Positions 1-54,960 of a stretch of DNA of 54,960 nucleotides are shown here, in pieces (within the stretch, counting starts at the first letter, position 1; each line of letters begins with the position of its first letter). The stretch comes from a virus. Its lineage: Duplodnaviria > Caudoviricetes. The position numbers were made by a program, and so were the translations under genes. The notes beneath the pieces are model-generated. The model did not search any database, was not told the origin of the DNA, and was given only the letters and a program-made list of their open reading frames with translations. Location of the stretch: the IMG/VR virus record IMGVR_UViG_3300046028_005371, positions 1 to 54,960 of that record. One strand, given 5' to 3'.

Positions 1-191
1 AGTGTGCTACCTACATACCCAACTTGTCCCCTTGATCCAGAATAACCAACAGTTAAACTTAGTAATGCTCGTGCTTGTGGAACAGTAAGATACTGCGCTA
101 CAGCTGAGTCTTGAACAACAATAAGAGTGTTCGCTTCGCTAGGCGTTGTTAACTGCGGTAAATTTACGAGATCCGGACGTGGTGTTGTCAT
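1..191 (-). CDS. Partial CDS (runs off window), start of a Gly-X-Y repeat, probably tail-fibre-type protein
   Basis: ATG at 191 gives MTTPRPDLVNLPQL...GYSGSRGQVGYVGST; TAAATA late-type motif just upstream. Confidence 0.55.
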   Translation of the reverse strand, partial: MTTPRPDLVNLPQLTTPSEANTLIVVQDSAVAQYLTVPQARALLSLTVGYSGSRGQVGYVGST

Positions 192-229
192 GTTTGTTTT
201 TTCACTTACACTATTTAGTGGTTTTTAAC

Positions 230-1801
230 CTATGCGAGCCTTGAACTCCTGTTCAGTAATAGATATTTAGCCCCAGACTCGTTTAGTGCATTTTGCACTA
301 TAACCCGGTCTATTTCAAAATCAAATGTATTAAATTTAAAACCACTTTCGTTTATTTTTCTAATTATAGTGGCACTTTTTTCGGGCAAGGTAAAGCATAG
401 TGGAACAAATGCAATATACCCCGGTTTAACCAAGTCACCTTCCTGCAAAAAGTTTGTAAAGCTAGGATTTCTTACTGTGGTGAATTTTGCCTCAGTGGCA
501 AGTTTTGCCCTCATGTTTAGTATGCTAGACGGATAGTATGTATTTTTATTGAATGTTATTTCTTTAGGTACACTAATTCTATCTAAATTAACGTGTTTAT
601 CTATCACTTCTACATAAATTATTTCATGTCTTACAGTGCCGTCAGTGTTTCTAGCCACGGCCGTTTTTAATCCGCCCAGTGAAATTTTCCGTCTATCAAA
701 ATTGGTCTGCATTAAATTGGCATAACCAGTTGTTGATAATCTTTCAACACCAAAGTCTATAACAAGTTTTAATTCTTCTTGTTTACTAAAATTAGGATCA
801 ACTGGTCTGTATAATAGATTGGGTATAAAAATTTCTTTGTTTCTAATAAATTCTAAAAATTCGGTGCGTTTACTTTGTTTTAAAAGTGGTTTTGCGTATA
901 TTTCTGTGTAAGTTGAACTACTAGTTTGACGAAGATTTATTGAAAACGCTCCTCTTAACAAATTATTATTGTTGGTATCACTGATAGCCACTACAAAACT
1001 ACTAGTAGACGTTGCAGTAGTAACTGCGGTATTAACATCGACTCTTCCGCTGATCGTGCCGTCTCTATTTAAAGTAAGTCCATTAGGTAATGAACCACTG
1101 ATTAATGAATAAGTTGTATATACAGTGGATGTAGAAAACTGTCCCTTAACATATAATTCGCTAATTTCTCCGGGAACTAATGTACCGATTGTGCCAGTAG
1201 TTTCCCAAGGTTGTGGTACGTCTAGACCTTTAAAAGGCAAAATGGTTAAAGTAAATGTACCGGTGCTTCTAAAATTTGCCTGGTCTTGTGCTGTAATCAA
1301 ATACTGGGTTGCAGTAGTTGCTAGCCTAGAAGCATTAGAAATAGAACCAGTCACTGAATTAAATTTTAATCCCTCTGGTAAATTTGGACTAATAGACCAA
1401 GTTTTTGTCTTGTAGCCGCCAGCAACTGTTACGGGTACAATCGGTGCTGTGGGAATACTAGCAGTTAATGTTGAATTTGCAATGTCTAAAGATGTAAGTA
1501 ATCGGTTAACTACTGCTAATGTAAACGAATAACTGGCAGTTTGTAAATCAAGCCCCCCACCCGAATCACTGACAGTTATTTGATACGTAATATCATCCGT
1601 TAATGTTGTAGGAGTTCCTGTAATTATCCCAGTAGATGTACTAAAATTTAATCCAGTAAATATGCCGGGTGTAATTGAATACAATAGCGGTGTTGTACCA
1701 CCCGTCGCGGTAATTAGCGCAAACGGAGTAACTGTTTGATTAATATTTAAAACAGAAAGAGTAACCGTTTGAGTCGTGGTTAAAGTTGATAGAGCGGGCA
1801 T
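230..1801 (-). CDS. Virion structural protein with putative Ig (He_PIG-like) repeats
   Basis: Thr/Ser-rich repeats GLNFSTSTGIITGTPT, LPEGLKFNSVTGSIS, LPNGLTLNRDGTISG. Confidence 0.7.
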   Translation of the reverse strand: MPALSTLTTTQTVTLSVLNINQTVTPFALITATGGTTPLLYSITPGIFTGLNFSTSTGIITGTPTTLTDDITYQITVSDSGGGLDLQTASYSFTLAVVNRLLTSLDIANSTLTASIPTAPIVPVTVAGGYKTKTWSISPNLPEGLKFNSVTGSISNASRLATTATQYLITAQDQANFRSTGTFTLTILPFKGLDVPQPWETTGTIGTLVPGEISELYVKGQFSTSTVYTTYSLISGSLPNGLTLNRDGTISGRVDVNTAVTTATSTSSFVVAISDTNNNNLLRGAFSINLRQTSSSTYTEIYAKPLLKQSKRTEFLEFIRNKEIFIPNLLYRPVDPNFSKQEELKLVIDFGVERLSTTGYANLMQTNFDRRKISLGGLKTAVARNTDGTVRHEIIYVEVIDKHVNLDRISVPKEITFNKNTYYPSSILNMRAKLATEAKFTTVRNPSFTNFLQEGDLVKPGYIAFVPLCFTLPEKSATIIRKINESGFKFNTFDFEIDRVIVQNALNESGAKYLLLNRSSRLA

Positions 1802-1850
1802 ATTTTAGGAATTTACCTTATACGGTATTTACCTAAAATGCTAGTCTTGT

Positions 1851-2072
1851 TTAGTGTAGGGTTCTTGGCTCAAACTGATGTATATCTTTAATACCAAATA
1901 TTTTTAGTATTTTTTTAATAGAACTAGGAGGATTGTTCATTAATTCCTCTGGAAGCATCATAGTTTTTAGTTCACCGTTTGCGTCAATGATAAAACCGTA
2001 GTCTGTATCACTAAAATCATCATCGTCATCCTCGGGTATCTCTTCAACTACAAGTTCATTATTTTTAGACAT
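1851..2072 (-). CDS. Hypothetical acidic protein
   Basis: 73-aa ORF with an upstream TAAATA motif. Confidence 0.6.
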   Translation of the reverse strand: MSKNNELVVEEIPEDDDDDFSDTDYGFIIDANGELKTMMLPEELMNNPPSSIKKILKIFGIKDIHQFEPRTLH

Positions 2073-2138
2073 ATTATTTTCCCCAATGGTATTTATAGAG
2101 GTTAAATAAAGTATACTTTAATTTAAAGGAATTTAAAA

Positions 2139-2471
2139 ATGGAAATTATTTTAGCACTTGTAGTACTTGCCGCCGCACTTTGGTGGTTCTTCTTTCGTGA
2201 TGAAAAGAAAACAGAAGTTGAAACACCTGTTGTTCGAGAAAATGAGATTGTAGAAGCTACAGTTGAACTAGCACCTGCAGTTGTTGCCGCTACGGTAGTA
2301 GTAGCAGATAACACAGTTGCACCAATGCCAGTTGGAATTGAAGCAGTAGTAGCTGCTCCGGTTGCCAAGGAGCCCCGTAAACCACGTGCTCCTAAGGCAG
2401 AAACTCCAGCTAAGCCAGCCGCAAAAAAAGCAGCCCCTGCTAAGAAGGCCGCTGTTTCAAAGAAGGTTTAA
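2139..2471 (+). CDS. Membrane-anchored Ala/Lys/Pro-rich protein
   Basis: N-terminal hydrophobic helix; PAKKAA-type tail; AAGGA RBS. Confidence 0.7.
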   Translation: MEIILALVVLAAALWWFFFRDEKKTEVETPVVRENEIVEATVELAPAVVAATVVVADNTVAPMPVGIEAVVAAPVAKEPRKPRAPKAETPAKPAAKKAAPAKKAAVSKKV

Positions 2472-3488
2472 TTCTTTAGCCTGCTTGTGTAATGCAAAGC
2501 TGGCTAAGTTTTTGCCCTTCGATTCGGCCATGATGTCGAATTGATCTAGAAAGCTCAGAGCCCATTCGTTGACTGCTGTATTCCAGTAGAAATCACTATG
2601 TGCTCTGAGCTTTCCCTTTTTGTAACCACTTTCTAAGAGGGTCTGAAGATTGGGTAACTGGGTTGGGGAATGACCTGTGAGTAAATCTTTGCGAGATACA
2701 CTGTAGTGACAAGCAGGACGCACGCCGCGCCAACTATCAATAATCCTTTTAATACGGTCGTCATTATTTTCAATATATTCTCCTGTGTGTATGTAATGGT
2801 GATGTATGTCTAAAACTAGAGCACAATCGTTGGCTAACTCTAGGCTCGAATCGATACCCCAAGAGATTTCGTCGTTTTCAATTGTGAGGCAGTTTCTTGC
2901 TTCGGGGCTGAGTCTTGGGATAGCTGCTTTGATACCGGCGGGACCGGCTCTACCCGATATGTGTACATTGATTTTAAAGTCCTGAAAGGTTCTGCCGTAA
3001 CCCATCCAACGTGCCATGTCAGCATGATATTCAAATTCCTCTATACTTCGATCTACAATATCTGGGTTATCGCTTGCCAGCACAGTAAACTGACCAGGAT
3101 GAAAAGACAGCCTAACACCGTTCTTGCGAGCCGCATCTCCCACGGTTCTAAATTCTCTTTCGAGATATGCTCTAACGTCGCTAGTCCGCCAAAACCAAGA
3201 CCAATCACGCTGAGTGTAAACAGGCAATATATCGCTGCCGAGTCGTACCATTCTAAGATTTTCATCAAGTGTTCCTACTTTTTCAACAAGTTTACGGACA
3301 CTCTCAATATTACCAGTCATTAGGTCATAGAGTTTTTGTTCCGCAACTTCCTTGCTTTGTCTATTTAACCAAGCAACGGTGGTACTACCTGTGTTATACT
3401 TTTTAGCATCATCTTTGGGTTTGATGCCATCCACTTGTTCTGCATGGTCAATCCACTTGCAGGCAAACCCGATTTTTTTGATTGTCAT
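2457..3488 (-). CDS. uvsE: UV DNA damage repair endonuclease (UvsE/UVDE family)
   Basis: IGFAC, RLGSD, RLSFHPGQF, NVH, TIENDE, LDIHHH and RAHSD motifs. Confidence 0.92.
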   Translation of the reverse strand: MTIKKIGFACKWIDHAEQVDGIKPKDDAKKYNTGSTTVAWLNRQSKEVAEQKLYDLMTGNIESVRKLVEKVGTLDENLRMVRLGSDILPVYTQRDWSWFWRTSDVRAYLEREFRTVGDAARKNGVRLSFHPGQFTVLASDNPDIVDRSIEEFEYHADMARWMGYGRTFQDFKINVHISGRAGPAGIKAAIPRLSPEARNCLTIENDEISWGIDSSLELANDCALVLDIHHHYIHTGEYIENNDDRIKRIIDSWRGVRPACHYSVSRKDLLTGHSPTQLPNLQTLLESGYKKGKLRAHSDFYWNTAVNEWALSFLDQFDIMAESKGKNLASFALHKQAKELNLL

Positions 3489-3654
3489 TCTTTAACTCCG
3501 GAATGTTGTTTGTTTTGTCTTCGATTGCATCAATGTGCCAAAAATAAGCTTCTAATTCTCGAATACGTTTAAGTAATTGTTGACCAGTAATAGCATGATG
3601 CCATGCCTCTTGAGTCAACTCTGCTAACAGAGCGTTACGTGTCTTTCTGTTCAC
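3448..3654 (-). CDS. Hypothetical protein (GTG start assumed)
   Basis: ORF fills the gap between neighbouring genes. Confidence 0.4.
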   Translation of the reverse strand: MNRKTRNALLAELTQEAWHHAITGQQLLKRIRELEAYFWHIDAIEDKTNNIPELKNDNQKNRVCLQVD

Positions 3655-3817
3655 TTTTAACTTTCTGAAGGCTCCATGAGCCATCCTTGTTGTCTAACCA
3701 TTCTAAAGTATCTCCTTCGACCCAGCCCTGAATTTGCAAGAATTCTTGGGGCAATGGCATCACAAGATCTCCACTACCGTCCTCTGCTTCTTCAACTGTA
3801 ACAGTCCATTTTGACAT
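3635..3817 (-). CDS. AbrB/MazE-like small DNA-binding protein
   Basis: GDLVMPLPQEFLQIQGWVEGDTLEW swapped-hairpin pattern. Confidence 0.65.
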   Translation of the reverse strand: MSKWTVTVEEAEDGSGDLVMPLPQEFLQIQGWVEGDTLEWLDNKDGSWSLQKVKSEQKDT

Positions 3818-4047
3818 TAATATTCCTTTGTAAGTGCATGGTAAACTAAAAATTGTTTAAATGCGCGAAAAACTTCTTTGGCTTCTTTTTCGTCTGCTTC
3901 TATTTTTACACCTCTAACATAAAACCCATCTTCGGTAACTTTTAGCATTTCTGTCTGACCTGCGTGAAATATGATATTGTTTGCAGGTTGTGCAGACATT
4001 GATATTACAGGCTTTGCAATAAGAGGAGCAATAGTAAATGTAGACAT
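3817..4047 (-). CDS. Hypothetical phage protein
   Basis: 76-aa ORF directly after a sigma70 promoter. Confidence 0.6.
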   Translation of the reverse strand: MSTFTIAPLIAKPVISMSAQPANNIIFHAGQTEMLKVTEDGFYVRGVKIEADEKEAKEVFRAFKQFLVYHALTKEY

Positions 4048-4053
4048 GTTACT

Positions 4054-4082
4054 ATTTTACACTATTTTATATGATTTGTCAA
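4054..4082 (-). promoter_or_regulatory. Sigma70-type promoter
   Basis: TTGACA-17nt-TAAAAT. Confidence 0.7.
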
Positions 4083-4274
4083 TCACCAATGACGAATAGT
4101 ATTTGCCATAATAAAAAAGCAGGTAACAACGTGTATCGCTACCCAGAATGTTTTAAAGAACAAAGCCCATCGGGCTTCTCTTAATGTTAGGATAGGAACG
4201 TCTGGGCGGTCATCATCGGTATTGCCCATTAGATGACCAGTTGCCCTTGCCCAAATACGTTCTAAGCTATTCAC
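4083..4274 (-). CDS. Small membrane protein
   Basis: C-terminal hydrophobic helix; ATGA overlap with queD. Confidence 0.65.
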   Translation of the reverse strand: MNSLERIWARATGHLMGNTDDDRPDVPILTLREARWALFFKTFWVAIHVVTCFFIMANTIRHW

Positions 4275-4777
4275 GCAAACAAGTCCTCATTCCATTCGCG
4301 ATGACCTTCACGGAATGCCATATTGGCCTGTGTCTCACGTACTTCTACACGATAGCACCAAAGTCTAGCAGCCTCGCCTGGACCCCACATCTCTGGAATA
4401 TAAACAGCATTAACATACTTGTAAAGCATATCACTAAGACCTTCACAACCTAATCTTGGTAATACAACTACTTTCGCCATTTTCTTTTCTACTAACAGAT
4501 TGTATGTAGCCATTTCTGGATCATCTGCGGCTACAATAAGTGTATGGTCAAATTGATCTTCTAGAGTTTTCTTTAGTTCTTTTAAACCGCCATAGTCAGC
4601 CGCCCAATTACGGACATCCAGGTCGTTGGTGCCAAAGTAAAATTTCATACTAAATGAATAGCCGTGAATTAGATTACAGTGACTATCAGCTCGCCATTGG
4701 CGATACGCACAGGGAAAGGCGTCGTGATATTCTTTTGTTGAAGTGTACTTATAAAGTACGGGTTGTAGATTTGCCAT
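4271..4777 (-). CDS. queD: 6-pyruvoyl-tetrahydropterin/6-carboxytetrahydropterin synthase (QueD/PTPS family)
   Basis: HCNLIHGYS, DYGGLK, FDHT, GCE and EVRET motifs. Confidence 0.88.
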   Translation of the reverse strand: MANLQPVLYKYTSTKEYHDAFPCAYRQWRADSHCNLIHGYSFSMKFYFGTNDLDVRNWAADYGGLKELKKTLEDQFDHTLIVAADDPEMATYNLLVEKKMAKVVVLPRLGCEGLSDMLYKYVNAVYIPEMWGPGEAARLWCYRVEVRETQANMAFREGHREWNEDLFA

Positions 4778-4785
4778 CTCTAGTC

Positions 4786-4864
4786 TCCTTTGTAAGGTAG
4801 CAAGTTTGACGACATGCAGAGTTTATAAAGCGGGATGAATGTGCGTGAAAGTCCGCTGCCTACT
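4786..4864 (-). promoter_or_regulatory. Candidate cis-regulatory RNA (pseudoknot) in the queD leader
   Basis: Stem AGCGG/CCGCU, A-rich linker, loop complementary to downstream UGCAUGUCGUC, ends at AAGGAG RBS. Confidence 0.45.
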
Positions 4865-4875
4865 ATTTAGTAAGC

Positions 4876-5460
4876 CTATCGTCGAGAAACAATTTTATCG
4901 CATAACCCATAGGCCAATGCTTCTTCTGCACTCATAAAGGTATCTCTATCCATATCTTTTTCAAAATCTGCATAGTTTTTACCTGCTGTATTATGTTCAA
5001 CATATAACTTAGTAAGCATATCTTTCATCTTAGTAATCTCTTGGTATTGAATAGCAATGTCACTTTGCATACCTCGAGCTCCGCCGCTTGGCTGATGAAT
5101 CATATGACGAGCATGTGGTAACATATAACGCTTGCCCGGTGTACCTGCTTGTGCAAGGAATGATCCCATGCTACATGCCTGACCTAGTACATAGGTGCAT
5201 ACATCAGGTTTGACAAATTGCATAACATCATAGATAGCCATACCAGCAGTGATAACACCACCAGGGCTGTTAATATAAAAGTGAATATCCTTCTCAGAAT
5301 CGGCACTCTCTAAATGTAGAATCTGTGCAACAATAAGATTACTACTTGCATCATCTACTCCACCGTTAAGGAACACAATGCGTTCGTTAAGCAATCGACT
5401 AAAAATGTCAAACGCACGTTCGCCCTGTCCTGTTTTTTCAATTACCATTGGTACAAGCAT
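4876..5460 (-). CDS. clpP: ATP-dependent Clp protease proteolytic subunit
   Basis: [32 protein letters not shown] and [11 protein letters not shown] motifs. Confidence 0.96.
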
Positions 5461-5468
5461 ATTTTTCC

Positions 5469-5735
5469 TTATTTTGTATCTGAAGTTTTAATTGTTTCAA
5501 AAAGGTCCAGTTTTTCCTTTTTAAATTCTTTGTAGGCAAGAATCAGTCTATCCCATATCCACCATTTACACATAAAACAATATACAACAGATAGTGATGC
5601 TATAACAATATATGTACTATATGGCGGAGGTACTGCAATGGATGATATTGTAAATATTGTAATAATTATAAAAACTTTTTGCCAAAATTCACTTTTGTTC
5701 CATTGCCAAATAATAAATCTTAAAAATTCCTTCAT
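5469..5735 (-). CDS. Hypothetical membrane protein
   Basis: Two hydrophobic segments. Confidence 0.6.
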
Positions 5736-6157
5736 TGGTAATCCTTGTCTAATTTAATACCTGTAAGGCCGGCTACTGTTTGAAATTTATTCCAGGCTTG
5801 TTTAGCCATTGGGTTACAATCTAGTTCGTCACTAGGCAATATTGTTTCAAGCCAAAACTCAGGTCGCCGTTGCGGACGGGCGCCAAATTTTCTAGGTTGA
5901 TGTATCTTGCCATCTTCGTAAAGCATAATGCTCACACTGCGGAATTTGTCCTCATCGTCTTTGCTGTGGAAGTCGTAATGTTCCCACTCGGTATTACTTG
6001 CTCCGCCTAGACAATATCCCTGCCAAATTCCCGCCCATTGTTCGTCATCACGTGGATCAAAATCTGTACGAGTAATCAATACCAGTACATCTTCCATGGC
6101 CACACGACCTTCCACGATGTCCAAAACACAACGGCTATAGCTTAATCCAATTTTCAT
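5732..6157 (-). CDS. Hypothetical phage protein
   Basis: ORF coupled to neighbours by ATGA overlaps. Confidence 0.7.
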   Translation of the reverse strand: MKIGLSYSRCVLDIVEGRVAMEDVLVLITRTDFDPRDDEQWAGIWQGYCLGGASNTEWEHYDFHSKDDEDKFRSVSIMLYEDGKIHQPRKFGARPQRRPEFWLETILPSDELDCNPMAKQAWNKFQTVAGLTGIKLDKDYQ

Positions 6158-6486
6158 ACAATTACACTTTCATCTCTTACTGTTTTAAATATATTACGTC
6201 CACACTTTCGAATAGCATCTACTAGTGCTTGTGGTGCTTCTTCTGAATAAATTTTTATTTCTTCGTATTCCATGTCACTCTCAAATGCCCAAATTTCTGG
6301 AAAACGTTGAGGATTTGCCTGAGCTCTTACTATAGCATATCTTGGTATAGGCAAGTCAACCTTTTTCTCGCCTTTTAGGTATGCCATGACCTTTTTCTTT
6401 TCATAATCAGTAACATTAAAAATCCATTCAAACCCTAGACTATCAAAGTAACACATATAAGCAGACATTTTACAAATCCTCGTCAT
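6154..6486 (-). CDS. Hypothetical phage protein
   Basis: ORF coupled to neighbours. Confidence 0.65.
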   Translation of the reverse strand: MTRICKMSAYMCYFDSLGFEWIFNVTDYEKKKVMAYLKGEKKVDLPIPRYAIVRAQANPQRFPEIWAFESDMEYEEIKIYSEEAPQALVDAIRKCGRNIFKTVRDESVIV

Positions 6487-6889
6487 ATATTATATCTCGG
6501 GCTTTTGCATGTTCTTCGCACAATGTAGTAACCCAACCGCCACCAATACGCTTGCCCGGGTTACCACATTCTTCACAGGTAACACCGCTCATGCTTTCTG
6601 CCATAGTAACCATTCCGTCAATATAGTCGTCCCCACCGGTGTAGTAGAATCTCAATGTACCAAACTTTTCTTTAACTTGGTCCAGTGTGACTTGTGCTAC
6701 AACTTCTTCTTTTTTATTCTTCCAATCAATGTGATGTTGGATATTACCCATGAGCTGATCCAAGATGTTAAACCAACCATCCCTACAATCAAATCCCCAG
6801 CACATACAAGTTTCCTGCATGGGCAAATTACGATTCACCATCATCTTGGGATATCGTTCGCACAACAGTTTATCTAGTTCTTGTTTCAT
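6470..6889 (-). CDS. Hypothetical phage protein with C-terminal Zn ribbon
   Basis: QVKEKFGTLRFY motif; CEECG...TLCEEH. Confidence 0.75.
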   Translation of the reverse strand: MKQELDKLLCERYPKMMVNRNLPMQETCMCWGFDCRDGWFNILDQLMGNIQHHIDWKNKKEEVVAQVTLDQVKEKFGTLRFYYTGGDDYIDGMVTMAESMSGVTCEECGNPGKRIGGGWVTTLCEEHAKARDIIYDEDL

Positions 6890-7119
6890 TATTCTTTTCC
6901 GAAGTGTTTAATGATTAAGTTTAATGCTTCAATTGATAGAATATTGTCCGTTACATCTCCTGGATGTAACCAGTACCCATCTGGGTTAGAATCTGTCTTG
7001 GGATTCTTTTTCCAGTCTTTTAATTCTTTTTTAAGATATGCTCGATAATCTTGAAGATTTAAAACTGTAATACGATCAGCAGTTTCACCATCAATTGTCA
7101 GTTGCCTTGTCTTGCTCAT
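6889..7119 (-). CDS. Hypothetical phage protein
   Basis: Contiguous ORF in operon. Confidence 0.6.
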   Translation of the reverse strand: MSKTRQLTIDGETADRITVLNLQDYRAYLKKELKDWKKNPKTDSNPDGYWLHPGDVTDNILSIEALNLIIKHFGKE

Positions 7120-7336
7120 ATTGTTTTACCATTCTATATAAAGGTTCCATTCTTACTGCAAATACATAAGGAGTATATCTAGCAGCCTCCTTCATATCCA
7201 ATTCATTGGGGTAGTGTCGCAACATGGCACGAGCACCATCCTTAATTGCTTTAGGAACTCGTGGAGTACTGAGAATCTCTTTTAGAAATTTTTCAGTCTG
7301 TACTACTGCCCGATACCTTTCATCAGGCAATGTCAT
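7091..7336 (-). CDS. Hypothetical protein (BPSL0761-like, recalled from memory)
   Basis: MTLPDERYRAV...PRVPK...LRHYP. Confidence 0.6.
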   Translation of the reverse strand: MTLPDERYRAVVQTEKFLKEILSTPRVPKAIKDGARAMLRHYPNELDMKEAARYTPYVFAVRMEPLYRMVKQYEQDKATDN

Positions 7337-7895
7337 TTTCTTCTTTCCAGCGAGCTGCTTTAAGTTTAAGGCCTTCTGGATCATGCTTAAATTCTTCTAG
7401 CAGATCCTTTAGTACATTGTTAATGTACTCGTTAAGAGTAATATTCTGACGATGTGCATTCATTGCGGCTTCTAGCAACATGTCATCGGGTAGATCCAGC
7501 GGAACGCTCACGGTGTTTTCATAATCCTTACCTGCCTTAATAGCTAGACATTTTTGGATAAAATCGTCATCTACTTCTAAGTCTACGTAGTCAACATCAT
7601 CCCATGCTTCATTTAGATTCACATCACGGGACTCGGCTTCCTTATTATGCTTTTCAATCTTGCTAGGATTGATCATGCGATACGCACGATCATTGGTGTA
7701 GTCGCACACACTTACTTCGTAGACTTTTTGTGTCTTAGTGCTGAACACAATACTGAAACTGTATCCGCCCTTACCGTGAACACCGTTCCACGAATCTAGT
7801 GTATAAGAATTATCACCGTAACATTGCCATCCGTAGTCACTACCTTCTGTAATACGGTAGTCGACCAGTTCCATCCATTCTTTCATCGTGATCAT
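7323..7895 (-). CDS. Hypothetical protein with C-terminal ribbon-helix-helix-like segment
   Basis: LPDDMLLEAAMNAHRQNITLNEYINNVL. Confidence 0.6.
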   Translation of the reverse strand: MITMKEWMELVDYRITEGSDYGWQCYGDNSYTLDSWNGVHGKGGYSFSIVFSTKTQKVYEVSVCDYTNDRAYRMINPSKIEKHNKEAESRDVNLNEAWDDVDYVDLEVDDDFIQKCLAIKAGKDYENTVSVPLDLPDDMLLEAAMNAHRQNITLNEYINNVLKDLLEEFKHDPEGLKLKAARWKEENDIA

Positions 7896-8350
7896 TTTGA
7901 TTCCTTGGTTAGTTGACATATTAGTATGAACTGTTCATACGCTTTCTTCACTGCTGGGTTTAAGTATAACATATTTGCTTCGTCTTGTAAAGCCTTTATG
8001 CCTGCTTCGGCAATATCTCGAGAACAATTAATATTCAAGGTAGCTAACTCATCACCGAACTCTTTTGCCAATTTCTTCCAGGCCTTGCGCTGTCCTTCAG
8101 TAATAGGAGTTTGTTTAGGACGAAGTTCGCTGGCCTGACTAATGGCCCGAGTCATAGCATCTTCAGCTACCCGACTTGCGGCAATCAGCGCGGCATAGTC
8201 AGGTTGAATGTTAAACCTACGGCTGGACCCCCCAGGGTAGCACATGACTAAGTGATTGCCTTTTGTAAAGCTATCCATAAATTCATTATCATATTCTGCA
8301 ACAGGCACATACCTGCGGCCAACTTTTTCATAGTAAATCTTCTTGGTCAT
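7892..8350 (-). CDS. Hypothetical phage protein
   Basis: 152-aa ORF coupled to neighbours. Confidence 0.7.
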   Translation of the reverse strand: MTKKIYYEKVGRRYVPVAEYDNEFMDSFTKGNHLVMCYPGGSSRRFNIQPDYAALIAASRVAEDAMTRAISQASELRPKQTPITEGQRKAWKKLAKEFGDELATLNINCSRDIAEAGIKALQDEANMLYLNPAVKKAYEQFILICQLTKESK

Positions 8351-8621
8351 TTTTTAATCCATTACTGTGTTTATCGGTAGTGGTGTCTACATCTTGGAAT
8401 AGCCGCTTTTCTTGTTGTGTTAGTTCTTTAAAAGTTTTCCTGGGGTTGCCGCACATTACACAATTCGGATTACCACAATTCATAGCATGCCTTTTGGCAA
8501 ACTTGTGCGGCTCCTTAACCGGCACTCCGTACTCTTTGGCAATCTTTGTCTGCCTCTTTACAGCATTTTCATCTTTGAGTCTACGTCTGCTATTTTTATA
8601 TTTGTCTTGTTCTGTACTCAC
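8328..8621 (-). CDS. Basic hypothetical protein with Cys cluster
   Basis: CGNPNCVMCGNPR. Confidence 0.65.
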   Translation of the reverse strand: MSTEQDKYKNSRRRLKDENAVKRQTKIAKEYGVPVKEPHKFAKRHAMNCGNPNCVMCGNPRKTFKELTQQEKRLFQDVDTTTDKHSNGLKNDQEDLL

Positions 8622-8974
8622 GTTTTAACTCCTTCTGGAATTTTACTATCTTTAATGGTCTTTAACAATCGATGATTTCGAACATCTTGTTCTTTGCGTT
8701 CTCTCTTAGAGTCGTTACTCAGTTTTAACATTTTATCATACTCACGTGCCCACCTTACTCCAGCTAGCCAATCTTCTAGACGCTCAAGACTGCCTACAAA
8801 CAGTTCAGCATCTCGTGTGTAAATTGGTAGAGCTTCTGTGTCTTTTGGCACAAGGCTTAGGGCACCGTGATTGTCAGTCCAATCACCGTGCTTGCTCTTA
8901 CTGAATTTAAAGCCAAGTTTGTCAACTTCTTGTTCAACCTGTTTAATTTTTTGAATTGTTTCCCAACCTGTCAT
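8618..8974 (-). CDS. Hypothetical phage protein
   Basis: AAGGA RBS; coupled ORF. Confidence 0.65.
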   Translation of the reverse strand: MTGWETIQKIKQVEQEVDKLGFKFSKSKHGDWTDNHGALSLVPKDTEALPIYTRDAELFVGSLERLEDWLAGVRWAREYDKMLKLSNDSKRERKEQDVRNHRLLKTIKDSKIPEGVKT

Positions 8975-8983
8975 GATACTTCC

Positions 8984-9181
8984 TTAAACAATTTTAACCA
9001 ATTTCATTCTTCGACATTCTTCTTTAACCTGAATTGGATAGTCAGGATGGAACTCTGCTAAACTGCAATCATATACCTTTTGTCTCGGCAAATGATTACC
9101 TACAACAATTAATCCCACCATGGCCAATACAAGTCCTATAAAAACAAATGCAAGCCCGATAACTTTTAAAAGTTTGATCAC
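8984..9181 (-). CDS. Small membrane protein
   Basis: N-terminal TM helix; YDCSLAEFHPD...C. Confidence 0.55.
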   Translation of the reverse strand: MIKLLKVIGLAFVFIGLVLAMVGLIVVGNHLPRQKVYDCSLAEFHPDYPIQVKEECRRMKLVKIV

Positions 9182-10398
9182 TTATATACTTTCAGAATAA
9201 CAATGTCTTCACTAAAGCGACCATTCAACACTGTCTCTGTAGTTTTAACACTCTTAGCAAACCAAGTTTCAAAACGCTTCTGCGTATTCTGCTCTTTGAA
9301 CTCTTTGATCTGTTCTGAAGGTTTACGCAGAGTCTTTTGCGTACTCTTTTCAGTAAATTCAGTAATACTACTGTTTTTAACTCCAAAGCCTGCACTAGTC
9401 TTAGCAATGTAATAACCAATCTTACGTGTTTTAACATTGAGTACAACAACACCTTGAGCACCAATAATAGTAGCAGGAGGCACTGATGTTACACCTAATT
9501 TAGTATCAGTCAACATAAACTTGAGTTTCTTAACAACTTCCTCTGCAGGCTTAATTTTAGTAGCACGTGGCTTCTTAAGCACTTTCTGCTCGGCGGCAAT
9601 TTGCTCACATGCTGCCATAATAGCATTGTAAAATTCAATCAATTTATTAACGTTCTTGCGACTGTTATGCTTGTATGCTTCTTTCAACTGATCGTCTGCC
9701 TTCCCACTAGACAACTCTAATAGTTCATCGTAGTTACGTTGGAAATAACCTTTGATGATACGTGAGTGAGCAGCCTTGGCACCCTTGCCTTTGAGAAGAT
9801 TAACAACTTTAATGTCTTTGGGATTAAATGCTTCTGGGTCAATGATCCAACTGTCAATGGCCGCATCAATTTCCTCACTCATACCACCTGCAGTTTCACG
9901 CAAACGATCTTGAATACTAGGAACATAAACTGCTGTGATCTTAGCTGCCTTAACTGGCTCGTTGGATTCGACCTCATCGTCTGCACCTTGATCAATAACT
10001 TTTTGGATTTCTACCTTGAGCCAATCTGCTGAATTCTTACCTTCGTTAAAACCTGCGTGAACCGCTGGCATACCCCGTAACAGGCAGGCCGCCAATGCCC
10101 CCATTGTGGTTCCGCAACGGCTGTCTTTGGTATCTTTAAATGCTCTAATAACATTTTTGTCGTAGCCATTATGTCCCATCCAGTTGATAACAGACGGCTT
10201 TAATTCTTTAGTAGACTTTTCCAAACGATACCAAGCCATAGCAGAATGGAAGAATCGTGTAAATTGAACTCCACTCCAATCGTAGGCACCATCCCATTTT
10301 GGACTGTAATCTCGCTTGGCATTCTCACGGATGCTTACGCTAGTGACTTTTTCTTTTTTAACTTTGGGTTTAATCTTAACGCCTGCTACTATTGCCAT
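9178..10398 (-). CDS. Large hypothetical phage protein (early-expressed)
   Basis: 406-aa ORF; AAGGAG RBS; consensus promoter upstream. Confidence 0.8.
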   Translation of the reverse strand: MAIVAGVKIKPKVKKEKVTSVSIRENAKRDYSPKWDGAYDWSGVQFTRFFHSAMAWYRLEKSTKELKPSVINWMGHNGYDKNVIRAFKDTKDSRCGTTMGALAACLLRGMPAVHAGFNEGKNSADWLKVEIQKVIDQGADDEVESNEPVKAAKITAVYVPSIQDRLRETAGGMSEEIDAAIDSWIIDPEAFNPKDIKVVNLLKGKGAKAAHSRIIKGYFQRNYDELLELSSGKADDQLKEAYKHNSRKNVNKLIEFYNAIMAACEQIAAEQKVLKKPRATKIKPAEEVVKKLKFMLTDTKLGVTSVPPATIIGAQGVVVLNVKTRKIGYYIAKTSAGFGVKNSSITEFTEKSTQKTLRKPSEQIKEFKEQNTQKRFETWFAKSVKTTETVLNGRFSEDIVILKVYK

Positions 10399-10430
10399 AA
10401 AGTACTCCTTGTTTGCTAGTGTATGTAGTT

Positions 10431-10459
10431 ATTATACACTGATTTTTACTCTATGTCAA
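10431..10459 (-). promoter_or_regulatory. Sigma70-type promoter
   Basis: TTGACA-17nt-TATAAT. Confidence 0.85.
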
Positions 10460-10743
10460 GAGTCGGTTTTACCAATTATGTCCGAATATTTGAGTAAAAA
10501 CATTGTACGTTTTGGTTCATTGAAAAAATCCAAATGGATACGTGTTACACAATAGTTGGTATTGTAACTAACGTCTCTACGATCAACATCGTGTTTAAAC
10601 CATTCTTGGTGTGTTCTAGAAGTAAAACCCAAAACTTCTCGCATCTTGTTGCGAACTAACAACACACTAGGAGGATACTCTTTGGCAATTTGATTGTAGA
10701 TTTTAAGCCAGTTTGCTTCGGATAGAACTACGGGTTTGCTCAT
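10456..10743 (-). CDS. Hypothetical phage protein
   Basis: Start taken at MSKPVVL; IHLDFFNEPKRTMFLLKY C-terminus. Confidence 0.6.
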   Translation of the reverse strand: MSKPVVLSEANWLKIYNQIAKEYPPSVLLVRNKMREVLGFTSRTHQEWFKHDVDRRDVSYNTNYCVTRIHLDFFNEPKRTMFLLKYSDIIGKTDS

Positions 10744-10768
10744 AGTTTTAGTATAGCATAAAATTAGT

Positions 10769-11305
10769 TTATTGTCTATGCCATTCGGCGTAGATTCTAC
10801 GGCCTTCTTGTTCCCAGCAACATTCCATGAGTCTGAATCCAAACTTGGTGCTTAGGCGAACATGCTCCTCTATGCTCCAGGGGTAAAAGTTAATTTGTTC
10901 ACAGCCCGGATCGGGGTGATCTTTTTGCCCGGGATTACAACGCCAGTAAATCCTGCCATGCGGTTCTAACAAATCGACAACCTTTTGTATTTGTCTTTCT
11001 ATATCTGCAATATTACCAAAGTTAATACTGCCCAGGCATAGTGCCACGTCAAACTTTTGATCTGTTGTAAATTCGTCTATTGTGCATTTTACATCTGCTT
11101 GATCAAACGCAGGATCTATACCTACAAGATTAGGAATAACTCTTTTAAAAGGATTTGTACCGCAACCTACATCTATAACTGTTTCATAGTTGCCTATTTT
11201 GTCAACAAGCTGTAGTCCTGATTTAGTATCCTTTCGACAAGGGTCACTGTTTTTGTGCCATACATTTCCGAAGTATTGATTGAGATAATTTTGATCGACT
11301 GTCAT
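10769..11305 (-). CDS. Class I SAM-dependent methyltransferase
   Basis: VIDVGCG, VGID and FDVALCLGSINF motifs. Confidence 0.85.
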   Translation of the reverse strand: MTVDQNYLNQYFGNVWHKNSDPCRKDTKSGLQLVDKIGNYETVIDVGCGTNPFKRVIPNLVGIDPAFDQADVKCTIDEFTTDQKFDVALCLGSINFGNIADIERQIQKVVDLLEPHGRIYWRCNPGQKDHPDPGCEQINFYPWSIEEHVRLSTKFGFRLMECCWEQEGRRIYAEWHRQ

Positions 11306-11332
11306 ATGTTCATTAAATATATATTTAATACT

Positions 11333-11908
11333 ATGTTACCTAACAGAATATTTTTTACTGGAGTGCCGGGTAGTCGGTGGAGTGGTATTGCTCAAACACT
11401 AGAACAACTAGATGGTTTTAATACCAGCGATCGTACTCCTGCTAGGTTATATAACCATAACCAATACAGTGGTCACCAAGGTGCTTACTTTGGAAAAGAC
11501 ATGGAACTAGAAGCCTACCTTGATGAACGCTACATTGACTATGCCTGGGCAGAGCAAGGTGGTACACGTATTGTTAAAAGTCATGACTGGGCTTATAAGT
11601 TAGATCTAGTTAGACAACAGTTTTCCGATGATTGGATTATGTTAGTTTATAGACCAGACATGGCCAGCTATGCTTGGTGGCACGAAGCAGGCGGATTTAG
11701 TATCAAGTATCCTAGTTATGTAGCATACAAAGACAGCGCAACTATGTTAGGTGAGATTGGTAAACAAAATAATAATATTTTACAATTTGCCAGCGAACAC
11801 GATTTAACATGGAATTATTTTACACCCAAATGGGTAGAACAACACTTTGGACAAAGGATTGAGGTAAACAAAAAATGGTCAGATATATTAGTAACGTTAT
11901 TAAAGTAA
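11333..11908 (+). CDS. P-loop sulfotransferase-like protein
   Basis: IFFTGVPGSRWS, VKSH, LVYR; paralog of 32966-33598. Confidence 0.55.
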   Translation: MLPNRIFFTGVPGSRWSGIAQTLEQLDGFNTSDRTPARLYNHNQYSGHQGAYFGKDMELEAYLDERYIDYAWAEQGGTRIVKSHDWAYKLDLVRQQFSDDWIMLVYRPDMASYAWWHEAGGFSIKYPSYVAYKDSATMLGEIGKQNNNILQFASEHDLTWNYFTPKWVEQHFGQRIEVNKKWSDILVTLLK

Positions 11909-12852
11909 TAGCAGTAGCACTGATTGCCACATCGGCACATGCCTGGGAGCCAACTAAACCTATAACAGCAGTTATTGGATTTGCCCCGGGTTCGGGCAAC
12001 GAATTAAGTTTTAGAGGAATTAGTAGCATCATTGAAAAAGCCAATCCAAAGATTAATTTTATTGTAGAAAATCGGCCCGGAGGTGATGGTACTATTGGTA
12101 TGAATCATTTTGTTAAATTGCCCAATGATGGATATCACATTTCTGTACCTAGCCATCAGGGAATATGGGTTACTGCTGATTTTGCTAATCCTGAAAACAA
12201 AAAATATACATTGGATGATTTTGAATATGTTATAACACTGGCAAAGAGTCCTCTTGCTATTATTGCCAATTCTGCCAGCACCGTTAACACACCTCGTGAG
12301 TTTTTAGACAGAGTTAAAAACACAGATACACCTCTTAACATTGCCGCAGGATCGGGTGCCCATAAACTGGCCTATGAGTACATGATGTATAATATCAAAG
12401 GCAATAGATCACTGGTTAAAACAGTTCCTTACAAAGGACCGGCACAGGCAGCTCAAGATGTAGCAGGCGGGCATGTAGAGTTTGGCATTATACCTGTAGC
12501 GGTTGCTAACACACTAACACAATCAGGTAAAATTAAGATCATTGCTTTGTGTAGCGAATATAAAATTGATGCTATTAAAGATGTGCCTTTAATGAAAGAT
12601 CTAATTCCAGGAATGAATGTTTATGCCGCCTGGGGTATTGTGTTACCTAAAAATACAAATAAAGAAATTGTCGATTGGTATGTAACTAACTTTACTACTG
12701 CTATTCGTTCTAACGAAGGTCAACGATTCTTACGTGATAATCTCATGTTTGCTGAACCTAAAGAACAAACACCTCAAGGATTTAAAGCCAGTATGATGAA
12801 ACTAAGAGAAAAATGGATCCCTATTATTAAAGAAGTTGGATGGGGTAATTAG
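11875..12852 (+). CDS. Tripartite tricarboxylate transporter substrate-binding protein (Bug/TctC family)
   Basis: Signal peptide; WEPTKPITAVIGFAPG, VENRPGGDGTIG, VPYKG and GGHVE motifs. Confidence 0.9.
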   Translation: MVRYISNVIKVIAVALIATSAHAWEPTKPITAVIGFAPGSGNELSFRGISSIIEKANPKINFIVENRPGGDGTIGMNHFVKLPNDGYHISVPSHQGIWVTADFANPENKKYTLDDFEYVITLAKSPLAIIANSASTVNTPREFLDRVKNTDTPLNIAAGSGAHKLAYEYMMYNIKGNRSLVKTVPYKGPAQAAQDVAGGHVEFGIIPVAVANTLTQSGKIKIIALCSEYKIDAIKDVPLMKDLIPGMNVYAAWGIVLPKNTNKEIVDWYVTNFTTAIRSNEGQRFLRDNLMFAEPKEQTPQGFKASMMKLREKWIPIIKEVGWGN

Positions 12853-13418
12853 AACTCATTGTTTTGGTCTACAACTATCCACCCTAGTTGTTTAAGATCT
12901 TCTCGTATTTCATCAGTTACTACACTCTCGGAGACAAATGCCTGTCCCTCTTTGTAAAAAATTTGTTGCTCTTCAGTCAGTATGGTAAATTCTTCAGGTG
13001 TTATTTCGTCGTTACCTCGGATACCACTACAATACCAGTCAATATAATCACCTTCTTCACGCATGTCGGCAATAATGCCCCCAGCACTTCTCCACGAGGC
13101 ACTCCACCGCTGATCCTTAAGGATAGGAATAACAGCTAACTTTTGGAAGTCATTGTTGCATATTGCGGCATATAGATTTTGAGAGTAGACTCGACTTTCT
13201 TTAACCTTGACACAAATCCATTCTGTGCTACGGAGATCATACTGCATATTATCTTTTTGCCATGCAGGATCTTCTAGATTAGCCTCATCCTGTTCACGCC
13301 AAGTTTTATACATTTGAATATAGTCGGGATTGGGCAACTTGCCTTCTTCTTCACAGCGTTTAATATAACCTTCTTTTTGAAAGGTATTCCGGTCAGGACT
13401 GCTTGATACTTTGCTCAT
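12849..13418 (-). CDS. Hypothetical phage protein
   Basis: QNLYAAICNN, SWRSAGGIIA, YIDWYCSG. Confidence 0.75.
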   Translation of the reverse strand: MSKVSSSPDRNTFQKEGYIKRCEEEGKLPNPDYIQMYKTWREQDEANLEDPAWQKDNMQYDLRSTEWICVKVKESRVYSQNLYAAICNNDFQKLAVIPILKDQRWSASWRSAGGIIADMREEGDYIDWYCSGIRGNDEITPEEFTILTEEQQIFYKEGQAFVSESVVTDEIREDLKQLGWIVVDQNNEF

Positions 13419-13566
13419 TTGGAGTTAATGGTCGGTTATTACAAAATTCACAATCACGGTCAGTACAGATGTCCTCAGACCACACATTGCACGATTCACA
13501 ATAGTAACAGTCGTACTTTTCTGAGTACGACTTTGGCTTTTTACAACAGAGTTTAGTTAAGTCCAT
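13393..13566 (-). CDS. Small Cys-rich (Zn-binding) protein, below the ORF-track cutoff
   Basis: 57 aa, MDLTKLCCKKPKSYSEKYDCYYCESCNVWSEDICTDRDCEFC... Confidence 0.6.
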   Translation of the reverse strand: MDLTKLCCKKPKSYSEKYDCYYCESCNVWSEDICTDRDCEFCNNRPLTPNEQSIKQS

Positions 13567-14402
13567 AGACTATCTCTTGCTTTAATAAGTCGGATCATCA
13601 TGGCTTCATCTTCTGCTTCGTAGGCTGCTTCGATTTCTTGTAGTAGCTTGTGTGACTTATTGCTCATTTCTTCAAGTTCAGGACTCCTGTCACTCCTAAA
13701 ACTTAACTTGCCGCCATTAGCTATTCTACTTGCTTCACAGTAGTCTGTCCAGCCACTTGCATCATATGGGTCAGGGCGGTTGCGATAAGTCACAGTCCAC
13801 CATGTGTATAACTCTTTAATTTCTTTGGCACGTTCTGCTTGTCTAGTAGGCTTGCCGTGGTTAGGATCAGTTTCTTCTATACCCCAGTCCGAACCCATTG
13901 TTAATGTTACGGCCCAGTCAAGATGATCTAAGCCTGCCTGAGGACAGCGCCATACACGCCAACGGAACCAACCACTTGCCCAGAATGGGGGATTGTATTT
14001 TGCACGGGCTTCTTTATCACCCCAGGCAATGTGGCTCCAAGCTGATTCTATCTCAACAAAATCAACCAGCTCATTGAATAAGCAAGGCAAAAAGCGGTTC
14101 CCCACATCCTGCCATTGACCCGGCTTAATATCCCGGGGATGAGCGGTAAGGCTATGAGTGCGACTAACCCAACGGTTGTTAATGTAGTACTTGATATCAT
14201 ATAGAGTCCTTATAGGCCATGTAACAAAATCTTGGATATGTCCAAGTGCTTCTTCCGCAAGCCAGTAGCGGAAGTTATGTTTCATTTGAGCCCGAGTGGT
14301 CCAGTCATCCCATTCCTCGCTGGTACCTGCGCTAAGTTTTTTAGTGCCGCGAATCCAGTCTGCAAAAGGAGTACAACTCCAGTAGTTTGTGTGTTGTGCC
14401 AT
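13557..14402 (-). CDS. Trp-rich hypothetical phage protein
   Basis: 281-aa ORF; TAATG coupling. Confidence 0.75.
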   Translation of the reverse strand: MAQHTNYWSCTPFADWIRGTKKLSAGTSEEWDDWTTRAQMKHNFRYWLAEEALGHIQDFVTWPIRTLYDIKYYINNRWVSRTHSLTAHPRDIKPGQWQDVGNRFLPCLFNELVDFVEIESAWSHIAWGDKEARAKYNPPFWASGWFRWRVWRCPQAGLDHLDWAVTLTMGSDWGIEETDPNHGKPTRQAERAKEIKELYTWWTVTYRNRPDPYDASGWTDYCEASRIANGGKLSFRSDRSPELEEMSNKSHKLLQEIEAAYEAEDEAMMIRLIKARDSLWT

Positions 14403-14836
14403 TACACTCTTTCGTATGTTTGTGCGAATATATCTTTCTTGACTACACCGTAGTCGTTTTCACCGTGACGGACAATAACGTCTTCGTCTGTGTTATAGTA
14501 TAACTTCTCTCCCCAGCTTGTGTCAACCGATCCGGAGTGATCAGCAAGTTTAGCTACTTTGACAATCTTCTTTGGTGTGCAAATGCCATCGCCTAGATCA
14601 TCTTTAAGTTCAGCAAACTTTTCTGGAGTAATTGGATACTGCTCACCTTTTGGTCCAGTCATAATATAGTAGCCTGCAGGATACTTAACTGGACCTTCCA
14701 GTGTGTCAATAGTGCCCGGCTCGTCTGCAATCTCATAACGTTCTCCAACAGGGCGCTTGTAGGTTTTAAAACCACCGTCCTTGAACCAGTCGTCGGTAAT
14801 GACAAGACCTTCTACAATGTTTATAAATTCACGCAT
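14402..14836 (-). CDS. Tandem PGDYG-like domain protein
   Basis: TLEG...GYYIMTGPKGEQYP and a second copy TSWG...DYGVVKKDIFAQTY; MREFINIVE N-terminus. Confidence 0.65.
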   Translation of the reverse strand: MREFINIVEGLVITDDWFKDGGFKTYKRPVGERYEIADEPGTIDTLEGPVKYPAGYYIMTGPKGEQYPITPEKFAELKDDLGDGICTPKKIVKVAKLADHSGSVDTSWGEKLYYNTDEDVIVRHGENDYGVVKKDIFAQTYERV

Positions 14837-15525
14837 TATTTTCTATCGCCAAAAAGTTGTAACAAGTTTAGGAACAAGTTGATAAAGTCCATGTAAAGAG
14901 TTAGAGCGCCACGAATTTCCACAACATCACTGGTATTGTAACTGACTTCTTCACGTATCTTTTGTGTGTCATAAGCTGTCAATCCTAGAAAGATGATAAT
15001 TGCCAGTGCAGAGATTACCATCTGCATTACTGTGCTGCCAATAAAGATATTAACAATGCTGGCAATCACAATAGCGATCAATCCAACAAACATAAACTTA
15101 CCAAGGCTATCCAGACTACGTTTGGTAAAGTAACCATAGCCACTCATAACACCAAACAAGATTGCCGCACCCATAAAAGCACTGACAATACTACCCATAG
15201 TAAAAATAGCAAAGATAGTGGCAAAGCTCAGACCCATTAATGCCGCAAAGCCATGTAGGCATAACTGCGCTACACTTTTGCTGGGATTGTTGCCCAGCAC
15301 ATAGCTAATACCAAAGATTGCCACTAGCGGTGCAAAGATCACAATCCATTTTAACACACCGGTAAAAAAGAATTGTAATAATTCTGGAGTCGTTCCTACC
15401 CAATAACTAACCATCATTGATACAATAACAGCAAGGCTCATGTGTCCATAGACACGACCCATTGCTGAGTTGATTTCGCTGGCAGAACGATATGACATTC
15501 CGCCTGTATAAGTTGTTCCAAACAT
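14836..15525 (-). CDS. Bax inhibitor-1/YccA family membrane protein
   Basis: About 7 TM helices; AYDTQKI and ALTLYMDFINLFL motifs. Confidence 0.92.
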   Translation of the reverse strand: MFGTTYTGGMSYRSASEINSAMGRVYGHMSLAVIVSMMVSYWVGTTPELLQFFFTGVLKWIVIFAPLVAIFGISYVLGNNPSKSVAQLCLHGFAALMGLSFATIFAIFTMGSIVSAFMGAAILFGVMSGYGYFTKRSLDSLGKFMFVGLIAIVIASIVNIFIGSTVMQMVISALAIIIFLGLTAYDTQKIREEVSYNTSDVVEIRGALTLYMDFINLFLNLLQLFGDRK

Positions 15526-15537
15526 TTTTACTCTCCT

Positions 15538-15897
15538 TTAAACAAATGATTTGAGATCGGGCGGTACCCAGCCCACGGGTTTTAAAACTTTACCATCTTC
15601 ACGTTTGCGAACTTTGCCAGTTTCGTGATCGATCTTGGCAAAGTTGGTTTTCATTACTTCTTTCCATGCACCTTCTGCATCTGCACCCATGCTATGGATA
15701 GCACCAATAGTAACAACTAAAATATCAATCAGTGCGTCTAATTGTTCTACTCTATCTTCTGATAATGTAGCTTCTAACAATTCCTGATGTTCTTCATTGA
15801 TAAGGTTAACATACATTGCATACTGTAGTTCATCAAATGAGTCTACGGTTTGATCGCAGGCCCGCATAAATTTTTCTTGGTCTCTAAAAGGATTCAT
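15538..15897 (-). CDS. MazG-like NTP pyrophosphohydrolase
   Basis: LINEEHQEL, DALIDILVV and KREDGKVLKP motifs. Confidence 0.85.
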   Translation of the reverse strand: MNPFRDQEKFMRACDQTVDSFDELQYAMYVNLINEEHQELLEATLSEDRVEQLDALIDILVVTIGAIHSMGADAEGAWKEVMKTNFAKIDHETGKVRKREDGKVLKPVGWVPPDLKSFV

Positions 15898-15898
15898 A

Positions 15899-16084
15899 TT
15901 AATCTACTAAAGTTAATTGTTTTTCGTTATAGATATGCAGGGCCCCTGCAATTTCTAAAACAGTACATTCTACTACTACCCTGCGTTCATTTGATAACGT
16001 ATCAAATACTGATACTACAACGCCCGGCCACCTGTATCCACTTGTTTTTTCTACTTTATCGCCAACTTTAAATTGTGCTTCCAT
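15899..16084 (-). CDS. DfrB/R67 (type II DHFR)-like SH3 protein
   Basis: FKVGDKVEKTSGYRWPG...GALHIY aligns by eye with R67 FGMGDRVRKKSGAAWQG...GSVQIY. Confidence 0.7.
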   Translation of the reverse strand: MEAQFKVGDKVEKTSGYRWPGVVVSVFDTLSNERRVVVECTVLEIAGALHIYNEKQLTLVD

Positions 16085-16092
16085 TATAACCC

Positions 16093-16842
16093 TTACATTG
16101 AATTCATTAGATCATTAACTATTTTTGATCTAGTCTTGGGAGTTTTTTCCCCTAATATAGCTAATCCGTATATATCGTTCTCATACGTAATCAACATTAC
16201 TAAACATCTACCTGCGGCATTTGTAAACCCTGTCTTACTGATCAGTATATTATTATATTTTACTATATCTGGATTGGTATTTTTAATAGGTAATACTATC
16301 TGTTTCTTTTTATTTTCGTAGTGAAGTTTTTCATTAGGACTCGATGACAACGAAATTATTAATGGCTGATTTCTTAAACTCCAAACAAAGTTTACTAGAT
16401 CTTCTGCGGTACTAACATTACCAGATCCTAATCCACTTGCATCTTCAATTTTGGTATTTTGTAATCCTATAACACCTGCCATATCGTTAACATCTCTAAT
16501 AAACTTCTGGTATCCACCTGGATACGTATGTGCCAATGTATCTGCTGATCTGTTATCACTTGCAATTAACATTGCCTTCATTAATTCAATTCTAGTAACC
16601 ATTGATCCGACAGGAAATTTTCCTGTACTTTTACCCTGAACTCTAACCTTTTCATTTAGGTCTAGATTTTCATTGAGAATCAACGATGCTGTAAATAACT
16701 TTGTAATGCTAGCAATAGAAACAACTTCGGTGTGTTGATTTCTAACAATAGACGTAGCATTGGTAAAATTATACAATTCTATACTACCAGCCTGACTAGA
16801 CAATACGGTATATAGTAGTAATCCTATTAAAAGTTTTTTCAT
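16093..16842 (-). CDS. D-Ala-D-Ala peptidase, family S11 (PbpG/DacA-like), secreted
   Basis: SITK, SDN and KTG motifs; signal peptide. Confidence 0.9.
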   Translation of the reverse strand: MKKLLIGLLLYTVLSSQAGSIELYNFTNATSIVRNQHTEVVSIASITKLFTASLILNENLDLNEKVRVQGKSTGKFPVGSMVTRIELMKAMLIASDNRSADTLAHTYPGGYQKFIRDVNDMAGVIGLQNTKIEDASGLGSGNVSTAEDLVNFVWSLRNQPLIISLSSSPNEKLHYENKKKQIVLPIKNTNPDIVKYNNILISKTGFTNAAGRCLVMLITYENDIYGLAILGEKTPKTRSKIVNDLMNSM

Positions 16843-17072
16843 CCACGACCACTTGTTGTTTTGTTAATAGATGGTCCTGCACTGGTAAAATCAATGCCAG
16901 CCATCTTTCCTTCGTATAATTTACCATTCCAAGTCATTGGAAGTTTAACACTTTTATTTAACACCACAGTGAGATTTTTTCTTTCTTTAAATTCAAATAC
17001 TACAGCTTCTACTGTTTTGCTTGAGTTTGCTTGTTTAACGGTACAGGTTTCACCGTATCTTATTATTTCCAT
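16839..17072 (-). CDS. Hypothetical phage protein
   Basis: Coupled ORF. Confidence 0.65.
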   Translation of the reverse strand: MEIIRYGETCTVKQANSSKTVEAVVFEFKERKNLTVVLNKSVKLPMTWNGKLYEGKMAGIDFTSAGPSINKTTSGRG

Positions 17073-17358
17073 CTTTGCCCCATCTTAGATAAAATTCACT
17101 TAGTTTTTTTGCTTCGAGTTCTGCTACTATAATATACTGGTGCCCATAAGTTTGGGCATCTACTTGCCTGTGCCACACAGGTTTATCAACAGCATGGTCC
17201 ATGACAAACTTACCTTGCTCACTCTCTTGCCAGTTCCACAGAGGTTCCGCGGCATACAAATCTGGATCTTCAACGTCGCCCATTGTAAATTGATGAACTA
17301 CTACCTTGTGAATTTCTTTCACAATATCGTTTTCAACTTTATATCTTAATGCTGCCAT
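17050..17358 (-). CDS. Hypothetical phage protein
   Basis: GDVEDPDLYAAEP motif; F.LRW C-terminus. Confidence 0.7.
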   Translation of the reverse strand: MAALRYKVENDIVKEIHKVVVHQFTMGDVEDPDLYAAEPLWNWQESEQGKFVMDHAVDKPVWHRQVDAQTYGHQYIIVAELEAKKLSEFYLRWGKDGNNKIR

Positions 17359-17681
17359 ATTAAATGAAATAAGGTTATAAACTTTTCAGCATCACGTTTG
17401 TATTTAAATTGCCACATGTCCCATGCAGTCCTATTGCAGTCTTTCCATTTTGATAGTTCTTTATCAGTCCACTCAACAATATCATCTAACATGATAGATC
17501 CTGAATTAATAGTATAGGATCCTCCTGAATCATGATGCCATTCTTCTTCAAGAGTTAATCTCCATTGATTTTTTACTTTTGTAAGAACTGGTTTAATACT
17601 AGGACCTTTTTCCATTGAATATTTTAAATCGCTGTATTCTGGATACGCTTGTCCTAGCATGTGGACCCATGCAGAACTCAT
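17346..17681 (-). CDS. Hypothetical phage protein
   Basis: WDMWQF...AEKFITLFHLIW. Confidence 0.65.
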   Translation of the reverse strand: MSSAWVHMLGQAYPEYSDLKYSMEKGPSIKPVLTKVKNQWRLTLEEEWHHDSGGSYTINSGSIMLDDIVEWTDKELSKWKDCNRTAWDMWQFKYKRDAEKFITLFHLIWQH

Positions 17682-18175
17682 TATACTTTTTTCTTCTTAA
17701 AGTATCTGCGTTTAGGTTTATCGTCTTTGAGATTTAGCGGACTATGGCTAACATCTTGTTTAGACTTTTCTAAGGCTGCATGGATAGCATCTGGACTAAT
17801 GTTATCATCTTCTTTGTAAAAGTCATCTAATGTACTGCCCATACCATCATGTCCGTCACCGTCATAATCTTCACCAGCATCCGAAACAAATGCCATTCCA
17901 GTCCTGGCCAACATTCGATGTGCGGCATCTGGATTAGTAAAAGCATCACGCAACGATCCAACGTGGCCGTCTTTAGTTTGACTGATAGTTTGCCATGTTC
18001 GAATCTCAAGCAACGGTTCTATCTCTGTAGGAATGGATACAACATAGTGCATATCATTATATCCCTCAATATTAAATGATTTAACTACAGTACCTTGTGT
18101 GGATTTATCATTAGCTCGACGAACACCGTAAATCCAAACAACATCACCTACATTATATTTCTTTTTAACTGTCAT
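17681..18175 (-). CDS. Hypothetical phage protein
   Basis: YNVGDVVW SH3/KOW-like start. Confidence 0.65.
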   Translation of the reverse strand: MTVKKKYNVGDVVWIYGVRRANDKSTQGTVVKSFNIEGYNDMHYVVSIPTEIEPLLEIRTWQTISQTKDGHVGSLRDAFTNPDAAHRMLARTGMAFVSDAGEDYDGDGHDGMGSTLDDFYKEDDNISPDAIHAALEKSKQDVSHSPLNLKDDKPKRRYFKKKKV

Positions 18176-18178
18176 ATT

Positions 18179-18349
18179 TTAACCCGCAGGTTGTGTTACT
18201 GCTTCTTTAGCTTCAAGAAGATCTTTGACAAACTTAATTGCTTTTCTGTCAGAATCGTAAACGAATTCTTGATCTTCATCTTCGTCGGTACGTAATGTTA
18301 CGATAACACCGTTACGTACCTTTCGAATTTCTATGCTTTCAAACAACAT
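18179..18349 (-). CDS. Small hypothetical protein, below the ORF-track cutoff
   Basis: 56 aa, MLFESIEIRKVRNGVIVTL...; AAGGA RBS. Confidence 0.6.
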   Translation of the reverse strand: MLFESIEIRKVRNGVIVTLRTDEDEDQEFVYDSDRKAIKFVKDLLEAKEAVTQPAG

Positions 18350-18361
18350 GGGGTTCCTTTC

Positions 18362-19153
18362 TTATTGTGGAACTGATAAATTATAGTTAAAGTGGAAAAT
18401 ACCAATGTGTGCTGTTTCCCTACTTAGTTCCTGATCACACCATATTTGATATCCGGCCTTTTGGGCTTGCTGACAGAAGAAGATATCTTCGCCAATCTCA
18501 AGATTTAATGATGGAATAAATTCTTGCAGATAGTGAGGTTGAGGAATCCGTTCATAGACTTCTCTCTTACATAGTACCATACCGTGCGGTAGTACGTCGA
18601 TTAATTCCATAGGCGGACTTTGATCCGTAGTTTGGAATTCTGTGAATTTACCAGCACTGCCGCTCATGCCGGTAAAGTTAGGGTTGGGAAAACGTCTTCG
18701 ACGATAGTTAGCACCTACAATCTCTTTGCCTCGTGCTAACAATCGCATAGGTGCATCAATTGGAAATTTCATATCACTGTCAACCCACCAAATGTAATCA
18801 AAGTCTGACTTCAAAAAGATGTCAACTAGGTTACGACGAGCAATAGTAATAACACTACCAATATTAAAAGCACAGTTGATCTTAATACCATTAGCAACCA
18901 TATTGGCTGCGGCCATGGCCAAGTGTTGTGCAAATTCAGCATTAACCATTTCCATTGCTGGAACAGCGATCATAACACTTGGTGGTTTTCCATTCTGTGC
19001 CGGTGCCTGTGGAGTAGGCCGAAAGTTAGTTGGCATAGTCTGTCCAGACGCACCTGGACGATTAAATGCCGTCTGCATAGCCGCAGTTGCAGCCGTAGGT
19101 GTTGCAGGGGGAGTAGTCGCCCGACTTGGAATGTTTAGTTTACCTTTTTTCAT
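18362..19153 (-). CDS. GT-A fold glycosyltransferase-like protein
   Basis: IAVPA, ARRNLV, WVDSD (DxD) and GEDIFFC motifs. Confidence 0.8.
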   Translation of the reverse strand: MKKGKLNIPSRATTPPATPTAATAAMQTAFNRPGASGQTMPTNFRPTPQAPAQNGKPPSVMIAVPAMEMVNAEFAQHLAMAAANMVANGIKINCAFNIGSVITIARRNLVDIFLKSDFDYIWWVDSDMKFPIDAPMRLLARGKEIVGANYRRRRFPNPNFTGMSGSAGKFTEFQTTDQSPPMELIDVLPHGMVLCKREVYERIPQPHYLQEFIPSLNLEIGEDIFFCQQAQKAGYQIWCDQELSRETAHIGIFHFNYNLSVPQ

Positions 19154-19214
19154 TTGTTTCCTTTAAAATTATTATACTTGGTAATTGTTGAAAGAGCAAG
19201 AACTGATTTTGCCA

Positions 19215-19952
19215 TTATCTAGGTGCAAATTCTTGTTGCAGTTTAATATTGTCAAAAAACTCTTTTTTGGTATTGCCATCGTCTTTAAACGCACCTTTTA
19301 ATACCGTAGTTTGAGTTAATGAGCTATGTGCCATAATGCCACGATTTTCACAGCATCCGTGTACTGCTTGGATGTATACGCCTAGGTCTTTGGCTCCCGT
19401 AGCCTTTTCGATTTCCCTAGCAATGTCATTACAAAGTTCCTCTTGGAGAGTACCTCTTCTTGCACACCACTGGGCGATGCGTGTGTACTTACTGAGTCCG
19501 ATAAGTTTCTCGGCAGCAATAATGCCAATATAAGCAACACCACTAACGGGTTGGTGATGATGACTACACATACTGCGAAGCTCACTACGTACAACAAGCA
19601 TACCTTCATAACGGTCCGCTGAATCATTTGGAAATGCTGTTGCGTCTGGTGCTGGTTCATATCTTCCTGCCATTATTTCATTGAAGTACATTTTAGCAAG
19701 GCGTCTTGCTGTACCTTTGCTATTAGGATCATTTTCTCTATCTATTAATAGAGTATCTAGCACACCTTCGAATGCCACTGTTGCTTCGTCGATCAGTCTA
19801 GGAATATCTTCCTCACTAACATAGTCGCTGATATTATCTCCAGCCCAAAATCTTTTGCCATTGCGTCTCATTACTGCACCCAAATAGCCATGCATTGAGC
19901 CTTCTTCATAGCCCTTGTCGTCTATGTTGTTTAATGTCACTGGTTCACTCAT
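19215..19952 (-). CDS. folE: GTP cyclohydrolase I
   Basis: TARRLAKM, SMCSHH, IGLSK, LQE and HGC motifs; start at MSEPV after GGAGA. Confidence 0.95.
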   Translation of the reverse strand: MSEPVTLNNIDDKGYEEGSMHGYLGAVMRRNGKRFWAGDNISDYVSEEDIPRLIDEATVAFEGVLDTLLIDRENDPNSKGTARRLAKMYFNEIMAGRYEPAPDATAFPNDSADRYEGMLVVRSELRSMCSHHHQPVSGVAYIGIIAAEKLIGLSKYTRIAQWCARRGTLQEELCNDIAREIEKATGAKDLGVYIQAVHGCCENRGIMAHSSLTQTTVLKGAFKDDGNTKKEFFDNIKLQQEFAPR

Positions 19953-19997
19953 TTTAATTTTCTCCGATGTTAAGGCAGAGGATTGCCACATATTTCT

Positions 19998-20026
19998 ATT
20001 GTACTTTATTTAGATTAAATTGTCAA
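19998..20026 (-). promoter_or_regulatory. Sigma70-type promoter (spacer contains TAAATA)
   Basis: TTGACA-17nt-TACAAT. Confidence 0.75.
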
Positions 20027-20031
20027 CACCA

Positions 20032-21003
20032 TTAATATTTTGTATACCACTGATATGCGCTATCAATGATTGTTCCAATATCGCTGTGTTCTGGTTCCCA
20101 ATCTAAATCTCTTTTAGCTTTTGATGAATCTGCAATTAATATTGCAGGATCACCTGGACGCTTGTTTCCATAATTCAAAAATTTAAATCCATATTTTTCA
20201 CCAACGTAGTCTGCAATTTGTTTATTGCTTATACCCTGTGCAGTTCCTAGATTGAATACATAAAATCCTGGATTGTATTCTAGATAGTTAATAACTTTAA
20301 TGTGCGCCTGTGCTAGATCTAAAACATGGATATAATCTCTAACGCAGGTACCATCTGGAGTATTGTAGTCATCTCCAAACACATTAAAAGCCCTGCCTTT
20401 AATACTAGCTTCTAATGCTCGAGCGATGATATGTGTGCCACCTACTTCTGCACCTAAATCATATTCACCTGGCCAAGCACCTGCCGCATTAAAGTATCTA
20501 AAACAGATGCTATTAATATCGTAGGCGTTGCTGTAATCTCTCAGCATTGTTTCGACTATTAACTTGGTACGACCGTAAGGGCTGATTGGATTGAGAGGAT
20601 GACTTTCAGGAATAGGTAATTCTTGCGGCTCACCGTAGACACTGGCACTGCTACTAAAAAGAATAGTAGGCTTCTTTTTAAAATTTTTAATGTGATTCAA
20701 CAGTTTAATTGTTGAGCTAACATTGTTTTCATAATATTCAGCAGGATCATAGACACTAGGTTCTACTAAACTTGTTCCTGCACAATGTACAATGATATCA
20801 GGAGATAGGTCACTTATTGCACAAAGCCCAACATCACTGGCAAAGTTATTGCAAGTAAATCCGTCTAGTCCCTTCATGGTATGATAGCGATAGACGCGAT
20901 CTATTAAATGGACTTTATTATTGCCATCAGCATACTTAAATGCTCGTGCAATATGACTACCAATGTAGCCACATCCACCTGTAACAATTATAGTTTTACT
21001 CAT
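20032..21003 (-). CDS. galE: UDP-glucose 4-epimerase
   Basis: TGGCGYIGSH, FSSSASVYG, YGRTK, RYFNAAG and DGTCVRDYIHV motifs. Confidence 0.9.
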   Translation of the reverse strand: MSKTIIVTGGCGYIGSHIARAFKYADGNNKVHLIDRVYRYHTMKGLDGFTCNNFASDVGLCAISDLSPDIIVHCAGTSLVEPSVYDPAEYYENNVSSTIKLLNHIKNFKKKPTILFSSSASVYGEPQELPIPESHPLNPISPYGRTKLIVETMLRDYSNAYDINSICFRYFNAAGAWPGEYDLGAEVGGTHIIARALEASIKGRAFNVFGDDYNTPDGTCVRDYIHVLDLAQAHIKVINYLEYNPGFYVFNLGTAQGISNKQIADYVGEKYGFKFLNYGNKRPGDPAILIADSSKAKRDLDWEPEHSDIGTIIDSAYQWYTKY

Positions 21004-21803
21004 GATAATCGAAGTAACAAATTCTTCTTTAGTGCCGCTTCAAGAACCTGCATAGTAACACCTAGATCTTTTGATAATGATAACAGTGCTTCAGTGTCCT
21101 TGGGCAAACAATGCCCGCCAAATCCAAATGTACCATCTGAACCCGGAACCCTCATATGGCTACTTCCGATACGTTTGTCTAAACTAACCATTGTAGCAAT
21201 GGCATTATAATCTAATCCGGCAGCTACTGCTACTCCACGGAGCTCATTCATGAATACAACTTTAGTGGCTAGAAAACTGTTTATAGCATATTTGGTTAAT
21301 GCGGCTTCACCAATATCACAATGTACAACAGTTTTTAAATTTTGTTGACTAATCTTAGTAAACCGTTCAGCTTCATTCATGTAGGCTTTGATACTGCCTC
21401 CTATGATAGCAAACTCGCCGTTGCGATAATCTCGCATAGCATCTGCGGCTGTAAGGAATTCGGGTACATGAACTAGGTTCGGATGCCGCTCATTTAACTT
21501 TTGGTATACGCTTGGAGGAGCCGTGCATTTGCTAATAATAACTCCGGTATACTTAATTTTATGTAACCTGGCTAGTACATCTTCTAGAATAGATGTATCA
21601 CAATTTCCATTGTTACTTCGTGGAGTAGGAACACAGACAAATACAGCCTCTGCTCCTGCAAGATCATTGTAGGTAGAGTTGTGACCTTTATCGGGATCTA
21701 TAATTATTAAATCTATAAATCTATCGGATAAAGAATTAAGTATTGCAGACCCTACAAACCCTAATCCAACAATTCCAATTCTAACCTCAAGAAATGAGTT
21801 CAC
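21000..21803 (-). CDS. ugd: UDP-glucose/GDP-mannose dehydrogenase family (lacks C-terminal domain)
   Basis: GLGFVG, CVPTP, PEFL, NSFLATKV and FGGHCLPKD motifs. Confidence 0.85.
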   Translation of the reverse strand: MNSFLEVRIGIVGLGFVGSAILNSLSDRFIDLIIIDPDKGHNSTYNDLAGAEAVFVCVPTPRSNNGNCDTSILEDVLARLHKIKYTGVIISKCTAPPSVYQKLNERHPNLVHVPEFLTAADAMRDYRNGEFAIIGGSIKAYMNEAERFTKISQQNLKTVVHCDIGEAALTKYAINSFLATKVVFMNELRGVAVAAGLDYNAIATMVSLDKRIGSSHMRVPGSDGTFGFGGHCLPKDTEALLSLSKDLGVTMQVLEAALKKNLLLRLS

Positions 21804-22389
21804 GCTCTACAATCTCTTTAACAACTTCGGTGTCCATCCAGCTTATTTCTGATCCTTCACCCCAACTGGGTTTCATTGTTTGTTGAAAGTGATTTGCTTT
21901 TGCAACAGCCTCTTCAAGAGAATTTGCTTCGACGTCGAATGTGTATCTGACATCAAGTTTTACTGTATATTGTTTCATAGTGGCCTCATTGGTTTGGTTG
22001 GTAGAGAAATATTCTTTAAAGTCTATAACAGGAAGATTAATATAATCAAGATTTACAATGTCTTCTATGTACTCGAGCATAAGTTCTTCAGTGAGTACAT
22101 TGGTATATGTAACATCGTCCCAGGCAATGTTCCATTCATCTCCTGATTCTTCACAATAGGATTTTTTATAATCTGGATGAATCCATTGAAATGCCATTGG
22201 GTGATTAGGAACTTCTGTACCTAGATACACTACTTCATTGGTATCATTCTTATAGATACAATGGCCACATGGATTATCATTTTGATCTTTAAATGTAATA
22301 TGTGACGAATCACTAAAAGTTTTAAAACCCCAGTCGTCTCCTGTGGTAAATTTGTGATCAATTACTTCAAGTACTGATTTAAGATTCAT
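21787..22389 (-). CDS. Hypothetical protein, partly similar to 7323-7895
   Basis: Shared patterns D..(I/F)T.G.D.G and AWDDV.Y. Confidence 0.6.
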   Translation of the reverse strand: MNLKSVLEVIDHKFTTGDDWGFKTFSDSSHITFKDQNDNPCGHCIYKNDTNEVVYLGTEVPNHPMAFQWIHPDYKKSYCEESGDEWNIAWDDVTYTNVLTEELMLEYIEDIVNLDYINLPVIDFKEYFSTNQTNEATMKQYTVKLDVRYTFDVEANSLEEAVAKANHFQQTMKPSWGEGSEISWMDTEVVKEIVERELIS

Positions 22390-22613
22390 TTAGTTAGTCC
22401 TGCAAAAATAAGTTCACGCTCTGTAACACGAGCCACGGGTTGTAACCATCCATTTTTTATAGCTTCCATAATCATTAATTTATATTGTCTCGGACAATCA
22501 TTGCTAATTTCAAATCCTGCTCGAGGAGCGATTGTTATTCCGTCTTGAATTGTAAAATTAGGATCTTCCTGCCTAATAGTATGTATTTGACTGCGGTGAA
22601 TAGTGTAGCTCAT
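22386..22613 (-). CDS. Hypothetical phage protein
   Basis: PRAGFEI...CP...GWLQPVA. Confidence 0.65.
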   Translation of the reverse strand: MSYTIHRSQIHTIRQEDPNFTIQDGITIAPRAGFEISNDCPRQYKLMIMEAIKNGWLQPVARVTERELIFAGLTK

Positions 22614-22619
22614 TCTACT

Positions 22620-22648
22620 AGTATAGCAGAATGTTAGGCAGTTGTCAA
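22620..22648 (-). promoter_or_regulatory. Sigma70-type promoter
   Basis: TTGACA-17nt-TATACT. Confidence 0.75.
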
Positions 22649-23383
22649 CTACCAGTTAATCCAATCTTTGTTTCTATATGGCTTGCCGACTTCAGCGGCC
22701 GGAAGATATCGGACAACTTTCTTTTTGACACGCTGTATTATTGGATGATTGTGATCATGTTCAAATGCTTTAAGATACATACGCCAAGAGTTAGGGCGTC
22801 TTTTCTTGCTCTTTTGATTTTCGTTGAGATAGTTAACAACCTGGACGTTATTCTTACCAAACTTATTCATAAGTTCGCAGGCAATATTAAATCCGTAGGC
22901 ATCTATTTCATCTGAGCAACCTAAATACTCTTGCTCTTCCCTAAGCTCACTCTTTTCAGCATTACTGGCATAATCTGGAAGTTGTTTAAAGTTTCTTCTT
23001 CTAAACTGGCGCATGTGGATAATTTCATGTAGCAGGGTGTCTGCTATAGTTGTACACATACTAGCAAATCTTTTAGAGGTTAAATTTATTATTTTTTCAT
23101 CAGCACGGTATTGGAATAACACTTCGATGCACTTTTTATAATCTGCATCGTAGGCACTATGATAGCAACCACCAACATATACAAATCCCTGATCTACTTT
23201 TGGACTAAATTCTTTACGTACCCTAACAGGTAAGTGTTTTTTTAGTAATGTAGTTATTTTTTTATGGAATTGCTCTACAGTAAGCGATTGCTTTACTATT
23301 TCGGGCGCCAGGGTACTTATCAGCATGATTATGCTGTTTCGATTTAACACAGACCAGTCAAAGTTTTCTGTTGAAGTAGCCAT
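22649..23383 (-). CDS. HEXXH zinc metallopeptidase-like protein
   Basis: HEIIHMRQ...YLGCSDEIDAY. Confidence 0.7.
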   Translation of the reverse strand: MATSTENFDWSVLNRNSIIMLISTLAPEIVKQSLTVEQFHKKITTLLKKHLPVRVRKEFSPKVDQGFVYVGGCYHSAYDADYKKCIEVLFQYRADEKIINLTSKRFASMCTTIADTLLHEIIHMRQFRRRNFKQLPDYASNAEKSELREEQEYLGCSDEIDAYGFNIACELMNKFGKNNVQVVNYLNENQKSKKRRPNSWRMYLKAFEHDHNHPIIQRVKKKVVRYLPAAEVGKPYRNKDWINW

Positions 23384-23524
23384 TTTCCATCCAGAGTATA
23401 CTAGTAATTATCACTTGTACGCCTTTATTATATAGTAATTTAATTTTTAAATAAACAATTAATTTTGTCAAAGATGGCTTTACAAATCTGTTATGTAAAA
23501 TTATTTATGTCTGCATTTAACTCT

Positions 23525-23532
23525 TATAAATA
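23525..23532 (+). promoter_or_regulatory. T4-type late promoter heading the modification island
   Basis: Exact TATAAATA ending 4 nt before the ATG at 23537. Confidence 0.55.
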
Positions 23533-23536
23533 TAGG

Positions 23537-24073
23537 ATGGTATTGCATTCGATAAACGATCTATCAAATCAACATGTAGTTGAGATGTTAAAAAATAATT
23601 TAAGTTTAATTAAAGATCCTACAATAATTAGCAATTATCATCCAGATTATACCAGCACCCCGGGCAATCTTTTTTATATTTTGAATGAAGGTAGGTATCA
23701 AATTGGTAACTATTTTGTAATAGAGGAAGCTGGGGAATATATTGCAAGTGCAGGTTGGAATGAATATGAACTCGATAACGATATAGCGTTGATGTTGACA
23801 CGTATGTATACTGCACCTAAATTTAGGATGAATTACCATGTTGGTAATAACATTTTGCCAATTGCGTTAGGAGAAGTTACAAATTATGAAAAAATATGGA
23901 TAACATGCAATGAGCATAATAGAGCAATCTATGATTGGTTTTCTAGGGTAGAGCATGGTAGACGAGGGGGGTTATTTAATGATTGGCCCGAATTGTATAG
24001 AAGATTTAAACCTATAGGTAAGAAAAATGTCTACTATACTGAACAATATGTAGCAGAGTATAAGAGGACATAA
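23537..24073 (+). CDS. GNAT-fold acyltransferase-like protein
   Basis: YIASAGW, LTRMYTAPKFR and ITCNEHN patterns. Confidence 0.6.
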   Translation: MVLHSINDLSNQHVVEMLKNNLSLIKDPTIISNYHPDYTSTPGNLFYILNEGRYQIGNYFVIEEAGEYIASAGWNEYELDNDIALMLTRMYTAPKFRMNYHVGNNILPIALGEVTNYEKIWITCNEHNRAIYDWFSRVEHGRRGGLFNDWPELYRRFKPIGKKNVYYTEQYVAEYKRT

Positions 24074-24298
24074 ATGAACAGAACAGAAAAATTAAATTTT
24101 TTAATTAATAAAATTAAAAAAATGCATCCAACAACTACAGAAATTGATGAAGATACAGTACTAAGAGAGATAGGACTGGATAGCTTAGATATTGTAGAAT
24201 TACAATTGTATTATGAAGAAGAAACTAATGAGGAAATTCCTGACCCTGAATTTCCTATTGTCACTGTAAAAGATCTTATTAATGTAATATGTCAATAA
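24074..24298 (+). CDS. Acyl carrier protein
   Basis: LREIGLDSLDIVEL phosphopantetheine site; IPD and TVKDL. Confidence 0.85.
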   Translation: MNRTEKLNFLINKIKKMHPTTTEIDEDTVLREIGLDSLDIVELQLYYEEETNEEIPDPEFPIVTVKDLINVICQ

Positions 24299-25230
24299 AC
24301 TTTACTCAAAATAATCATTTAACTTATACAATAGGTGACAGATTATTCGGTTTCAGAGAAACTCCGTACGAACATTATAAAGTATCAGTAGGCGCAATAG
24401 ATCAAGATTACTATAGAACAAGCAATTGGTTAACTGAACAATACAGAACGGCTGATATCATTTACAAAGAATTTGGCAAAGATTTAATTGTTATGTTTAG
24501 TGGCGGCACTGATAGTGAGATTGTTCTAAGAGCCTTTAAACATATAGGTATTATACCTAGAGCAGCATTTATTAAATTTAAAAATGATTACAATATACAA
24601 GACTATGAGATAGCAAAAACTATAACAAATGAGTTAGACATTGATTTAGAAGTAATCGAGTTTGATGTAAAAGAATTTTATAGAAGTGGTGAAGCGGCTG
24701 ATTTTGCGACAATACTTCAATGTCGACAAATTGCTTATCTAACAGTTTATTATAACATATTAAAAATGCAGGCACCTGCAGTCATGGGCGGAGAAATGTT
24801 ACTAAAACGGCATGTGGACCATAGTGAAAGTAAATGGTACTATTGTATTCGAGAAAATGAAGATGCCAGTGCAATGAGATTTAGTTTGAAATACAATATT
24901 CCATTAGTAAACGAATGGTTTAGTTACACCCCAGAAATGATAGGATACTATTTAGAAGATCCGGAAATTCAACGATTAATTACTGAAAGATACAATTATA
25001 AACTATCAAGTGTGAGTTCTAAAAATGAAATATTGCAAAGATTGTTTCCTAATATTATAGATAAAGTAAAGACACACGGATACGAACAACTAATGGGATT
25101 CAATGGGGAAGCATATAGAGAGTTATATCTAACTCATCCTAAGCGATTAGCGCCTAGTTTAGATGGTATTTTTATTGATGATTTAAAATTTCAATTATAC
25201 GGGAAAGATTATGACAGTGGTAAAACTTAA
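24289..25230 (+). CDS. PP-loop (adenine nucleotide alpha-hydrolase) ATPase, asparagine-synthase-like
   Basis: VMFSGGTDSEI; MGGE; KTHGYE. Confidence 0.7.
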   Translation: MSINFTQNNHLTYTIGDRLFGFRETPYEHYKVSVGAIDQDYYRTSNWLTEQYRTADIIYKEFGKDLIVMFSGGTDSEIVLRAFKHIGIIPRAAFIKFKNDYNIQDYEIAKTITNELDIDLEVIEFDVKEFYRSGEAADFATILQCRQIAYLTVYYNILKMQAPAVMGGEMLLKRHVDHSESKWYYCIRENEDASAMRFSLKYNIPLVNEWFSYTPEMIGYYLEDPEIQRLITERYNYKLSSVSSKNEILQRLFPNIIDKVKTHGYEQLMGFNGEAYRELYLTHPKRLAPSLDGIFIDDLKFQLYGKDYDSGKT

Positions 25231-25810
25231 TAGTTCACACACAGAAGCAGTTAAGCAATTGTTTACAACTAAAAAATATATGGGAGTACACGTAACTGAC
25301 GCGAGCTTTACACAAGATCAACCAACGTTAAATTTTAACAAATTAGTATACGATATTTTTTGTTCAAATTATCTAAGTGATCTAACTAATTTTCATGCCT
25401 ACGGTTATTTGGAAGACGGCGTTGTTAAAGCATTAATTTCTTTTTATGAGAGCAACGAAGAGCCGTCTTGGTTCTATACCATTTATCGAAGTAGCGGAAA
25501 CAACAATCTGCTGAGATATGTTCTAGATGAAGTAATTAAACATAACGAAGAACGCGGCAGATTAAAATTTTATACGCTAACCAGTGCTACACATACTAGG
25601 TTGTTACGCAGATTTCATTGGAGTAAATACAATAACGAGCGGTACGGATACTTTGACGAATTTTTAGTGCCAGCTAGAAATAAATGTTTCTATATCAACC
25701 CTTGGGAATTATTATATAAAAGATTCTTAGTTCCTGAAGATTCTATAGTGAGATGCAATTATCTAAAACAAGAATATAGAACTACATTACCTATTGGAGG
25801 AAACATATGA
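25211..25810 (+). CDS. Hypothetical protein, possible degenerate GNAT fold
   Basis: AYGYLEDGVVKALI hairpin; LLRYVLDEVIKH helix. Confidence 0.5.
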   Translation: MTVVKLNSSHTEAVKQLFTTKKYMGVHVTDASFTQDQPTLNFNKLVYDIFCSNYLSDLTNFHAYGYLEDGVVKALISFYESNEEPSWFYTIYRSSGNNNLLRYVLDEVIKHNEERGRLKFYTLTSATHTRLLRRFHWSKYNNERYGYFDEFLVPARNKCFYINPWELLYKRFLVPEDSIVRCNYLKQEYRTTLPIGGNI

Positions 25811-26601
25811 ATTACTTAACTACTATACCAAAATCTTTTTGGTTTCAATTCTTGCCAGCATGGATCTTTGGATGTACTGCAATTATACTATTATTTGTAG
25901 GCATTATTCCTGCATATTATCTTATTGCTACGTTCATTATGTGGATATTGGTATGTGGGTTAGGTATTGCAGTAGGGTATCATAGAGTATTCAGTCATAG
26001 AACACATCAACTTTCTACATGGAAAGAAAATATTATTTTATTTCTTGCAACATTTGCAGGCCAAGGCGGCAGTATATTTTGGGCAGCTATGCATAGGGGC
26101 TATCATCATCCACATAGTGACACTATAAAAGATTTACATAGTCCCGTGGCATACGATAAAAAAACTGCGTTTGTTGGATGGTATTTTAAAGTTACAGAAG
26201 CATCAAATCCTATCAATATAAAGTATGCTGTTGATTTATTAAAGAAACCTAATCATGTATTTTTTCATAAGCATAGTATAAAAATTCTTTGGGGAATTCC
26301 TTTGCTAGTAGCAATGTTTGATTGGAAACTTGCATTAACTGCATTTTGGTTAGTAACGCTAATAGGATCTACTCAAGATAATTTAGTTAATGTATTTGGT
26401 CATGTAAAAGGTTGGCTCGGCTATAGAAACTTTGAAACCAAGGATAATTCTCAGAATAATATCATCTTGGGATATCTAGCTTGGGGTCAAGGGTGGCACA
26501 ACAATCATCATTACGCACCGGCATCATATGATTTTGGTAAAGGTGTTAGCGGCAAATGGTGGGAATGGGACCCTTGTAATATTTTTAAGGTACTGCTATG
26601 A
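25807..26601 (+). CDS. Membrane fatty-acid desaturase (delta-9-like)
   Basis: His boxes HRVFSH, HRGYHH, HNNHH; WWEWDP; TM helices. Confidence 0.92.
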   Translation: MNYLTTIPKSFWFQFLPAWIFGCTAIILLFVGIIPAYYLIATFIMWILVCGLGIAVGYHRVFSHRTHQLSTWKENIILFLATFAGQGGSIFWAAMHRGYHHPHSDTIKDLHSPVAYDKKTAFVGWYFKVTEASNPINIKYAVDLLKKPNHVFFHKHSIKILWGIPLLVAMFDWKLALTAFWLVTLIGSTQDNLVNVFGHVKGWLGYRNFETKDNSQNNIILGYLAWGQGWHNNHHYAPASYDFGKGVSGKWWEWDPCNIFKVLL

Positions 26602-27194
26602 ATAAAAATGATTTGCTTTGCCATATTGGACAAAACTTTAAAGTTGATTGGGATGTTGAAGGAGTTTTAAAAAAACTTGACCGGTATGTAGTCGATGAAC
26701 CAACAAATGATTTGAAAGAACATCATCCATTAAGAAATATAGACTATCCTTGTTTCCAAAAATATCCAAGTGGAGTAGCAGTCACTCATAATTTTTCTAA
26801 ATTCTTCTTAGAAGAATGCATTAACCTGTGTGATAATTTAACTGAACTACAACGTAATATTAAAGATCAACCTATAAACTCTACTATGTTTAAACAATTT
26901 ATCACAGTTTCTTTTCACCCCAGATTTGTGAGATTGATAGAATGTAATAACCCTATAATACCCCATACAGATTTAAGAGAATATGCACTTAATATAGGTT
27001 TAAAAAACACATCTAACGGAATAACAAACGTCAGTGAATCAAAAGATAAAAAAAATGTTAAGGGTGTACCTTCTTATGAATTTCAGATGAATGATGGGGA
27101 TGTAGTAATGTTAAATACTCACCACGCTCATTGGGTTAATTTAATAGATACTAATGTCAAGCGATATATTATATCATATAATTTAAAAACCTAA
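26598..27194 (+). CDS. 2OG-Fe(II)/cupin oxygenase-like protein
   Basis: PHTD...ALNI...LNTHHAHWV...R. Confidence 0.65.
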   Translation: MNKNDLLCHIGQNFKVDWDVEGVLKKLDRYVVDEPTNDLKEHHPLRNIDYPCFQKYPSGVAVTHNFSKFFLEECINLCDNLTELQRNIKDQPINSTMFKQFITVSFHPRFVRLIECNNPIIPHTDLREYALNIGLKNTSNGITNVSESKDKKNVKGVPSYEFQMNDGDVVMLNTHHAHWVNLIDTNVKRYIISYNLKT

Positions 27195-27251
27195 TAGTAT
27201 GCCAATTTGTTTATCTGCATTGTGTCATAATTACACGGGGTAAATATAATC

Positions 27252-27842
27252 ATGGACGCACAACACACTTTAAAATTTTGGGACACACACGGCGGATATG
27301 TTGCAGGACAACCTAATAAGACTGAATTATTAGAAGTAGTTGTGGATTATAAAGATAGCTACGCTGAAATAATCGATAATAAAAATAATTTTACAGCGCA
27401 CTCATATAATCCTGTTTATGTCACTACTGGCCCTCTTAGGGAATGCATAACTGCTCACTTAATAAATGATTCAAAAACTCAGTTAGAAGCGGATAATAAA
27501 TTTTCAAAAACTTTTCTACTACTAGACAAATTGAAACAAATAGTTGATCCAAGCAATAATAAAAAATTAACAAGGGCGTATGTTACTTGTTTAGAATCAG
27601 GTAAGCAAATTTATGCTCATTCTGATACAAAAGGATCTTACTGGGATGCAATAAATCGTTATCAATTTTACTTTACTGGAAACGATGACATGGAGCAGAT
27701 AATAAACGATACGTTGTTCTTAATTAGACCAGGCTATCTTTATTATTTTGATCACAAACAAATACATTCATATCACAATAACAGTTCTCAAGATTTGTTT
27801 TTAATGGTGTTTGATGTAGAAAAAAATACTATAGAAAGATAA
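27252..27842 (+). CDS. Aspartyl/asparaginyl beta-hydroxylase-like 2OG-Fe(II) oxygenase
   Basis: IYAHSD...GYLYYFDHKQIHSYHN...MVFD. Confidence 0.72.
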   Translation: MDAQHTLKFWDTHGGYVAGQPNKTELLEVVVDYKDSYAEIIDNKNNFTAHSYNPVYVTTGPLRECITAHLINDSKTQLEADNKFSKTFLLLDKLKQIVDPSNNKKLTRAYVTCLESGKQIYAHSDTKGSYWDAINRYQFYFTGNDDMEQIINDTLFLIRPGYLYYFDHKQIHSYHNNSSQDLFLMVFDVEKNTIER

Positions 27843-27845
27843 ATT

Positions 27846-29132
27846 ATGTTCTGTAAAACAGTGTGGAACGGGTTACACATTTTGCCGGATGGTTATATTA
27901 GGCTTTGTTCGATTGGGAATAATTTTGACAGTACATTAGATATGCAACGAGCAAGAGACAAAGATGGCAAAGTAATGCACATACTAACTCACGATATCAA
28001 GGATATTATGAACTCTGATAAACATAAACAGGTTAGAGCGACTAATATTAAAGATCCTAGTGCATGGAGCCCTCATTGCGATTGTTGTGAAAATAGAGAA
28101 ATAGTTACAGGTTTTGACAGGAAACATCCTAACAAAAGTCGTCGTGTGTATTTGATGCAGGTAGACAGTGAAGTTAATGAAGATAATTTTAAAAATTCTG
28201 CAGAAATCGATGGGACAGTTGACTGGATGCCAAATAGTTTAGATATTAGATTTGGAAACTTATGTAATCAAAAATGTATAATGTGTAATCCTACTTTTAG
28301 TAACTTATGGTATGATGAGCATTACGGTTATTTTAAAAATAATAATTTTGGTCAAGGATCAAAAATTACTGTTATAAAAGATGAAAAAACAGGTAAGTGG
28401 ATTGAGCCCCCTGAATTAAGTTGGTTTGAAGATCCTAGATGGTGGCCGAAGTTTGACACTATGATGCCCTATCTAAAACATATCTATGTTACAGGAGGAG
28501 AACCCATGGTAGCTCCTGCACACGATATAATGTTAGATAAATTAATAGAATCGGGATATGCAAAGGATATTTGGTTAGAATATGATAGTAACTGTAGCGC
28601 CATTAATAATAAAATTGTCGAAAGGTGGTCGCATTTTAAAAGAGTAGATATTCGAGCAAGTGCAGATGCTATTAAAGATCAATATGAAGTTATTCGATAT
28701 GGCGGTAAATGGGACAAGTTTGTAACCAATATTAGAAAATTAAAACAACACCAAAAAGAATCTAATAATAAAATTAGATTAATGAGCGTGTCAACTTGTT
28801 TTCAGATTGCTACATCTATGAGTATTATTGAAACCGAAGAGTGGTGTAAGGAAGAAGGAATTGATTTCCATATGAGATTCTTAACAGGACCAGATTTTCA
28901 TGCAGTATCAAGTCTGTCCGATACTGCAAAGATAAAATTAAGAGATTATTATCTTCAGTATGTTAATACATCTTTAAAGGCTCCTATGATTGTAAAATAT
29001 TTAAATAATCAATTAGGAAAACACAAACCCTCTGCAGTTGAAGAATTTAAGAAATTTATGGATTTTTTAGACACTACTCGGAATACCAATTGGAAAAAAA
29101 TATTTCCAAAAATCGTAGGCTTATTAGATTAA
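27846..29132 (+). CDS. Radical SAM protein with N-terminal twitch/SPASM-like Cys cluster
   Basis: CKTVW...DGYIRLC; CNQKCIMC; TGGEP. Confidence 0.88.
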   Translation: MFCKTVWNGLHILPDGYIRLCSIGNNFDSTLDMQRARDKDGKVMHILTHDIKDIMNSDKHKQVRATNIKDPSAWSPHCDCCENREIVTGFDRKHPNKSRRVYLMQVDSEVNEDNFKNSAEIDGTVDWMPNSLDIRFGNLCNQKCIMCNPTFSNLWYDEHYGYFKNNNFGQGSKITVIKDEKTGKWIEPPELSWFEDPRWWPKFDTMMPYLKHIYVTGGEPMVAPAHDIMLDKLIESGYAKDIWLEYDSNCSAINNKIVERWSHFKRVDIRASADAIKDQYEVIRYGGKWDKFVTNIRKLKQHQKESNNKIRLMSVSTCFQIATSMSIIETEEWCKEEGIDFHMRFLTGPDFHAVSSLSDTAKIKLRDYYLQYVNTSLKAPMIVKYLNNQLGKHKPSAVEEFKKFMDFLDTTRNTNWKKIFPKIVGLLD

Positions 29133-29133
29133 G

Positions 29134-29745
29134 ATGGCAAATTATTACAAATTAGGAAAACTCTCTAACAATTTAGTCGACGTTTTTAAATTAGAGATAG
29201 AAAAATTAAAAAGCCACGAAAACTATCAGTGGATTAAATTTAATGATAAAATGCAAGAATTATTTTTAGAGATATTTTCTAGCAAAGAATTAACCATTCA
29301 AAAAAAAGATAACGGGGAATATGTTCAAAAAGTATTTTATTCAGCCCCGGGTCACGGTTTTAGGATTCACAAAGACGGCATCAGATGTAAAAGTGCATTA
29401 AATATTGCTATATCTTCAAATGAATCTGATTGGGTAAGATGGTATAATGAAGATTTTATTAGAAAATTATCTAAGTGTACTACTGTAGACAATGAGTGGA
29501 ATAATTATGGATTATCTAGAAATACAGAAATATACCAATACGATGCAATTCCATTTGAAGATGAGTTAAGGGTAGAAGTTGGAGATATTTACATTTTAAA
29601 TGTTGATAAGTTTCACAGTTTTAAGTGTAACGGCCCTAACCCAAGAATAATTATGCAGACTAAATTTGAGAATTTTCCGTCATTGGACGAACTTTATAAA
29701 AAAATATCTATTAACAATTTTAAAATTCAACCAAATGAAAATTGA
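29134..29745 (+). CDS. 2OG-Fe(II)/cupin oxygenase-like protein
   Basis: IHKDG...ALNI...LNVDKFHS...R. Confidence 0.65.
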   Translation: MANYYKLGKLSNNLVDVFKLEIEKLKSHENYQWIKFNDKMQELFLEIFSSKELTIQKKDNGEYVQKVFYSAPGHGFRIHKDGIRCKSALNIAISSNESDWVRWYNEDFIRKLSKCTTVDNEWNNYGLSRNTEIYQYDAIPFEDELRVEVGDIYILNVDKFHSFKCNGPNPRIIMQTKFENFPSLDELYKKISINNFKIQPNEN

Positions 29746-30178
29746 TACAATTTTACTAAACAATAAAAATGTTGAGGTATTTAATAGTAATATGATTGCA
29801 CAGTCTCCTCCATTTAAAATAGCAATGAAGTGTTTTGTTGAACTCCTTGAAAATGATATGGCAACTTCTGTAATACCTTTTCGAAATGTGTCATCTGTAA
29901 TTTGGCTTGAGGATACTGAGAAAAGAATTTTAGGTGGTATTGTTTATGAGATTATTAGCGATAGGCAAGAAGGTTGGATTGATTTGAGCTTTACCGATCC
30001 AAACTTTAGAAACATGGGAGTCAACACAGCATGTCACGAAATTCTTTATAAAATACTAAAGAATAAAGGTATTATTTCTGTAGGCAGTACAGTGTCTGTT
30101 AAAAATACAAGTCGTCTTGCCTCGGCAAAGAAAGTTGGGCTTGAACCTTTATATTACAGAATGTTTAAAAAATTATGA
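29735..30178 (+). CDS. GNAT family N-acetyltransferase
   Basis: FTDPNFRNMGV acetyl-CoA motif; N..R....KVG. Confidence 0.8.
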   Translation: MKIDTILLNNKNVEVFNSNMIAQSPPFKIAMKCFVELLENDMATSVIPFRNVSSVIWLEDTEKRILGGIVYEIISDRQEGWIDLSFTDPNFRNMGVNTACHEILYKILKNKGIISVGSTVSVKNTSRLASAKKVGLEPLYYRMFKKL

Positions 30179-30810
30179 ATGACAAGTACATCGTAGTTGA
30201 TATGGAGACTGAGGGTGTACTTTGTGAATCAATAACTCCTAGCATAGCACAAGCAGTATCGCTGGGGTTTATTAATTCTACTATTAAAGTGCTGCCTTTG
30301 AGTTTTTCAAAATTTAAAGAAATGTATGAGAATTATAACTTTAATCAACTAGACATATTTTACACACATCAAAATATGCAAGTTAAAGAAATGAATCCTA
30401 ACATCGTTACAGATAAGTGGATATCTTCTAAAAAATTAGCACACCTAAGAAATAATTTCCATACAGCCTGGGAAGCAAGATGTAAGCAATTTTTGCAAAA
30501 CAGAAATCATGATTTTCATACTCTCGGAGTTCTTGATGGATATTTGTGGAATCAAATAGAAAAATGCGATCCATTAAATGATTATTATACTCAAGCAATT
30601 CACGAATGGGCTTCAATTAGCGATGTTCCACCAGACACTGCATATCAAGAATTAAAAATAAGAGCAGAATCTATAGCATTACAGTACATTAGAAATCATG
30701 CGGTGTACCAGCGATATGTACATTTAATCAATAAAGAGAGAACTGAAAAGGAAATGAGGAAAGTATTTCGTAACGGAATGGAACACCTATACGGAAGGGT
30801 GCAAATATGA
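30175..30810 (+). CDS. Hypothetical protein
   Basis: ATGA overlaps on both sides. Confidence 0.7.
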   Translation: MNDKYIVVDMETEGVLCESITPSIAQAVSLGFINSTIKVLPLSFSKFKEMYENYNFNQLDIFYTHQNMQVKEMNPNIVTDKWISSKKLAHLRNNFHTAWEARCKQFLQNRNHDFHTLGVLDGYLWNQIEKCDPLNDYYTQAIHEWASISDVPPDTAYQELKIRAESIALQYIRNHAVYQRYVHLINKERTEKEMRKVFRNGMEHLYGRVQI

Positions 30811-31913
30811 ATTCTTTATACTTAGCACGATGTACATCGTTAACTCAGTATCAATCTGCGTCAGTGCAACGCTGGGGGAATATGTATAAACTAATAGGTC
30901 TAAATATCAGTGTAGTAGATAGGACTGAGTATGTAAACATGCCGTTTAATTTTAAACTGTTTGACGGATTTAAAATACCAAATATTAAACCTAATTTTAA
31001 TATGTCCTACGAAGACTGTTGTAATCAGAGGGCAGTTGAAATTATAAACTTATCTCGTAGATTAAATAAACCTATTCGTGTTTTGTATTCTGGAGGGATT
31101 GATAGCACTCTTACACTAATATCTTTAATTAAAAATTTAAGTGTACAAGAAAGAAGAGATAGAGTTGTCGTAGCATTGAATACTGATAGTATTGTTGAAA
31201 ATCCTAACTTCTATTACGAACACATACGAAATAATTTTAAAATAGAATCAAGTGATAATATTGGCGCATTCTTAACAGGCGATTGCATAGTACTAGGTGG
31301 AGAATTTAACGATCAACTTTCAGGAAGTGATGTTGTTGGAAAAATTTATAGGCAATATGATTATTCAAAAATAACTTATCCATATTCTCGTGAATATATA
31401 GTTGGTTGGTTTACATTACAGGGGATGTCCGAAGATGGTGCTAACACTTGGTTTAATCTTATTGATTACCAAATAAAAAATATTGCACCCTGCGAAGTTA
31501 AAACAAATTTTGATTTTTTCTGGTGGGTCAACTTTTGCTTTAAATGGCAAACAGTTTTTTTTAGAATGTTAGCAAGAGTTGATGAAAATTATAGGAAACA
31601 CATTACTTTTGATTTTCTTAAAGAACATTTTATTATGTTTTACGGAACGCCCGAATTTCAAATGTGGAGTATGACCAACCCTGATAAAAAATTATTTTCA
31701 ACTTGGAATACATACAAGTGGGAAGCAAAACGAGTAATTTATGAATTTAACAAAGATCAAGATTACCGAGACAACAAAGTAAAAATGGGAAGCCTGTATA
31801 AATTGTTTATACAAAAGAAATCTGCAGAAGCAATAGATTCGAATTTAAATTTTATACACGAGGATGATTTAAATCCTGCTAACTTTTATAATCCAAATAA
31901 CAGCTTCGTTTAA
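30807..31913 (+). CDS. PP-loop ATPase, asparagine-synthase-like
   Basis: VLYSGGIDST; GGEFNDQL (compare AsnB GEGADE). Confidence 0.72.
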   Translation: MNSLYLARCTSLTQYQSASVQRWGNMYKLIGLNISVVDRTEYVNMPFNFKLFDGFKIPNIKPNFNMSYEDCCNQRAVEIINLSRRLNKPIRVLYSGGIDSTLTLISLIKNLSVQERRDRVVVALNTDSIVENPNFYYEHIRNNFKIESSDNIGAFLTGDCIVLGGEFNDQLSGSDVVGKIYRQYDYSKITYPYSREYIVGWFTLQGMSEDGANTWFNLIDYQIKNIAPCEVKTNFDFFWWVNFCFKWQTVFFRMLARVDENYRKHITFDFLKEHFIMFYGTPEFQMWSMTNPDKKLFSTWNTYKWEAKRVIYEFNKDQDYRDNKVKMGSLYKLFIQKKSAEAIDSNLNFIHEDDLNPANFYNPNNSFV

Positions 31914-31917
31914 TAAA

Positions 31918-32841
31918 TTAAATAACTGAATTTGGAATTCTAGTATTACAATAGAATTTGCTAAAACAGATTCTATTGTTGTTATCTGATCCTCGATTAT
32001 ATCGTTGATATTTTTTTGATTCATCTAGCCCAAATATGACAGTGTTGCTAGGAATAAGATTGAATTTGTTACAAAATTCTAATTGGGTGTTTCTATAATC
32101 GTTATATGTGCTATCAGCAGTTTTAATTTCTAAAACTTTCAATCCGACATAGGCGCTTAACCTATTTTGGTATTGAGAATTAGTGTATGCTCCAATACCG
32201 TCCAAGTCTGTGTACTTTGAAAATCGCATTCCTATTCTTAATAAATTTACAGGAAATGTTTTGCTTAGACTAAAACAAACTTCTTTAATAGCAGGATGAG
32301 TAAAGTCAAATTTAATATTACTACATATACCAAAATATGCACAGTCTAGAAGAACAGGTATGTTTTTACTATGACATGTATCTAAAAAATTCGAATTAAA
32401 CAGATGATGTACATTTCCTGTATCTGCAAACGGTAGGCTTACTATTACAGCATCGTTTTCTAAAAGATCTTCTGAATTTTCGATAGTTGCATAATTGGAA
32501 TTTTCTAATGATATTTTATGATAAAGGTATTCTCCTTTAAAAAATCTAAATCGTTTTCCTTGATGTCGTATATAAAATTTATCAAATGCTTCAGATGTTC
32601 CTTGAGTAAAATCTAATCTACTAAACTCCTCTAACCCTGTTACGACATTCGACGTTGTACTGTATATCCATTGTTTATATTTTGATAAAAAATTAGGTAT
32701 TATTGTTTGATCACTTAACGCATCATGATTAACGGCATCGATAATAATATTGTTGATTATCTTAGATAATTTAAGATCTTCTACACAACATGCAGGGGCC
32801 ATTTCTAACCCTAGGAGATTTTCTTGTAACGGTAATGTCAT
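31918..32841 (-). CDS. PLP-dependent aminotransferase-like enzyme (fold type I)
   Basis: GTSEAF, LDCAY, FSLSKTF and RIG motifs. Confidence 0.8.
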   Translation of the reverse strand: MTLPLQENLLGLEMAPACCVEDLKLSKIINNIIIDAVNHDALSDQTIIPNFLSKYKQWIYSTTSNVVTGLEEFSRLDFTQGTSEAFDKFYIRHQGKRFRFFKGEYLYHKISLENSNYATIENSEDLLENDAVIVSLPFADTGNVHHLFNSNFLDTCHSKNIPVLLDCAYFGICSNIKFDFTHPAIKEVCFSLSKTFPVNLLRIGMRFSKYTDLDGIGAYTNSQYQNRLSAYVGLKVLEIKTADSTYNDYRNTQLEFCNKFNLIPSNTVIFGLDESKKYQRYNRGSDNNNRICFSKFYCNTRIPNSVI

Positions 32842-32846
32842 AATTA

Positions 32847-32969
32847 TTAAAAAATATAGATAAACGATATTGCAATTAGCATATCTCGAATTTCGGAATC
32901 GGACATAGTATCTACATCGATTCCTCTTGAAAAAATATTTCCTATATAAGTAAAACAGCTTTTGATCAT
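32847..32969 (-). pseudogene. 40-codon ORF, possible truncated gene remnant
   Basis: ATGA-coupled to the upstream gene; MIKSCFTYIGNIFSRGIDVDTMSDSEIRDMLIAISFIYIF. Confidence 0.3.
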
Positions 32970-33598
32970 AATTTTACCAAGCACACTTTAACTCTTTGAA
33001 AAAATTGTAAAAAATCTTGTGTTTTTAAATTGTTAAGTACTTTGAGATTCTCATCAGTTACTGTATGATTAAAGTTTTCTTGAATCCACCTAGTATTAAA
33101 ATACTCCCACCTTTGGTCGTATTTTTGGGCAAAGTCTGAATAGATTTCATTAAGCTTCATTATTTCGCCCATCATGCCTGCATTTCCGCCGTAGCTCTCA
33201 TAACTTGGATATTTAACAGAGTATCCACCGTGATTATTCCACCAGGCAAAACAATCAATACTGTCTCTTTGAACCATGATTAACCAATCTCCTGCAAATA
33301 GATCTTTTAATCCGTCGAGCATATATGCCCAATCATGGCCTTTTACAAATCTTCCAGGAGCAGTACTTTCAAATGCACTGTCAATATATGCCGCATCTAA
33401 TTTGCAATCAAATTCATACTTTCGATGCGGTAGTCCAAAATATGCACCGTGATGCCCTTGAAAAACATTATGATCGTAACACCTATTTACATTTCTATCG
33501 CTGGTGTTTACTCCTGGTATAGATTCTAAAAGATGGGTTACACTAGTCCATTTACATCCCGGTGCCCCAGTTACAAAAATTCTATTAGGAAGATTCAT
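32966..33598 (-). CDS. P-loop sulfotransferase-like protein
   Basis: IFVTGAPGCKW; NTSDR, GHHGAYFG, HDWAY and GG(Y/F)S.KYPSY shared with 11333-11908. Confidence 0.55.
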   Translation of the reverse strand: MNLPNRIFVTGAPGCKWTSVTHLLESIPGVNTSDRNVNRCYDHNVFQGHHGAYFGLPHRKYEFDCKLDAAYIDSAFESTAPGRFVKGHDWAYMLDGLKDLFAGDWLIMVQRDSIDCFAWWNNHGGYSVKYPSYESYGGNAGMMGEIMKLNEIYSDFAQKYDQRWEYFNTRWIQENFNHTVTDENLKVLNNLKTQDFLQFFQRVKVCLVKL

Positions 33599-34491
33599 TT
33601 ATTTTCAATATTTACATGACATATTCTAATGCCAGTACTAATCTTATTAAGATTGAACACTGTTTGGTTTTCTAATCGCATTAGTAAATTTTCTAATTTA
33701 CCATGGTCGGTATCCCAATTAGTAGTTTTTCCTTTAAAAATTAAATTTTCGCCCCATAAGTTTTTTATACTATCTCTGTTAGAGATAAGTGGGAGATCAA
33801 ATGTAGTTAGGGGATCATGCCAGCTGGACAATATTAATTCTTTAGTAGATGCAAAGAAGTAATAATCACCATTCCTGTTATGCTGTCTAGCCCATAGCCA
33901 ATATGATATCTCAGTATTTGACATACTCAAAAATTTTGTATTTTGTTCTGTTATAATATCAGAGTTTTGATAATCACCATCACTTTTATTAATATCACCT
34001 TCGCCACAAATAATATAATAATCATTTGGAATTGCTAAAAACAGCATAGGTAAAATTAGATATGTTGGTTTATTAACTCTTACTTTATCATACTGCTCTT
34101 TAGCAAAACTAAATGCATCCTCTCGAGTAACAGTCACTACATTTAATTTTACATCTAATTCTGTAGACAATTGTTGGCACAATGTCAACATATAGTCGTT
34201 TATTCCCCAGTTGCTTAAAAAGAACAGCTCAAAATTTAATCCAATATCCTTTGCTTCTCTAGCAATAATTTCACTATCAACTCCTGATATGCAAACAGCA
34301 AGTTTTTTATCGCTTAACTGCATTAGTCGATTTCGTATAGCTTGTTTAAAAGTAACTGAGGGATTGTATTCCTCATACAGATTTTCGTAATCAAATAAGA
34401 ATTCTACTTTGTTATTATATGGCACATCGGTGTAATCTCCAAATTCAACTGAATTGATTAACCATTTGATGTGTTGAGGAATTGATAGCAT
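33595..34491 (-). CDS. PP-loop ATPase-like protein
   Basis: AVCISGVDSEI; ICGEGD. Confidence 0.6.
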   Translation of the reverse strand: MLSIPQHIKWLINSVEFGDYTDVPYNNKVEFLFDYENLYEEYNPSVTFKQAIRNRLMQLSDKKLAVCISGVDSEIIAREAKDIGLNFELFFLSNWGINDYMLTLCQQLSTELDVKLNVVTVTREDAFSFAKEQYDKVRVNKPTYLILPMLFLAIPNDYYIICGEGDINKSDGDYQNSDIITEQNTKFLSMSNTEISYWLWARQHNRNGDYYFFASTKELILSSWHDPLTTFDLPLISNRDSIKNLWGENLIFKGKTTNWDTDHGKLENLLMRLENQTVFNLNKISTGIRICHVNIENK

Positions 34492-34568
34492 AGTTATGTC
34501 CTTTTAGAAAAAGCTATAAGTATTTATAGAATATTATTAGTTGATTAATAGATTTTAATCGTGCTTGA

Positions 34569-35015
34569 TTAAATTTTTTCTATGTTAACTCCTGATTTTT
34601 CTAAAAACTTAATCCCAGAGTCATCTCTATAATTTTTATTATAGTATACACTACTAATGCCAGACTGATAGATAAGTTTAGCACACTCAATACAAGGACT
34701 ATGAGTAACGAATAAGGTTGCCCCCAATCCACTGTTAGTTGATTTTGCAAGTTTTGCAATAGCGTTTGATTCAGCATGGAGTACCTCTGGTTTAGTTTTT
34801 AATCTAATTTCAACAACATTTTCATTAACGTCTAGCACATGTCCAATCTCATCTTCGCAGTTGTTGTCCCAACCTGCAGGCATGCCGTTATAGCCGTAAC
34901 TGATAACTGAATCATCTTTGACAATAACAGCGCCTACCTGCAATCTACGTGCATGGCTTAATTGAGCTGTGCGATCTGCCCAATCCATGTATAGTTTTAT
35001 AAATTTATCCTTCAT
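34569..35015 (-). CDS. dCMP deaminase
   Basis: VGAVI, GYNG, HAESNA and SPCIEC motifs; true start at MKDKF. Confidence 0.92.
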   Translation of the reverse strand: MKDKFIKLYMDWADRTAQLSHARRLQVGAVIVKDDSVISYGYNGMPAGWDNNCEDEIGHVLDVNENVVEIRLKTKPEVLHAESNAIAKLAKSTNSGLGATLFVTHSPCIECAKLIYQSGISSVYYNKNYRDDSGIKFLEKSGVNIEKI

Positions 35016-35024
35016 TATTATCCT

Positions 35025-35099
35025 TGGCCGGCCCTGCAGGAATCGAACCCACACCGCTTGGTTCGAAGCCAAGCATTCTATCCATTGAACTAAGGGCCG
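35025..35099 (-). tRNA. tRNA-Arg(UCG)
   Basis: Cloverleaf; loop CUUCGAA; CCA encoded. Confidence 0.92.
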
Positions 35100-35101
35100 T
35101 A

Positions 35102-35563
35102 TTATACATGCCAAATTTCCGTAAAGCCTTCTTCAAGGACAGGCTCTTCCCAACTGGCAATCATGCTGGCAATAACATGATCTGGGATTTCCTTGCCCGG
35201 CCGGCTCATTAATCGACGCATAAGTTCTTTATGCTCTGGTGTTTTGAATACCACAGCAATATGTTCATAGTCTGGAAGCATACGGAACTTCTTAGCACGT
35301 CTAGAAACAGTAGTGTTGGTCTGATCCCAAACTATATCTCGATTCATTTCACGTGCCACAACAACTTCTTCAGCCATTAAGCCAATGGCTGTGGGCATGA
35401 AATCTGTAAACACTTTGGAATAAGTAAGACCTACTTCTTTAGCATAAAGTTCAACCCATTTGTCTGTGCTAACTTTAACACAAGAAAAAGCCCAGGCCTG
35501 CTTATCTACCCAAGTAGATTTGCCGGACCCAGGCACTCCAATCAATTGATAACATTTTGGCAT
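35102..35563 (-). CDS. Polynucleotide kinase-like P-loop protein
   Basis: GVPGSGKST, STD, DQTN and R..R motifs. Confidence 0.85.
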   Translation of the reverse strand: MPKCYQLIGVPGSGKSTWVDKQAWAFSCVKVSTDKWVELYAKEVGLTYSKVFTDFMPTAIGLMAEEVVVAREMNRDIVWDQTNTTVSRRAKKFRMLPDYEHIAVVFKTPEHKELMRRLMSRPGKEIPDHVIASMIASWEEPVLEEGFTEIWHV

Positions 35564-35679
35564 TATAATACCTCTACTATATAATATCCTGAATTAGGAT
35601 AATTTTCTAATAACCATTCCAACATGCCTGGTTCAACAGGCAGTTGGATGGAATTGTACTTGTTAGTAATATAAGTCAT
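35563..35679 (-). CDS. Small hypothetical protein
   Basis: 38 aa, MTYITNKYNSIQLP...; coupled to neighbours. Confidence 0.5.
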   Translation of the reverse strand: MTYITNKYNSIQLPVEPGMLEWLLENYPNSGYYIVEVL

Positions 35680-35680
35680 A

Positions 35681-36286
35681 TTACATTGTTGGCCCGTTGC
35701 CACTCTTAAATCCAACGCTTCCACCTTCTTCTTCGATGCGTTTGATAACATCTTCAAACAAGATAGGCGCAAAATCCGGAGTTTGCTCCACGCAAACACA
35801 ATGGTAACGTGGATCAATTTTGTCACTGTACAAAACTTCTCCAGTTTTAGCATCAACGCCACGAGCCTTCTTCACGCGATTTGCGTGTAAGTGTCCGTGA
35901 ATGTTGACACCGAAACGACCCATTGAATCCGAATGTAACGGAATATGGCTAAGAATCATACCGTTCATAACGTGATAAGCTCTAAGTTCTCTAAAGTACA
36001 AGCGATAATCGTCGTCTTTAAAGATATCGTGGTTACCACGAATTAAAACTTTGTCGCCGTTAAGTCTGGATAAGATTTTTAACGATTTACGATTGATAAC
36101 AACGTCACCCAAATGATAGACTTTGTCAGTAGGCTTGACTCTTTCGTTCCACGCCTTGACCATCGCCTCATCCATTTCATCTGCGTCATCCCACGGTCTT
36201 AACTTGGTAACACCGTCATTACGTGTGAAGCGACATACACCAGTGTGACCAAAGTGCGTGTCGCTGACTAAAAATACACTAGGCAT
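35681..36286 (-). CDS. Calcineurin-like metallophosphoesterase
   Basis: SDTHFGH, LGD, GNHD and HGHLH motifs. Confidence 0.92.
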   Translation of the reverse strand: MPSVFLVSDTHFGHTGVCRFTRNDGVTKLRPWDDADEMDEAMVKAWNERVKPTDKVYHLGDVVINRKSLKILSRLNGDKVLIRGNHDIFKDDDYRLYFRELRAYHVMNGMILSHIPLHSDSMGRFGVNIHGHLHANRVKKARGVDAKTGEVLYSDKIDPRYHCVCVEQTPDFAPILFEDVIKRIEEEGGSVGFKSGNGPTM

Positions 36287-36301
36287 ACATTTCTCCTTTT
36301 A

Positions 36302-36865
36302 TTAAATATCACCTTCTAATTTTCTACGCTCTCGACGTTCAGCCGCTAACGTAAAAACTTTTTCATTGTCATTGGTCCAATCTATTGCTTTCTTGGGAAT
36401 GATCAAACCAGATTCGAGCGTCACACCGTTAATGGTATGAGTCTCGTTCTCGTCATAGGTCCACCCCAAGTGCTTCATCATACGATGTTTGACGCACAGA
36501 TTAGGACTGCGGAACACTTCGGTATCCTCAAAGCCCATCATGACTCCGACTTCACAGACTGCGCCACTACGGCACACACCTGCTACACAATGAACAACTA
36601 CGTTCATACGGTTATCCAGTGCATGTTGTAGCAACTGAGATAGTTTAGCGGCTTGCTCGTGACTGCAACGCATTTCTTCTTCCAGGCACTCGTCGCGTTC
36701 TTCGATGTCCAAAAATTGAAATTGATGAACTTCTTTAAACTTGTACAACGGAGTAGGAAAATCTCCAGGCGGATCCACAATTTGAATTAGCATGGCGTTC
36801 TCGCCCGGGTTAATGTGATGTCCTTTTTTGATGTCGCTTAGTGCAACGTTTTGAATCCATGGCAT
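36302..36865 (-). CDS. Cys-dependent (PTP/DSP-like) phosphatase
   Basis: VHCVAGVCRS (CX5R). Confidence 0.85.
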   Translation of the reverse strand: MPWIQNVALSDIKKGHHINPGENAMLIQIVDPPGDFPTPLYKFKEVHQFQFLDIEERDECLEEEMRCSHEQAAKLSQLLQHALDNRMNVVVHCVAGVCRSGAVCEVGVMMGFEDTEVFRSPNLCVKHRMMKHLGWTYDENETHTINGVTLESGLIIPKKAIDWTNDNEKVFTLAAERRERRKLEGDI

Positions 36866-36866
36866 T

Positions 36867-37895
36867 TTAATCACCACCCTTTAATAAAAATTTATTTGAA
36901 ATTGCCTTGAACGAACATTGCATGGCCTTGCTTTTAAACACAAGACCTTCACGTTCACAGCCAATCATTCCCATAACTGATTTGCCTTCTGCAAATTTCA
37001 GAATATTGTCAATGCTGTTGATGCCTAAAGTATCCCACAATTCGGCACCAAATGCTAGCACAGGCACATGTTTGATATCGTGTTCTTCAACAAATGCATT
37101 ACGTTCAGTAGGAGTTAGATATTTGCCAGTATCAATATCGTAGATATCAAACAAGAAAAATTCCTGTCCTTTTTGCTTGTATGGATTACCTTGGATACCT
37201 TCTCCAATCAACTCACCCTGTAGTGCAAGATTACGATTGGCACGACGAAGCTTCAACTCCAAATCATTGCGTACTGCAACCTTCCATAGGCTGTTGGTTT
37301 CGCTGGGCTTGAGTTCAAGATTACGGCTACACACACCAAACTCGCCGTCACGTAGGTACACAGTCATTGAGCTGCCATCCAGCTTTTCAGTGACTTCCCA
37401 TACATGTTGTTCTCTAAGCCAGTAGTCAAATTCTTCTTTCAAGTTTTGAACACGTTCTTGGTCAGTCTTTTGGATCCAACCTGGGAACATGCCTTTGACT
37501 TCTCCTGCCAACTGTGCAGGGACGGGAGCTTCGTATTTCACAATGCCTAGTGGAAATGATACATCGAGTCCTTCAAACAACTCTGATTCTACCATAGTCA
37601 ATGTAGACAACGGCAACAACAGTCCCTGGCTCAATTGCCCACGTAGTTTCATTGTACGCAGTCGTTCACCAGCAATGCCGTCAAACACTCGAGGCTCCTT
37701 GCCCTTGCTCAAGAATGGGGCCAGTGCGTGAGGAATCCAAGAATCGATTTCGCAATACACAGCAAGATCGCCTTGTTTGAATTCGCCCTTTTTAACTACA
37801 GCAGTCCATCCACCGATGACTGCACATTCGATAGCATCGGCATCCGGGATAGGACGCAGAGCATCAATCTTCCTAATGGTTGCTAATTTACGCAT
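36867..37895 (-). CDS. RNA ligase, DRB0094 family
   Basis: N-terminal OB domain (RKLATI, ADAIE, LRGQLSQG); TEKLDGSS, QGEL, FDI, EGLV and FKAIS motifs. Confidence 0.92.
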   Translation of the reverse strand: MRKLATIRKIDALRPIPDADAIECAVIGGWTAVVKKGEFKQGDLAVYCEIDSWIPHALAPFLSKGKEPRVFDGIAGERLRTMKLRGQLSQGLLLPLSTLTMVESELFEGLDVSFPLGIVKYEAPVPAQLAGEVKGMFPGWIQKTDQERVQNLKEEFDYWLREQHVWEVTEKLDGSSMTVYLRDGEFGVCSRNLELKPSETNSLWKVAVRNDLELKLRRANRNLALQGELIGEGIQGNPYKQKGQEFFLFDIYDIDTGKYLTPTERNAFVEEHDIKHVPVLAFGAELWDTLGINSIDNILKFAEGKSVMGMIGCEREGLVFKSKAMQCSFKAISNKFLLKGGD

Positions 37896-37905
37896 TTTTT
37901 ATTCC

Positions 37906-38112
37906 TTAACATTCTAAATCAATGTGACGACCTTTGTCCAAATCTAATCGAAGATTTCTACTTACTCGTTCTGCGATAATTTGATCAACTCTACGCTCTT
38001 CAATTTTTTTACTGTATTCCTCAGTTCGTTGCTTGTCCATACGAGCCTGATCTACTCTATACTGTTCTAGGTTATATTTTATAACACTTTGTTCTGCTCT
38101 TGAGATTTCCAT
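37906..38112 (-). CDS. Hypothetical protein
   Basis: DLDKGRHID C-terminus. Confidence 0.6.
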   Translation of the reverse strand: MEISRAEQSVIKYNLEQYRVDQARMDKQRTEEYSKKIEERRVDQIIAERVSRNLRLDLDKGRHIDLEC

Positions 38113-38510
38113 TATTCTACGGCCCTCCTAAAAATAAGTTCCTGCTTTGAAAACGCATCTTGTTCCCAAGGCATGTCCAAATACTTAGTCTTCTTGTTAT
38201 ATTTCTTTCCGCGCCAGTAATTGACACCATTTTCTACTTTAAGAATACCTTTGGCCATTTGACGAACATGAACCATTTCGTGGGCAAGTGTTACTCCCAT
38301 ATCAACAAACCAACCCGGCTTAACAACTACAACATAGGCATCTAACCCATTTAATGGCATAGTCATACCGTGTCCACCGCATTCGTTGGCAACTCGAACT
38401 AGTAAAACTTTTTTACTATTTTCCAATTTAAGTTGTTTGATCATAGAGGGTAAAATTGCCTCTATGAATTTACGCTTCTTTACGCTACGAGTTTCTACCA
38501 AAAATTCCAT
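38112..38510 (-). CDS. HEXXH metallopeptidase-like protein
   Basis: TLAHEMVHVRQ...PWEQDA. Confidence 0.8.
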   Translation of the reverse strand: MEFLVETRSVKKRKFIEAILPSMIKQLKLENSKKVLLVRVANECGGHGMTMPLNGLDAYVVVVKPGWFVDMGVTLAHEMVHVRQMAKGILKVENGVNYWRGKKYNKKTKYLDMPWEQDAFSKQELIFRRAVE

Positions 38511-38534
38511 TATATTACTCCTTGCTATGTATAT

Positions 38535-38563
38535 ATTATAGCATGGTTTTACCAGTTTGTCAA
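38535..38563 (-). promoter_or_regulatory. Sigma70-type promoter upstream of the RNA-repair genes
   Basis: TTGACA-17nt-TATAAT; spacer nearly identical to that at 47076-47104. Confidence 0.85.
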
Positions 38564-38579
38564 CCTATAAATATATATT

Positions 38580-38786
38580 ATGAAGCCAAAAACTCATCTT
38601 GAAGAAATCCAACAAGAGATCGACGAGTTACTCGAACTTTGTTATAAAGGCGATAAAATGGAATCGTTGATCTATCAACGTGGATTATTATCTGGGTGGT
38701 TGGCAAGGCTTGCATCTACAGACTATATTGTCCATAACGAAATAAAAGAACGCCTTTATAACGCCAAAAGAAAAACCTCACCGTAG
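38580..38786 (+). CDS. Hypothetical protein
   Basis: 68-aa ORF after TATAAATA. Confidence 0.55.
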   Translation: MKPKTHLEEIQQEIDELLELCYKGDKMESLIYQRGLLSGWLARLASTDYIVHNEIKERLYNAKRKTSP

Positions 38787-38818
38787 AATTACATTCCATT
38801 GGGTGGGGCCGTGTTGTT

Positions 38819-38892
38819 TGGAGCGGGTAGAGAGAATCGAACTCTCACGCTAACCTTGGCAAGGTCACAAGCTACCATTACATCATACCCGC
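38819..38892 (-). tRNA. tRNA-Gly(GCC)
   Basis: Cloverleaf; UCCA end. Confidence 0.9.
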
Positions 38893-38893
38893 A

Positions 38894-39559
38894 TTAAAGA
38901 TATTTTTTTTGTCTTAGTATAGGCGGTTTTGTGTTAGTGCCTATTTTTGTCACAAAAAAGACCTGTGTTAATCTAAGATCAGAATCTGAATAATAACTGT
39001 TTACGCCGTGAGCAGAACTTGAATCAAATGCAATTAATCGATTGTAGACATTATTAAATCTAATTGTTTCAATATATGCATCCCTATGCCTTTGAATACG
39101 GTTATCATAATCAGAATCTATACCATTTTTATAAAAATCTTTTTTAGCATTAGATAGATCTAATTTTTCTTTATCAACTAATTTAAAAATAGAAGTTCCA
39201 CAATTTAAATCTATTTTAGGAGTTAAGAAAATAACTCCGGCAAAAATAACATTTTCATCATAATGAACCCAACCCATATTCTTTGGAGACATTGGATTAG
39301 GATCAACAGACGGTATCAATTGAAAACTTGTGTCTATTTCGTAGCTAATAGATTCAGAATCTAAATCAAAGAATACCGAAAGTAGTTTATTACAAAATTG
39401 ATTAAAAAAATTCTTATCTAATTCATCTAAGCGTTTTGTTCGCTTTCCCGGATAGTTGCCTTCTACCGGCACTGAATATTCCTGCTTTAGTGCAAGTGCT
39501 CGAACACTATCTGGATCACTGTAAAAGTCATCAATACATAAGGCAGGAATATTATTCAT
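38894..39559 (-). CDS. 2OG-Fe(II) oxygenase-like protein (DUF6445-like)
   Basis: IDDFYSDPD, YPGKRT, WVHYD, YNRLIAFD...H and RLTQVFF motifs. Confidence 0.75.
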   Translation of the reverse strand: MNNIPALCIDDFYSDPDSVRALALKQEYSVPVEGNYPGKRTKRLDELDKNFFNQFCNKLLSVFFDLDSESISYEIDTSFQLIPSVDPNPMSPKNMGWVHYDENVIFAGVIFLTPKIDLNCGTSIFKLVDKEKLDLSNAKKDFYKNGIDSDYDNRIQRHRDAYIETIRFNNVYNRLIAFDSSSAHGVNSYYSDSDLRLTQVFFVTKIGTNTKPPILRQKKYL

Positions 39560-39565
39560 GTTGAA

Positions 39566-39796
39566 TTAACGAATCCGTTTTAGATATTCTCGGCCTATCC
39601 TACCTTCTTGAATATCAAGTAAAGCAGCCACAGGTGCATTTAACTGACTTTTGTTTTCAGCATGACGATGTTGTCGTGATAATTCTCTGGCCCTAGTGGA
39701 TGCAATTAGTACCATGTCGAATCGATTTCCTCCAACCATTTCTACACATTTTTCAGTGTCAATTGTTGTACCGCGACTTAGTTGTTTAATAGCCAT
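39566..39796 (-). CDS. rpoZ: RNA polymerase omega subunit homolog
   Basis: NRFDMVLIASTRAREL...PVAALLDIQEG. Confidence 0.85.
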   Translation of the reverse strand: MAIKQLSRGTTIDTEKCVEMVGGNRFDMVLIASTRARELSRQHRHAENKSQLNAPVAALLDIQEGRIGREYLKRIR

Positions 39797-39818
39797 ATAT
39801 ACCTTTACGTTAAAAAAA

Positions 39819-39897
39819 TGGTTGCGGAGGATGGATTCGAACCACCGATCTCTAGCTTATGAGACTAGCGGGGACGACCGAACTCCCCTACTCCGCG
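39819..39897 (-). tRNA. tRNA-fMet-like (CAU)
   Basis: C1xA72 mismatch; loop CUCAUAA. Confidence 0.85.
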
Positions 39898-39905
39898 ATA
39901 ACTAA

Positions 39906-39979
39906 TGGTCTCGGTAGCAGGAATCGAACCTACGCTCCTGCGTCCCAAACGCAGAGTGATACCATTTCACCATACCGAG
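39906..39979 (-). tRNA. tRNA-Pro(UGG)
   Basis: Cloverleaf; loop UUUGGGA. Confidence 0.9.
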
Positions 39980-39994
39980 AATAAACTAATTAGT

Positions 39995-40074
39995 GTGTAA
40001 GCATGACCAAACCTGCTACTTACACTTCAGATGTCTTACCTTGTCACGTGGCGTTGTGGTCAAACCATACATCT
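39995..40074 (-). ncRNA. Unassigned two-hairpin RNA with possible loop-loop pairing
   Basis: Stems AGAUGU/ACAUCU and GUGUAAGUA/UGCUUACAC; UGACCA/UGGUCA complement. Confidence 0.45.
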
Positions 40075-40083
40075 TACTAAACT

Positions 40084-40159
40084 TGGTACCTGGTGACAGA
40101 CTCGAACTGTCATCGCTCTCCGTGTAAAGGAGACGTATAACCTCTCTACGCAACCAGGC
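40084..40159 (-). tRNA. tRNA-Val(UAC)
   Basis: Cloverleaf; loop UUUACAC. Confidence 0.9.
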
Positions 40160-40169
40160 ATACTATTTC

Positions 40170-40243
40170 TGGAGCGGGGTAGGAGAATCGAACTCCTCGC
40201 TTTAGCTTGGAAGGCTAAGGTATTACCACTATACGAACCCCGC
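40170..40243 (-). tRNA. tRNA-Gly(UCC)
   Basis: Cloverleaf; UCCA end. Confidence 0.92.
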
Positions 40244-40247
40244 ATAC

Positions 40248-40322
40248 TTTATTGAAACATACTACACCAGCTGGGAGTCTCGAATTTTGCGAGCCATACA
40301 AGATGCAATCTGTTTCAATAAA
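40248..40322 (-). ncRNA. Stem-closed intergenic RNA (AAACA...UGUUU family)
   Basis: 12-bp closing stem UUUAUUGAAACA/UGUUUCAAUAAA. Confidence 0.5.
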
Positions 40323-40525
40323 GTGTCTAGCTACCTACACCACATAGGCCCTAAACTGAGCTGTTACTCTGTCCATAACATTTATTCTTTTGGAAAGGTG
40401 TTATACCTCACCTAATGCGTTCCCGCCACTCCACCACAGAGTACGGATGGTCATTGCACTACAAACCTAGCACTCTCTATGGTGACTGCCCCACCCCCGT
40501 TTATTACGTGTACGGGATCACGGGT
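40323..40525 (-). ncRNA. Unassigned ~200-nt structured RNA
   Basis: GC-richer ORF-free spacer between tRNAs with several hairpins. Confidence 0.45.
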
Positions 40526-40529
40526 TTTC

Positions 40530-40593
40530 AACAGGTTAATACTAGTTTAGTGACCTAGCAGTCGCCATATTTTTGATAGCTGTAATTAACCTA
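40530..40593 (-). ncRNA. Anticodon-display repeat, copy 1 (divergent)
   Basis: UAGGUUAAU-UACAGCUA...AUUAACCUGUU with internal GAC-UGCUAG-GUC hairpin. Confidence 0.55.
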
Positions 40594-40597
40594 AAAC

Positions 40598-40673
40598 TGG
40601 TGCCGGTTGTCGGAATCGAACTGACCACATCCGCCTTACAAGAGCGGCGCTCTACCAAATGAGCTAAACCGGC
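40598..40673 (-). tRNA. tRNA-Thr(UGU)
   Basis: Cloverleaf. Confidence 0.92.
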
Positions 40674-40687
40674 ATTAAAATTATTTA

Positions 40688-40867
40688 TTAACCGCCTTGG
40701 ATTGAGTCTTTAACTTCTGATCTTTTAGCAATCTCTTCGAACGCTTCATCTTCATTTTTCTGATCTTCTATTGTGCGAGGATCGGGCTTACGAAAAATTG
40801 CATCATAGTTATTACTAAACTGATTCTGACTAACACTATATGGACGAGGTCTGCTACCTTTGCTCAT
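40688..40867 (-). CDS. Small hypothetical phage protein
   Basis: 59 aa, MSKGSRPRPYSV...NYDAIF; AAGGA RBS. Confidence 0.65.
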   Translation of the reverse strand: MSKGSRPRPYSVSQNQFSNNYDAIFRKPDPRTIEDQKNEDEAFEEIAKRSEVKDSIQGG

Positions 40868-40883
40868 GTTAATTTCCTTTATA

Positions 40884-40958
40884 TGGTGGACCGAGGGAGG
40901 ATCGAACTCCCACCCGAGGCTTGCAAAGCCACTGTGCTCCCATTATCACTATCAGCCC
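40884..40958 (-). tRNA. tRNA-Ala(UGC)
   Basis: Cloverleaf; G3:U70. Confidence 0.9.
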
Positions 40959-40967
40959 ATTGTATTT

Positions 40968-41102
40968 TCATCTTGTAAACTTACGAATAAACATAAGCCA
41001 GTAATATCGAAAACCTCGATATGTTGTCCAGATTTCAAAACTAGGAGTACATTCTCTAGGAATGTTGCCATAGGCACGATCTAAAACATCTTTTGATTTC
41101 AT
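40968..41102 (-). CDS. Small hypothetical protein
   Basis: 44 aa, MKSKDVLDRAYGNIPRE...; AAGGAG RBS. Confidence 0.6.
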   Translation of the reverse strand: MKSKDVLDRAYGNIPRECTPSFEIWTTYRGFRYYWLMFIRKFTR

Positions 41103-41121
41103 ACCTACTCCTTTTTATTTG

Positions 41122-41198
41122 TGGTGCCCTGGGAGAGACTCGAACTCTCAGCTTACGGCTTCTAAGACCGCTGTGTTTACCAATTTCACCACCGGGGC
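41122..41198 (-). tRNA. tRNA-Leu(UAG), short variable loop
   Basis: Loop CUUAGAA; 5-nt variable region. Confidence 0.85.
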
Positions 41199-41206
41199 AT
41201 AAAACT

Positions 41207-41235
41207 ATTGTAACAGGATATTTATAAACTGTCAA
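41207..41235 (-). promoter_or_regulatory. Sigma70-type promoter inside the tRNA array
   Basis: TTGACA-17nt-TACAAT. Confidence 0.7.
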
Positions 41236-41325
41236 TGGTCCCGCAGTGTGGAATCGAACCACATCCTGGACCTTATCTAGATTAATCGCTTATAAAACGA
41301 CCTGCTCTCCTTGAGCTACTGCGGG
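41236..41325 (-). tRNA. tRNA with UAU (Ile) anticodon and long variable arm
   Basis: Loop UUUAUAA; variable region of about 20 nt. Confidence 0.8.
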
Positions 41326-41334
41326 AAAAACTAT

Positions 41335-41410
41335 TGGCGTCCCATAGCGGATTCGAACCGCTGTGAATACCGTGAAAGGGTACTATCCTAGGCCTCTAGA
41401 TGAATGGGAC
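41335..41410 (-). tRNA. tRNA-Glu(UUC)
   Basis: Cloverleaf; GCCA end. Confidence 0.92.
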
Positions 41411-41419
41411 AAATAAAAT

Positions 41420-41545
41420 GTTAGGTGTGCTATTACGCTAAAAGGGAATTAATCCTTACCAGTTACGGGGTGACCTTTTACTTCCTAGACTATATCTAGG
41501 CCCTACTCCTTAGAGGATGGACGCTTTTAATCCCACCTTCCTAAC
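41420..41545 (-). ncRNA. Unassigned ~125-nt structured RNA
   Basis: Closing stem GUUAGG/CCUAAC; hairpin CCUAGA/UCUAGG. Confidence 0.4.
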
Positions 41546-41546
41546 C

Positions 41547-41632
41547 ATATAAAAACACACTCTTAAACTCTTCTTCAGCTTCTAGTCGCTATCTCCCTTA
41601 CTAATCGGGCGTTGAGTAAGTGTGTTTATATA
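41547..41632 (-). ncRNA. Stem-closed intergenic RNA (AAACACAC...GUGUGUUU family)
   Basis: AAACACACU/AGUGUGUUU closing stem. Confidence 0.5.
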
Positions 41633-41719
41633 TGGTGCGAGTGGCCGGAATCGAACCGGCACGCCGATTAAAGCGAGAGATTTTAAGTCTCTTGTGTCTA
41701 CCTATTTCACCACACTCGC
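41633..41719 (-). tRNA. tRNA-Leu(UAA), canonical class II
   Basis: Long variable arm. Confidence 0.93.
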
Positions 41720-41773
41720 AAATGCTTTTTTACAATTTTAAAGAACAGTGTTAATTGCTTAACATAAGCATAT

Positions 41774-41802
41774 ATTATAGCATCGTTCTGCGTGTGTGTC
41801 AA
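41774..41802 (-). promoter_or_regulatory. Sigma70-type promoter inside the tRNA array
   Basis: TTGACA-17nt-TATAAT. Confidence 0.85.
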
Positions 41803-41803
41803 G

Positions 41804-41877
41804 TGGTGCTCAGGGAAAGAATCGAACTTTCTATCCAGTCTTACTAAGACTGTGTTATACCATTTAACTACAAGAGC
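41804..41877 (-). tRNA. tRNA-Thr(AGU)
   Basis: Stem CAGUC/GACUG, loop UUAGUAA; two acceptor-stem mismatches. Confidence 0.75.
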
Positions 41878-41880
41878 AGT

Positions 41881-41955
41881 TGGTCTCGCCACCCCGAATC
41901 GAACAGGGATCAAAAGTTTAGGAAACTTCTATTCTATCCGTTGAACTATAGCGAG
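41881..41955 (-). tRNA. tRNA-Arg(CCU)
   Basis: Loop UUCCUAA. Confidence 0.88.
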
Positions 41956-41960
41956 ATGTG

Positions 41961-42035
41961 TGGTCCGGCGTAACAGAATCGAACTGCTGTTTAGAAGGTA
42001 GAAGCTTCCTGTATTTTCCACTATACGAACGCCAG
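41961..42035 (-). tRNA. tRNA-Arg(UCU)
   Basis: Loop CUUCUAC. Confidence 0.88.
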
Positions 42036-42038
42036 ATA

Positions 42039-42112
42039 TGGTAGTTCCTGAAAGAATTGAACTTTCGTCTTCACCGTGTCGAGGTAGCGTTCTACCATTG
42101 AACTAAGGAACT
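42039..42112 (-). tRNA. tRNA-Val(GAC)
   Basis: Loop UCGACAC (C33). Confidence 0.82.
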
Positions 42113-42116
42113 GAAT

Positions 42117-42193
42117 TGGTACCCCTGGGCAGATTCGAACCGCCAACCAACAGATTTTAAGTCTATCCGCACTACCAATTAGCGTACAGGGGC
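42117..42193 (-). tRNA. tRNA-Leu(UAA), short variable loop
   Basis: Loop CUUAAAA; variable region UGGUU. Confidence 0.85.
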
Positions 42194-42194
42194 A

Positions 42195-42464
42195 TTATAG
42201 ATTAAACACGCTGTCCAACCACCAATGTGGAAATAATGGATCATCGTATAATTCTTGCTTGCGAAGATAACCTTTTTCAAAGTCTTCCTTCCACATTTCA
42301 ATATGGACGTTAAGCCATTGCTTGCCAACGTAGTATCCATTTCGTTGTCTGTCTGTTATGTTAGTTCCGTGTGACTCATAGTTGAACATTTCAACTAGAG
42401 ACTCTTCACTGTAGTCTAATACATGTTCCCATTGACGAGAAAATATTCGATAGACTTCAGACAT
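42195..42464 (-). CDS. Hypothetical phage protein
   Basis: 89-aa ORF between tRNAs; FPHWWLD. Confidence 0.7.
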   Translation of the reverse strand: MSEVYRIFSRQWEHVLDYSEESLVEMFNYESHGTNITDRQRNGYYVGKQWLNVHIEMWKEDFEKGYLRKQELYDDPLFPHWWLDSVFNL

Positions 42465-42525
42465 TTTACGAAACTTGTTACTTACTTTGCGTTTAGCGAT
42501 GACATAGCATCCTCCTATTAAATTT

Positions 42526-42602
42526 TGGTACCTTCAGGCGGATTCGAACCCCCAACCACCTGCTTCTAAGGCAAGCCGCACTACCAATTAGCGTACGAAG
42601 GC
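42526..42602 (-). tRNA. tRNA-Leu(UAG), short variable loop
   Basis: Loop CUUAGAA; same D arm as 42117 and 42676. Confidence 0.85.
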
Positions 42603-42608
42603 AAATAA

Positions 42609-42669
42609 AACAGGATCAACTTTGATTTCATTTACAGTGAAAGTTTTTAAGTTTGCTGAACTGATCCTA
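42609..42669 (-). ncRNA. Anticodon-display repeat, copy 2 (Tyr GUA loop)
   Basis: UAGGAUCAG-UUCAGCAA...UUUCA-CUGUAAA-UGAAA...UUGAUCCUGUU. Confidence 0.75.
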
Positions 42670-42675
42670 AAACTT

Positions 42676-42752
42676 TGGTACCCCGTGTCTGATTCGAACA
42701 GACATCCAACAGATTTTGAATCTATCCGCACTACCAATTAGCGTAACGGGGC
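42676..42752 (-). tRNA. tRNA-Leu(CAA), short variable loop
   Basis: Loop UUCAAAA. Confidence 0.85.
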
Positions 42753-42757
42753 ATATA

Positions 42758-42810
42758 TGGTGGTGGACTTCTGGGCCCATGGAACCCATCACCTCGCGAG
42801 TACGTCCACC
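42758..42810 (-). ncRNA. 53-nt T-armless mini-tRNA-like RNA
   Basis: GGUGGAC/GUCCACC-A-CCA acceptor; UGGGU-UCCAUGG-GCCCA stem-loop. Confidence 0.7.
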
Positions 42811-42816
42811 GTAACT

Positions 42817-42892
42817 TGGTACCAACTTGAGGGATCGAACCTCATTCCACGGTGCTTCAAACCGTTGCTATGACCACATCAGCTAAGTTGGC
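42817..42892 (-). tRNA. tRNA-Phe(GAA)
   Basis: Loop UUGAAGC (G37). Confidence 0.85.
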
Positions 42893-42898
42893 AAATTT

Positions 42899-42972
42899 TG
42901 GGTTGAACCGGGGAATCGAACCCTCTCTAACTGTTTCACAGACAGTTGTGCGACCACTACACTAGGAACAAC
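42899..42972 (-). tRNA. tRNA-His(GUG)
   Basis: G-1:C73; loop CUGUGAA. Confidence 0.85.
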
Positions 42973-42978
42973 ATTGAA

Positions 42979-43055
42979 TGGTGCAACCGGAGAGATTCGA
43001 ACTCCCGACACCTGACTTCGTAGGCCAGTGCTCTATCCAACTGAGCTACGGTCGC
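42979..43055 (-). tRNA. tRNA-Arg(ACG)
   Basis: Cloverleaf. Confidence 0.93.
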
Positions 43056-43061
43056 ATTATT

Positions 43062-43137
43062 TGGCAGGGGAGATGAGATTCGAACTCATGATGACGATTT
43101 CAAAGACCGTTGCCTTAGGCCACTAGGCGACACCCCA
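43062..43137 (-). tRNA. tRNA-Gln(UUG)
   Basis: Cloverleaf; GCCA end. Confidence 0.9.
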
Positions 43138-43146
43138 ACAATTGAA

Positions 43147-43359
43147 TTTGTAAGTAGTTCCCCCATCGTTATAGGAACCATTCACCCGTGTAATAAATCC
43201 GGACGGGATTCGGTAAGTCACTTGGGATACTAGTCCAGTTTGTCTCCGTTACAGACACCACCCTTCCGAGTGGTTGGGAGTTGAACCCATCACCTTCTAC
43301 TGCTTCGGTCCTTCGAAGAAACCTAGACAGCATGACATTCTCTTGCTGACACTTACAAA
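43147..43359 (-). ncRNA. Unassigned ~213-nt highly structured RNA
   Basis: 9-bp closing stem UUUGUAAGU/ACUUACAAA; multiple tetraloop hairpins; T-loop-like GGGUUCAACUCCC. Confidence 0.65.
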
Positions 43360-43362
43360 ACT

Positions 43363-43438
43363 TGGTAGTAACGGTGGGACTCGAACCCACGATCGACACC
43401 GTATGAAGGTGGTGCATTAGCCACTATGCTACGTTACC
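43363..43438 (-). tRNA. tRNA with CAU anticodon (elongator Met or Ile2)
   Basis: Loop UUCAUAC. Confidence 0.85.
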
Positions 43439-43519
43439 ATAGAAAAACACACTCAAGTCCGCGGCACGGAAGGCACTATACCCGCGATGGTCTATGACCA
43501 GGCCTAATGTGTTTATCTA
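43439..43519 (-). ncRNA. Stem-closed intergenic RNA (AAACACA...UGUGUUU family)
   Basis: AGAUAAACACAUU/AGUGUGUUUUUCU closing stem; GC-rich interior. Confidence 0.5.
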
Positions 43520-43595
43520 TGGTAGGACCGCTGGGACTCGAACCCAGAATTGGCAGATTAAAAGTCTGCTGTGATAACCATTTCACTACGATCCC
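43520..43595 (-). tRNA. tRNA-Lys(UUU)
   Basis: Loop CUUUUAA. Confidence 0.92.
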
Positions 43596-43600
43596 ATGTA

Positions 43601-43677
43601 TGGTCCACAGCGTCAGATTCGAACTGACACCTCATCGGTTAAGAGCCGAGTACGCTACCGTTAAACGCCAGCTGTGG
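43601..43677 (-). tRNA. tRNA-Lys(CUU)
   Basis: Loop CUCUUAA. Confidence 0.87.
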
Positions 43678-43700
43678 ATAGTTACGTATTAAATTTTCTT

Positions 43701-43769
43701 TTACGTGCCTATCCAAGACCATACATGGGATCTTAGAAGACACTAAAGTTTAGCAGAGCTTCGCTTCAT
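43701..43769 (-). promoter_or_regulatory. Mini-ORF MKRSSAKL-UAG followed by a long hairpin
   Basis: AGAGG RBS; hairpin GUGUCUUCUAAGAUC/GGUCUUGGAUAGGCAC starts at the stop codon. Confidence 0.45.
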
Positions 43770-43797
43770 TGTGTTACCTCTTTGTGTTTAAGTTAGT

Positions 43798-43826
43798 ATT
43801 ATACAACCTTTTGCAGTAGTTGTCAA
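43798..43826 (-). promoter_or_regulatory. Sigma70-type promoter inside the tRNA array
   Basis: TTGACA-17nt-TATAAT. Confidence 0.85.
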
Positions 43827-43838
43827 CTGTTTTTGTTT

Positions 43839-43898
43839 AACAGGATTCGCTTTTTTTCATTTACAGTGAAAGTTTTTAAATTTGCTGAAAGAATCCTA
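43839..43898 (-). ncRNA. Anticodon-display repeat, copy 3 (Tyr GUA loop)
   Basis: UAGGAUUC-UUUCAGCAA...UUUCA-CUGUAAA-UGAAA...GAAUCCUGUU. Confidence 0.75.
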
Positions 43899-43902
43899 AA
43901 CT

Positions 43903-43977
43903 TGGTACTGTCGACGGGTATCGATCCCGCTTCTCCACCTTGAAAGGGTAGCGTCCTAGCCACTAGACGACGACAGT
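43903..43977 (-). tRNA. tRNA-Glu(UUC)
   Basis: Loop CUUUCAA; A54-type T loop. Confidence 0.87.
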
Positions 43978-43984
43978 GTAATAA

Positions 43985-44043
43985 AACAGGATGCTTATTT
44001 TTCAATTAAAAGTTGAATTTTATAAGTTGCTGAACGCATCCTA
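43985..44043 (-). ncRNA. Anticodon-display repeat, copy 4 (Lys UUU loop)
   Basis: UAGGAUGC-GUUCAGCAA...UUCAA-CUUUUAA-UUGAA...GCAUCCUGUU. Confidence 0.75.
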
Positions 44044-44047
44044 AACT

Positions 44048-44122
44048 TGGTAGCCACGGACAATTTTGAAATGTCGACTTATCGCTTATCAAGCGATTAC
44101 TCTGCCTCTGAGTTACGCGGCT
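44048..44122 (-). tRNA. tRNA-Ile(GAU)
   Basis: AUCGC-UUGAUAA-GCGAU; 5' end overlaps the HNH stop codon. Confidence 0.85.
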
Positions 44123-44568
44123 AATTTTCTATTTCTGCCACGCCATGTTGGTGTTTGTGCGTGACAGTTTGGACAAAGACACTCTAAATTAGATCTGTCA
44201 TTGTTTTTGTTGTTTCCATCGATATGGTCTAATTCTAAGCTAAGAGATTCTCCTAACCAATCAGTTAGACCACACTTGTTACATTTATGATCTTGCTCAA
44301 TTAACACTTTCTTACGACGGCCATCGTGGCCTAGTAATTTAGTGTCCGAAGATAGTAATCGTTGTTTAGCAGTAGCAGATCTACCGTTAGACCCTTTTAG
44401 CGACCGCTGTTTTAATTTTTCTTTGCCAAAGGAAGAAAATACTTCCTTTAATTGTTTTGATCTTTCTTCTTTTTGTATATCTGTCCATGTTCTACTATTA
44501 GCACATGTTCTACTACAAAAAATTCCAGGCTTAGTGTGTGCTGTGTTGCACTTAGGGCATAGTTTCAT
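44113..44568 (-). mobile_element. Free-standing HNH homing endonuclease
   Basis: CNKCG...LELDHIDGN..NN...NL..LCPNCH; N-terminal FCSRTC Zn finger. Confidence 0.9.
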
Positions 44569-44606
44569 AATCGCATATCCTTATAACAAATATATTTATC
44601 CGTTAT

Positions 44607-44637
44607 GCGAATCGTTATACCATTTAACTATCCGGGA
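44607..44637 (-). pseudogene. Orphan tRNA 5' half upstream of the HNH gene
   Basis: UCCCGGA-UAGUUAAAUGGUAUAAC-GAUUCGC is an acceptor strand plus D arm with no matching 3' half. Confidence 0.65.
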
Positions 44638-44643
44638 AAAATT

Positions 44644-44718
44644 TGGTGGAGGCCGGGGGTATCGAACCCCACTAGACATGATCATTGCAAGTGAACACCG
44701 CAGCCCTCTGCTGCCCCC
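44644..44718 (-). tRNA. Atypical tRNA-Ala(UGC)
   Basis: G3:U70; loop CUUGCAA; compact D hairpin GCAG-AGGG-CUGC. Confidence 0.7.
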
Positions 44719-44724
44719 AAATAC

Positions 44725-44800
44725 TGGCTCCCCGAGTACGGATCGAACGTACGACATCTTCGTTAACAGCGAAGCGCAACTACCTCTGTGCTATCGGGGA
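44725..44800 (-). tRNA. tRNA-Asn(GUU)
   Basis: Cloverleaf. Confidence 0.9.
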
Positions 44801-44806
44801 ATAAAC

Positions 44807-44883
44807 TGGAATGAGGAGTGGGATTTGAACCCACGAACAACAGTTTTGCAGACTGCGCCATTAGACCTCTCTGGCACCCTCAT
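44807..44883 (-). tRNA. tRNA-Cys(GCA)
   Basis: U73; loop CUGCAAA. Confidence 0.9.
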
Positions 44884-44890
44884 ATAACTT

Positions 44891-44964
44891 TGGCGTACCT
44901 CCAAGGACTCGAACCTTGACTGACGGTTTTGGAGACCGCGATGCTGCCATTACACTAGAGATAC
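44891..44964 (-). tRNA. tRNA-Trp(CCA)
   Basis: Cloverleaf. Confidence 0.92.
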
Positions 44965-44970
44965 ATAACT

Positions 44971-45046
44971 TGGTTGCGGGTGTTGGATTTGAACCAACGA
45001 TGCTCCTGGCTTATGAGACCGGAGTAGTGACCGGGCCTTACCCGCA
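44971..45046 (-). tRNA. tRNA-Met(CAU)-like with degenerate D arm
   Basis: Acceptor and T arm intact; loop CUCAUAA. Confidence 0.7.
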
Positions 45047-45054
45047 ATATACTT

Positions 45055-45144
45055 TGGCGGAACGACTGAGACTCGAACTCAGAACCCGGATTACGCCGAG
45101 CGACAGATTAGCAATCTGCTCTAATACCATTATAGGACCGTTCC
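45055..45144 (-). tRNA. tRNA-Ser(GCU)
   Basis: Long variable arm; G73. Confidence 0.92.
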
Positions 45145-45157
45145 TTAATTCATTAAC

Positions 45158-45272
45158 TGGTACGACCGGTAGGTTTCGAACCTACAAGAGCACGGTAACT
45201 ATGTTATGTGCCCCTTCCCCATTCTATGCTATGAGCATAGCGGGAGGTCTGCCATATTCCACTTACGGTCGC
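45158..45272 (-). tRNA. 115-nt tRNA-like RNA with extended anticodon arm (CAU loop) and long variable arm
   Basis: GCGACCG/CGGUCGU-ACCA; T arm GUAGG-UUCGAAA-CCUAC; CUAUG-CUCAUAG-CAUAG stacked on an extra helix. Confidence 0.7.
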
Positions 45273-45280
45273 ATAATGTA

Positions 45281-45309
45281 ATTATACAATCTTATGTGGA
45301 CTTTGTCAA
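45281..45309 (-). promoter_or_regulatory. Sigma70-type promoter inside the tRNA array
   Basis: TTGACA-17nt-TATAAT. Confidence 0.85.
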
Positions 45310-45316
45310 TAACTAT

Positions 45317-45408
45317 TGGCGGAAAGCAGAGGAGTCGAACCCCATCCCCGTTAAGAGAACCTGGTTTTCAAGGCCAGTCGCAGGACCATCCCCGCTGCAT
45401 TACTTTCC
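45317..45408 (-). tRNA. tRNA-Ser(UGA), probable 8/4 fold
   Basis: 8-bp acceptor GGAAAGUA/UGCUUUCC; 4-bp T stem; loop CUUGAAA. Confidence 0.8.
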
Positions 45409-45414
45409 ATATCT

Positions 45415-45490
45415 TGGTCTCCCATGAAGGACTCGAACCTTCGATTTCCTCGTTCCAAACAAGGAGGCATAGCCGCTAGCCCAATGAGAG
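45415..45490 (-). tRNA. tRNA-Pro(UGG)
   Basis: Loop UUUGGAA (A37). Confidence 0.87.
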
Positions 45491-45497
45491 GTAAACT

Positions 45498-45572
45498 TGG
45501 CGATCCTGCGGGGAATCGAACCCCGATATCCGACTAGACAGGCCGGTATAATAACCACTATATGACAAGACC
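45498..45572 (-). tRNA. tRNA-Asp(GUC)
   Basis: Loop CUGUCUA (U37). Confidence 0.87.
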
Positions 45573-45578
45573 ATAACT

Positions 45579-45653
45579 TGGTGCTCCGTGAAGGAATCGA
45601 ACCCTCTTCTGACGCTTACAAGGCGCCTGCATCGCCACTAATGCTTACAGAGC
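45579..45653 (-). tRNA. tRNA-Thr(UGU)
   Basis: Cloverleaf. Confidence 0.9.
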
Positions 45654-45658
45654 TAATT

Positions 45659-45746
45659 TGGTGTAGCGTGATGGAATCGAACCACTTGACTGCCACCCTG
45701 CTTAATAAGTCTACCGGGTTACAGCCGGCAACAGGGAACACACTAC
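45659..45746 (-). tRNA. D-armless tRNA-Tyr(GUA)-like RNA
   Basis: Acceptor GUAGUGU/ACGCUAC-ACCA; UGCCGG-CUGUAAC-CCGGUA; T arm present; no D hairpin. Confidence 0.7.
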
Positions 45747-45751
45747 ATATT

Positions 45752-45835
45752 TGGTGGATGCGGTTGGATTCGAACCAACGTGCTGTTACGAACGGATTTA
45801 CAGTCCGTCACCTTCGGCCTCTCGGTCACACATCC
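45752..45835 (-). tRNA. tRNA-Tyr(GUA)
   Basis: Canonical class II cloverleaf. Confidence 0.92.
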
Positions 45836-45844
45836 AATTTGTTA

Positions 45845-45972
45845 ACACACTCACGACCGGTAATTACCAATCCATAAGCAAACTATGTTCACTTATAAAG
45901 AATGTGTGTATTAAAATGTTCTAGACTATATCCGTTCCGGCGCTTTCAAGGCGCTATGAAAACATTTTAATA
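45845..45972 (-). ncRNA. Two tandem stem-closed RNAs; the upstream one shows a Ser(UGA)-like anticodon loop
   Basis: UAUUAAAAUGUU/AACAUUUUAAUA enclosing GCGC-CUUGAAA-GCGC; ACACAUUC/GAGUGUGU enclosing two hairpins. Confidence 0.5.
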
Positions 45973-45973
45973 C

Positions 45974-46080
45974 GCTGTAATTTTTCACACTAGAAGAAGT
46001 GCTTCATCCTACAGGCCGCCCATTTGCCCATGTTTTAAGTGCGGGCTAGGATCTCGTTTCCTATAACACTTTGCGGTCTA
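45974..46080 (-). ncRNA. Unassigned structured RNA at the head of the tRNA array
   Basis: Pairings UAGGA/UCCUA, GCCCG/UGGGC, AAGUG/CACUU and CUGUA/UACAG. Confidence 0.45.
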
Positions 46081-46083
46081 CAA

Positions 46084-46230
46084 TCACCCTTGAGCAATCT
46101 CGCGCTTTCTATCTGCTTCGTAATACTGTATAGCACGAGACATTTTGTCTTCAAGCAATTTTTTAAACTGCTCCGGACTTAGCGTATGCTGTCTAGTAAA
46201 CTCTGCTTCTTTAATCTTTCTATCTGTCAT
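46084..46230 (-). CDS. Small hypothetical protein immediately after the attenuator
   Basis: 48 aa, MTDRKIKEAEF...; AAGGA RBS. Confidence 0.6.
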   Translation of the reverse strand: MTDRKIKEAEFTRQHTLSPEQFKKLLEDKMSRAIQYYEADRKREIAQG

Positions 46231-46242
46231 TCTTCCTTTTCC

Positions 46243-46278
46243 AAAAACAAAAAACCCCAGGGTTTTTAATCCTAGGGT
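46243..46278 (-). terminator. Intrinsic terminator, conditional (overlaps antiterminator)
   Basis: ACCCUAGG/CCUGGGGU stem followed by a U tract (UUUUUGUUUUU). Confidence 0.8.
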
Positions 46279-46303
46279 CCTTGGAGTTTGCGTGTAATTT
46301 GTG

Positions 46304-46450
46304 TTACACAATGTCCTCCCGGACCCTTAAAATCTCTGGTGTGCGATCATATGATAAACTTCCGCAATTAATCGCTAGCCAGTTGGAGGCTATAAAGCCT
46401 ACCTGTTTGGGCATCGTATTAAATTGTTGATGTCTAGCAATGTTTTGCAT
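46304..46450 (-). CDS. Putative attenuator leader peptide (48 aa, all 20 amino acids)
   Basis: MQNIARHQQFNTMPKQVGFIASNWLAINCGSLSYDRTPEILRVREDIV; 3' end forms the antiterminator strand. Confidence 0.7.
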   Translation of the reverse strand: MQNIARHQQFNTMPKQVGFIASNWLAINCGSLSYDRTPEILRVREDIV

Positions 46451-46510
46451 TTTGTTTTCTCTTAAACCCTTTTGTTTTACATGAACAGCATCATTGCTGT
46501 CTATGTGTTA

Positions 46511-46539
46511 ATTATACAGTTATTTAGTCTTCTTGTCAA
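46511..46539 (-). promoter_or_regulatory. Sigma70-type promoter heading the leader and tRNA array
   Basis: TTGACA-17nt-TATAAT; TAAATA in spacer. Confidence 0.85.
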
Positions 46540-46570
46540 CTACTTTTTGCAATTTTGACAAATTATTTTT

Positions 46571-46586
46571 GTTGTATTTTTACAAC
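46571..46586. repeat. Palindromic operator-like motif, copy 1
   Basis: GTTGTA-TTTT-TACAAC; identical copy at 47116-47131. Confidence 0.6.
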
Positions 46587-46591
46587 ACATT

Positions 46592-46666
46592 TGGTCCGGC
46601 CTACAGGAATCGAACCTGTATTGATAGCTTAGAAGGCTACTGTTCTATCCATTGAACTAAGGCCAG
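46592..46666 (-). tRNA. tRNA-Arg(UCU)
   Basis: Cloverleaf; loop CUUCUAA. Confidence 0.92.
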
Positions 46667-46673
46667 TTGTCTT

Positions 46674-46702
46674 ATTATACTAAAAAATTCTCAGTCTGTC
46701 AA
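46674..46702 (-). promoter_or_regulatory. Sigma70-type promoter for tRNA-Arg(UCU)
   Basis: TTGACA-17nt-TATAAT. Confidence 0.8.
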
Positions 46703-46900
46703 CTCAACAAATGTCCTACCCTTGAGGTCTAAGTCTAGCGGCTTCTTGAATCGTTGCACCACCTTTGAGCCTGCCGGCACATAAGCAATAGCCCTGGCAC
46801 TCCGGCCCACGGGCTTCTCTTTAAATATGTAGACATGGTTGGCCCCACCGTTTTCCCACTCGGTGGTCTCCTGCATAATTTTAATCAATTTGGATGTCAT
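46691..46900 (-). CDS. Hypothetical phage protein
   Basis: QETTEW...NHVY...DLKGRTF. Confidence 0.65.
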   Translation of the reverse strand: MTSKLIKIMQETTEWENGGANHVYIFKEKPVGRSARAIAYVPAGSKVVQRFKKPLDLDLKGRTFVELTD

Positions 46901-47066
46901 GGATACGTCCTTGTTTAAAAATGTAGTAAAGATTCATAAAACTATAATAGACCCAGATGCAGTCGTTGCCTTGAGTCATTGTATAGTGTGTAATCCCTTT
47001 CTTAGACATATCCTCTTCAACAAGGATGACTTCGAGTGGGTTAAGTGCTGGATGTATATTAATCAT
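46881..47066 (-). CDS. Hypothetical phage protein
   Basis: Start at MINIHP directly after a promoter. Confidence 0.55.
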   Translation of the reverse strand: MINIHPALNPLEVILVEEDMSKKGITHYTMTQGNDCIWVYYSFMNLYYIFKQGRIHDIQID

Positions 47067-47075
47067 GTTGTATAT

Positions 47076-47104
47076 ATTATAGCACGGTTTTACCACTTTG
47101 TCAA
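47076..47104 (-). promoter_or_regulatory. Sigma70-type promoter
   Basis: TTGACA-17nt-TATAAT. Confidence 0.85.
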
Positions 47105-47115
47105 CCTCTTTTAGC

Positions 47116-47131
47116 GTTGTATTTTTACAAC
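47116..47131. repeat. Palindromic operator-like motif, copy 2
   Basis: GTTGTATTTTTACAAC just upstream of the -35 box. Confidence 0.6.
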
Positions 47132-47143
47132 TTATTTAAAGTT

Positions 47144-47704
47144 TTATAACAGTGATTCTAGTTTAAAAATTAACTCAGGGTCAATCTTACTGATCCATTC
47201 TTTTATACTATGTCTTTCTAAGTTAATATTTTGTGCATTCCTAGTAACTGCATATTTAAAATCAAAACACATAAGTTGACCGTTTTTTCCAGTCAAATTA
47301 CACATAGCATTATTTAATTTATACATATTATGCTGTTTAAAAAATTTAAACATATGTTCTATTTGTTCTGTTATATTAGGAAAGACAATATTTAAATCAT
47401 TGCGGGGATATTGTAATAAGTCCGGCCCCGGCCACTCTTGCAAAATATAATATCCAAATTGATCGTCTAATTTGCCATGTTCATATGTTTTTACTAATAG
47501 ATCCGATTTTAATTTTGTAGACCAATATATTTCATTTTTATAAAGTTTGTTAATTTCTTCTATGGTATTATGCACTGGTGGACGATTTTGAATAGTATTG
47601 CCGTTAATTTTATAGTATTTTTTAACCAATTTTTCATCTTTGTCTATCCATACTTCGGCTAAACTTCCTCTAGATCCATTAACTGAATAATATCGTTCAA
47701 ACAT
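47144..47704 (-). CDS. Protein-kinase-like fold protein
   Basis: GSRGSLAEV, VKK, ILQEW, N...NL and CFDF motifs. Confidence 0.55.
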   Translation of the reverse strand: MFERYYSVNGSRGSLAEVWIDKDEKLVKKYYKINGNTIQNRPPVHNTIEEINKLYKNEIYWSTKLKSDLLVKTYEHGKLDDQFGYYILQEWPGPDLLQYPRNDLNIVFPNITEQIEHMFKFFKQHNMYKLNNAMCNLTGKNGQLMCFDFKYAVTRNAQNINLERHSIKEWISKIDPELIFKLESLL

Positions 47705-48434
47705 ATAAATTATCAATAATCTCTGTGTAATAAGTTTCTAAAATATCTGTCACGTATGATATTTTATCTGCATTGAAATCTTCATTGAGTTGGGTGGATA
47801 GCCAAGACAATATTGCTGCTGTGTCTTTGTTTGATAATAATGTATAAAAATCAAAATATTCTGTAACAGGTTTGTTGTTAAATTTCTTCAATGAATAGTT
47901 CCAAAATATATCAGTCAATGGATAACATATTTTACACCTAGTACTTTGATATAAATTTGCTATTTCTGTCTTTGGAATTAGTGAAATACATCGAATGTTA
48001 TATCCAAGATCCTGCATTTCTTTAAAAGGAATAGCTTTATCCCAAGAATGAATTCCGTATAATATTCTATAATTTTTCATTTCATATTTAGAATTTTCGT
48101 AAAATTTTAATTTGGTATCCCCCCAATTCCACTGTTGTTGGCCGGCCAATAAATGTGTTCCTAAAAATTCAAAAAATTGAACATAGTCATTTATACCAGT
48201 GGGTTCACAACGGTCTAAAAACCAATTAGTAATTCTTTTTGGTACAATTATTTCATATGCTATCTCTCTAGAAGATTTATGAGAATTAATAGGAATATCA
48301 GATAAAATTTTAGTATTGGTATAATCTAATTTAATATCCAACTCTGACCAAATACGCATTAGAAGTTGACCGGATCCGCCGGGTAAATAGTCGAACAATA
48401 TTAATTCATTATTTGTTAAAAATGGGTATTTCAT
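47697..48434 (-). CDS. Hypothetical protein, possible sulfotransferase-like P-loop
   Basis: DYLPGGSGQLL N-terminal loop. Confidence 0.45.
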   Translation of the reverse strand: MKYPFLTNNELILFDYLPGGSGQLLMRIWSELDIKLDYTNTKILSDIPINSHKSSREIAYEIIVPKRITNWFLDRCEPTGINDYVQFFEFLGTHLLAGQQQWNWGDTKLKFYENSKYEMKNYRILYGIHSWDKAIPFKEMQDLGYNIRCISLIPKTEIANLYQSTRCKICYPLTDIFWNYSLKKFNNKPVTEYFDFYTLLSNKDTAAILSWLSTQLNEDFNADKISYVTDILETYYTEIIDNLYV

Positions 48435-49405
48435 TGTTTTGTTTTAGTGGTTAACAGATCATGAAAACACCCACATGTAACCTTATTACAAATAACTGCG
48501 TTATTAGAAAAATTATACTTAAGATCGTCAACATGTCCAATTGGGCCAGTGACTCCACATACTGATCTGTTAATAGTCTGGAAGTTAATGTCCAAGAAAT
48601 CTTTTCCTACCTGACATTCCCATCCTAAAAATTTATTCCATTTATTTTTCATAAGTTGTTGAACGTTAATATTTTTTGTAATTCCTAAATTATTAGTTAC
48701 TAATAATTCAGCACCTAACCGTAACTTATTTGGAATAGGAGATTTTTTTTTAATATTTGTTAGTATTCCAGGTTTATAACTAGCGTGTTTAATAATAGAT
48801 AGTTCTTCCTCTGAGTATAGGTCATAGATATCATATTCGTCAATATTCATTCCTTTAATATCAATTATTCCACCAGTGTTGTTTATTAAATAATTAAATG
48901 CGTTAATTGCTTGAGGAATATTATCTTTAGTATGTGTAACTTCACATACTGTTTCAGTTTCAAAATTAAGAAATAAATTCATTATATCAGCAATATTATT
49001 ATAATCAACCGTTTGTTCAGCATGATATGTTAATGCTAGACGAGTTAATATATTATCAATTTTGGCCAATTCTTTCCACCAGCGCATTGTTCTAGAACCG
49101 TTACTTGCTAATATATTCCAAGCACCTTTATTTTTTGAATGCTGCAATAACTCTATTAAATCAGGATATAATGTAGGTTCACCTCCAGTATAAACAATAT
49201 AAAAAGGAGTTCCTACACATGCCTCAGCAATTTTATCAACAATTGATTTGTACTTTTCTAATGTAAACCACCGTTCATTTCCACTATTATTTTCTTTACC
49301 ACAAAAACTACACGAGTAATTGCATACATTATGTAGTTTCCAGTTAATTACTTTAAATGGTTGAGGGACTGATCTTTTAACGTGAATTGGATATACATTA
49401 TTCAT
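48431..49405 (-). CDS. Radical SAM protein
   Basis: CNYSCSFC, TGGEPT, SNG; C-terminal Cys cluster. Confidence 0.88.
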   Translation of the reverse strand: MNNVYPIHVKRSVPQPFKVINWKLHNVCNYSCSFCGKENNSGNERWFTLEKYKSIVDKIAEACVGTPFYIVYTGGEPTLYPDLIELLQHSKNKGAWNILASNGSRTMRWWKELAKIDNILTRLALTYHAEQTVDYNNIADIMNLFLNFETETVCEVTHTKDNIPQAINAFNYLINNTGGIIDIKGMNIDEYDIYDLYSEEELSIIKHASYKPGILTNIKKKSPIPNKLRLGAELLVTNNLGITKNINVQQLMKNKWNKFLGWECQVGKDFLDINFQTINRSVCGVTGPIGHVDDLKYNFSNNAVICNKVTCGCFHDLLTTKTKQ

Positions 49406-50172
49406 AATTTTAGTAAGTGACTTATGCATAAACGATTGACTGATCCCCGTTTAAAACTTATATATTTTTCAGAGTAATCTAATCCAAATAATATAGTATT
49501 AGACGGTATAAGGTTAAATTCTTGGCAAACAGCTAATTGAGAATCTTTATATTTTTGTATCATTGAGTCCGGAGACATTGTATCTAATAATGTATAATGA
49601 TGTTCAGCACAGGCTACTAGTGGATAATGCCACTGCGAATATACGGTTACTGGATACGGATCTACGGTATATAATAATCCAACTCTATGTAATCCTGTGC
49701 CAAAAGATTTAGATAATGAAAAACAAACACTGTGTATATTTTTATAACTAGAAAAATCAAAATCTATATCGTGACATACTCCAAAAAAAGCACAGTCAAC
49801 AAATATGGGTTTATTATAAGAATCTGCAATTTTAATTTTTTCATGTGAACTCATTCCGTCAGCACTAAATGGATGACTTACTACTATTGCATCTGCTTCG
49901 TCTAAATTAAAAGTAACACGATTTTTAATAACCAATGAATGATAGCCATATTCACTTTCAAATATTCCTATCTTATTATACATTCCATACATTTGATTAA
50001 ATGCATCAGTTACACCTGATACAATATAATATGATTTAGGCAATCCTTTTACCGGTTGAGTGGATGAGTGAATCCATTTATTAAATTTTTCTTTAAATTT
50101 AATAAATTGAGAAATATCTACTGATTCTGGCTCTATTGCAATTGCTGCATTTGTTATTTTATCAAATCTCAT
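49402..50172 (-). CDS. PLP-dependent aminotransferase-like enzyme
   Basis: GVTDAF, VDCAF, FSLSKSF, RVG; paralog of 31918-32841. Confidence 0.8.
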   Translation of the reverse strand: MRFDKITNAAIAIEPESVDISQFIKFKEKFNKWIHSSTQPVKGLPKSYYIVSGVTDAFNQMYGMYNKIGIFESEYGYHSLVIKNRVTFNLDEADAIVVSHPFSADGMSSHEKIKIADSYNKPIFVDCAFFGVCHDIDFDFSSYKNIHSVCFSLSKSFGTGLHRVGLLYTVDPYPVTVYSQWHYPLVACAEHHYTLLDTMSPDSMIQKYKDSQLAVCQEFNLIPSNTILFGLDYSEKYISFKRGSVNRLCISHLLKL

Positions 50173-50648
50173 ATGACTACACCAATTAAATGTAATCTAG
50201 GTTTATTAGAACAATTCATAAACGTATGTAAGTTAACCGTATTAGTCCAGTATACTAAGCCTGCAGGCATATGTCGAATAATGCCTGACTTAAAAACAAA
50301 ATAACATTCTGGATTAGTGATCATAGGTATATGAATTCGAGGAGTAGTGTCTTTGTGCATACTGTAACAGGTCATAGGACTAATCCACATAAGTCTTGTT
50401 CTTTTTAATTTATATTGATTAATTAAATCTTCAAAAATAGTATCTTTGAAAAAGGGATTTAGATTAGTATATGCAAGCTCATCGCCATTGCTTGTACCAA
50501 CAGCACTAGCCCACGGATCTTCATTCTCTTTAAATTGTAATCCGGTTTGTTTCTTACCATTATAATCTGTCCATATAATGTCTTTTTCAATATTAAAATA
50601 GCAGTCTAATATCTCAGTAATAGGGCATGTTTCAATAATCTTTATCAT
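50169..50648 (-). CDS. Aspartyl/asparaginyl beta-hydroxylase-like oxygenase
   Basis: YSMHKD, RIHIP, HTFMN and RLHL motifs. Confidence 0.8.
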   Translation of the reverse strand: MIKIIETCPITEILDCYFNIEKDIIWTDYNGKKQTGLQFKENEDPWASAVGTSNGDELAYTNLNPFFKDTIFEDLINQYKLKRTRLMWISPMTCYSMHKDTTPRIHIPMITNPECYFVFKSGIIRHMPAGLVYWTNTVNLHTFMNCSNKPRLHLIGVVI

Positions 50649-52189
50649 ACAGTATTTACTTTGACAATTTCAGCATCATGTTTTAACATAGTTAACAAAT
50701 TTGGAAAATATTCAGTAGTCGGATCTTTGATTGTACCTGTCTCTGAATTGTACCTACGAAAATTATTTACAGTAGATAATTTTATTTTATTTTGTATGCC
50801 AGCATTTAATAGTCTTGCGATTGCATTTGATTGAATAAAACTTGTTATGTCAGAATCATCATTTTTAGTCCAATGACCAATATGCATATTTTCTTTTGTA
50901 ATTACATATCCGTATTTTTCATATGATCTTTCTAGTTCACTTGTAGGTTTATTTGGGTAAAGTTCTGGCGGAGTTATAATTAACGGAAAATAAAATATAT
51001 CATGCACTGGGCAGTCTGGTTGCATAAACCAAGTATGACTCTTACACATATCTGCATAGGATTCATGCGGGAGTCCAATAATATATCCTCCCTGAACACG
51101 TACTCGATCTCCCCATATTTTTTGTACATAATATAAAGTCTGTTTACGTTTTTCTGAATCCATACCTTTACCAATTACCTTGGCACTTTTAGGATGGAAG
51201 GTTTCGATACCAACGAATACCATGTTTACACCAATGTCTAATAATAACTGAGCTTGTTCTGGATGTGTTGCTATTAGATCAATACGTATATAACATCTAA
51301 ATCTTGGTTTGAACGGTAATAACTTTACAACTTCAGCCACACATTTTAATTTTTCAGTTGAATCATTAAAGGTGTCATCGGCTACAAAATAATCAGTAAT
51401 TCCCCATTTTGTATAGTTATCTAATAGTTCTGTATAAAGCGACTTTGAATCTTTAACGTATTTTGCTATATCTTTTTTTCCTATTAACGGCCAGGCGCAA
51501 AATAAACAGGAAAATCGACACCCCCGCGCAATTTCTATAGTCATTAGTTCATCACTACGAATTTGATCATATTTGGTATAACTAGTAAAACTTTCTAACC
51601 ATCCCCAGTTTTTACTCTCGGCAGAGCTATCGTAGTTAATTAAAGTATTCCAAATACGATTTGGTTGTTGTAAAAAATCTAATATTTGTACCTCGCTGTA
51701 TCCTGCCATAAAATGATCCGCTGGAAAATCTGTATACCAATCTATTTTAACACCTCCTAAAAGTATTTTAGTTTTTGAATTGTATTTTTTTACAAGATCG
51801 ACCCAGGGCTTTGCTTTACCTAAGAATGCAGATTCGGTGAGTGTGTTCTGACCATTGTTCCCAAACATTGATCTATCACGATTTACTTCTTTAGAGTCAT
51901 GCGATCCATTCGAGGGAATAGGAAGTTGATTGTCTGTTTTATTTCTATAAGGCCACCAGCTAGAGCTAAAACCTACAAATCTTGTATCGGTGCCTATTGA
52001 GACTTTAAGAATTTCTTCCCAAATATGGATATCAAGTGCTGAAGAAAAATCAATTACTAATACCGAATAACCGTTTTCTCTAAGATGTGTAGCTATTCTG
52101 TGTGCTCCGTATCCCCTAACCCACTTTGGATAGTCTGCGGTATCGGTAACAATTATTGCATTAAAATTATTAGTAGGTACATTTATCAT
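50645..52189 (-). CDS. B12-binding radical SAM enzyme (class B-like)
   Basis: N-terminal cobalamin-binding-like domain (GFSS, LGG); ARGCRFSCLFC, DDTF, GIET and IIGLPHES motifs. Confidence 0.88.
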   Translation of the reverse strand: MINVPTNNFNAIIVTDTADYPKWVRGYGAHRIATHLRENGYSVLVIDFSSALDIHIWEEILKVSIGTDTRFVGFSSSWWPYRNKTDNQLPIPSNGSHDSKEVNRDRSMFGNNGQNTLTESAFLGKAKPWVDLVKKYNSKTKILLGGVKIDWYTDFPADHFMAGYSEVQILDFLQQPNRIWNTLINYDSSAESKNWGWLESFTSYTKYDQIRSDELMTIEIARGCRFSCLFCAWPLIGKKDIAKYVKDSKSLYTELLDNYTKWGITDYFVADDTFNDSTEKLKCVAEVVKLLPFKPRFRCYIRIDLIATHPEQAQLLLDIGVNMVFVGIETFHPKSAKVIGKGMDSEKRKQTLYYVQKIWGDRVRVQGGYIIGLPHESYADMCKSHTWFMQPDCPVHDIFYFPLIITPPELYPNKPTSELERSYEKYGYVITKENMHIGHWTKNDDSDITSFIQSNAIARLLNAGIQNKIKLSTVNNFRRYNSETGTIKDPTTEYFPNLLTMLKHDAEIVKVNTV

Positions 52190-52190
52190 A

Positions 52191-53024
52191 TTAAAATATT
52201 TTCCAACCTATTATTCTTGTACCCGGCATTAGTAATTCTTGATACTCTGTGTTATTTTCAACTTCAACATCATTTATTTTTATCAATGTTCCTATTGGAA
52301 TATATCCTATGGCCAATCTAGGGTCAGTTATTTTGTATGGCCAGGCCAGTTTACTAGCATAATAAAAATTAGTAAATTTCCTCCAGTCTATTGTAAATTT
52401 AGAAAATCGCAAGGTATGATATGGTGATATTTTATACTGTGGTAAAATTTGATCGGCAGGACAATTGACATCATTATTTACGTACAATTCAAGTGGATGT
52501 CTTCCTATATGACAATAATGTAGCAATAAATCTCCAATATTTCTGTTTGGGGTAAAATATTTAAAATCTTCAATAGATATTAACTCATCCAATTCATTAT
52601 GAGAGTCGGGACATATTAAAATATAATTAAAATTTTTTGCAACATTTAATGTTTCTAATTCATGTATCAAATCATTGTATGCTGACAGTTGTTCTAACCT
52701 ACTAGTGTCTGTTTCTGATTTTTCAAGTTCCGGAAAATGAATATGTAAGCGGTTTAAATTGTTTGCTATTGTATCAGTATTATTAAATGTAATTATTTTT
52801 GTTGGCATCCAACTATTCATTCTTTCAATTAACTGTATTAATTCATTAATTTTATCTTCTATATTATTAATAGCACGAATTGGATTTAAACTTTTTCGTA
52901 GTTGCTCTACATTGCAATTGTTTATTAATTTAGCCCAGGTTTGCGCTGGGCCGTGCGAATACAATTTATAAGTTAATTTTTTAACATTTGGGGTACTTAA
53001 TATAATTTCATAAAAAGAATACAT
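52191..53024 (-). CDS. Hypothetical protein
   Basis: LNRLHIHF, NDLIHELE and GYIPIG patterns. Confidence 0.65.
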   Translation of the reverse strand: MYSFYEIILSTPNVKKLTYKLYSHGPAQTWAKLINNCNVEQLRKSLNPIRAINNIEDKINELIQLIERMNSWMPTKIITFNNTDTIANNLNRLHIHFPELEKSETDTSRLEQLSAYNDLIHELETLNVAKNFNYILICPDSHNELDELISIEDFKYFTPNRNIGDLLLHYCHIGRHPLELYVNNDVNCPADQILPQYKISPYHTLRFSKFTIDWRKFTNFYYASKLAWPYKITDPRLAIGYIPIGTLIKINDVEVENNTEYQELLMPGTRIIGWKIF

Positions 53025-53046
53025 CCAGTATTTAATACCTATGCAA

Positions 53047-53748
53047 TTACGTTACTACTTCAATGGTATTAAAAGACCAACCAAATCCTAACTGTTGGAA
53101 GTACCGCCCGTCATCATTTGGATCAATGCCCATTCTAGCATATTCAGCCGGACCTGTAACGGTCTTAACATGCCTAACTGGATATAGATCAATAACAGCT
53201 ACTCGACCTCCAAACTTAGTTGTACCTGATTTACTGTCAAGAACTCCTGCCCAGTAACCTTCAAGTCCGTAGCCCACACCTGCAGGCATCTTGCCAAAGT
53301 GTTCAGAGCATTCAGGCCAAGCACGTTGACTAAAGATAGGACACATAATTTCTACAGTATCAGTGATGTGCATCTTGGCACCAGGAATTAAAAAGGTGCT
53401 AGGGTGTGTTCTAAAACTGTCGGGAGTTAGTGCAGGCTGCGCCATGTCTAAATTATGTTCTTTACAGAAATTAAATGTAGCCTCAACACCTTCTGGAGTA
53501 GTTAGGCAATCGTCATCTAAAATCCAAATGTATTCATACTGACTTAGATCTTGTTTGCCAGCAAAATCTGCAACAATTTTCCACTTCTGACCTGGCGTAG
53601 TTTCTACATAGGCAGCGTGTTCTAAATTAGTTAATGGAGCAGAAGTCCAATTGAGTACTACTAGATCAAAGTTGCAGTTAGAATAGTCTCCCCACTGTTG
53701 AAATAGTGCATTAGGGCCTGCGGGGATAATTAAAAGATTCGTTTTCAT
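53047..53748 (-). CDS. DUF707-like glycosyltransferase
   Basis: YEYIWILDDD, QPALT and VEIMCPIFS motifs. Confidence 0.75.
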   Translation of the reverse strand: MKTNLLIIPAGPNALFQQWGDYSNCNFDLVVLNWTSAPLTNLEHAAYVETTPGQKWKIVADFAGKQDLSQYEYIWILDDDCLTTPEGVEATFNFCKEHNLDMAQPALTPDSFRTHPSTFLIPGAKMHITDTVEIMCPIFSQRAWPECSEHFGKMPAGVGYGLEGYWAGVLDSKSGTTKFGGRVAVIDLYPVRHVKTVTGPAEYARMGIDPNDDGRYFQQLGFGWSFNTIEVVT

Positions 53749-53751
53749 ATT

Positions 53752-54690
53752 TTACCAAACAAAGTTATTTTTATAATAGTCTACAATTTTAGCTAGTTCT
53801 TCATCGAAGTTGGCCTCAGCTTTCCAACCTAGGGCTTGTAGTTTGCTGTCGTCAATACTGTAACGGACATCCTGTCCTTTACGACCCCAACTAAAGTCGA
53901 TGTAGTCTTCGTAGTTTTCAGTGCCGGTAACTTGTTTGATAATCTTCTTGGCAATGTTAATGTTGCTGTCTTCACTGTTACCACTGATGTTAAAGATCTC
54001 TCCAGTTACTCCACTCTCAACAATGTGGATGATAGCATTAGCTGTATCGCTGACATGTAACCAGGTGCGTCTGGGAGTGCCGTTTTCGTGCAATGGAATC
54101 TTACGGCCAATGCTCAAATACTTAACAGCCTTAGGGATTAGCTTTTCAACATACTGCCCGATACCATAGTTGTTAGTAGGTCGAACAATGACCCAGGGGA
54201 TGTTATGTGTACGAGCCCAAGCACTGATCAACATGTCAGCAGCCGCTTTAGTAGCACTATAAGGGTTGCTTGGCTTTAGGATATCTGTTTCAGTATGACT
54301 ACCTTCTACAATATCTCCGTAGACTTCGTCTGTGGAAAAGTGTAGTAATGTAGGAACCTTGAACTTGTTCTTTTGTAAGTTTTGTAGTAGGTTGTGAACA
54401 CCGTAGATGTTGCTGTTTAAAAATACTTCACTGCCTACAATTGAATTATCTACGTGACTTTCTGCGGCAGTATTAATAACATAGTCGCAGTCTAACAAGT
54501 AAGTGATATCACGAATGTCTTGTTTGATATATTTAAATTTTGGATATGCCTGTAGTTCCGGTAAGAACTGTAGATTGGCAGCATAAGTTTCTTTGTCAAC
54601 ACCTATAACATACCAACCTTTGTCTAAACATTTTTTAGTTACGTGGTAACCAATAAAACCTAAACAACCGGTAACGTAAACAACTTTCAT
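53752..54690 (-). CDS. rmlB: dTDP-glucose 4,6-dehydratase
   Basis: TGCLGFIG, AAESHVDNSI, STDEVYG, PYSATKA, NNYG and GQDVRY motifs. Confidence 0.92.
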   Translation of the reverse strand: MKVVYVTGCLGFIGYHVTKKCLDKGWYVIGVDKETYAANLQFLPELQAYPKFKYIKQDIRDITYLLDCDYVINTAAESHVDNSIVGSEVFLNSNIYGVHNLLQNLQKNKFKVPTLLHFSTDEVYGDIVEGSHTETDILKPSNPYSATKAAADMLISAWARTHNIPWVIVRPTNNYGIGQYVEKLIPKAVKYLSIGRKIPLHENGTPRRTWLHVSDTANAIIHIVESGVTGEIFNISGNSEDSNINIAKKIIKQVTGTENYEDYIDFSWGRKGQDVRYSIDDSKLQALGWKAEANFDEELAKIVDYYKNNFVW

Positions 54691-54960
54691 TTATAATTCC
54701 TTAGTCCTTGTTCTAATCCAATTAGGTTAAAATTATAACTAGACAATGCTACACTGTCTCCTGTTAAATTATTGCCTGTTGAATTTTTAATTTTAATCTT
54801 TGTTAGTGGCAGTCCTAAATGATTGCACAATATTTTAGCCATCTCACTTAGTCGATATTTATGGGGGTATACCATGTTGACATCAGAATGTTGACTGCGC
54901 CCTTCTACCATACGGTCAAGCATGGGCAAGATGTCTGGAAGGTAAATGTAATCTAAATAG
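54687..54960 (-). CDS. Partial CDS (5' end outside window), probable NAD-dependent epimerase/reductase C-terminus
   Basis: Frame open to the window edge (LDYIYLPDI...GLEQGL); ATGA overlap with rmlB. Confidence 0.55.
   Translation of the reverse strand, partial: YLDYIYLPDILPMLDRMVEGRSQHSDVNMVYPHKYRLSEMAKILCNHLGLPLTKIKIKNSTGNNLTGDSVALSSYNFNLIGLEQGLRNYK

What the first reader, a model, noticed from the sequence alone, without database searches (positions are those of the whole stretch)
45659..45746. D-armless tRNA-Tyr-like RNA with the D-arm function apparently moved into the variable arm
Seen: intact acceptor, GUA anticodon arm and T arm, but only GUUCCCUGU where the D arm should be. The long variable arm (GACU...AGUC) has a loop containing GCAGGG, complementary to CCCUGU, followed by a D-loop-like UGGCA. 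Inference: a pseudoknot rebuilds the D stem and the GG elbow contact from a different topology. It sits next to a canonical tRNA-Tyr, so it may be a nuclease-resistant back-up or a decoy.
Basis: partly seen in the sequence, partly recalled or inferred. Interest (0 to 1): 0.72.

Follow-up and report, generated by a model that had tools for sequence, protein, structure and literature searches.

The report
Phage tRNA-Tyr with a rewired D-arm
This is a conserved transfer-RNA gene for tyrosine in giant lake phages whose D-stem is built from two distant pieces of the chain through a pseudoknot, a tRNA wiring I found described nowhere.

Summary
On the minus strand at 45659-45746 lies an 88-nt tRNA-like gene with a GUA anticodon, an A discriminator and an encoded CCA. 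It has no D hairpin. ARAGORN and Rfam tRNA do not call it.

I collected 78 distinct relatives. Their anticodons are GUA 65, UCU 8, UCG 2, UAU 2 and CCA 1. They come from jumbo-phage tRNA arrays, metagenomes and one Planctomycetota order.

The proposed pairing CCCUGU/GCAGGG (helix X) is 99-100% paired, and four of its six pairs show compensatory changes. The short variable stem that crosses it also covaries, so the two form a real pseudoknot.

Apart from D-stem connectivity, the fold matches the 8/4 "allo-tRNA"/tRNA-Sec type. It has an 8-bp acceptor stem, a 4-bp T stem, a 6-bp anticodon stem and a 6-bp D-stem followed by UGGY. The difference is that the D-stem's 5' strand and its UGG loop sit inside the variable-arm loop.

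In a complete 383-kb phage genome with tRNAs for the other 19 amino acids, this gene is the only tyrosine tRNA candidate. No phage TyrRS was found. It is therefore most likely a working tRNA-Tyr charged by the host. The "back-up" idea holds for only about half of the arrays, and nuclease evasion is untested.

The parts
45659..45746 (-). Whole 88-nt tRNA-Tyr(GUA)-like gene, including the encoded CCA
   Evidence: Sequence read. Model R1 scores it 100.9 bits at exactly these coordinates.
45739..45746 (-). Acceptor stem 5' strand, 8 nt (RNA 1-8). The eighth residue, G, pairs with the C that a 7/5 tRNA would use in its T stem.
   Evidence: All 8 pairs covary. The eighth pair is GC71/UA5/UG2 in 78 sequences.
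45737..45738 (-). Two-nt linker UU (RNA 9-10) from the acceptor stem to the top of helix X
45731..45736 (-). Helix X 5' strand, CCCUGU (RNA 11-16). It sits where a D-stem 3' strand sits, directly 5' of the anticodon stem.
   Evidence: Pairs with 45696-45701. 100% paired in A2 and 99.4% in A4. Predicted independently by RNAalifold.
45712..45730 (-). Anticodon arm (RNA 17-35): 6-bp stem including U17-A35, loop CUGUAAC, anticodon GUA at 45720-45722
   Evidence: All 6 stem pairs covary.
45708..45711 (-). Variable stem V 5' strand, GACU (RNA 36-39)
   Evidence: Pairs with 45688-45691. The middle pair is CG41/GC25/AU7/UA3 and has the highest mutual information of all column pairs.
45702..45707 (-). 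Linker L2, UAUUAA (RNA 40-45), running from the far end of V back to the base of helix X. It is 5-8 nt long in relatives.
45696..45701 (-). Helix X 3' strand, GCAGGG (RNA 46-51), the counterpart of a D-stem 5' strand
45692..45695 (-). UGGC (RNA 52-55), a D-loop-like tetranucleotide. GG is invariant in the 56 sequences of A2.
   Evidence: It matches the UGGU loop that follows the 6-nt D-stem strand in the Rfam tRNA-Sec consensus printed.
45688..45691 (-). Variable stem V 3' strand, AGUC (RNA 56-59)
45671..45687 (-). AA linker and T arm (RNA 60-76): 4-bp stem GUGG/CCAU, loop UUCGAUU
   Evidence: Three of the 4 stem pairs covary.
45659..45670 (-). Acceptor 3' strand (8 nt), discriminator A (45662) and encoded CCA (45659-45661)

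Best explanation
This is a functional tyrosine tRNA of a jumbo phage, most likely charged by the host TyrRS and used on the host ribosome. It belongs to a family with an unusual wiring.

Most of the fold is the known 8/4 allo-tRNA/tRNA-Sec type: an 8-bp acceptor stem, a 4-bp T stem, a 6-bp anticodon stem and a long variable arm. The difference lies in the 6-bp D-stem, which is not a hairpin.
- Its 3' strand (CCCUGU) stays in the normal place, just 5' of the anticodon stem.
- Its 5' strand (GCAGGG) and the UGGY "D-loop" lie inside the loop of the short variable stem.
- The D-stem therefore forms as a pseudoknot with that stem.

Shown: both crossing helices exist and are under selection. The gene is single-copy per phage genome. 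It lies in tRNA arrays. In some arrays it completes a 20-amino-acid set.

Inferred: helix X stacks on the anticodon stem like a D-stem, UGG meets the T loop at the elbow, and the RNA keeps an L shape and is aminoacylated with Tyr.

Speculative (about 0.3): the altered core lets it escape host or competitor factors that recognise tRNA-Tyr by shape.
For: **Covariation**
- In 56 distinct MAFFT-aligned sequences, helix X is 100% paired. Its variable pairs are UA24/CG23/GU7/AU1/UG1 and AU29/GC17/CG7/UA2/GU1.
- The whole-structure covariation score is 0.504 against 0.138 in shuffles (0 of 500 reach it) and at most 0.097 when partners are slid.
- In 78 distinct sequences, helix X is 99.4% paired and 4 of 6 pairs change on both sides.
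- An all-against-all mutual-information scan ranks the V pair first and the two X pairs second and fourth.
- RNAalifold predicts the same nested fold unaided.
- There are 12 helix-X sequence types. Five identical acceptor backgrounds carry 2-4 of them each, so the switches are repeated.

**tRNA features kept**
- A at position 37 in 78 of 78 sequences, U33 in 74 of 78, and the 3' tail ACCA in 66 of 78.
- The T loop fits UUCRANY.

**Use as tRNA-Tyr**
- A complete 383-kb genome (CheckV 100%) has 41 ARAGORN tRNAs for 19 amino acids and no canonical Tyr. All 40 Rfam tRNA matches lie in the stretches scanned.
- Of 14 arrays covering the other 19 amino acids, 7 lack a canonical Tyr.
- Each of 5 phage records has exactly one strong match (98-105 bits). 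The next best tRNA scores 25 bits or less.
- No TyrRS/TrpRS domain (PF00579) occurs in 5 of 5 phage records.

**Breadth**
- The same fold carries UCU, UCG, UAU and CCA anticodons inside tRNA arrays.

**Plausibility**
- Allo-tRNAs with 8/4 structure are translated in E. coli (PMC7609411, passages read).
Against: - There is no direct evidence of transcription, processing, charging or decoding. Contigs from RNA libraries cover the region, but this does not show transcription.
- No 3D model was made, so the L shape and the GG/T-loop contact are inferred.
- About half of the full arrays also carry a canonical tRNA-Tyr. The Planctomycetota genome I examined also has one, in its Thr-Tyr-Gly-Thr cluster. 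The gene is therefore often redundant.
- Many allo-tRNA(UAU) species were inactive in translation in E. coli (PMC5389517, passages read), so a tRNA-like 8/4 fold does not guarantee function.
- Four of 78 members have C rather than U at position 33.
- The A4 alignment was fitted to the model and leans towards its nested helices. A2 and the V stem do not have this bias.
Confidence: 0.7

Rival explanations
1. It is a structured tRNA mimic that is not used for decoding. It would act as a decoy or regulator, for instance by soaking up a tRNA-Tyr-directed nuclease or another tRNA-binding factor, or by working within a toxin-antitoxin-like circuit as proposed for some allo-tRNAs.
For: - It coexists with a canonical tRNA-Tyr in 7 of 14 full arrays and in the Planctomycetota genome examined.
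- Most allo-tRNA(UAU) species tested were inactive in translation and were linked to toxin-antitoxin loci (PMC5389517, passages).
- An RNA-repair gene set lies beside the array: kinase, two phosphoesterases and an RNA ligase at 35102-37895. This suggests the phage meets tRNA damage.
- Retron-Eco7 depletes tRNA-Tyr, and phage tRNA-Tyr counters it (PMC11555353, passages).
Against: - It is the only tRNA-Tyr candidate in a complete genome that supplies the other 19 amino acids.
- The acceptor end, discriminator, CCA, A37 and T loop are all conserved as in working tRNAs.
- In the cited retron study, rescue needed a tRNA functional in protein synthesis.
- A decoy would not need an 8+4 = 12-bp acceptor branch, which is what EF-Tu reads.
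Confidence: 0.16
2. It is a D-armless tRNA whose two covarying helices are alternatives rather than simultaneous. In one conformer it has a 12-bp extended anticodon arm (helix X stacked on the anticodon stem). In the other it has a plain variable hairpin. That would make it a switch or a floppy Y-shaped tRNA like mitochondrial tRNA-Ser(AGY).
For: - The minimum-free-energy fold of the single sequence is the extended anticodon arm with a 10-nt bulge and no V stem.
- Covariation shows that each helix forms, but not that both form at once.
- L3 is short, at 3-5 nt.
Against: - Loop lengths are tightly kept (L2 5-8 nt, L3 3-5 nt beginning with UGG), as expected for a defined tertiary fold.
- The invariant GG, and the C-with-C co-change between the residue before GG and T-loop position 6 (3 of 3 cases), fit an elbow contact that needs both helices.
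- The 6-nt strand plus UGGY matches the tRNA-Sec D-arm consensus.
Confidence: 0.08
3. It is a recoding allo-tRNA that a synthetase other than TyrRS charges through its long variable arm (SerRS or LeuRS). It would then put the wrong amino acid at UAY codons.
For: - It has the 8/4 branch and long variable arm of allo-tRNAs, which SerRS charges whatever their anticodon (PMC7609411, passages).
- Other anticodons share the fold.
Against: - The discriminator is A in at least 70 of 78 members. From recall rather than any call here, SerRS prefers G73.
- The gene sits in arrays exactly where a Tyr tRNA is missing.
- GUA with A73 and G1-C72 is the bacterial Tyr identity set (recalled).
Confidence: 0.04
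4. It is a decaying tRNA pseudogene that lost its D-arm, and the complementarity is chance.
For: tRNA finders do not call it. The single-sequence fold is not significant.
Against: There are 78 distinct relatives, 98.7% of cells are paired, and 23 of 27 pairs show compensatory change.
Confidence: 0.01

Closest known systems
(8/4) allo-tRNAs and (8/4) tRNA-Ser/tRNA-His of bacteria and phages (Mukai et al. 2017, PMC5389517; abstract and passages read)
   Same: A 12-bp acceptor branch split 8/4, a long variable arm, a longer anticodon stem, and a tRNA-Sec-like 6-bp D-stem with a four-base loop. They also occur in phage tRNA clusters. The same window holds ordinary 8/4 class-II-like tRNAs: Ser-UGA at 45321-45408 and Ile-UAU at 41236-41325.
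   Different: There the D-arm is a normal hairpin between the acceptor and anticodon stems. Here its 5' strand and loop sit in the variable-arm loop and pair back as a pseudoknot. The words "tyrosine" and "pseudoknot" have 0 occurrences in that paper's main text. Its supplements could not be seen.
tRNA-Sec (Rfam RF01852)
   Same: An 8-bp acceptor stem, a 6-bp D-stem strand followed by UGGY, a 6-bp anticodon stem and a long variable arm. It is the only Rfam family that matches at all (25.9 bits).
   Different: The score is below the gathering score of 47. The anticodon is GUA, not UCA. The acceptor branch is 12 bp (8/4), not 13 bp. The D-stem is not a hairpin.
Bacterial class II tRNA-Tyr (for example the neighbour at 45752-45835)
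   Same: GUA anticodon, A discriminator, G1-C72, a long variable region, and a place in the same tRNA array.
   Different: The canonical form has 7/5 stems and a D hairpin, and ARAGORN and Rfam call it.
Mitochondrial D-armless tRNA-Ser(AGY) and the engineered mini HisT (PMC11551756, passages read)
   Same: No D hairpin and only a short connector between the acceptor and anticodon stems. The mini HisT work shows that bacterial translation tolerates loss of the D-arm.
   Different: In those RNAs the connector has no partner, and the RNA is Y-shaped without a D/T elbow. Here the connector is one strand of a covarying 6-bp helix, and a GG motif is kept.

Membership tests
Canonical tRNA (cloverleaf; Rfam RF00005) | Acceptor stem with discriminator and 3' CCA | tested here: met
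   All 8 acceptor pairs covary. The 3' tail is ACCA in 66 of 78 sequences.
Canonical tRNA (cloverleaf; Rfam RF00005) | Anticodon arm with a 7-nt loop, U33 and a purine at 37 | tested here: met
   U33 in 74 of 78 and A37 in 78 of 78. The stem pairs covary.
Canonical tRNA (cloverleaf; Rfam RF00005) | T arm with a UUCRANY loop | tested here: met
   The loop is UUCGAUU. The stem is 4 bp rather than 5.
Canonical tRNA (cloverleaf; Rfam RF00005) | D hairpin between the acceptor and anticodon stems | tested here: not met
   Only 9-10 nt lie there. The partner strand is 30 nt downstream.
Canonical tRNA (cloverleaf; Rfam RF00005) | Score at or above the family's gathering score, or a call by a tRNA finder | tested here: not met
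   - No RF00005 match in the window or in the complete relative genome.
- ARAGORN makes 0 calls on the element in 73 sources.
- ARAGORN in mitochondrial and relaxed modes finds 0 genes.
- One exception: it calls a 100-nt tRNA-Tyr over the copy in L249.
Canonical tRNA (cloverleaf; Rfam RF00005) | Aminoacylation and decoding | not testable with these tools
   Indirect only: it is the sole Tyr candidate in a 19-amino-acid array of a complete genome.
(8/4) allo-tRNA group | A 12-bp acceptor branch split 8/4 | tested here: met
   The eighth pair is GC71/UA5/UG2. The T stem is 4 bp.
(8/4) allo-tRNA group | Long variable arm and lengthened anticodon stem | tested here: met
   The V stem is 3-5 bp. 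The sixth anticodon-stem pair is UA51/GU11/AU4/CG1/GC1, with 10 of 78 unpaired.
(8/4) allo-tRNA group | tRNA-Sec-like D stem-loop: a contiguous hairpin with a long stem and tetraloop | tested here: not met
   A 6-bp stem and UGGY are present, but on non-contiguous strands, forming a pseudoknot with V.
tRNA-Sec (RF01852) | Gathering score of 47 bits, a UCA anticodon and a 13-bp acceptor branch | tested here: not met
   25.9 bits, a GUA anticodon, and 8+4 = 12 bp.
Mitochondrial-type D-armless tRNA | An unpaired D-replacement connector, with no D/T elbow | tested here: not met
   The connector strand is 99-100% paired with the variable-loop strand.

The most novel reading that the evidence does not exclude
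A second natural way to build a tRNA core exists outside mitochondria. The D-stem is assembled in trans by a pseudoknot with the variable-arm loop. The RNA keeps an L shape and works in ordinary bacterial translation. The design has been used for at least five anticodons (Tyr, two Arg, Ile, Trp) in jumbo phages and is fixed in a Planctomycetota lineage. It is maintained because the rewired core is invisible to shape-reading tRNA nucleases or other defence factors that deplete tRNA-Tyr or tRNA-Arg.
Probability: 0.3. Interest if true: 0.92.

Novelty: new variant of a known kind. Interest (0 to 1): 0.85.

Why it matters
Reviews and recent work state that cytosolic and bacterial tRNAs vary only in arm sizes (PMC11551756, passages). 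A covariation-backed family with changed strand connectivity would be a counter-example.

It matters for four reasons:
- It shows that standard tRNA finders miss real tRNA genes in phage arrays. Phage "missing tRNA-Tyr" sets may in fact be complete.
- It offers a natural scaffold for orthogonal tRNA design.
- It gives a concrete, testable candidate for phage escape from tRNA-directed immunity.
- It extends the 8/4 allo-tRNA story to tyrosine, to jumbo phages of lakes and to Planctomycetota chromosomes.

Tried and rejected
- **GenBank phages (50,697 records):** blastn with an 801-nt query listed nothing over the element among the 40 rows shown, of 393 matching records. The 88-nt query gave only T-arm matches in 13 Pseudomonas phages. 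No cultured relative was found.
- **Protein-anchored search** with the nearest ORF: 3 loci, none holding the element in the part fetched.
- **ARAGORN** in mitochondrial and relaxed modes: 0 genes.
- **Single-sequence folding:** not significant.
- **RNA evidence:** 6 RNA-library runs hold part of the stretch. In the four I laid, contigs cover the element's bins in one run (summed depth 23-48) and carry a relative's letters at 45707/45708. DNA carry-over and cross-matching of conserved tRNA parts cannot be excluded, so nothing is concluded.
- **Pattern excluding G34:** most hits were chance. In viral contigs 6 of 9 showed no acceptor or T pairing by eye. In metagenome contigs 83 of 92 failed the four-helix test.
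- **Strict Tyr pattern** over 185,579 species genomes: only 3 hits. This under-counts, because the model later found 8 of 25 genomes in one order.
- **A seventh and eighth pair on helix X** (U9 with G53): too little variation to test.
- **Pseudogene reading:** rejected.
- **Phage-encoded TyrRS:** none in 5 of 5 records.
- **3D modelling:** no tool available here.

Full report
**What is there.** Read on the minus strand, 45659-45746 is an 88-nt tRNA-like gene.
- It has a 7-bp acceptor stem, and an eighth G-C pair extends it.
- It has an A discriminator and an encoded CCA.
- Its anticodon stem is 5-6 bp, with loop CUGUAAC (anticodon GUA).
- Its T stem is 4 bp, with loop UUCGAUU.
- Between the acceptor and anticodon stems there are only ten bases, G-UU-CCCUGU-U.
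- The long variable region is a 4-bp stem (GACU/AGUC). Its 16-nt loop contains GCAGGG followed by UGGC.

The gene lies in an array of 38 ARAGORN tRNAs, just downstream of a canonical tRNA-Tyr at 45752-45835. Neither ARAGORN nor Rfam tRNA calls it. The only Rfam match is tRNA-Sec at 25.9 bits, below that family's gathering score. The window is an IMG/VR virus record that CheckV rates 15% complete, so it is a piece of a jumbo phage.

**Relatives.**
- A 26-mer search found 17 viral contigs.
- To avoid forcing the pairing, I then searched with the anticodon arm alone and found 56 contigs.
- A 3'-half pattern that says nothing about the 5' half gave 110 stretches, of which 80 loci were returned.
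- Patterns excluding G34 were run on viral and metagenome contigs.
- A Tyr pattern was run over one genome per prokaryote species.
- A covariance model (R1) was used on whole phage records and on samples of two bacterial phyla.

From 77 sources that I knew held a member, out of about 260 loci held, the model aligned 78 distinct sequences. Their anticodons are GUA 65, UCU 8, UCG 2, UAU 2 and CCA 1.

**Is the pairing real?** In a MAFFT alignment of 56 distinct sequences, with identical copies dropped, the proposed helix X is paired in every cell.
- Its two variable pairs read UA24/CG23/GU7/AU1/UG1 and AU29/GC17/CG7/UA2/GU1.
- The structure-wide covariation score is 0.504. Shuffles average 0.138 and none of 500 reach it. 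Sliding the partners gives at most 0.097.
- With 78 sequences, helix X is 99.4% paired and four of its six pairs change on both sides. One pair shows all six standard pair types. That alignment was fitted to the model, so I lean for the nested helices.
- The variable stem V was not in the model. Its middle pair reads CG41/GC25/AU7/UA3.
- A blind mutual-information scan of all column pairs ranks the V pair first and the two X pairs second and fourth.
- RNAalifold predicts the 8-bp acceptor stem, helix X, the anticodon stem and a 4-bp T stem unaided.
- There are twelve helix-X sequence types. Five identical acceptor backgrounds carry two to four of them, so the switches happened repeatedly.

X and V cross, so together they form a pseudoknot.

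**Anatomy.** The eighth acceptor pair covaries (GC71/UA5/UG2), and the T stem has four pairs. The acceptor branch is therefore 8/4 = 12 bp. The anticodon stem has a sixth pair.

Helix X has six pairs and is followed by UGGY. This is the layout of the tRNA-Sec D-arm in the Rfam consensus printed: a six-base strand, a UGGU loop and a six-base strand. Mukai et al. describe for their 8/4 allo-tRNAs a tRNA-Sec-like D stem-loop with a long stem and tetraloop, plus longer acceptor and anticodon stems and a long variable arm (PMC5389517, passages).

The one difference is connectivity.
- The strand next to the anticodon stem (the D 3' strand) is entered directly from the acceptor stem through UU.
- The D 5' strand and its loop lie in the variable-arm loop.
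- They are joined to stem V by a 5-8-nt linker on one side and by the 3-5-nt UGGY on the other.

From recalled textbook tRNA geometry, not tested here, residue 8 lies beside 21-22, residue 10 beside 45, and the end of the D loop beside the base of a long variable arm. The swapped joins therefore look sterically easy.

The GG is invariant. The base before it is U in 75 sequences and C in 3 (a phage lineage and two Planctomycetota). In all three C cases the sixth T-loop base is also C. Seventy sequences are U/U, four are U/C and one is U/A. This resembles the U16:U59 and C16:C59 contacts reported for tRNA-Sec (PMC7609411, passage). It is a hint of an elbow contact, not proof.

**Is it used as tRNA-Tyr?**
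- Each of five phage records has exactly one strong model match (98-105 bits). Ordinary tRNAs score 25 bits or less.
- One record is a 383-kb genome that CheckV rates 100% complete. All 40 of its Rfam tRNA matches lie in stretches I fetched. ARAGORN finds 41 tRNAs there for 19 amino acids and no tRNA-Tyr. The element sits at the head of the array.
- Among 73 sources with the Tyr-type element, 14 cover all 19 other amino acids in the part fetched. Seven of these carry a canonical Tyr and seven do not. The fetched parts are incomplete.
- No TyrRS/TrpRS domain was found in five of five phage records, so a host enzyme would have to charge it.
- GUA with an A discriminator and G1-C72 is the bacterial tyrosine identity set (recalled).
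- Bacterial translation accepts 8/4 allo-tRNAs and even a tRNA with no D-arm at all.

There is no direct evidence of expression. RNA-library contigs cover the region, but that does not show transcription.

**Distribution.**
- Near-identical DNA is held by 14 runs labelled lake water metagenome.
- The UCU, UCG, UAU and CCA members also lie in tRNA arrays.
- In cellular genomes the strict pattern hit a Melioribacteraceae MAG, inside a tRNA array, and two Planctomycetota MAGs.
- With the model, 6 of 151 sampled genomes of that phylum have strong matches, at 69 bits or more.
- In the order of the first hit, 8 of 25 genomes have one.
- In the other phylum sampled, only the starting genome does: 1 of 151.
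- In the Planctomycetota the gene sits in a conserved small cluster, between two 79-nt tRNA-Leu genes and before Ser, Cys and Ser genes. Where examined, the cluster is flanked by topoisomerase I and an R2K ATP-grasp gene. It lies 5.3 kb from the normal Thr-Tyr-Gly-Thr cluster, which holds a canonical tRNA-Tyr.

**Context in the window.** On the same strand beside the array lie four RNA healing-and-sealing genes:
- a P-loop kinase (35102-35563);
- a metallophosphoesterase (35681-36286);
- a dual-specificity-type phosphatase (36302-36877);
- an RNA ligase (36867-37895).

Together with the report that retron-Eco7 depletes tRNA-Tyr and that phage tRNA-Tyr counters it (PMC11555353, passages), this makes a conflict over tRNA integrity plausible. 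It does not show that the rewired fold is the answer to that conflict.

**Verdict.**
- The structural claim, a covarying pseudoknotted D-stem in a tRNA-Tyr-like gene, is solid at about 0.9.
- That it is a working tRNA-Tyr is likely, at about 0.7.
- That it evolved to evade nucleases is open, at about 0.3.

It works like a tRNA and fits the 8/4 allo-tRNA/tRNA-Sec fold in every respect except the defining contiguous D hairpin. I therefore file it as a new variant of that kind rather than as a member.

**Prior description.** Eight full-text searches and the passages I read in four papers turned up no description of such a tRNA. Supplementary files, notably those of PMC5389517, were closed and might hold one.

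Noticed in passing
window 45321-45408 (-): A tRNA-Ser(UGA)-like gene with an 8-bp acceptor stem, a 4-bp T stem and a long variable arm. ARAGORN and Rfam tRNA at its gathering score both miss it. Its best match is tRNA-Sec at 34.9 bits. It looks like the (8/4) tRNA-Ser already reported from phages.
   Followed up: partly
window 45155-45272 (-): A tRNA-like RNA of about 115 nt. It has a 7-bp acceptor stem, a T arm, ACCA, a CAU-containing hairpin on an extended stem and a further long hairpin. Its fold z-score is -3.27. It is conserved at 95% in L086, L092 and L103 and at 73% in L017. No tool calls it, and its nature is unexplained.
   Followed up: partly
window 41236-41325 (-): The 90-nt tRNA-Ile(UAU) folds as 8/4 with a compact D-arm and a long variable arm. 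[quoted passage not shown] Similar 90-95-nt Ile(UAU) calls recur in most related arrays.
   Followed up: partly
window 35102-37895 (-): An RNA-repair gene set next to the tRNA array: an AAA_33 kinase, a metallophosphoesterase, a DSP-type phosphatase, and an RNA ligase with a PHA02142 OB domain.
   Followed up: partly
window 44113-44568 (-): A weak HNH-endonuclease ORF sits inside the tRNA array, possibly a homing element.
   Followed up: no
window 27846-29132 (+), 48431-49429 (-), 50645-52189 (-): Three radical-SAM proteins, one with a SPASM domain, lie within 25 kb. Their substrates are unknown.
   Followed up: no
window 45836-45850 (-) and upstream of the element in many loci (for example L007, L012, L022, L041): A conserved GTGTGTTAACAA-type motif precedes the first tRNA of the array. 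In the window that is the canonical Tyr. In many relatives it is the rewired Tyr itself. It could be a promoter or a leader signal.
   Followed up: no
L148:7692-8324 (Planctomycetota G001) and the syntenic loci L251, L252, L258: A conserved chromosomal cluster of odd tRNAs. It holds two 79-nt tRNA-Leu genes (short for a class II tRNA), 8/4 tRNA-Ser genes with a 6-bp D-stem, a tRNA-Cys and the rewired Tyr. All appear to duplicate normal tRNAs found elsewhere in the genome.
   Followed up: partly
L034:2999-3329, L037:10997-11327, L038:8548-8982: Related phage contigs encode tmRNA-like genes, called by ARAGORN with tag ANDSVYALAA in two of them.
   Followed up: no
A4 columns 54 and 74 (window 45695 and 45676): The base before the invariant GG and the sixth T-loop base change together from U/U to C/C in 3 of 78 sequences, from two lineages. 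C never occurs at the first site without C at the second.
   Followed up: partly

What the first reader, a model, noticed from the sequence alone, without database searches (positions are those of the whole stretch)
46243..46539. Leader-peptide attenuator that samples the tRNA pool and gates the phage tRNA array
Seen in sequence: a consensus sigma70 promoter (46511-46539) precedes a 48-codon ORF (46450-46304). The ORF uses all 20 amino acids (19 by codon 35, Glu at codon 39) and 37 distinct codons, including AGA, AGG, CGG, ATA and CTA. Its 3' end (AGGGUCC-G-GGAG...UGUGUAA) can pair with UUACACG...CUCC-AA-GGACCCU. That GGACCCU overlaps the 5' arm of an intrinsic terminator (ACCCUAGG/CCUGGGGU plus U tract), so the two folds exclude each other. 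The tRNA array lies directly downstream. Established: ribosome-coupled attenuators (trp, his) use this logic but sense one or a few amino acids. Inference: smooth translation melts the antiterminator and terminates, while a stall at any depleted or cleaved tRNA allows readthrough. This would be a general tRNA-depletion sensor that induces replacement tRNAs. Caveats: the RBS is weak (AAGAGA), and internal promoters at 45281, 43798, 41774 and 41207 mean only the first block depends solely on it.
Basis: partly seen in the sequence, partly recalled or inferred. Interest (0 to 1): 0.93.

Follow-up and report, generated by a model that had tools for sequence, protein, structure and literature searches.

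The report
All-amino-acid leader switch before phage tRNAs
An uncultured giant lake phage and about a hundred relatives start their tRNA gene block with a tiny translated gene that evolution keeps stocked with all 20 amino acids and that is wired to a stop/go transcription switch, so they probably transcribe onward when ribosomes decode too slowly.

Summary
A 12/12 sigma70 promoter is followed by a 48-codon ORF (all 20 amino acids, 37 codons). Its stop codon sits in a -25.9 kcal/mol hairpin whose 3' arm overlaps the 5' arm of an intrinsic terminator.

Comparative evidence:
- 106 relatives in viral contigs; ORF open in 75/75 loci examined.
- All 20 amino acids in 62/66 distinct peptides, against 1.4-4.8% for background or random frames. 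A phylogeny-aware site-independent null gives 28.5±6.5 of 57; observed 55.
- Cys occurs once and wanders over 9 alignment columns.
- Synonymous codons are over-dispersed across decoding classes.
- The antiterminator folds in 55/55 with covariation.
- 54/55 loci have a same-strand tRNA array downstream.

Most likely this is a ribosome-mediated transcription attenuator. Smooth translation to the stop frees the terminator; a stall in codons 1 to about 37 lets the antiterminator form.

- A small gene (ORF2) and a conserved structured RNA lie between the terminator and the first tRNA.
- Only the first block is gated.
- No experiment exists.

This scan found the same element before on other genomes. 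Four literature searches found no description. It is a new variant of leader-peptide attenuation; whiB7 is the closest analogue.

The parts
46511..46539 (-). Sigma70-type promoter TTGACA-17-TATAAT of the leader transcript
   Evidence: 12/12 consensus match. A TTGAC-N-(16-18)-TA...T site was found upstream of the ORF in every locus scanned, which flagged none as lacking one. It is visible in the alignments.
46480..46505 (-). 5'-terminal stem-loop of the leader RNA; role inferred as stabiliser or pause element
   Evidence: dG -9.8, z -3.0. A 5' hairpin with dG <= -6 occurs in 52/52 distinct 5' ends, mean -10.9 against -3.6 for shuffles, and several different stem sequences are used.
46458..46463 (-). 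Weak purine-rich ribosome-binding motif AAGAGA in an A-rich spacer
   Evidence: A GAG/GGA motif lies at -12 to -9 from the AUG in 52/58 distinct upstream regions.
46304..46450 (-). Leader ORF (ORF1): 48 codons plus TAA; all 20 amino acids, 37 codons, 34 decoding classes
   Evidence: Open in 75/75 loci at 46-53 codons, with indels in threes or compensated. All 20 amino acids in 62/66 distinct peptides. No Pfam, PHROG or NCBIfam hit.
46331..46351 (-). Nearly invariant codon run Tyr-Asp-Arg-Thr-Pro-Glu-Ile just upstream of the antiterminator 5' arm
   Evidence: D, R, P, E and I are invariant, and Y and T nearly so, in 57 distinct peptides. Third codon positions are also almost invariant.
46274..46327 (-). 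Antiterminator: three-tier hairpin (AGGGUCC/GGACCCU base, GGAG/CUCC middle, apical helix holding the stop codon)
   Evidence: dG -25.9, z -5.74. Folds in 55/55 distinct relatives, mean dG -26.1. Covariation: base pair AU34/GC13/GU4 and middle pair GC19/GU15/AU14; 76.4% of cells paired against <=49.4% when slid. The stop codon lies 21-28 nt after the 5' arm begins and 26-35 nt before the 3' arm.
46243..46282 (-). Intrinsic terminator AAGGACCCUAGG / CCUGGGGUUUUU with U6GU5 tract; its 5' arm overlaps the antiterminator 3' arm
   Evidence: Nearly invariant in 57 sequences, with one compensatory GC-to-UA change in L052. Mean dG -15.4.
46084..46230 (-). ORF2: 48-aa charged protein of unknown function, RBS AAGGAAG, first gene after the terminator
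   Evidence: Homologue in 37 loci with an ordinary coding pattern (codon-position identity 0.68/0.74/0.575). No family or Atlas hit.
45950..46075 (-). Conserved structured RNA of unknown family between ORF2 and the first tRNA (approximate ends)
   Evidence: A motif for it is present in 39/58 loci. Compensatory changes occur at 4 of 5 pairs of one hairpin and in a 3' hairpin. No Rfam match at E<=1. Contigs from RNA libraries cover it.
45752..45835 (-). tRNA-Tyr (GUA), first tRNA of the block reached by readthrough. No >=9/12 minus-strand promoter-like site lies between the terminator and it.

Best explanation
This is a ribosome-mediated (leader-peptide) transcription attenuator at the head of the phage tRNA region.

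Proposed mechanism:
1. Host sigma70 RNA polymerase starts at the consensus promoter.
2. A ribosome translates the 48-codon leader ORF.
3. If decoding is smooth, the ribosome reaches the stop codon inside the apical part of the long hairpin. It holds the hairpin's 5' strands open, so the 3' arm (GGACCCU) pairs instead with CCUGGGGU. The terminator forms and transcription ends at the U tract.
4. If the ribosome is absent or stalls anywhere in about the first 37 codons, the more stable hairpin (about -26 against -15 kcal/mol) folds first and sequesters the terminator's 5' arm. Polymerase then runs on into ORF2, a conserved structured RNA and the first tRNA block (Tyr, Thr, Asp, Pro in this window).

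Selection keeps every amino acid, and an unusually wide spread of decoding classes, in the sensing part of the ORF. The switch therefore reports shortage of any charged tRNA rather than of one amino acid.

What is shown: the anatomy, its conservation and covariation, selection for all-20 composition and codon spread, and the position before tRNA arrays.

What is inferred: that translation occurs, the direction of the switch, the physiological trigger (starvation, codon-usage mismatch or tRNA-cleaving defence), and the size of the effect.
For: **Anatomy in the window**
- Established.
- The full-length and 93-nt minimum-energy folds keep the antiterminator, not the terminator, so the untranslated default is readthrough.

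**Conservation**
- 74 relatives were found by a single-peptide scan and 106 by an alignment scan.
- Promoter, 5' hairpin, ORF, hairpin and terminator are all retained.

**Translation**
- The frame is open in 75/75 loci, and indels are in threes or compensated.
- The stop codon (TAA in 54, TAG in 1) always lies 0-6 nt before, or in, the apical loop, even where the hairpin carries a 7-nt insertion.

**The constraint is not that of an ordinary protein**
- Codon-position identity to the window is 0.76/0.80/0.78. Neighbouring genes give 0.68/0.74/0.575 (ORF2) and 0.855/0.935/0.594 (the 69-aa ORF).
- Pooled dN/dS is 0.61.

**Selection for all 20 amino acids**
- 54/57, then 7/8 and 1/1 further distinct peptides contain all 20. 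Background is 1.4-4.8%.
- 48/57 reach all 20 before the antiterminator.
- Cys is present exactly once in 49 peptides and twice in 7, spread over 9 alignment columns. Tyr switches between two columns, 47 plus 10 peptides. An internal Met is present in 57/57.
- Tree-based site-independent simulation gives 28.5±6.5 of 57 (maximum 48 in 1000 runs), against 55 observed.

**Spread across codons and tRNA species**
- Decoding classes are 34 in the window and 31-37 in the family. Background is 24.6±2.2 (0/9,994 windows reach 34). Random open frames give 28.7±2.2.
- Given each peptide, expected classes are 29.5 (phage codon usage) or 31.0 (uniform usage), against 34.4 observed. P<0.05 in 84.5% and 57% of 58 ORFs respectively.
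- The window ORF touches 28/30 distinct phage anticodons. Background is 21.2±2.2, and 10/9,994 windows reach 28.

**Antiterminator covariation**
- covariation score 0.151 against 0.121 for shuffles (0/500 reach it); 31 double-change cells against 10.1.

**Genomic context**
- 54/55 loci have a same-strand tRNA array beginning downstream. Upstream genes are not syntenic.
- No >=9/12 minus-strand promoter-like site lies between the terminator and tRNA-Tyr in the window.

**Precedent**
- In the whiB7 uORF attenuator, uORF composition decides which amino-acid shortages are sensed (PMC10274678; abstract and section 7 read).
Against: - There is no direct evidence of translation, termination or regulated readthrough. 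The only RNA data are assembled metatranscriptome contigs, which cannot show ends, strand or level and may contain DNA.
- The ribosome-binding motif is weak.
- The high conservation of third codon positions could reflect an RNA-level function of the ORF region rather than codon identity.
- All relatives belong to one phage group. The statistics therefore rest on related sequences, and the tree used for the null was a quick tree built from the element itself.
- The CM-based alignment captures the apical helix poorly: 57% of cells paired in that helix.
- The tRNAs are not the immediate product.
- 14/58 relatives have a promoter-like site in the gap before the first tRNA.
- Later tRNA blocks in the window have their own consensus promoters, so most of the array is not gated.
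- The window ORF is not enriched in codons read by phage tRNAs: 43/48 are readable, against a background mean of 43.5.
- No anti-antiterminator or pause hairpin of the trp type was found.
Confidence: 0.63

Rival explanations
1. The element is a generic translation or coupling sensor whose real output is ORF2 and/or the structured RNA. On this reading the attenuator works as described. It reports overall ribosome availability or host translation shut-off rather than the tRNA pool. It controls the small protein and the RNA directly behind it, and the tRNAs are mainly driven by their own promoters.
For: - ORF2 starts about 12 nt after the U tract in most loci, and the structured RNA follows the terminator directly where ORF2 is absent.
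- 14/58 loci have a >=10/12 promoter-like site in the gap, mostly about 35-40 nt before the first tRNA.
- Later tRNA blocks have consensus promoters.
- The untranslated default is readthrough.
Against: - A generic sensor would not need all 20 amino acids or an over-dispersed codon set, yet both are maintained.
- In the window and in 44/58 loci no promoter-like site separates the terminator from the first tRNA.
- The element always sits at the array head.
Confidence: 0.17
2. The element is an ordinary small-protein gene with its own promoter and terminator, such as an early gene. The hairpin is only an mRNA-stabilising or terminator-associated structure, and the all-20 composition is inherited by descent.
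For: - The ORF is conserved in length and partly in sequence in about 100 phages.
- dN/dS is below 1 in the pre-hairpin part (0.48).
- A promoter-ORF-terminator cassette is a common phage unit.
Against: - There is no three-base periodicity of conservation, unlike the neighbouring genes.
- Rare residues change position while their presence is kept, which site-independent evolution on the tree does not reproduce.
- The stop codon is placed in the apical helix in 55/55 sequences.
- The overlap of two exclusive helices is conserved with covariation.
- No protein family matches.
Confidence: 0.08
3. The element is a structured non-coding or dual-function RNA. Nucleotide sequence is the selected feature, and the open frame is tolerated or secondary.
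For: - Third codon positions are as conserved as the first and second.
- The whole 266-nt leader folds better than shuffles (z -4.77).
- Small hairpins inside the ORF show some covariation (pairs 147-160 and 150-157).
Against: - The frame is open in 75/75 loci despite indels. ATG and a purine motif are conserved.
- All-20 composition and the relocation of Cys, Tyr, His and Met make sense only if the frame is read.
- No Rfam family matches at E<=1.
Confidence: 0.07
4. ORF1 is a RiPP precursor peptide processed by the radical-SAM enzyme encoded upstream (48431-49429).
For: A radical-SAM gene lies 2 kb upstream, and the peptide is short and contains Cys.
Against: - The upstream genes are not syntenic with the ORF in relatives. 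The 190-aa and 245-aa ORFs have no homologue in the 3-kb upstream flanks. The radical-SAM gene gives only 3 weak hits at 24% identity.
- The Cys position is not conserved.
- A tRNA gene and two promoters separate the two genes.
Confidence: 0.01

Closest known systems
whiB7 (wblC) uORF transcription attenuator of mycobacteria/Actinobacteria (PMC10274678; abstract and section 7 read)
   Same: - A translated upstream ORF, an antiterminator and an intrinsic terminator.
- Stalling in the uORF gives readthrough.
- The response is broad: the paper's screen hit genes for 18/20 amino acids.
- uORF composition decides what is sensed. The M. smegmatis uORF has 19 of 20 amino acids, and removing Trp or His codons removed those responses.
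   Different: - whiB7 uORFs vary in composition between species, are enriched in alanine and often lack several amino acids.
- The regulated gene is a transcription factor of a cellular stress response.
- There is no sequence relationship to the phage element.
- The phage element keeps the full set under selection, spreads codons over decoding classes, and precedes phage tRNA genes.
Classical leader-peptide attenuators of enterobacterial amino-acid operons (trpL, hisL, leuL, pheL, thrL, ilvL); recalled textbook knowledge, no call
   Same: - A short leader ORF, mutually exclusive antiterminator and terminator helices, and ribosome position as the deciding factor.
- A ribosome reaching the leader stop codon favours termination.
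   Different: - Those leaders are 14-32 codons long, with tandem runs of one or a few regulatory codons matched to the operon's product. They also have a 1:2 pause/anti-antiterminator helix, so untranslated RNA terminates.
- Here the ORF is 46-53 codons, with each amino acid present mostly once to a few times and no tandem runs.
- No 1:2 helix was found, so untranslated RNA should read through.
T-box riboswitches (recalled knowledge, no call)
   Same: Transcription antitermination is triggered by shortage of charged tRNA and controls genes of the translation supply chain.
   Different: - A T-box binds one specific uncharged tRNA directly, without a ribosome or an ORF.
- No T-box or other Rfam family matched the leader at E<=1.
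Antibiotic-responsive leader peptides (ermC, cat and ABCF-type attenuators; recalled, and seen only as titles and abstracts in the listing)
   Same: A ribosome stalled in a short leader ORF remodels the downstream RNA to switch on expression, and the untranslated or stalled state is the ON state.
   Different: These depend on specific arrest peptides together with a drug, and many act on translation rather than transcription. There is no requirement for a complete amino-acid set.

Membership tests
Leader-peptide (ribosome-mediated) transcription attenuator | Short ORF with a start codon and ribosome-binding site in the 5' leader, maintained as a reading frame | tested here: met
   ATG start and open frame of 46-53 codons in 75/75 loci, with indels in threes or compensated. 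A GAG/GGA motif lies at -12 to -9 in 52/58 upstream regions.
Leader-peptide (ribosome-mediated) transcription attenuator | Intrinsic terminator between the leader ORF and the regulated genes | tested here: met
   Stem of 8-12 bp plus U6GU5 at 46282-46243, dG about -15. Nearly invariant in 57 sequences, with one compensatory change.
Leader-peptide (ribosome-mediated) transcription attenuator | Alternative antiterminator helix that shares bases with the terminator's 5' arm | tested here: met
   The GGACCCU 3' arm overlaps ACCCUAGG. The hairpin folds in 55/55 sequences, mean dG -26.1. Covariation exceeds shuffles and slid controls.
Leader-peptide (ribosome-mediated) transcription attenuator | End of the ORF placed so that a translating or terminating ribosome disrupts the antiterminator | tested here: met
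   In 55/55 sequences the stop codon lies 21-28 nt after the start of the 5' arm and 26-35 nt before the 3' arm. The ribosome footprint used in the argument is recalled knowledge.
Leader-peptide (ribosome-mediated) transcription attenuator | Regulatory codons matched to the product of the controlled genes, classically in tandem runs of one amino acid | tested here: not met
   There are no tandem runs. Instead all 20 amino acids and 31-37 decoding classes are present. A post-hoc partial match exists between the invariant Tyr-Asp-Arg-Thr-Pro-Glu-Ile codons and the tRNAs at the head of the array.
Leader-peptide (ribosome-mediated) transcription attenuator | Pause/anti-antiterminator (1:2) helix giving termination when the leader is not translated (trp type) | tested here: not met
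   The minimum-energy fold of the full leader keeps the antiterminator. No ORF segment competes for its 5' arm.
Leader-peptide (ribosome-mediated) transcription attenuator | Readthrough rises when the ribosome stalls in the leader (functional test) | not testable with these tools
   Only assembled metatranscriptome contigs are available.
whiB7/wblC uORF attenuator family | Homologous leader upstream of a WhiB-like transcription factor in Actinobacteria | tested here: not met
   The downstream genes are ORF2, a structured RNA and tRNAs. The element occurs in phage contigs from lake water. The resemblance is in mechanism only.
Rfam cis-regulatory families (T-box, known leaders) | Match to a curated covariance model | tested here: not met
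   No match in 46243-46539 at E<=1 with permissive filters.

The most novel reading that the evidence does not exclude
The leader is a sensor of tRNA isoacceptors, not just of amino acids, and forms one side of a feedback loop. Selection spreads its codons over as many decoding classes as possible. In addition, the invariant run Tyr-Asp-Arg-Thr-Pro-Glu-Ile next to the antiterminator is read by the same anticodons (GUA, GUC, ACG, UGU, UGG, UUC, GAU) that dominate the first tRNAs behind the switch. A loss of those tRNAs in the infected cell, for instance through a tRNA-cleaving defence, would therefore directly induce their phage-encoded replacements, together with ORF2 and a new structured RNA that may act in the same counter-defence.
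Probability: 0.3. Interest if true: 0.92.

Novelty: new variant of a known kind. Interest (0 to 1): 0.84.

Why it matters
Leader-peptide attenuation is a textbook mechanism, but known examples watch one or a few amino acids and serve cellular operons. This one appears to be tuned by selection to watch the whole decoding repertoire, and a virus uses it in front of its own tRNA genes. If confirmed, it would have four consequences:
- It would show how giant phages decide when to supplement the host tRNA pool.
- It would give a natural, compact, sigma70-driven "any charged tRNA is short" reporter that can be tested in laboratory bacteria.
- It would link phage tRNA arrays mechanistically to starvation or to tRNA-targeting immunity.
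- It would show selection acting on the composition of a peptide rather than on its sequence.

The unknown small protein and the unknown structured RNA directly behind the switch become candidates for new translation-related or counter-defence functions.

Tried and rejected
**Searches for a known identity**
- Known RNA family: Rfam at E<=1 over 34000-48000 gave only tRNAs and weak chance hits, with nothing in the leader.
- Known protein family: ORF1 and ORF2 have no hit in Pfam, PHROGs or NCBIfam. The ESM Atlas gave no usable hit for ORF2.
- Cultured relatives: blastn of 45800-46720 against GenBank phages matched only the tRNA-Arg gene. tblastn of ORF1 gave only chance hits at E>=5. A 514-aa neighbouring protein found nothing.

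**Hypotheses rejected**
- RiPP precursor: rejected for lack of synteny.

**Analyses that were uninformative or limited**
- RNAalifold on the whole leader returned the terminator and small ORF-internal hairpins but not the antiterminator, because MAFFT misaligns its variable apical part. I therefore folded each sequence separately and built a covariance model. The apical helix remains poorly aligned in A4.
- Metatranscriptomes: only Logan contigs were available. Contigs from RNA libraries cover the following stretches:
  - 46499-46327;
  - 46327-46254;
  - 46248-45973;
  - in a relative lacking ORF2, a stretch that bridges the terminator.

  Three contigs from two studies end at 45992. I draw no conclusion on 3' ends, strand, level or uncovered stretches.
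- Enrichment of phage-tRNA-readable codons in ORF1: none (43/48 against a background of 43.5).
- Literature: four full-text searches found no paper describing a leader ORF or attenuator before phage tRNA genes. Only listings were seen, apart from PMC10274678 (abstract and section 7). Its supplementary uORF table could not be seen, because supplements are closed.

**Earlier scan notes**
- Searches showed that the same element had been reported on at least 7 other genomes. I formed my reading before that look-up and took from the notes only the whiB7 paper lead.
Full report
**What the window is**

The window is a 54,960-bp IMG/VR viral contig, estimated 15% complete, so it comes from a phage genome of several hundred kilobases. 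Near-identical DNA occurs in many lake-water metagenomes. ARAGORN finds 38 tRNA genes on the minus strand between 35025 and 46666.

**Checking the observation**

Reading the minus strand, the order of features is as follows.
- A consensus promoter lies at 46702-46674, followed by tRNA-Arg(UCU) at 46666-46592.
- A second 12/12 consensus promoter lies at 46539-46511.
- A 5'-terminal hairpin lies at 46505-46480 (dG -9.8).
- An A-rich spacer carries AAGAGA.
- A 48-codon ORF lies at 46450-46304.
- A long hairpin lies at 46327-46274 (dG -25.9, z -5.74, 0/200 shuffles as good). The stop codon sits in its apical part.
- A terminator lies at 46282-46243. Its 5' arm shares ACCCU with the hairpin's 3' arm.

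The 266-nt and 93-nt minimum-energy folds keep the long hairpin and not the terminator.

One statement is inexact. The U tract is followed by a second 48-codon gene with a good ribosome-binding site (ORF2, 46230-46084) and a structured RNA. The first tRNA (Tyr, 45835) starts 408 nt after the terminator.

**Is the composition more than chance?**

| Measure | Window ORF | Background |
|---|---|---|
| All 20 amino acids | yes | 136 of 9,994 48-codon windows (1.4%) in this phage's ORFs of at least 150 aa; 3.6% in ORFs of related loci; 4.8% in an i.i.d. model; 4.5% in random open frames with the family's base composition |
| Distinct codons | 37 | mean 28.4; P(>=37) = 0.035% |
| Decoding classes (first two bases plus Y/A/G; 45 possible) | 34 | 24.6±2.2, none of 9,994 windows reaches 34; 28.7±2.2 in random open frames, P(>=34) = 1.2% |
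| Distinct phage anticodons touched (of 30) | 28 | 21.2±2.2; 10/9,994 windows reach 28 |

**Relatives**

- The peptide finds 74 loci in viral contigs at 42-83% identity. An alignment query finds 106, of which 80 were kept.
- GenBank phages hold none.
- The bacterial genome collection gives one hit, a 6.2-kb contig binned as Polynucleobacter. It carries the same leader, terminator, structured RNA and a truncated tRNA-Tyr.
- All 75 loci first examined have an ATG-initiated open frame of 46-53 codons.
- Indels are in multiples of three or compensated, including in the hairpin-coding tail, where the frame is kept through different hairpin variants.
- The promoter, the 5' hairpin (52/52 distinct 5' ends with dG <= -6, using several different stem sequences), the hairpin and the terminator are all retained.

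**The constraint is not that of an ordinary protein**

- Identity to the window at codon positions 1, 2 and 3 is 0.76/0.80/0.78 for ORF1 (n=74).
- The same measure is 0.68/0.74/0.575 for ORF2 (n=37) and 0.855/0.935/0.594 for the upstream 69-aa ORF (n=2).
- Pooled dN/dS is 0.61. It is 0.48 before the hairpin and 1.7 in the hairpin-coding tail.
- Genes upstream of the element are not syntenic among relatives.

**Selection for a complete amino-acid set**

- 54 of 57 distinct peptides hold all 20 amino acids. The misses are one lacking Lys, one lacking Val, and one cut by a contig end and lacking Cys.
- Of 8 further distinct peptides from more distant loci, 7 hold all 20. So does the one from L168. 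The total is 62/66.
- 48/57 reach all 20 by the invariant Glu at codon 36-40, that is, before the antiterminator.
- Rare residues move while their presence is kept:
  - Cys occurs exactly once in 49 peptides and twice in 7, spread over 9 alignment columns.
  - Tyr sits in one column in 47 peptides and in another in the remaining 10.
  - His shifts among 4 columns.
  - An internal Met is present in 57/57 although its usual column holds Met in only 50.
- I tested this against a null. On a tree of the 57 distinct sequences, I simulated site-independent evolution with each column's own residue profile and fitted rate, starting from a root that has all 20. The null keeps all 20 in 28.5±6.5 leaves (maximum 48 in 1000 runs). 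The observed number is 55.
- Caveats: the tree is a quick tree built from the element itself, and the model is simple.

**Codon level**

- Holding each peptide fixed and redrawing synonymous codons gives 29.5 decoding classes with phage codon usage and 31.0 with uniform usage. The observed mean is 34.4.
- P<0.05 in 84.5% and 57% of 58 distinct ORFs respectively. The sequences are related, so these are not independent tests.
- For example, the four Arg codons of the window ORF fall in four different classes.
- This favours sampling of tRNA species and helps explain the conserved third positions.
- ORF1 is not enriched in codons readable by phage tRNAs.

**The RNA switch**

- Folded one by one, 55/55 distinct sequences form the three-tier hairpin (mean dG -26.1, range -20 to -32.5). 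The terminator averages -15.4.
- The apical helix differs in sequence between clades yet still pairs.
- The stop codon (TAA in 54, TAG in 1) starts 21-28 nt after the first base of the 5' arm. It lies 26-35 nt before the 3' arm and 0-6 nt before, or inside, the apical loop.
- On a covariance-model alignment (A4; 55 sequences, 51 distinct), 76.4% of cells pair, against <=49.4% when partners are slid.
- The covariation score is 0.151 against 0.121 for shuffles (0/500 reach it).
- The basal pair is AU34/GC13/GU4 and a middle pair is GC19/GU15/AU14.
- That alignment is fitted to the structure and handles the apical helix poorly.
- The terminator is almost invariant, with one compensatory GC-to-UA change.

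**How it most likely works**

- The following uses a ribosome footprint of roughly -15 to +12 nt around the A site, which is recalled knowledge.
- A ribosome at the stop codon holds the middle and apical 5' strands and the loop. The GGACCCU arm stays free, so the terminator can form.
- A ribosome stalled with its A site at or before about codon 37, or no ribosome at all, leaves the hairpin free to fold first and block the terminator.
- Stalls in about the last 10 codons should not give readthrough.
- This is the logic of leader-peptide attenuation, but without the trp-type 1:2 helix, so the untranslated state is ON.
- That part is inference. No functional data exist.

**What is gated**

- In 54/55 loci scanned, a same-strand tRNA array begins downstream. 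The one exception has only about 520 nt of downstream sequence.
- The 3 kb upstream hold almost no tRNAs. Eight loci have a phage tmRNA 1.4-2.7 kb upstream.
- In 58/60 distinct loci the first tRNA lies 200-961 nt after the terminator (median 421.5).
- 44/58 have no promoter-like site in that gap. 14/58 have one at >=10/12, mostly about 35-40 nt before the first tRNA.
- The gap holds an ORF2-type small gene (homologue in 37 loci) and/or a conserved structured RNA. A motif for that RNA is present in 39/58 loci, and where ORF2 is missing it lies directly behind the terminator.
- The RNA shows compensatory changes at 4 of 5 pairs of one hairpin and has no Rfam match.
- In the window, later tRNA blocks have their own consensus promoters. 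At most the first block (Tyr, a Tyr-like RNA, Thr, Asp, Pro) depends on this switch.

**A post-hoc pattern**

- The nearly invariant codons just before the antiterminator encode Tyr-Asp-Arg-Thr-Pro-Glu-Ile.
- tRNAs with the matching anticodons make up 51/61 first-rank, 41/61 second-rank and 29/61 third-rank array positions.
- Together these are 121/183 of the first three ranks, against 212/618 of later ranks (odds ratio 3.7, uncorrected for relatedness).
- I chose the set after seeing the data, so this is a lead and not a result.

**RNA evidence**

- Four lake or freshwater metatranscriptome runs hold parts of the stretch, but only as assembled contigs.
- The contigs cover the leader from about the start site to the hairpin base, the hairpin and terminator stem, and ORF2 plus the structured RNA.
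- One contig from a relative crosses the terminator.
- These show presence in RNA libraries and nothing more.

**Comparison with what is known**

- The anatomy meets four defining features of leader-peptide attenuators. It fails two: regulatory codon runs and the 1:2 helix.
- The closest analogue in behaviour is the whiB7 uORF attenuator. There, depletion of many amino acids activates expression, and removing Trp or His codons from the uORF removes those responses (PMC10274678, section 7). That uORF is alanine-rich, varies in composition and controls a cellular transcription factor.
- Four full-text searches found no description of a leader ORF or attenuator ahead of phage tRNA genes.
- Earlier agents of this scan reported the same element on at least seven other genomes, with the same reading. 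I reached my reading before that look-up and tested the claims independently here.

**Verdict**

- This is a real, strongly conserved feature. It is most likely a translation-coupled attenuator whose leader is kept as a complete sample of amino acids and a broad sample of decoding classes.
- It controls a small gene, a new structured RNA and the first phage tRNA block.
- It is a new variant of a known kind.
- Confidence in the mechanism is about 0.63, because nothing has been tested at the bench.

Noticed in passing
window 45950-46075 (-), and e.g. L041, L043, L074, L168 directly after the leader terminator: Conserved structured RNA of about 130 nt. It has an invariant enclosing helix (AGUGU/GCACU), a covarying hairpin with loop AACGAG, and a covarying 3' hairpin. 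A motif for it is present in 39/58 loci. It has no Rfam match. Contigs from RNA libraries of two studies end at 45992.
   Followed up: partly
window 46084-46230 (-): ORF2 is a 48-aa highly charged protein that starts about 12 nt after the leader terminator. Homologues occur in 37 related loci with an ordinary coding substitution pattern. It has no Pfam, PHROG, NCBIfam or Atlas hit.
   Followed up: partly
window 46331-46351 (-) versus array heads in 61 loci: The nearly invariant leader codons Tyr-Asp-Arg-Thr-Pro-Glu-Ile are read by the anticodons that dominate the first tRNAs of the arrays. Matching tRNAs fill 84%, 67% and 48% of ranks 1-3, against 34% of later ranks. The set was chosen after seeing the data, and the test is not corrected for relatedness.
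   Followed up: partly
L007, L034, L036, L042, L049, L055, L056, L060 (1.4-2.7 kb upstream of the leader): Phage-encoded tmRNA genes lie on the same strand upstream of the leader in 8 of 55 related loci. None was called in the window.
   Followed up: no
window 46592-46702 (-): A lone tRNA-Arg(UCU) with its own 12/12 consensus promoter sits just upstream of the leader promoter. The same arrangement is seen in L003 and L005.
   Followed up: no
window 45321-45408 and 45662-45747 (-): Two tRNA-like stretches inside the first block were not called by ARAGORN but gave weak tRNA-Sec model hits (34.9 and 25.9 bits, below the gathering score). First-reader notes on this window describe odd tRNA-like RNAs here.
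   Followed up: no
L168 (genome contigs): The only hit in 185,579 species genomes is a 6.2-kb contig of a metagenome-assembled genome titled Polynucleobacter sp. It carries the leader, the structured RNA and a truncated tRNA-Tyr. It is probably a mis-binned phage contig and gives a weak hint at the host.
   Followed up: partly
window 44113-44568 (-): An HNH endonuclease ORF is embedded in the tRNA array (PHROG E 3e-25).
   Followed up: no
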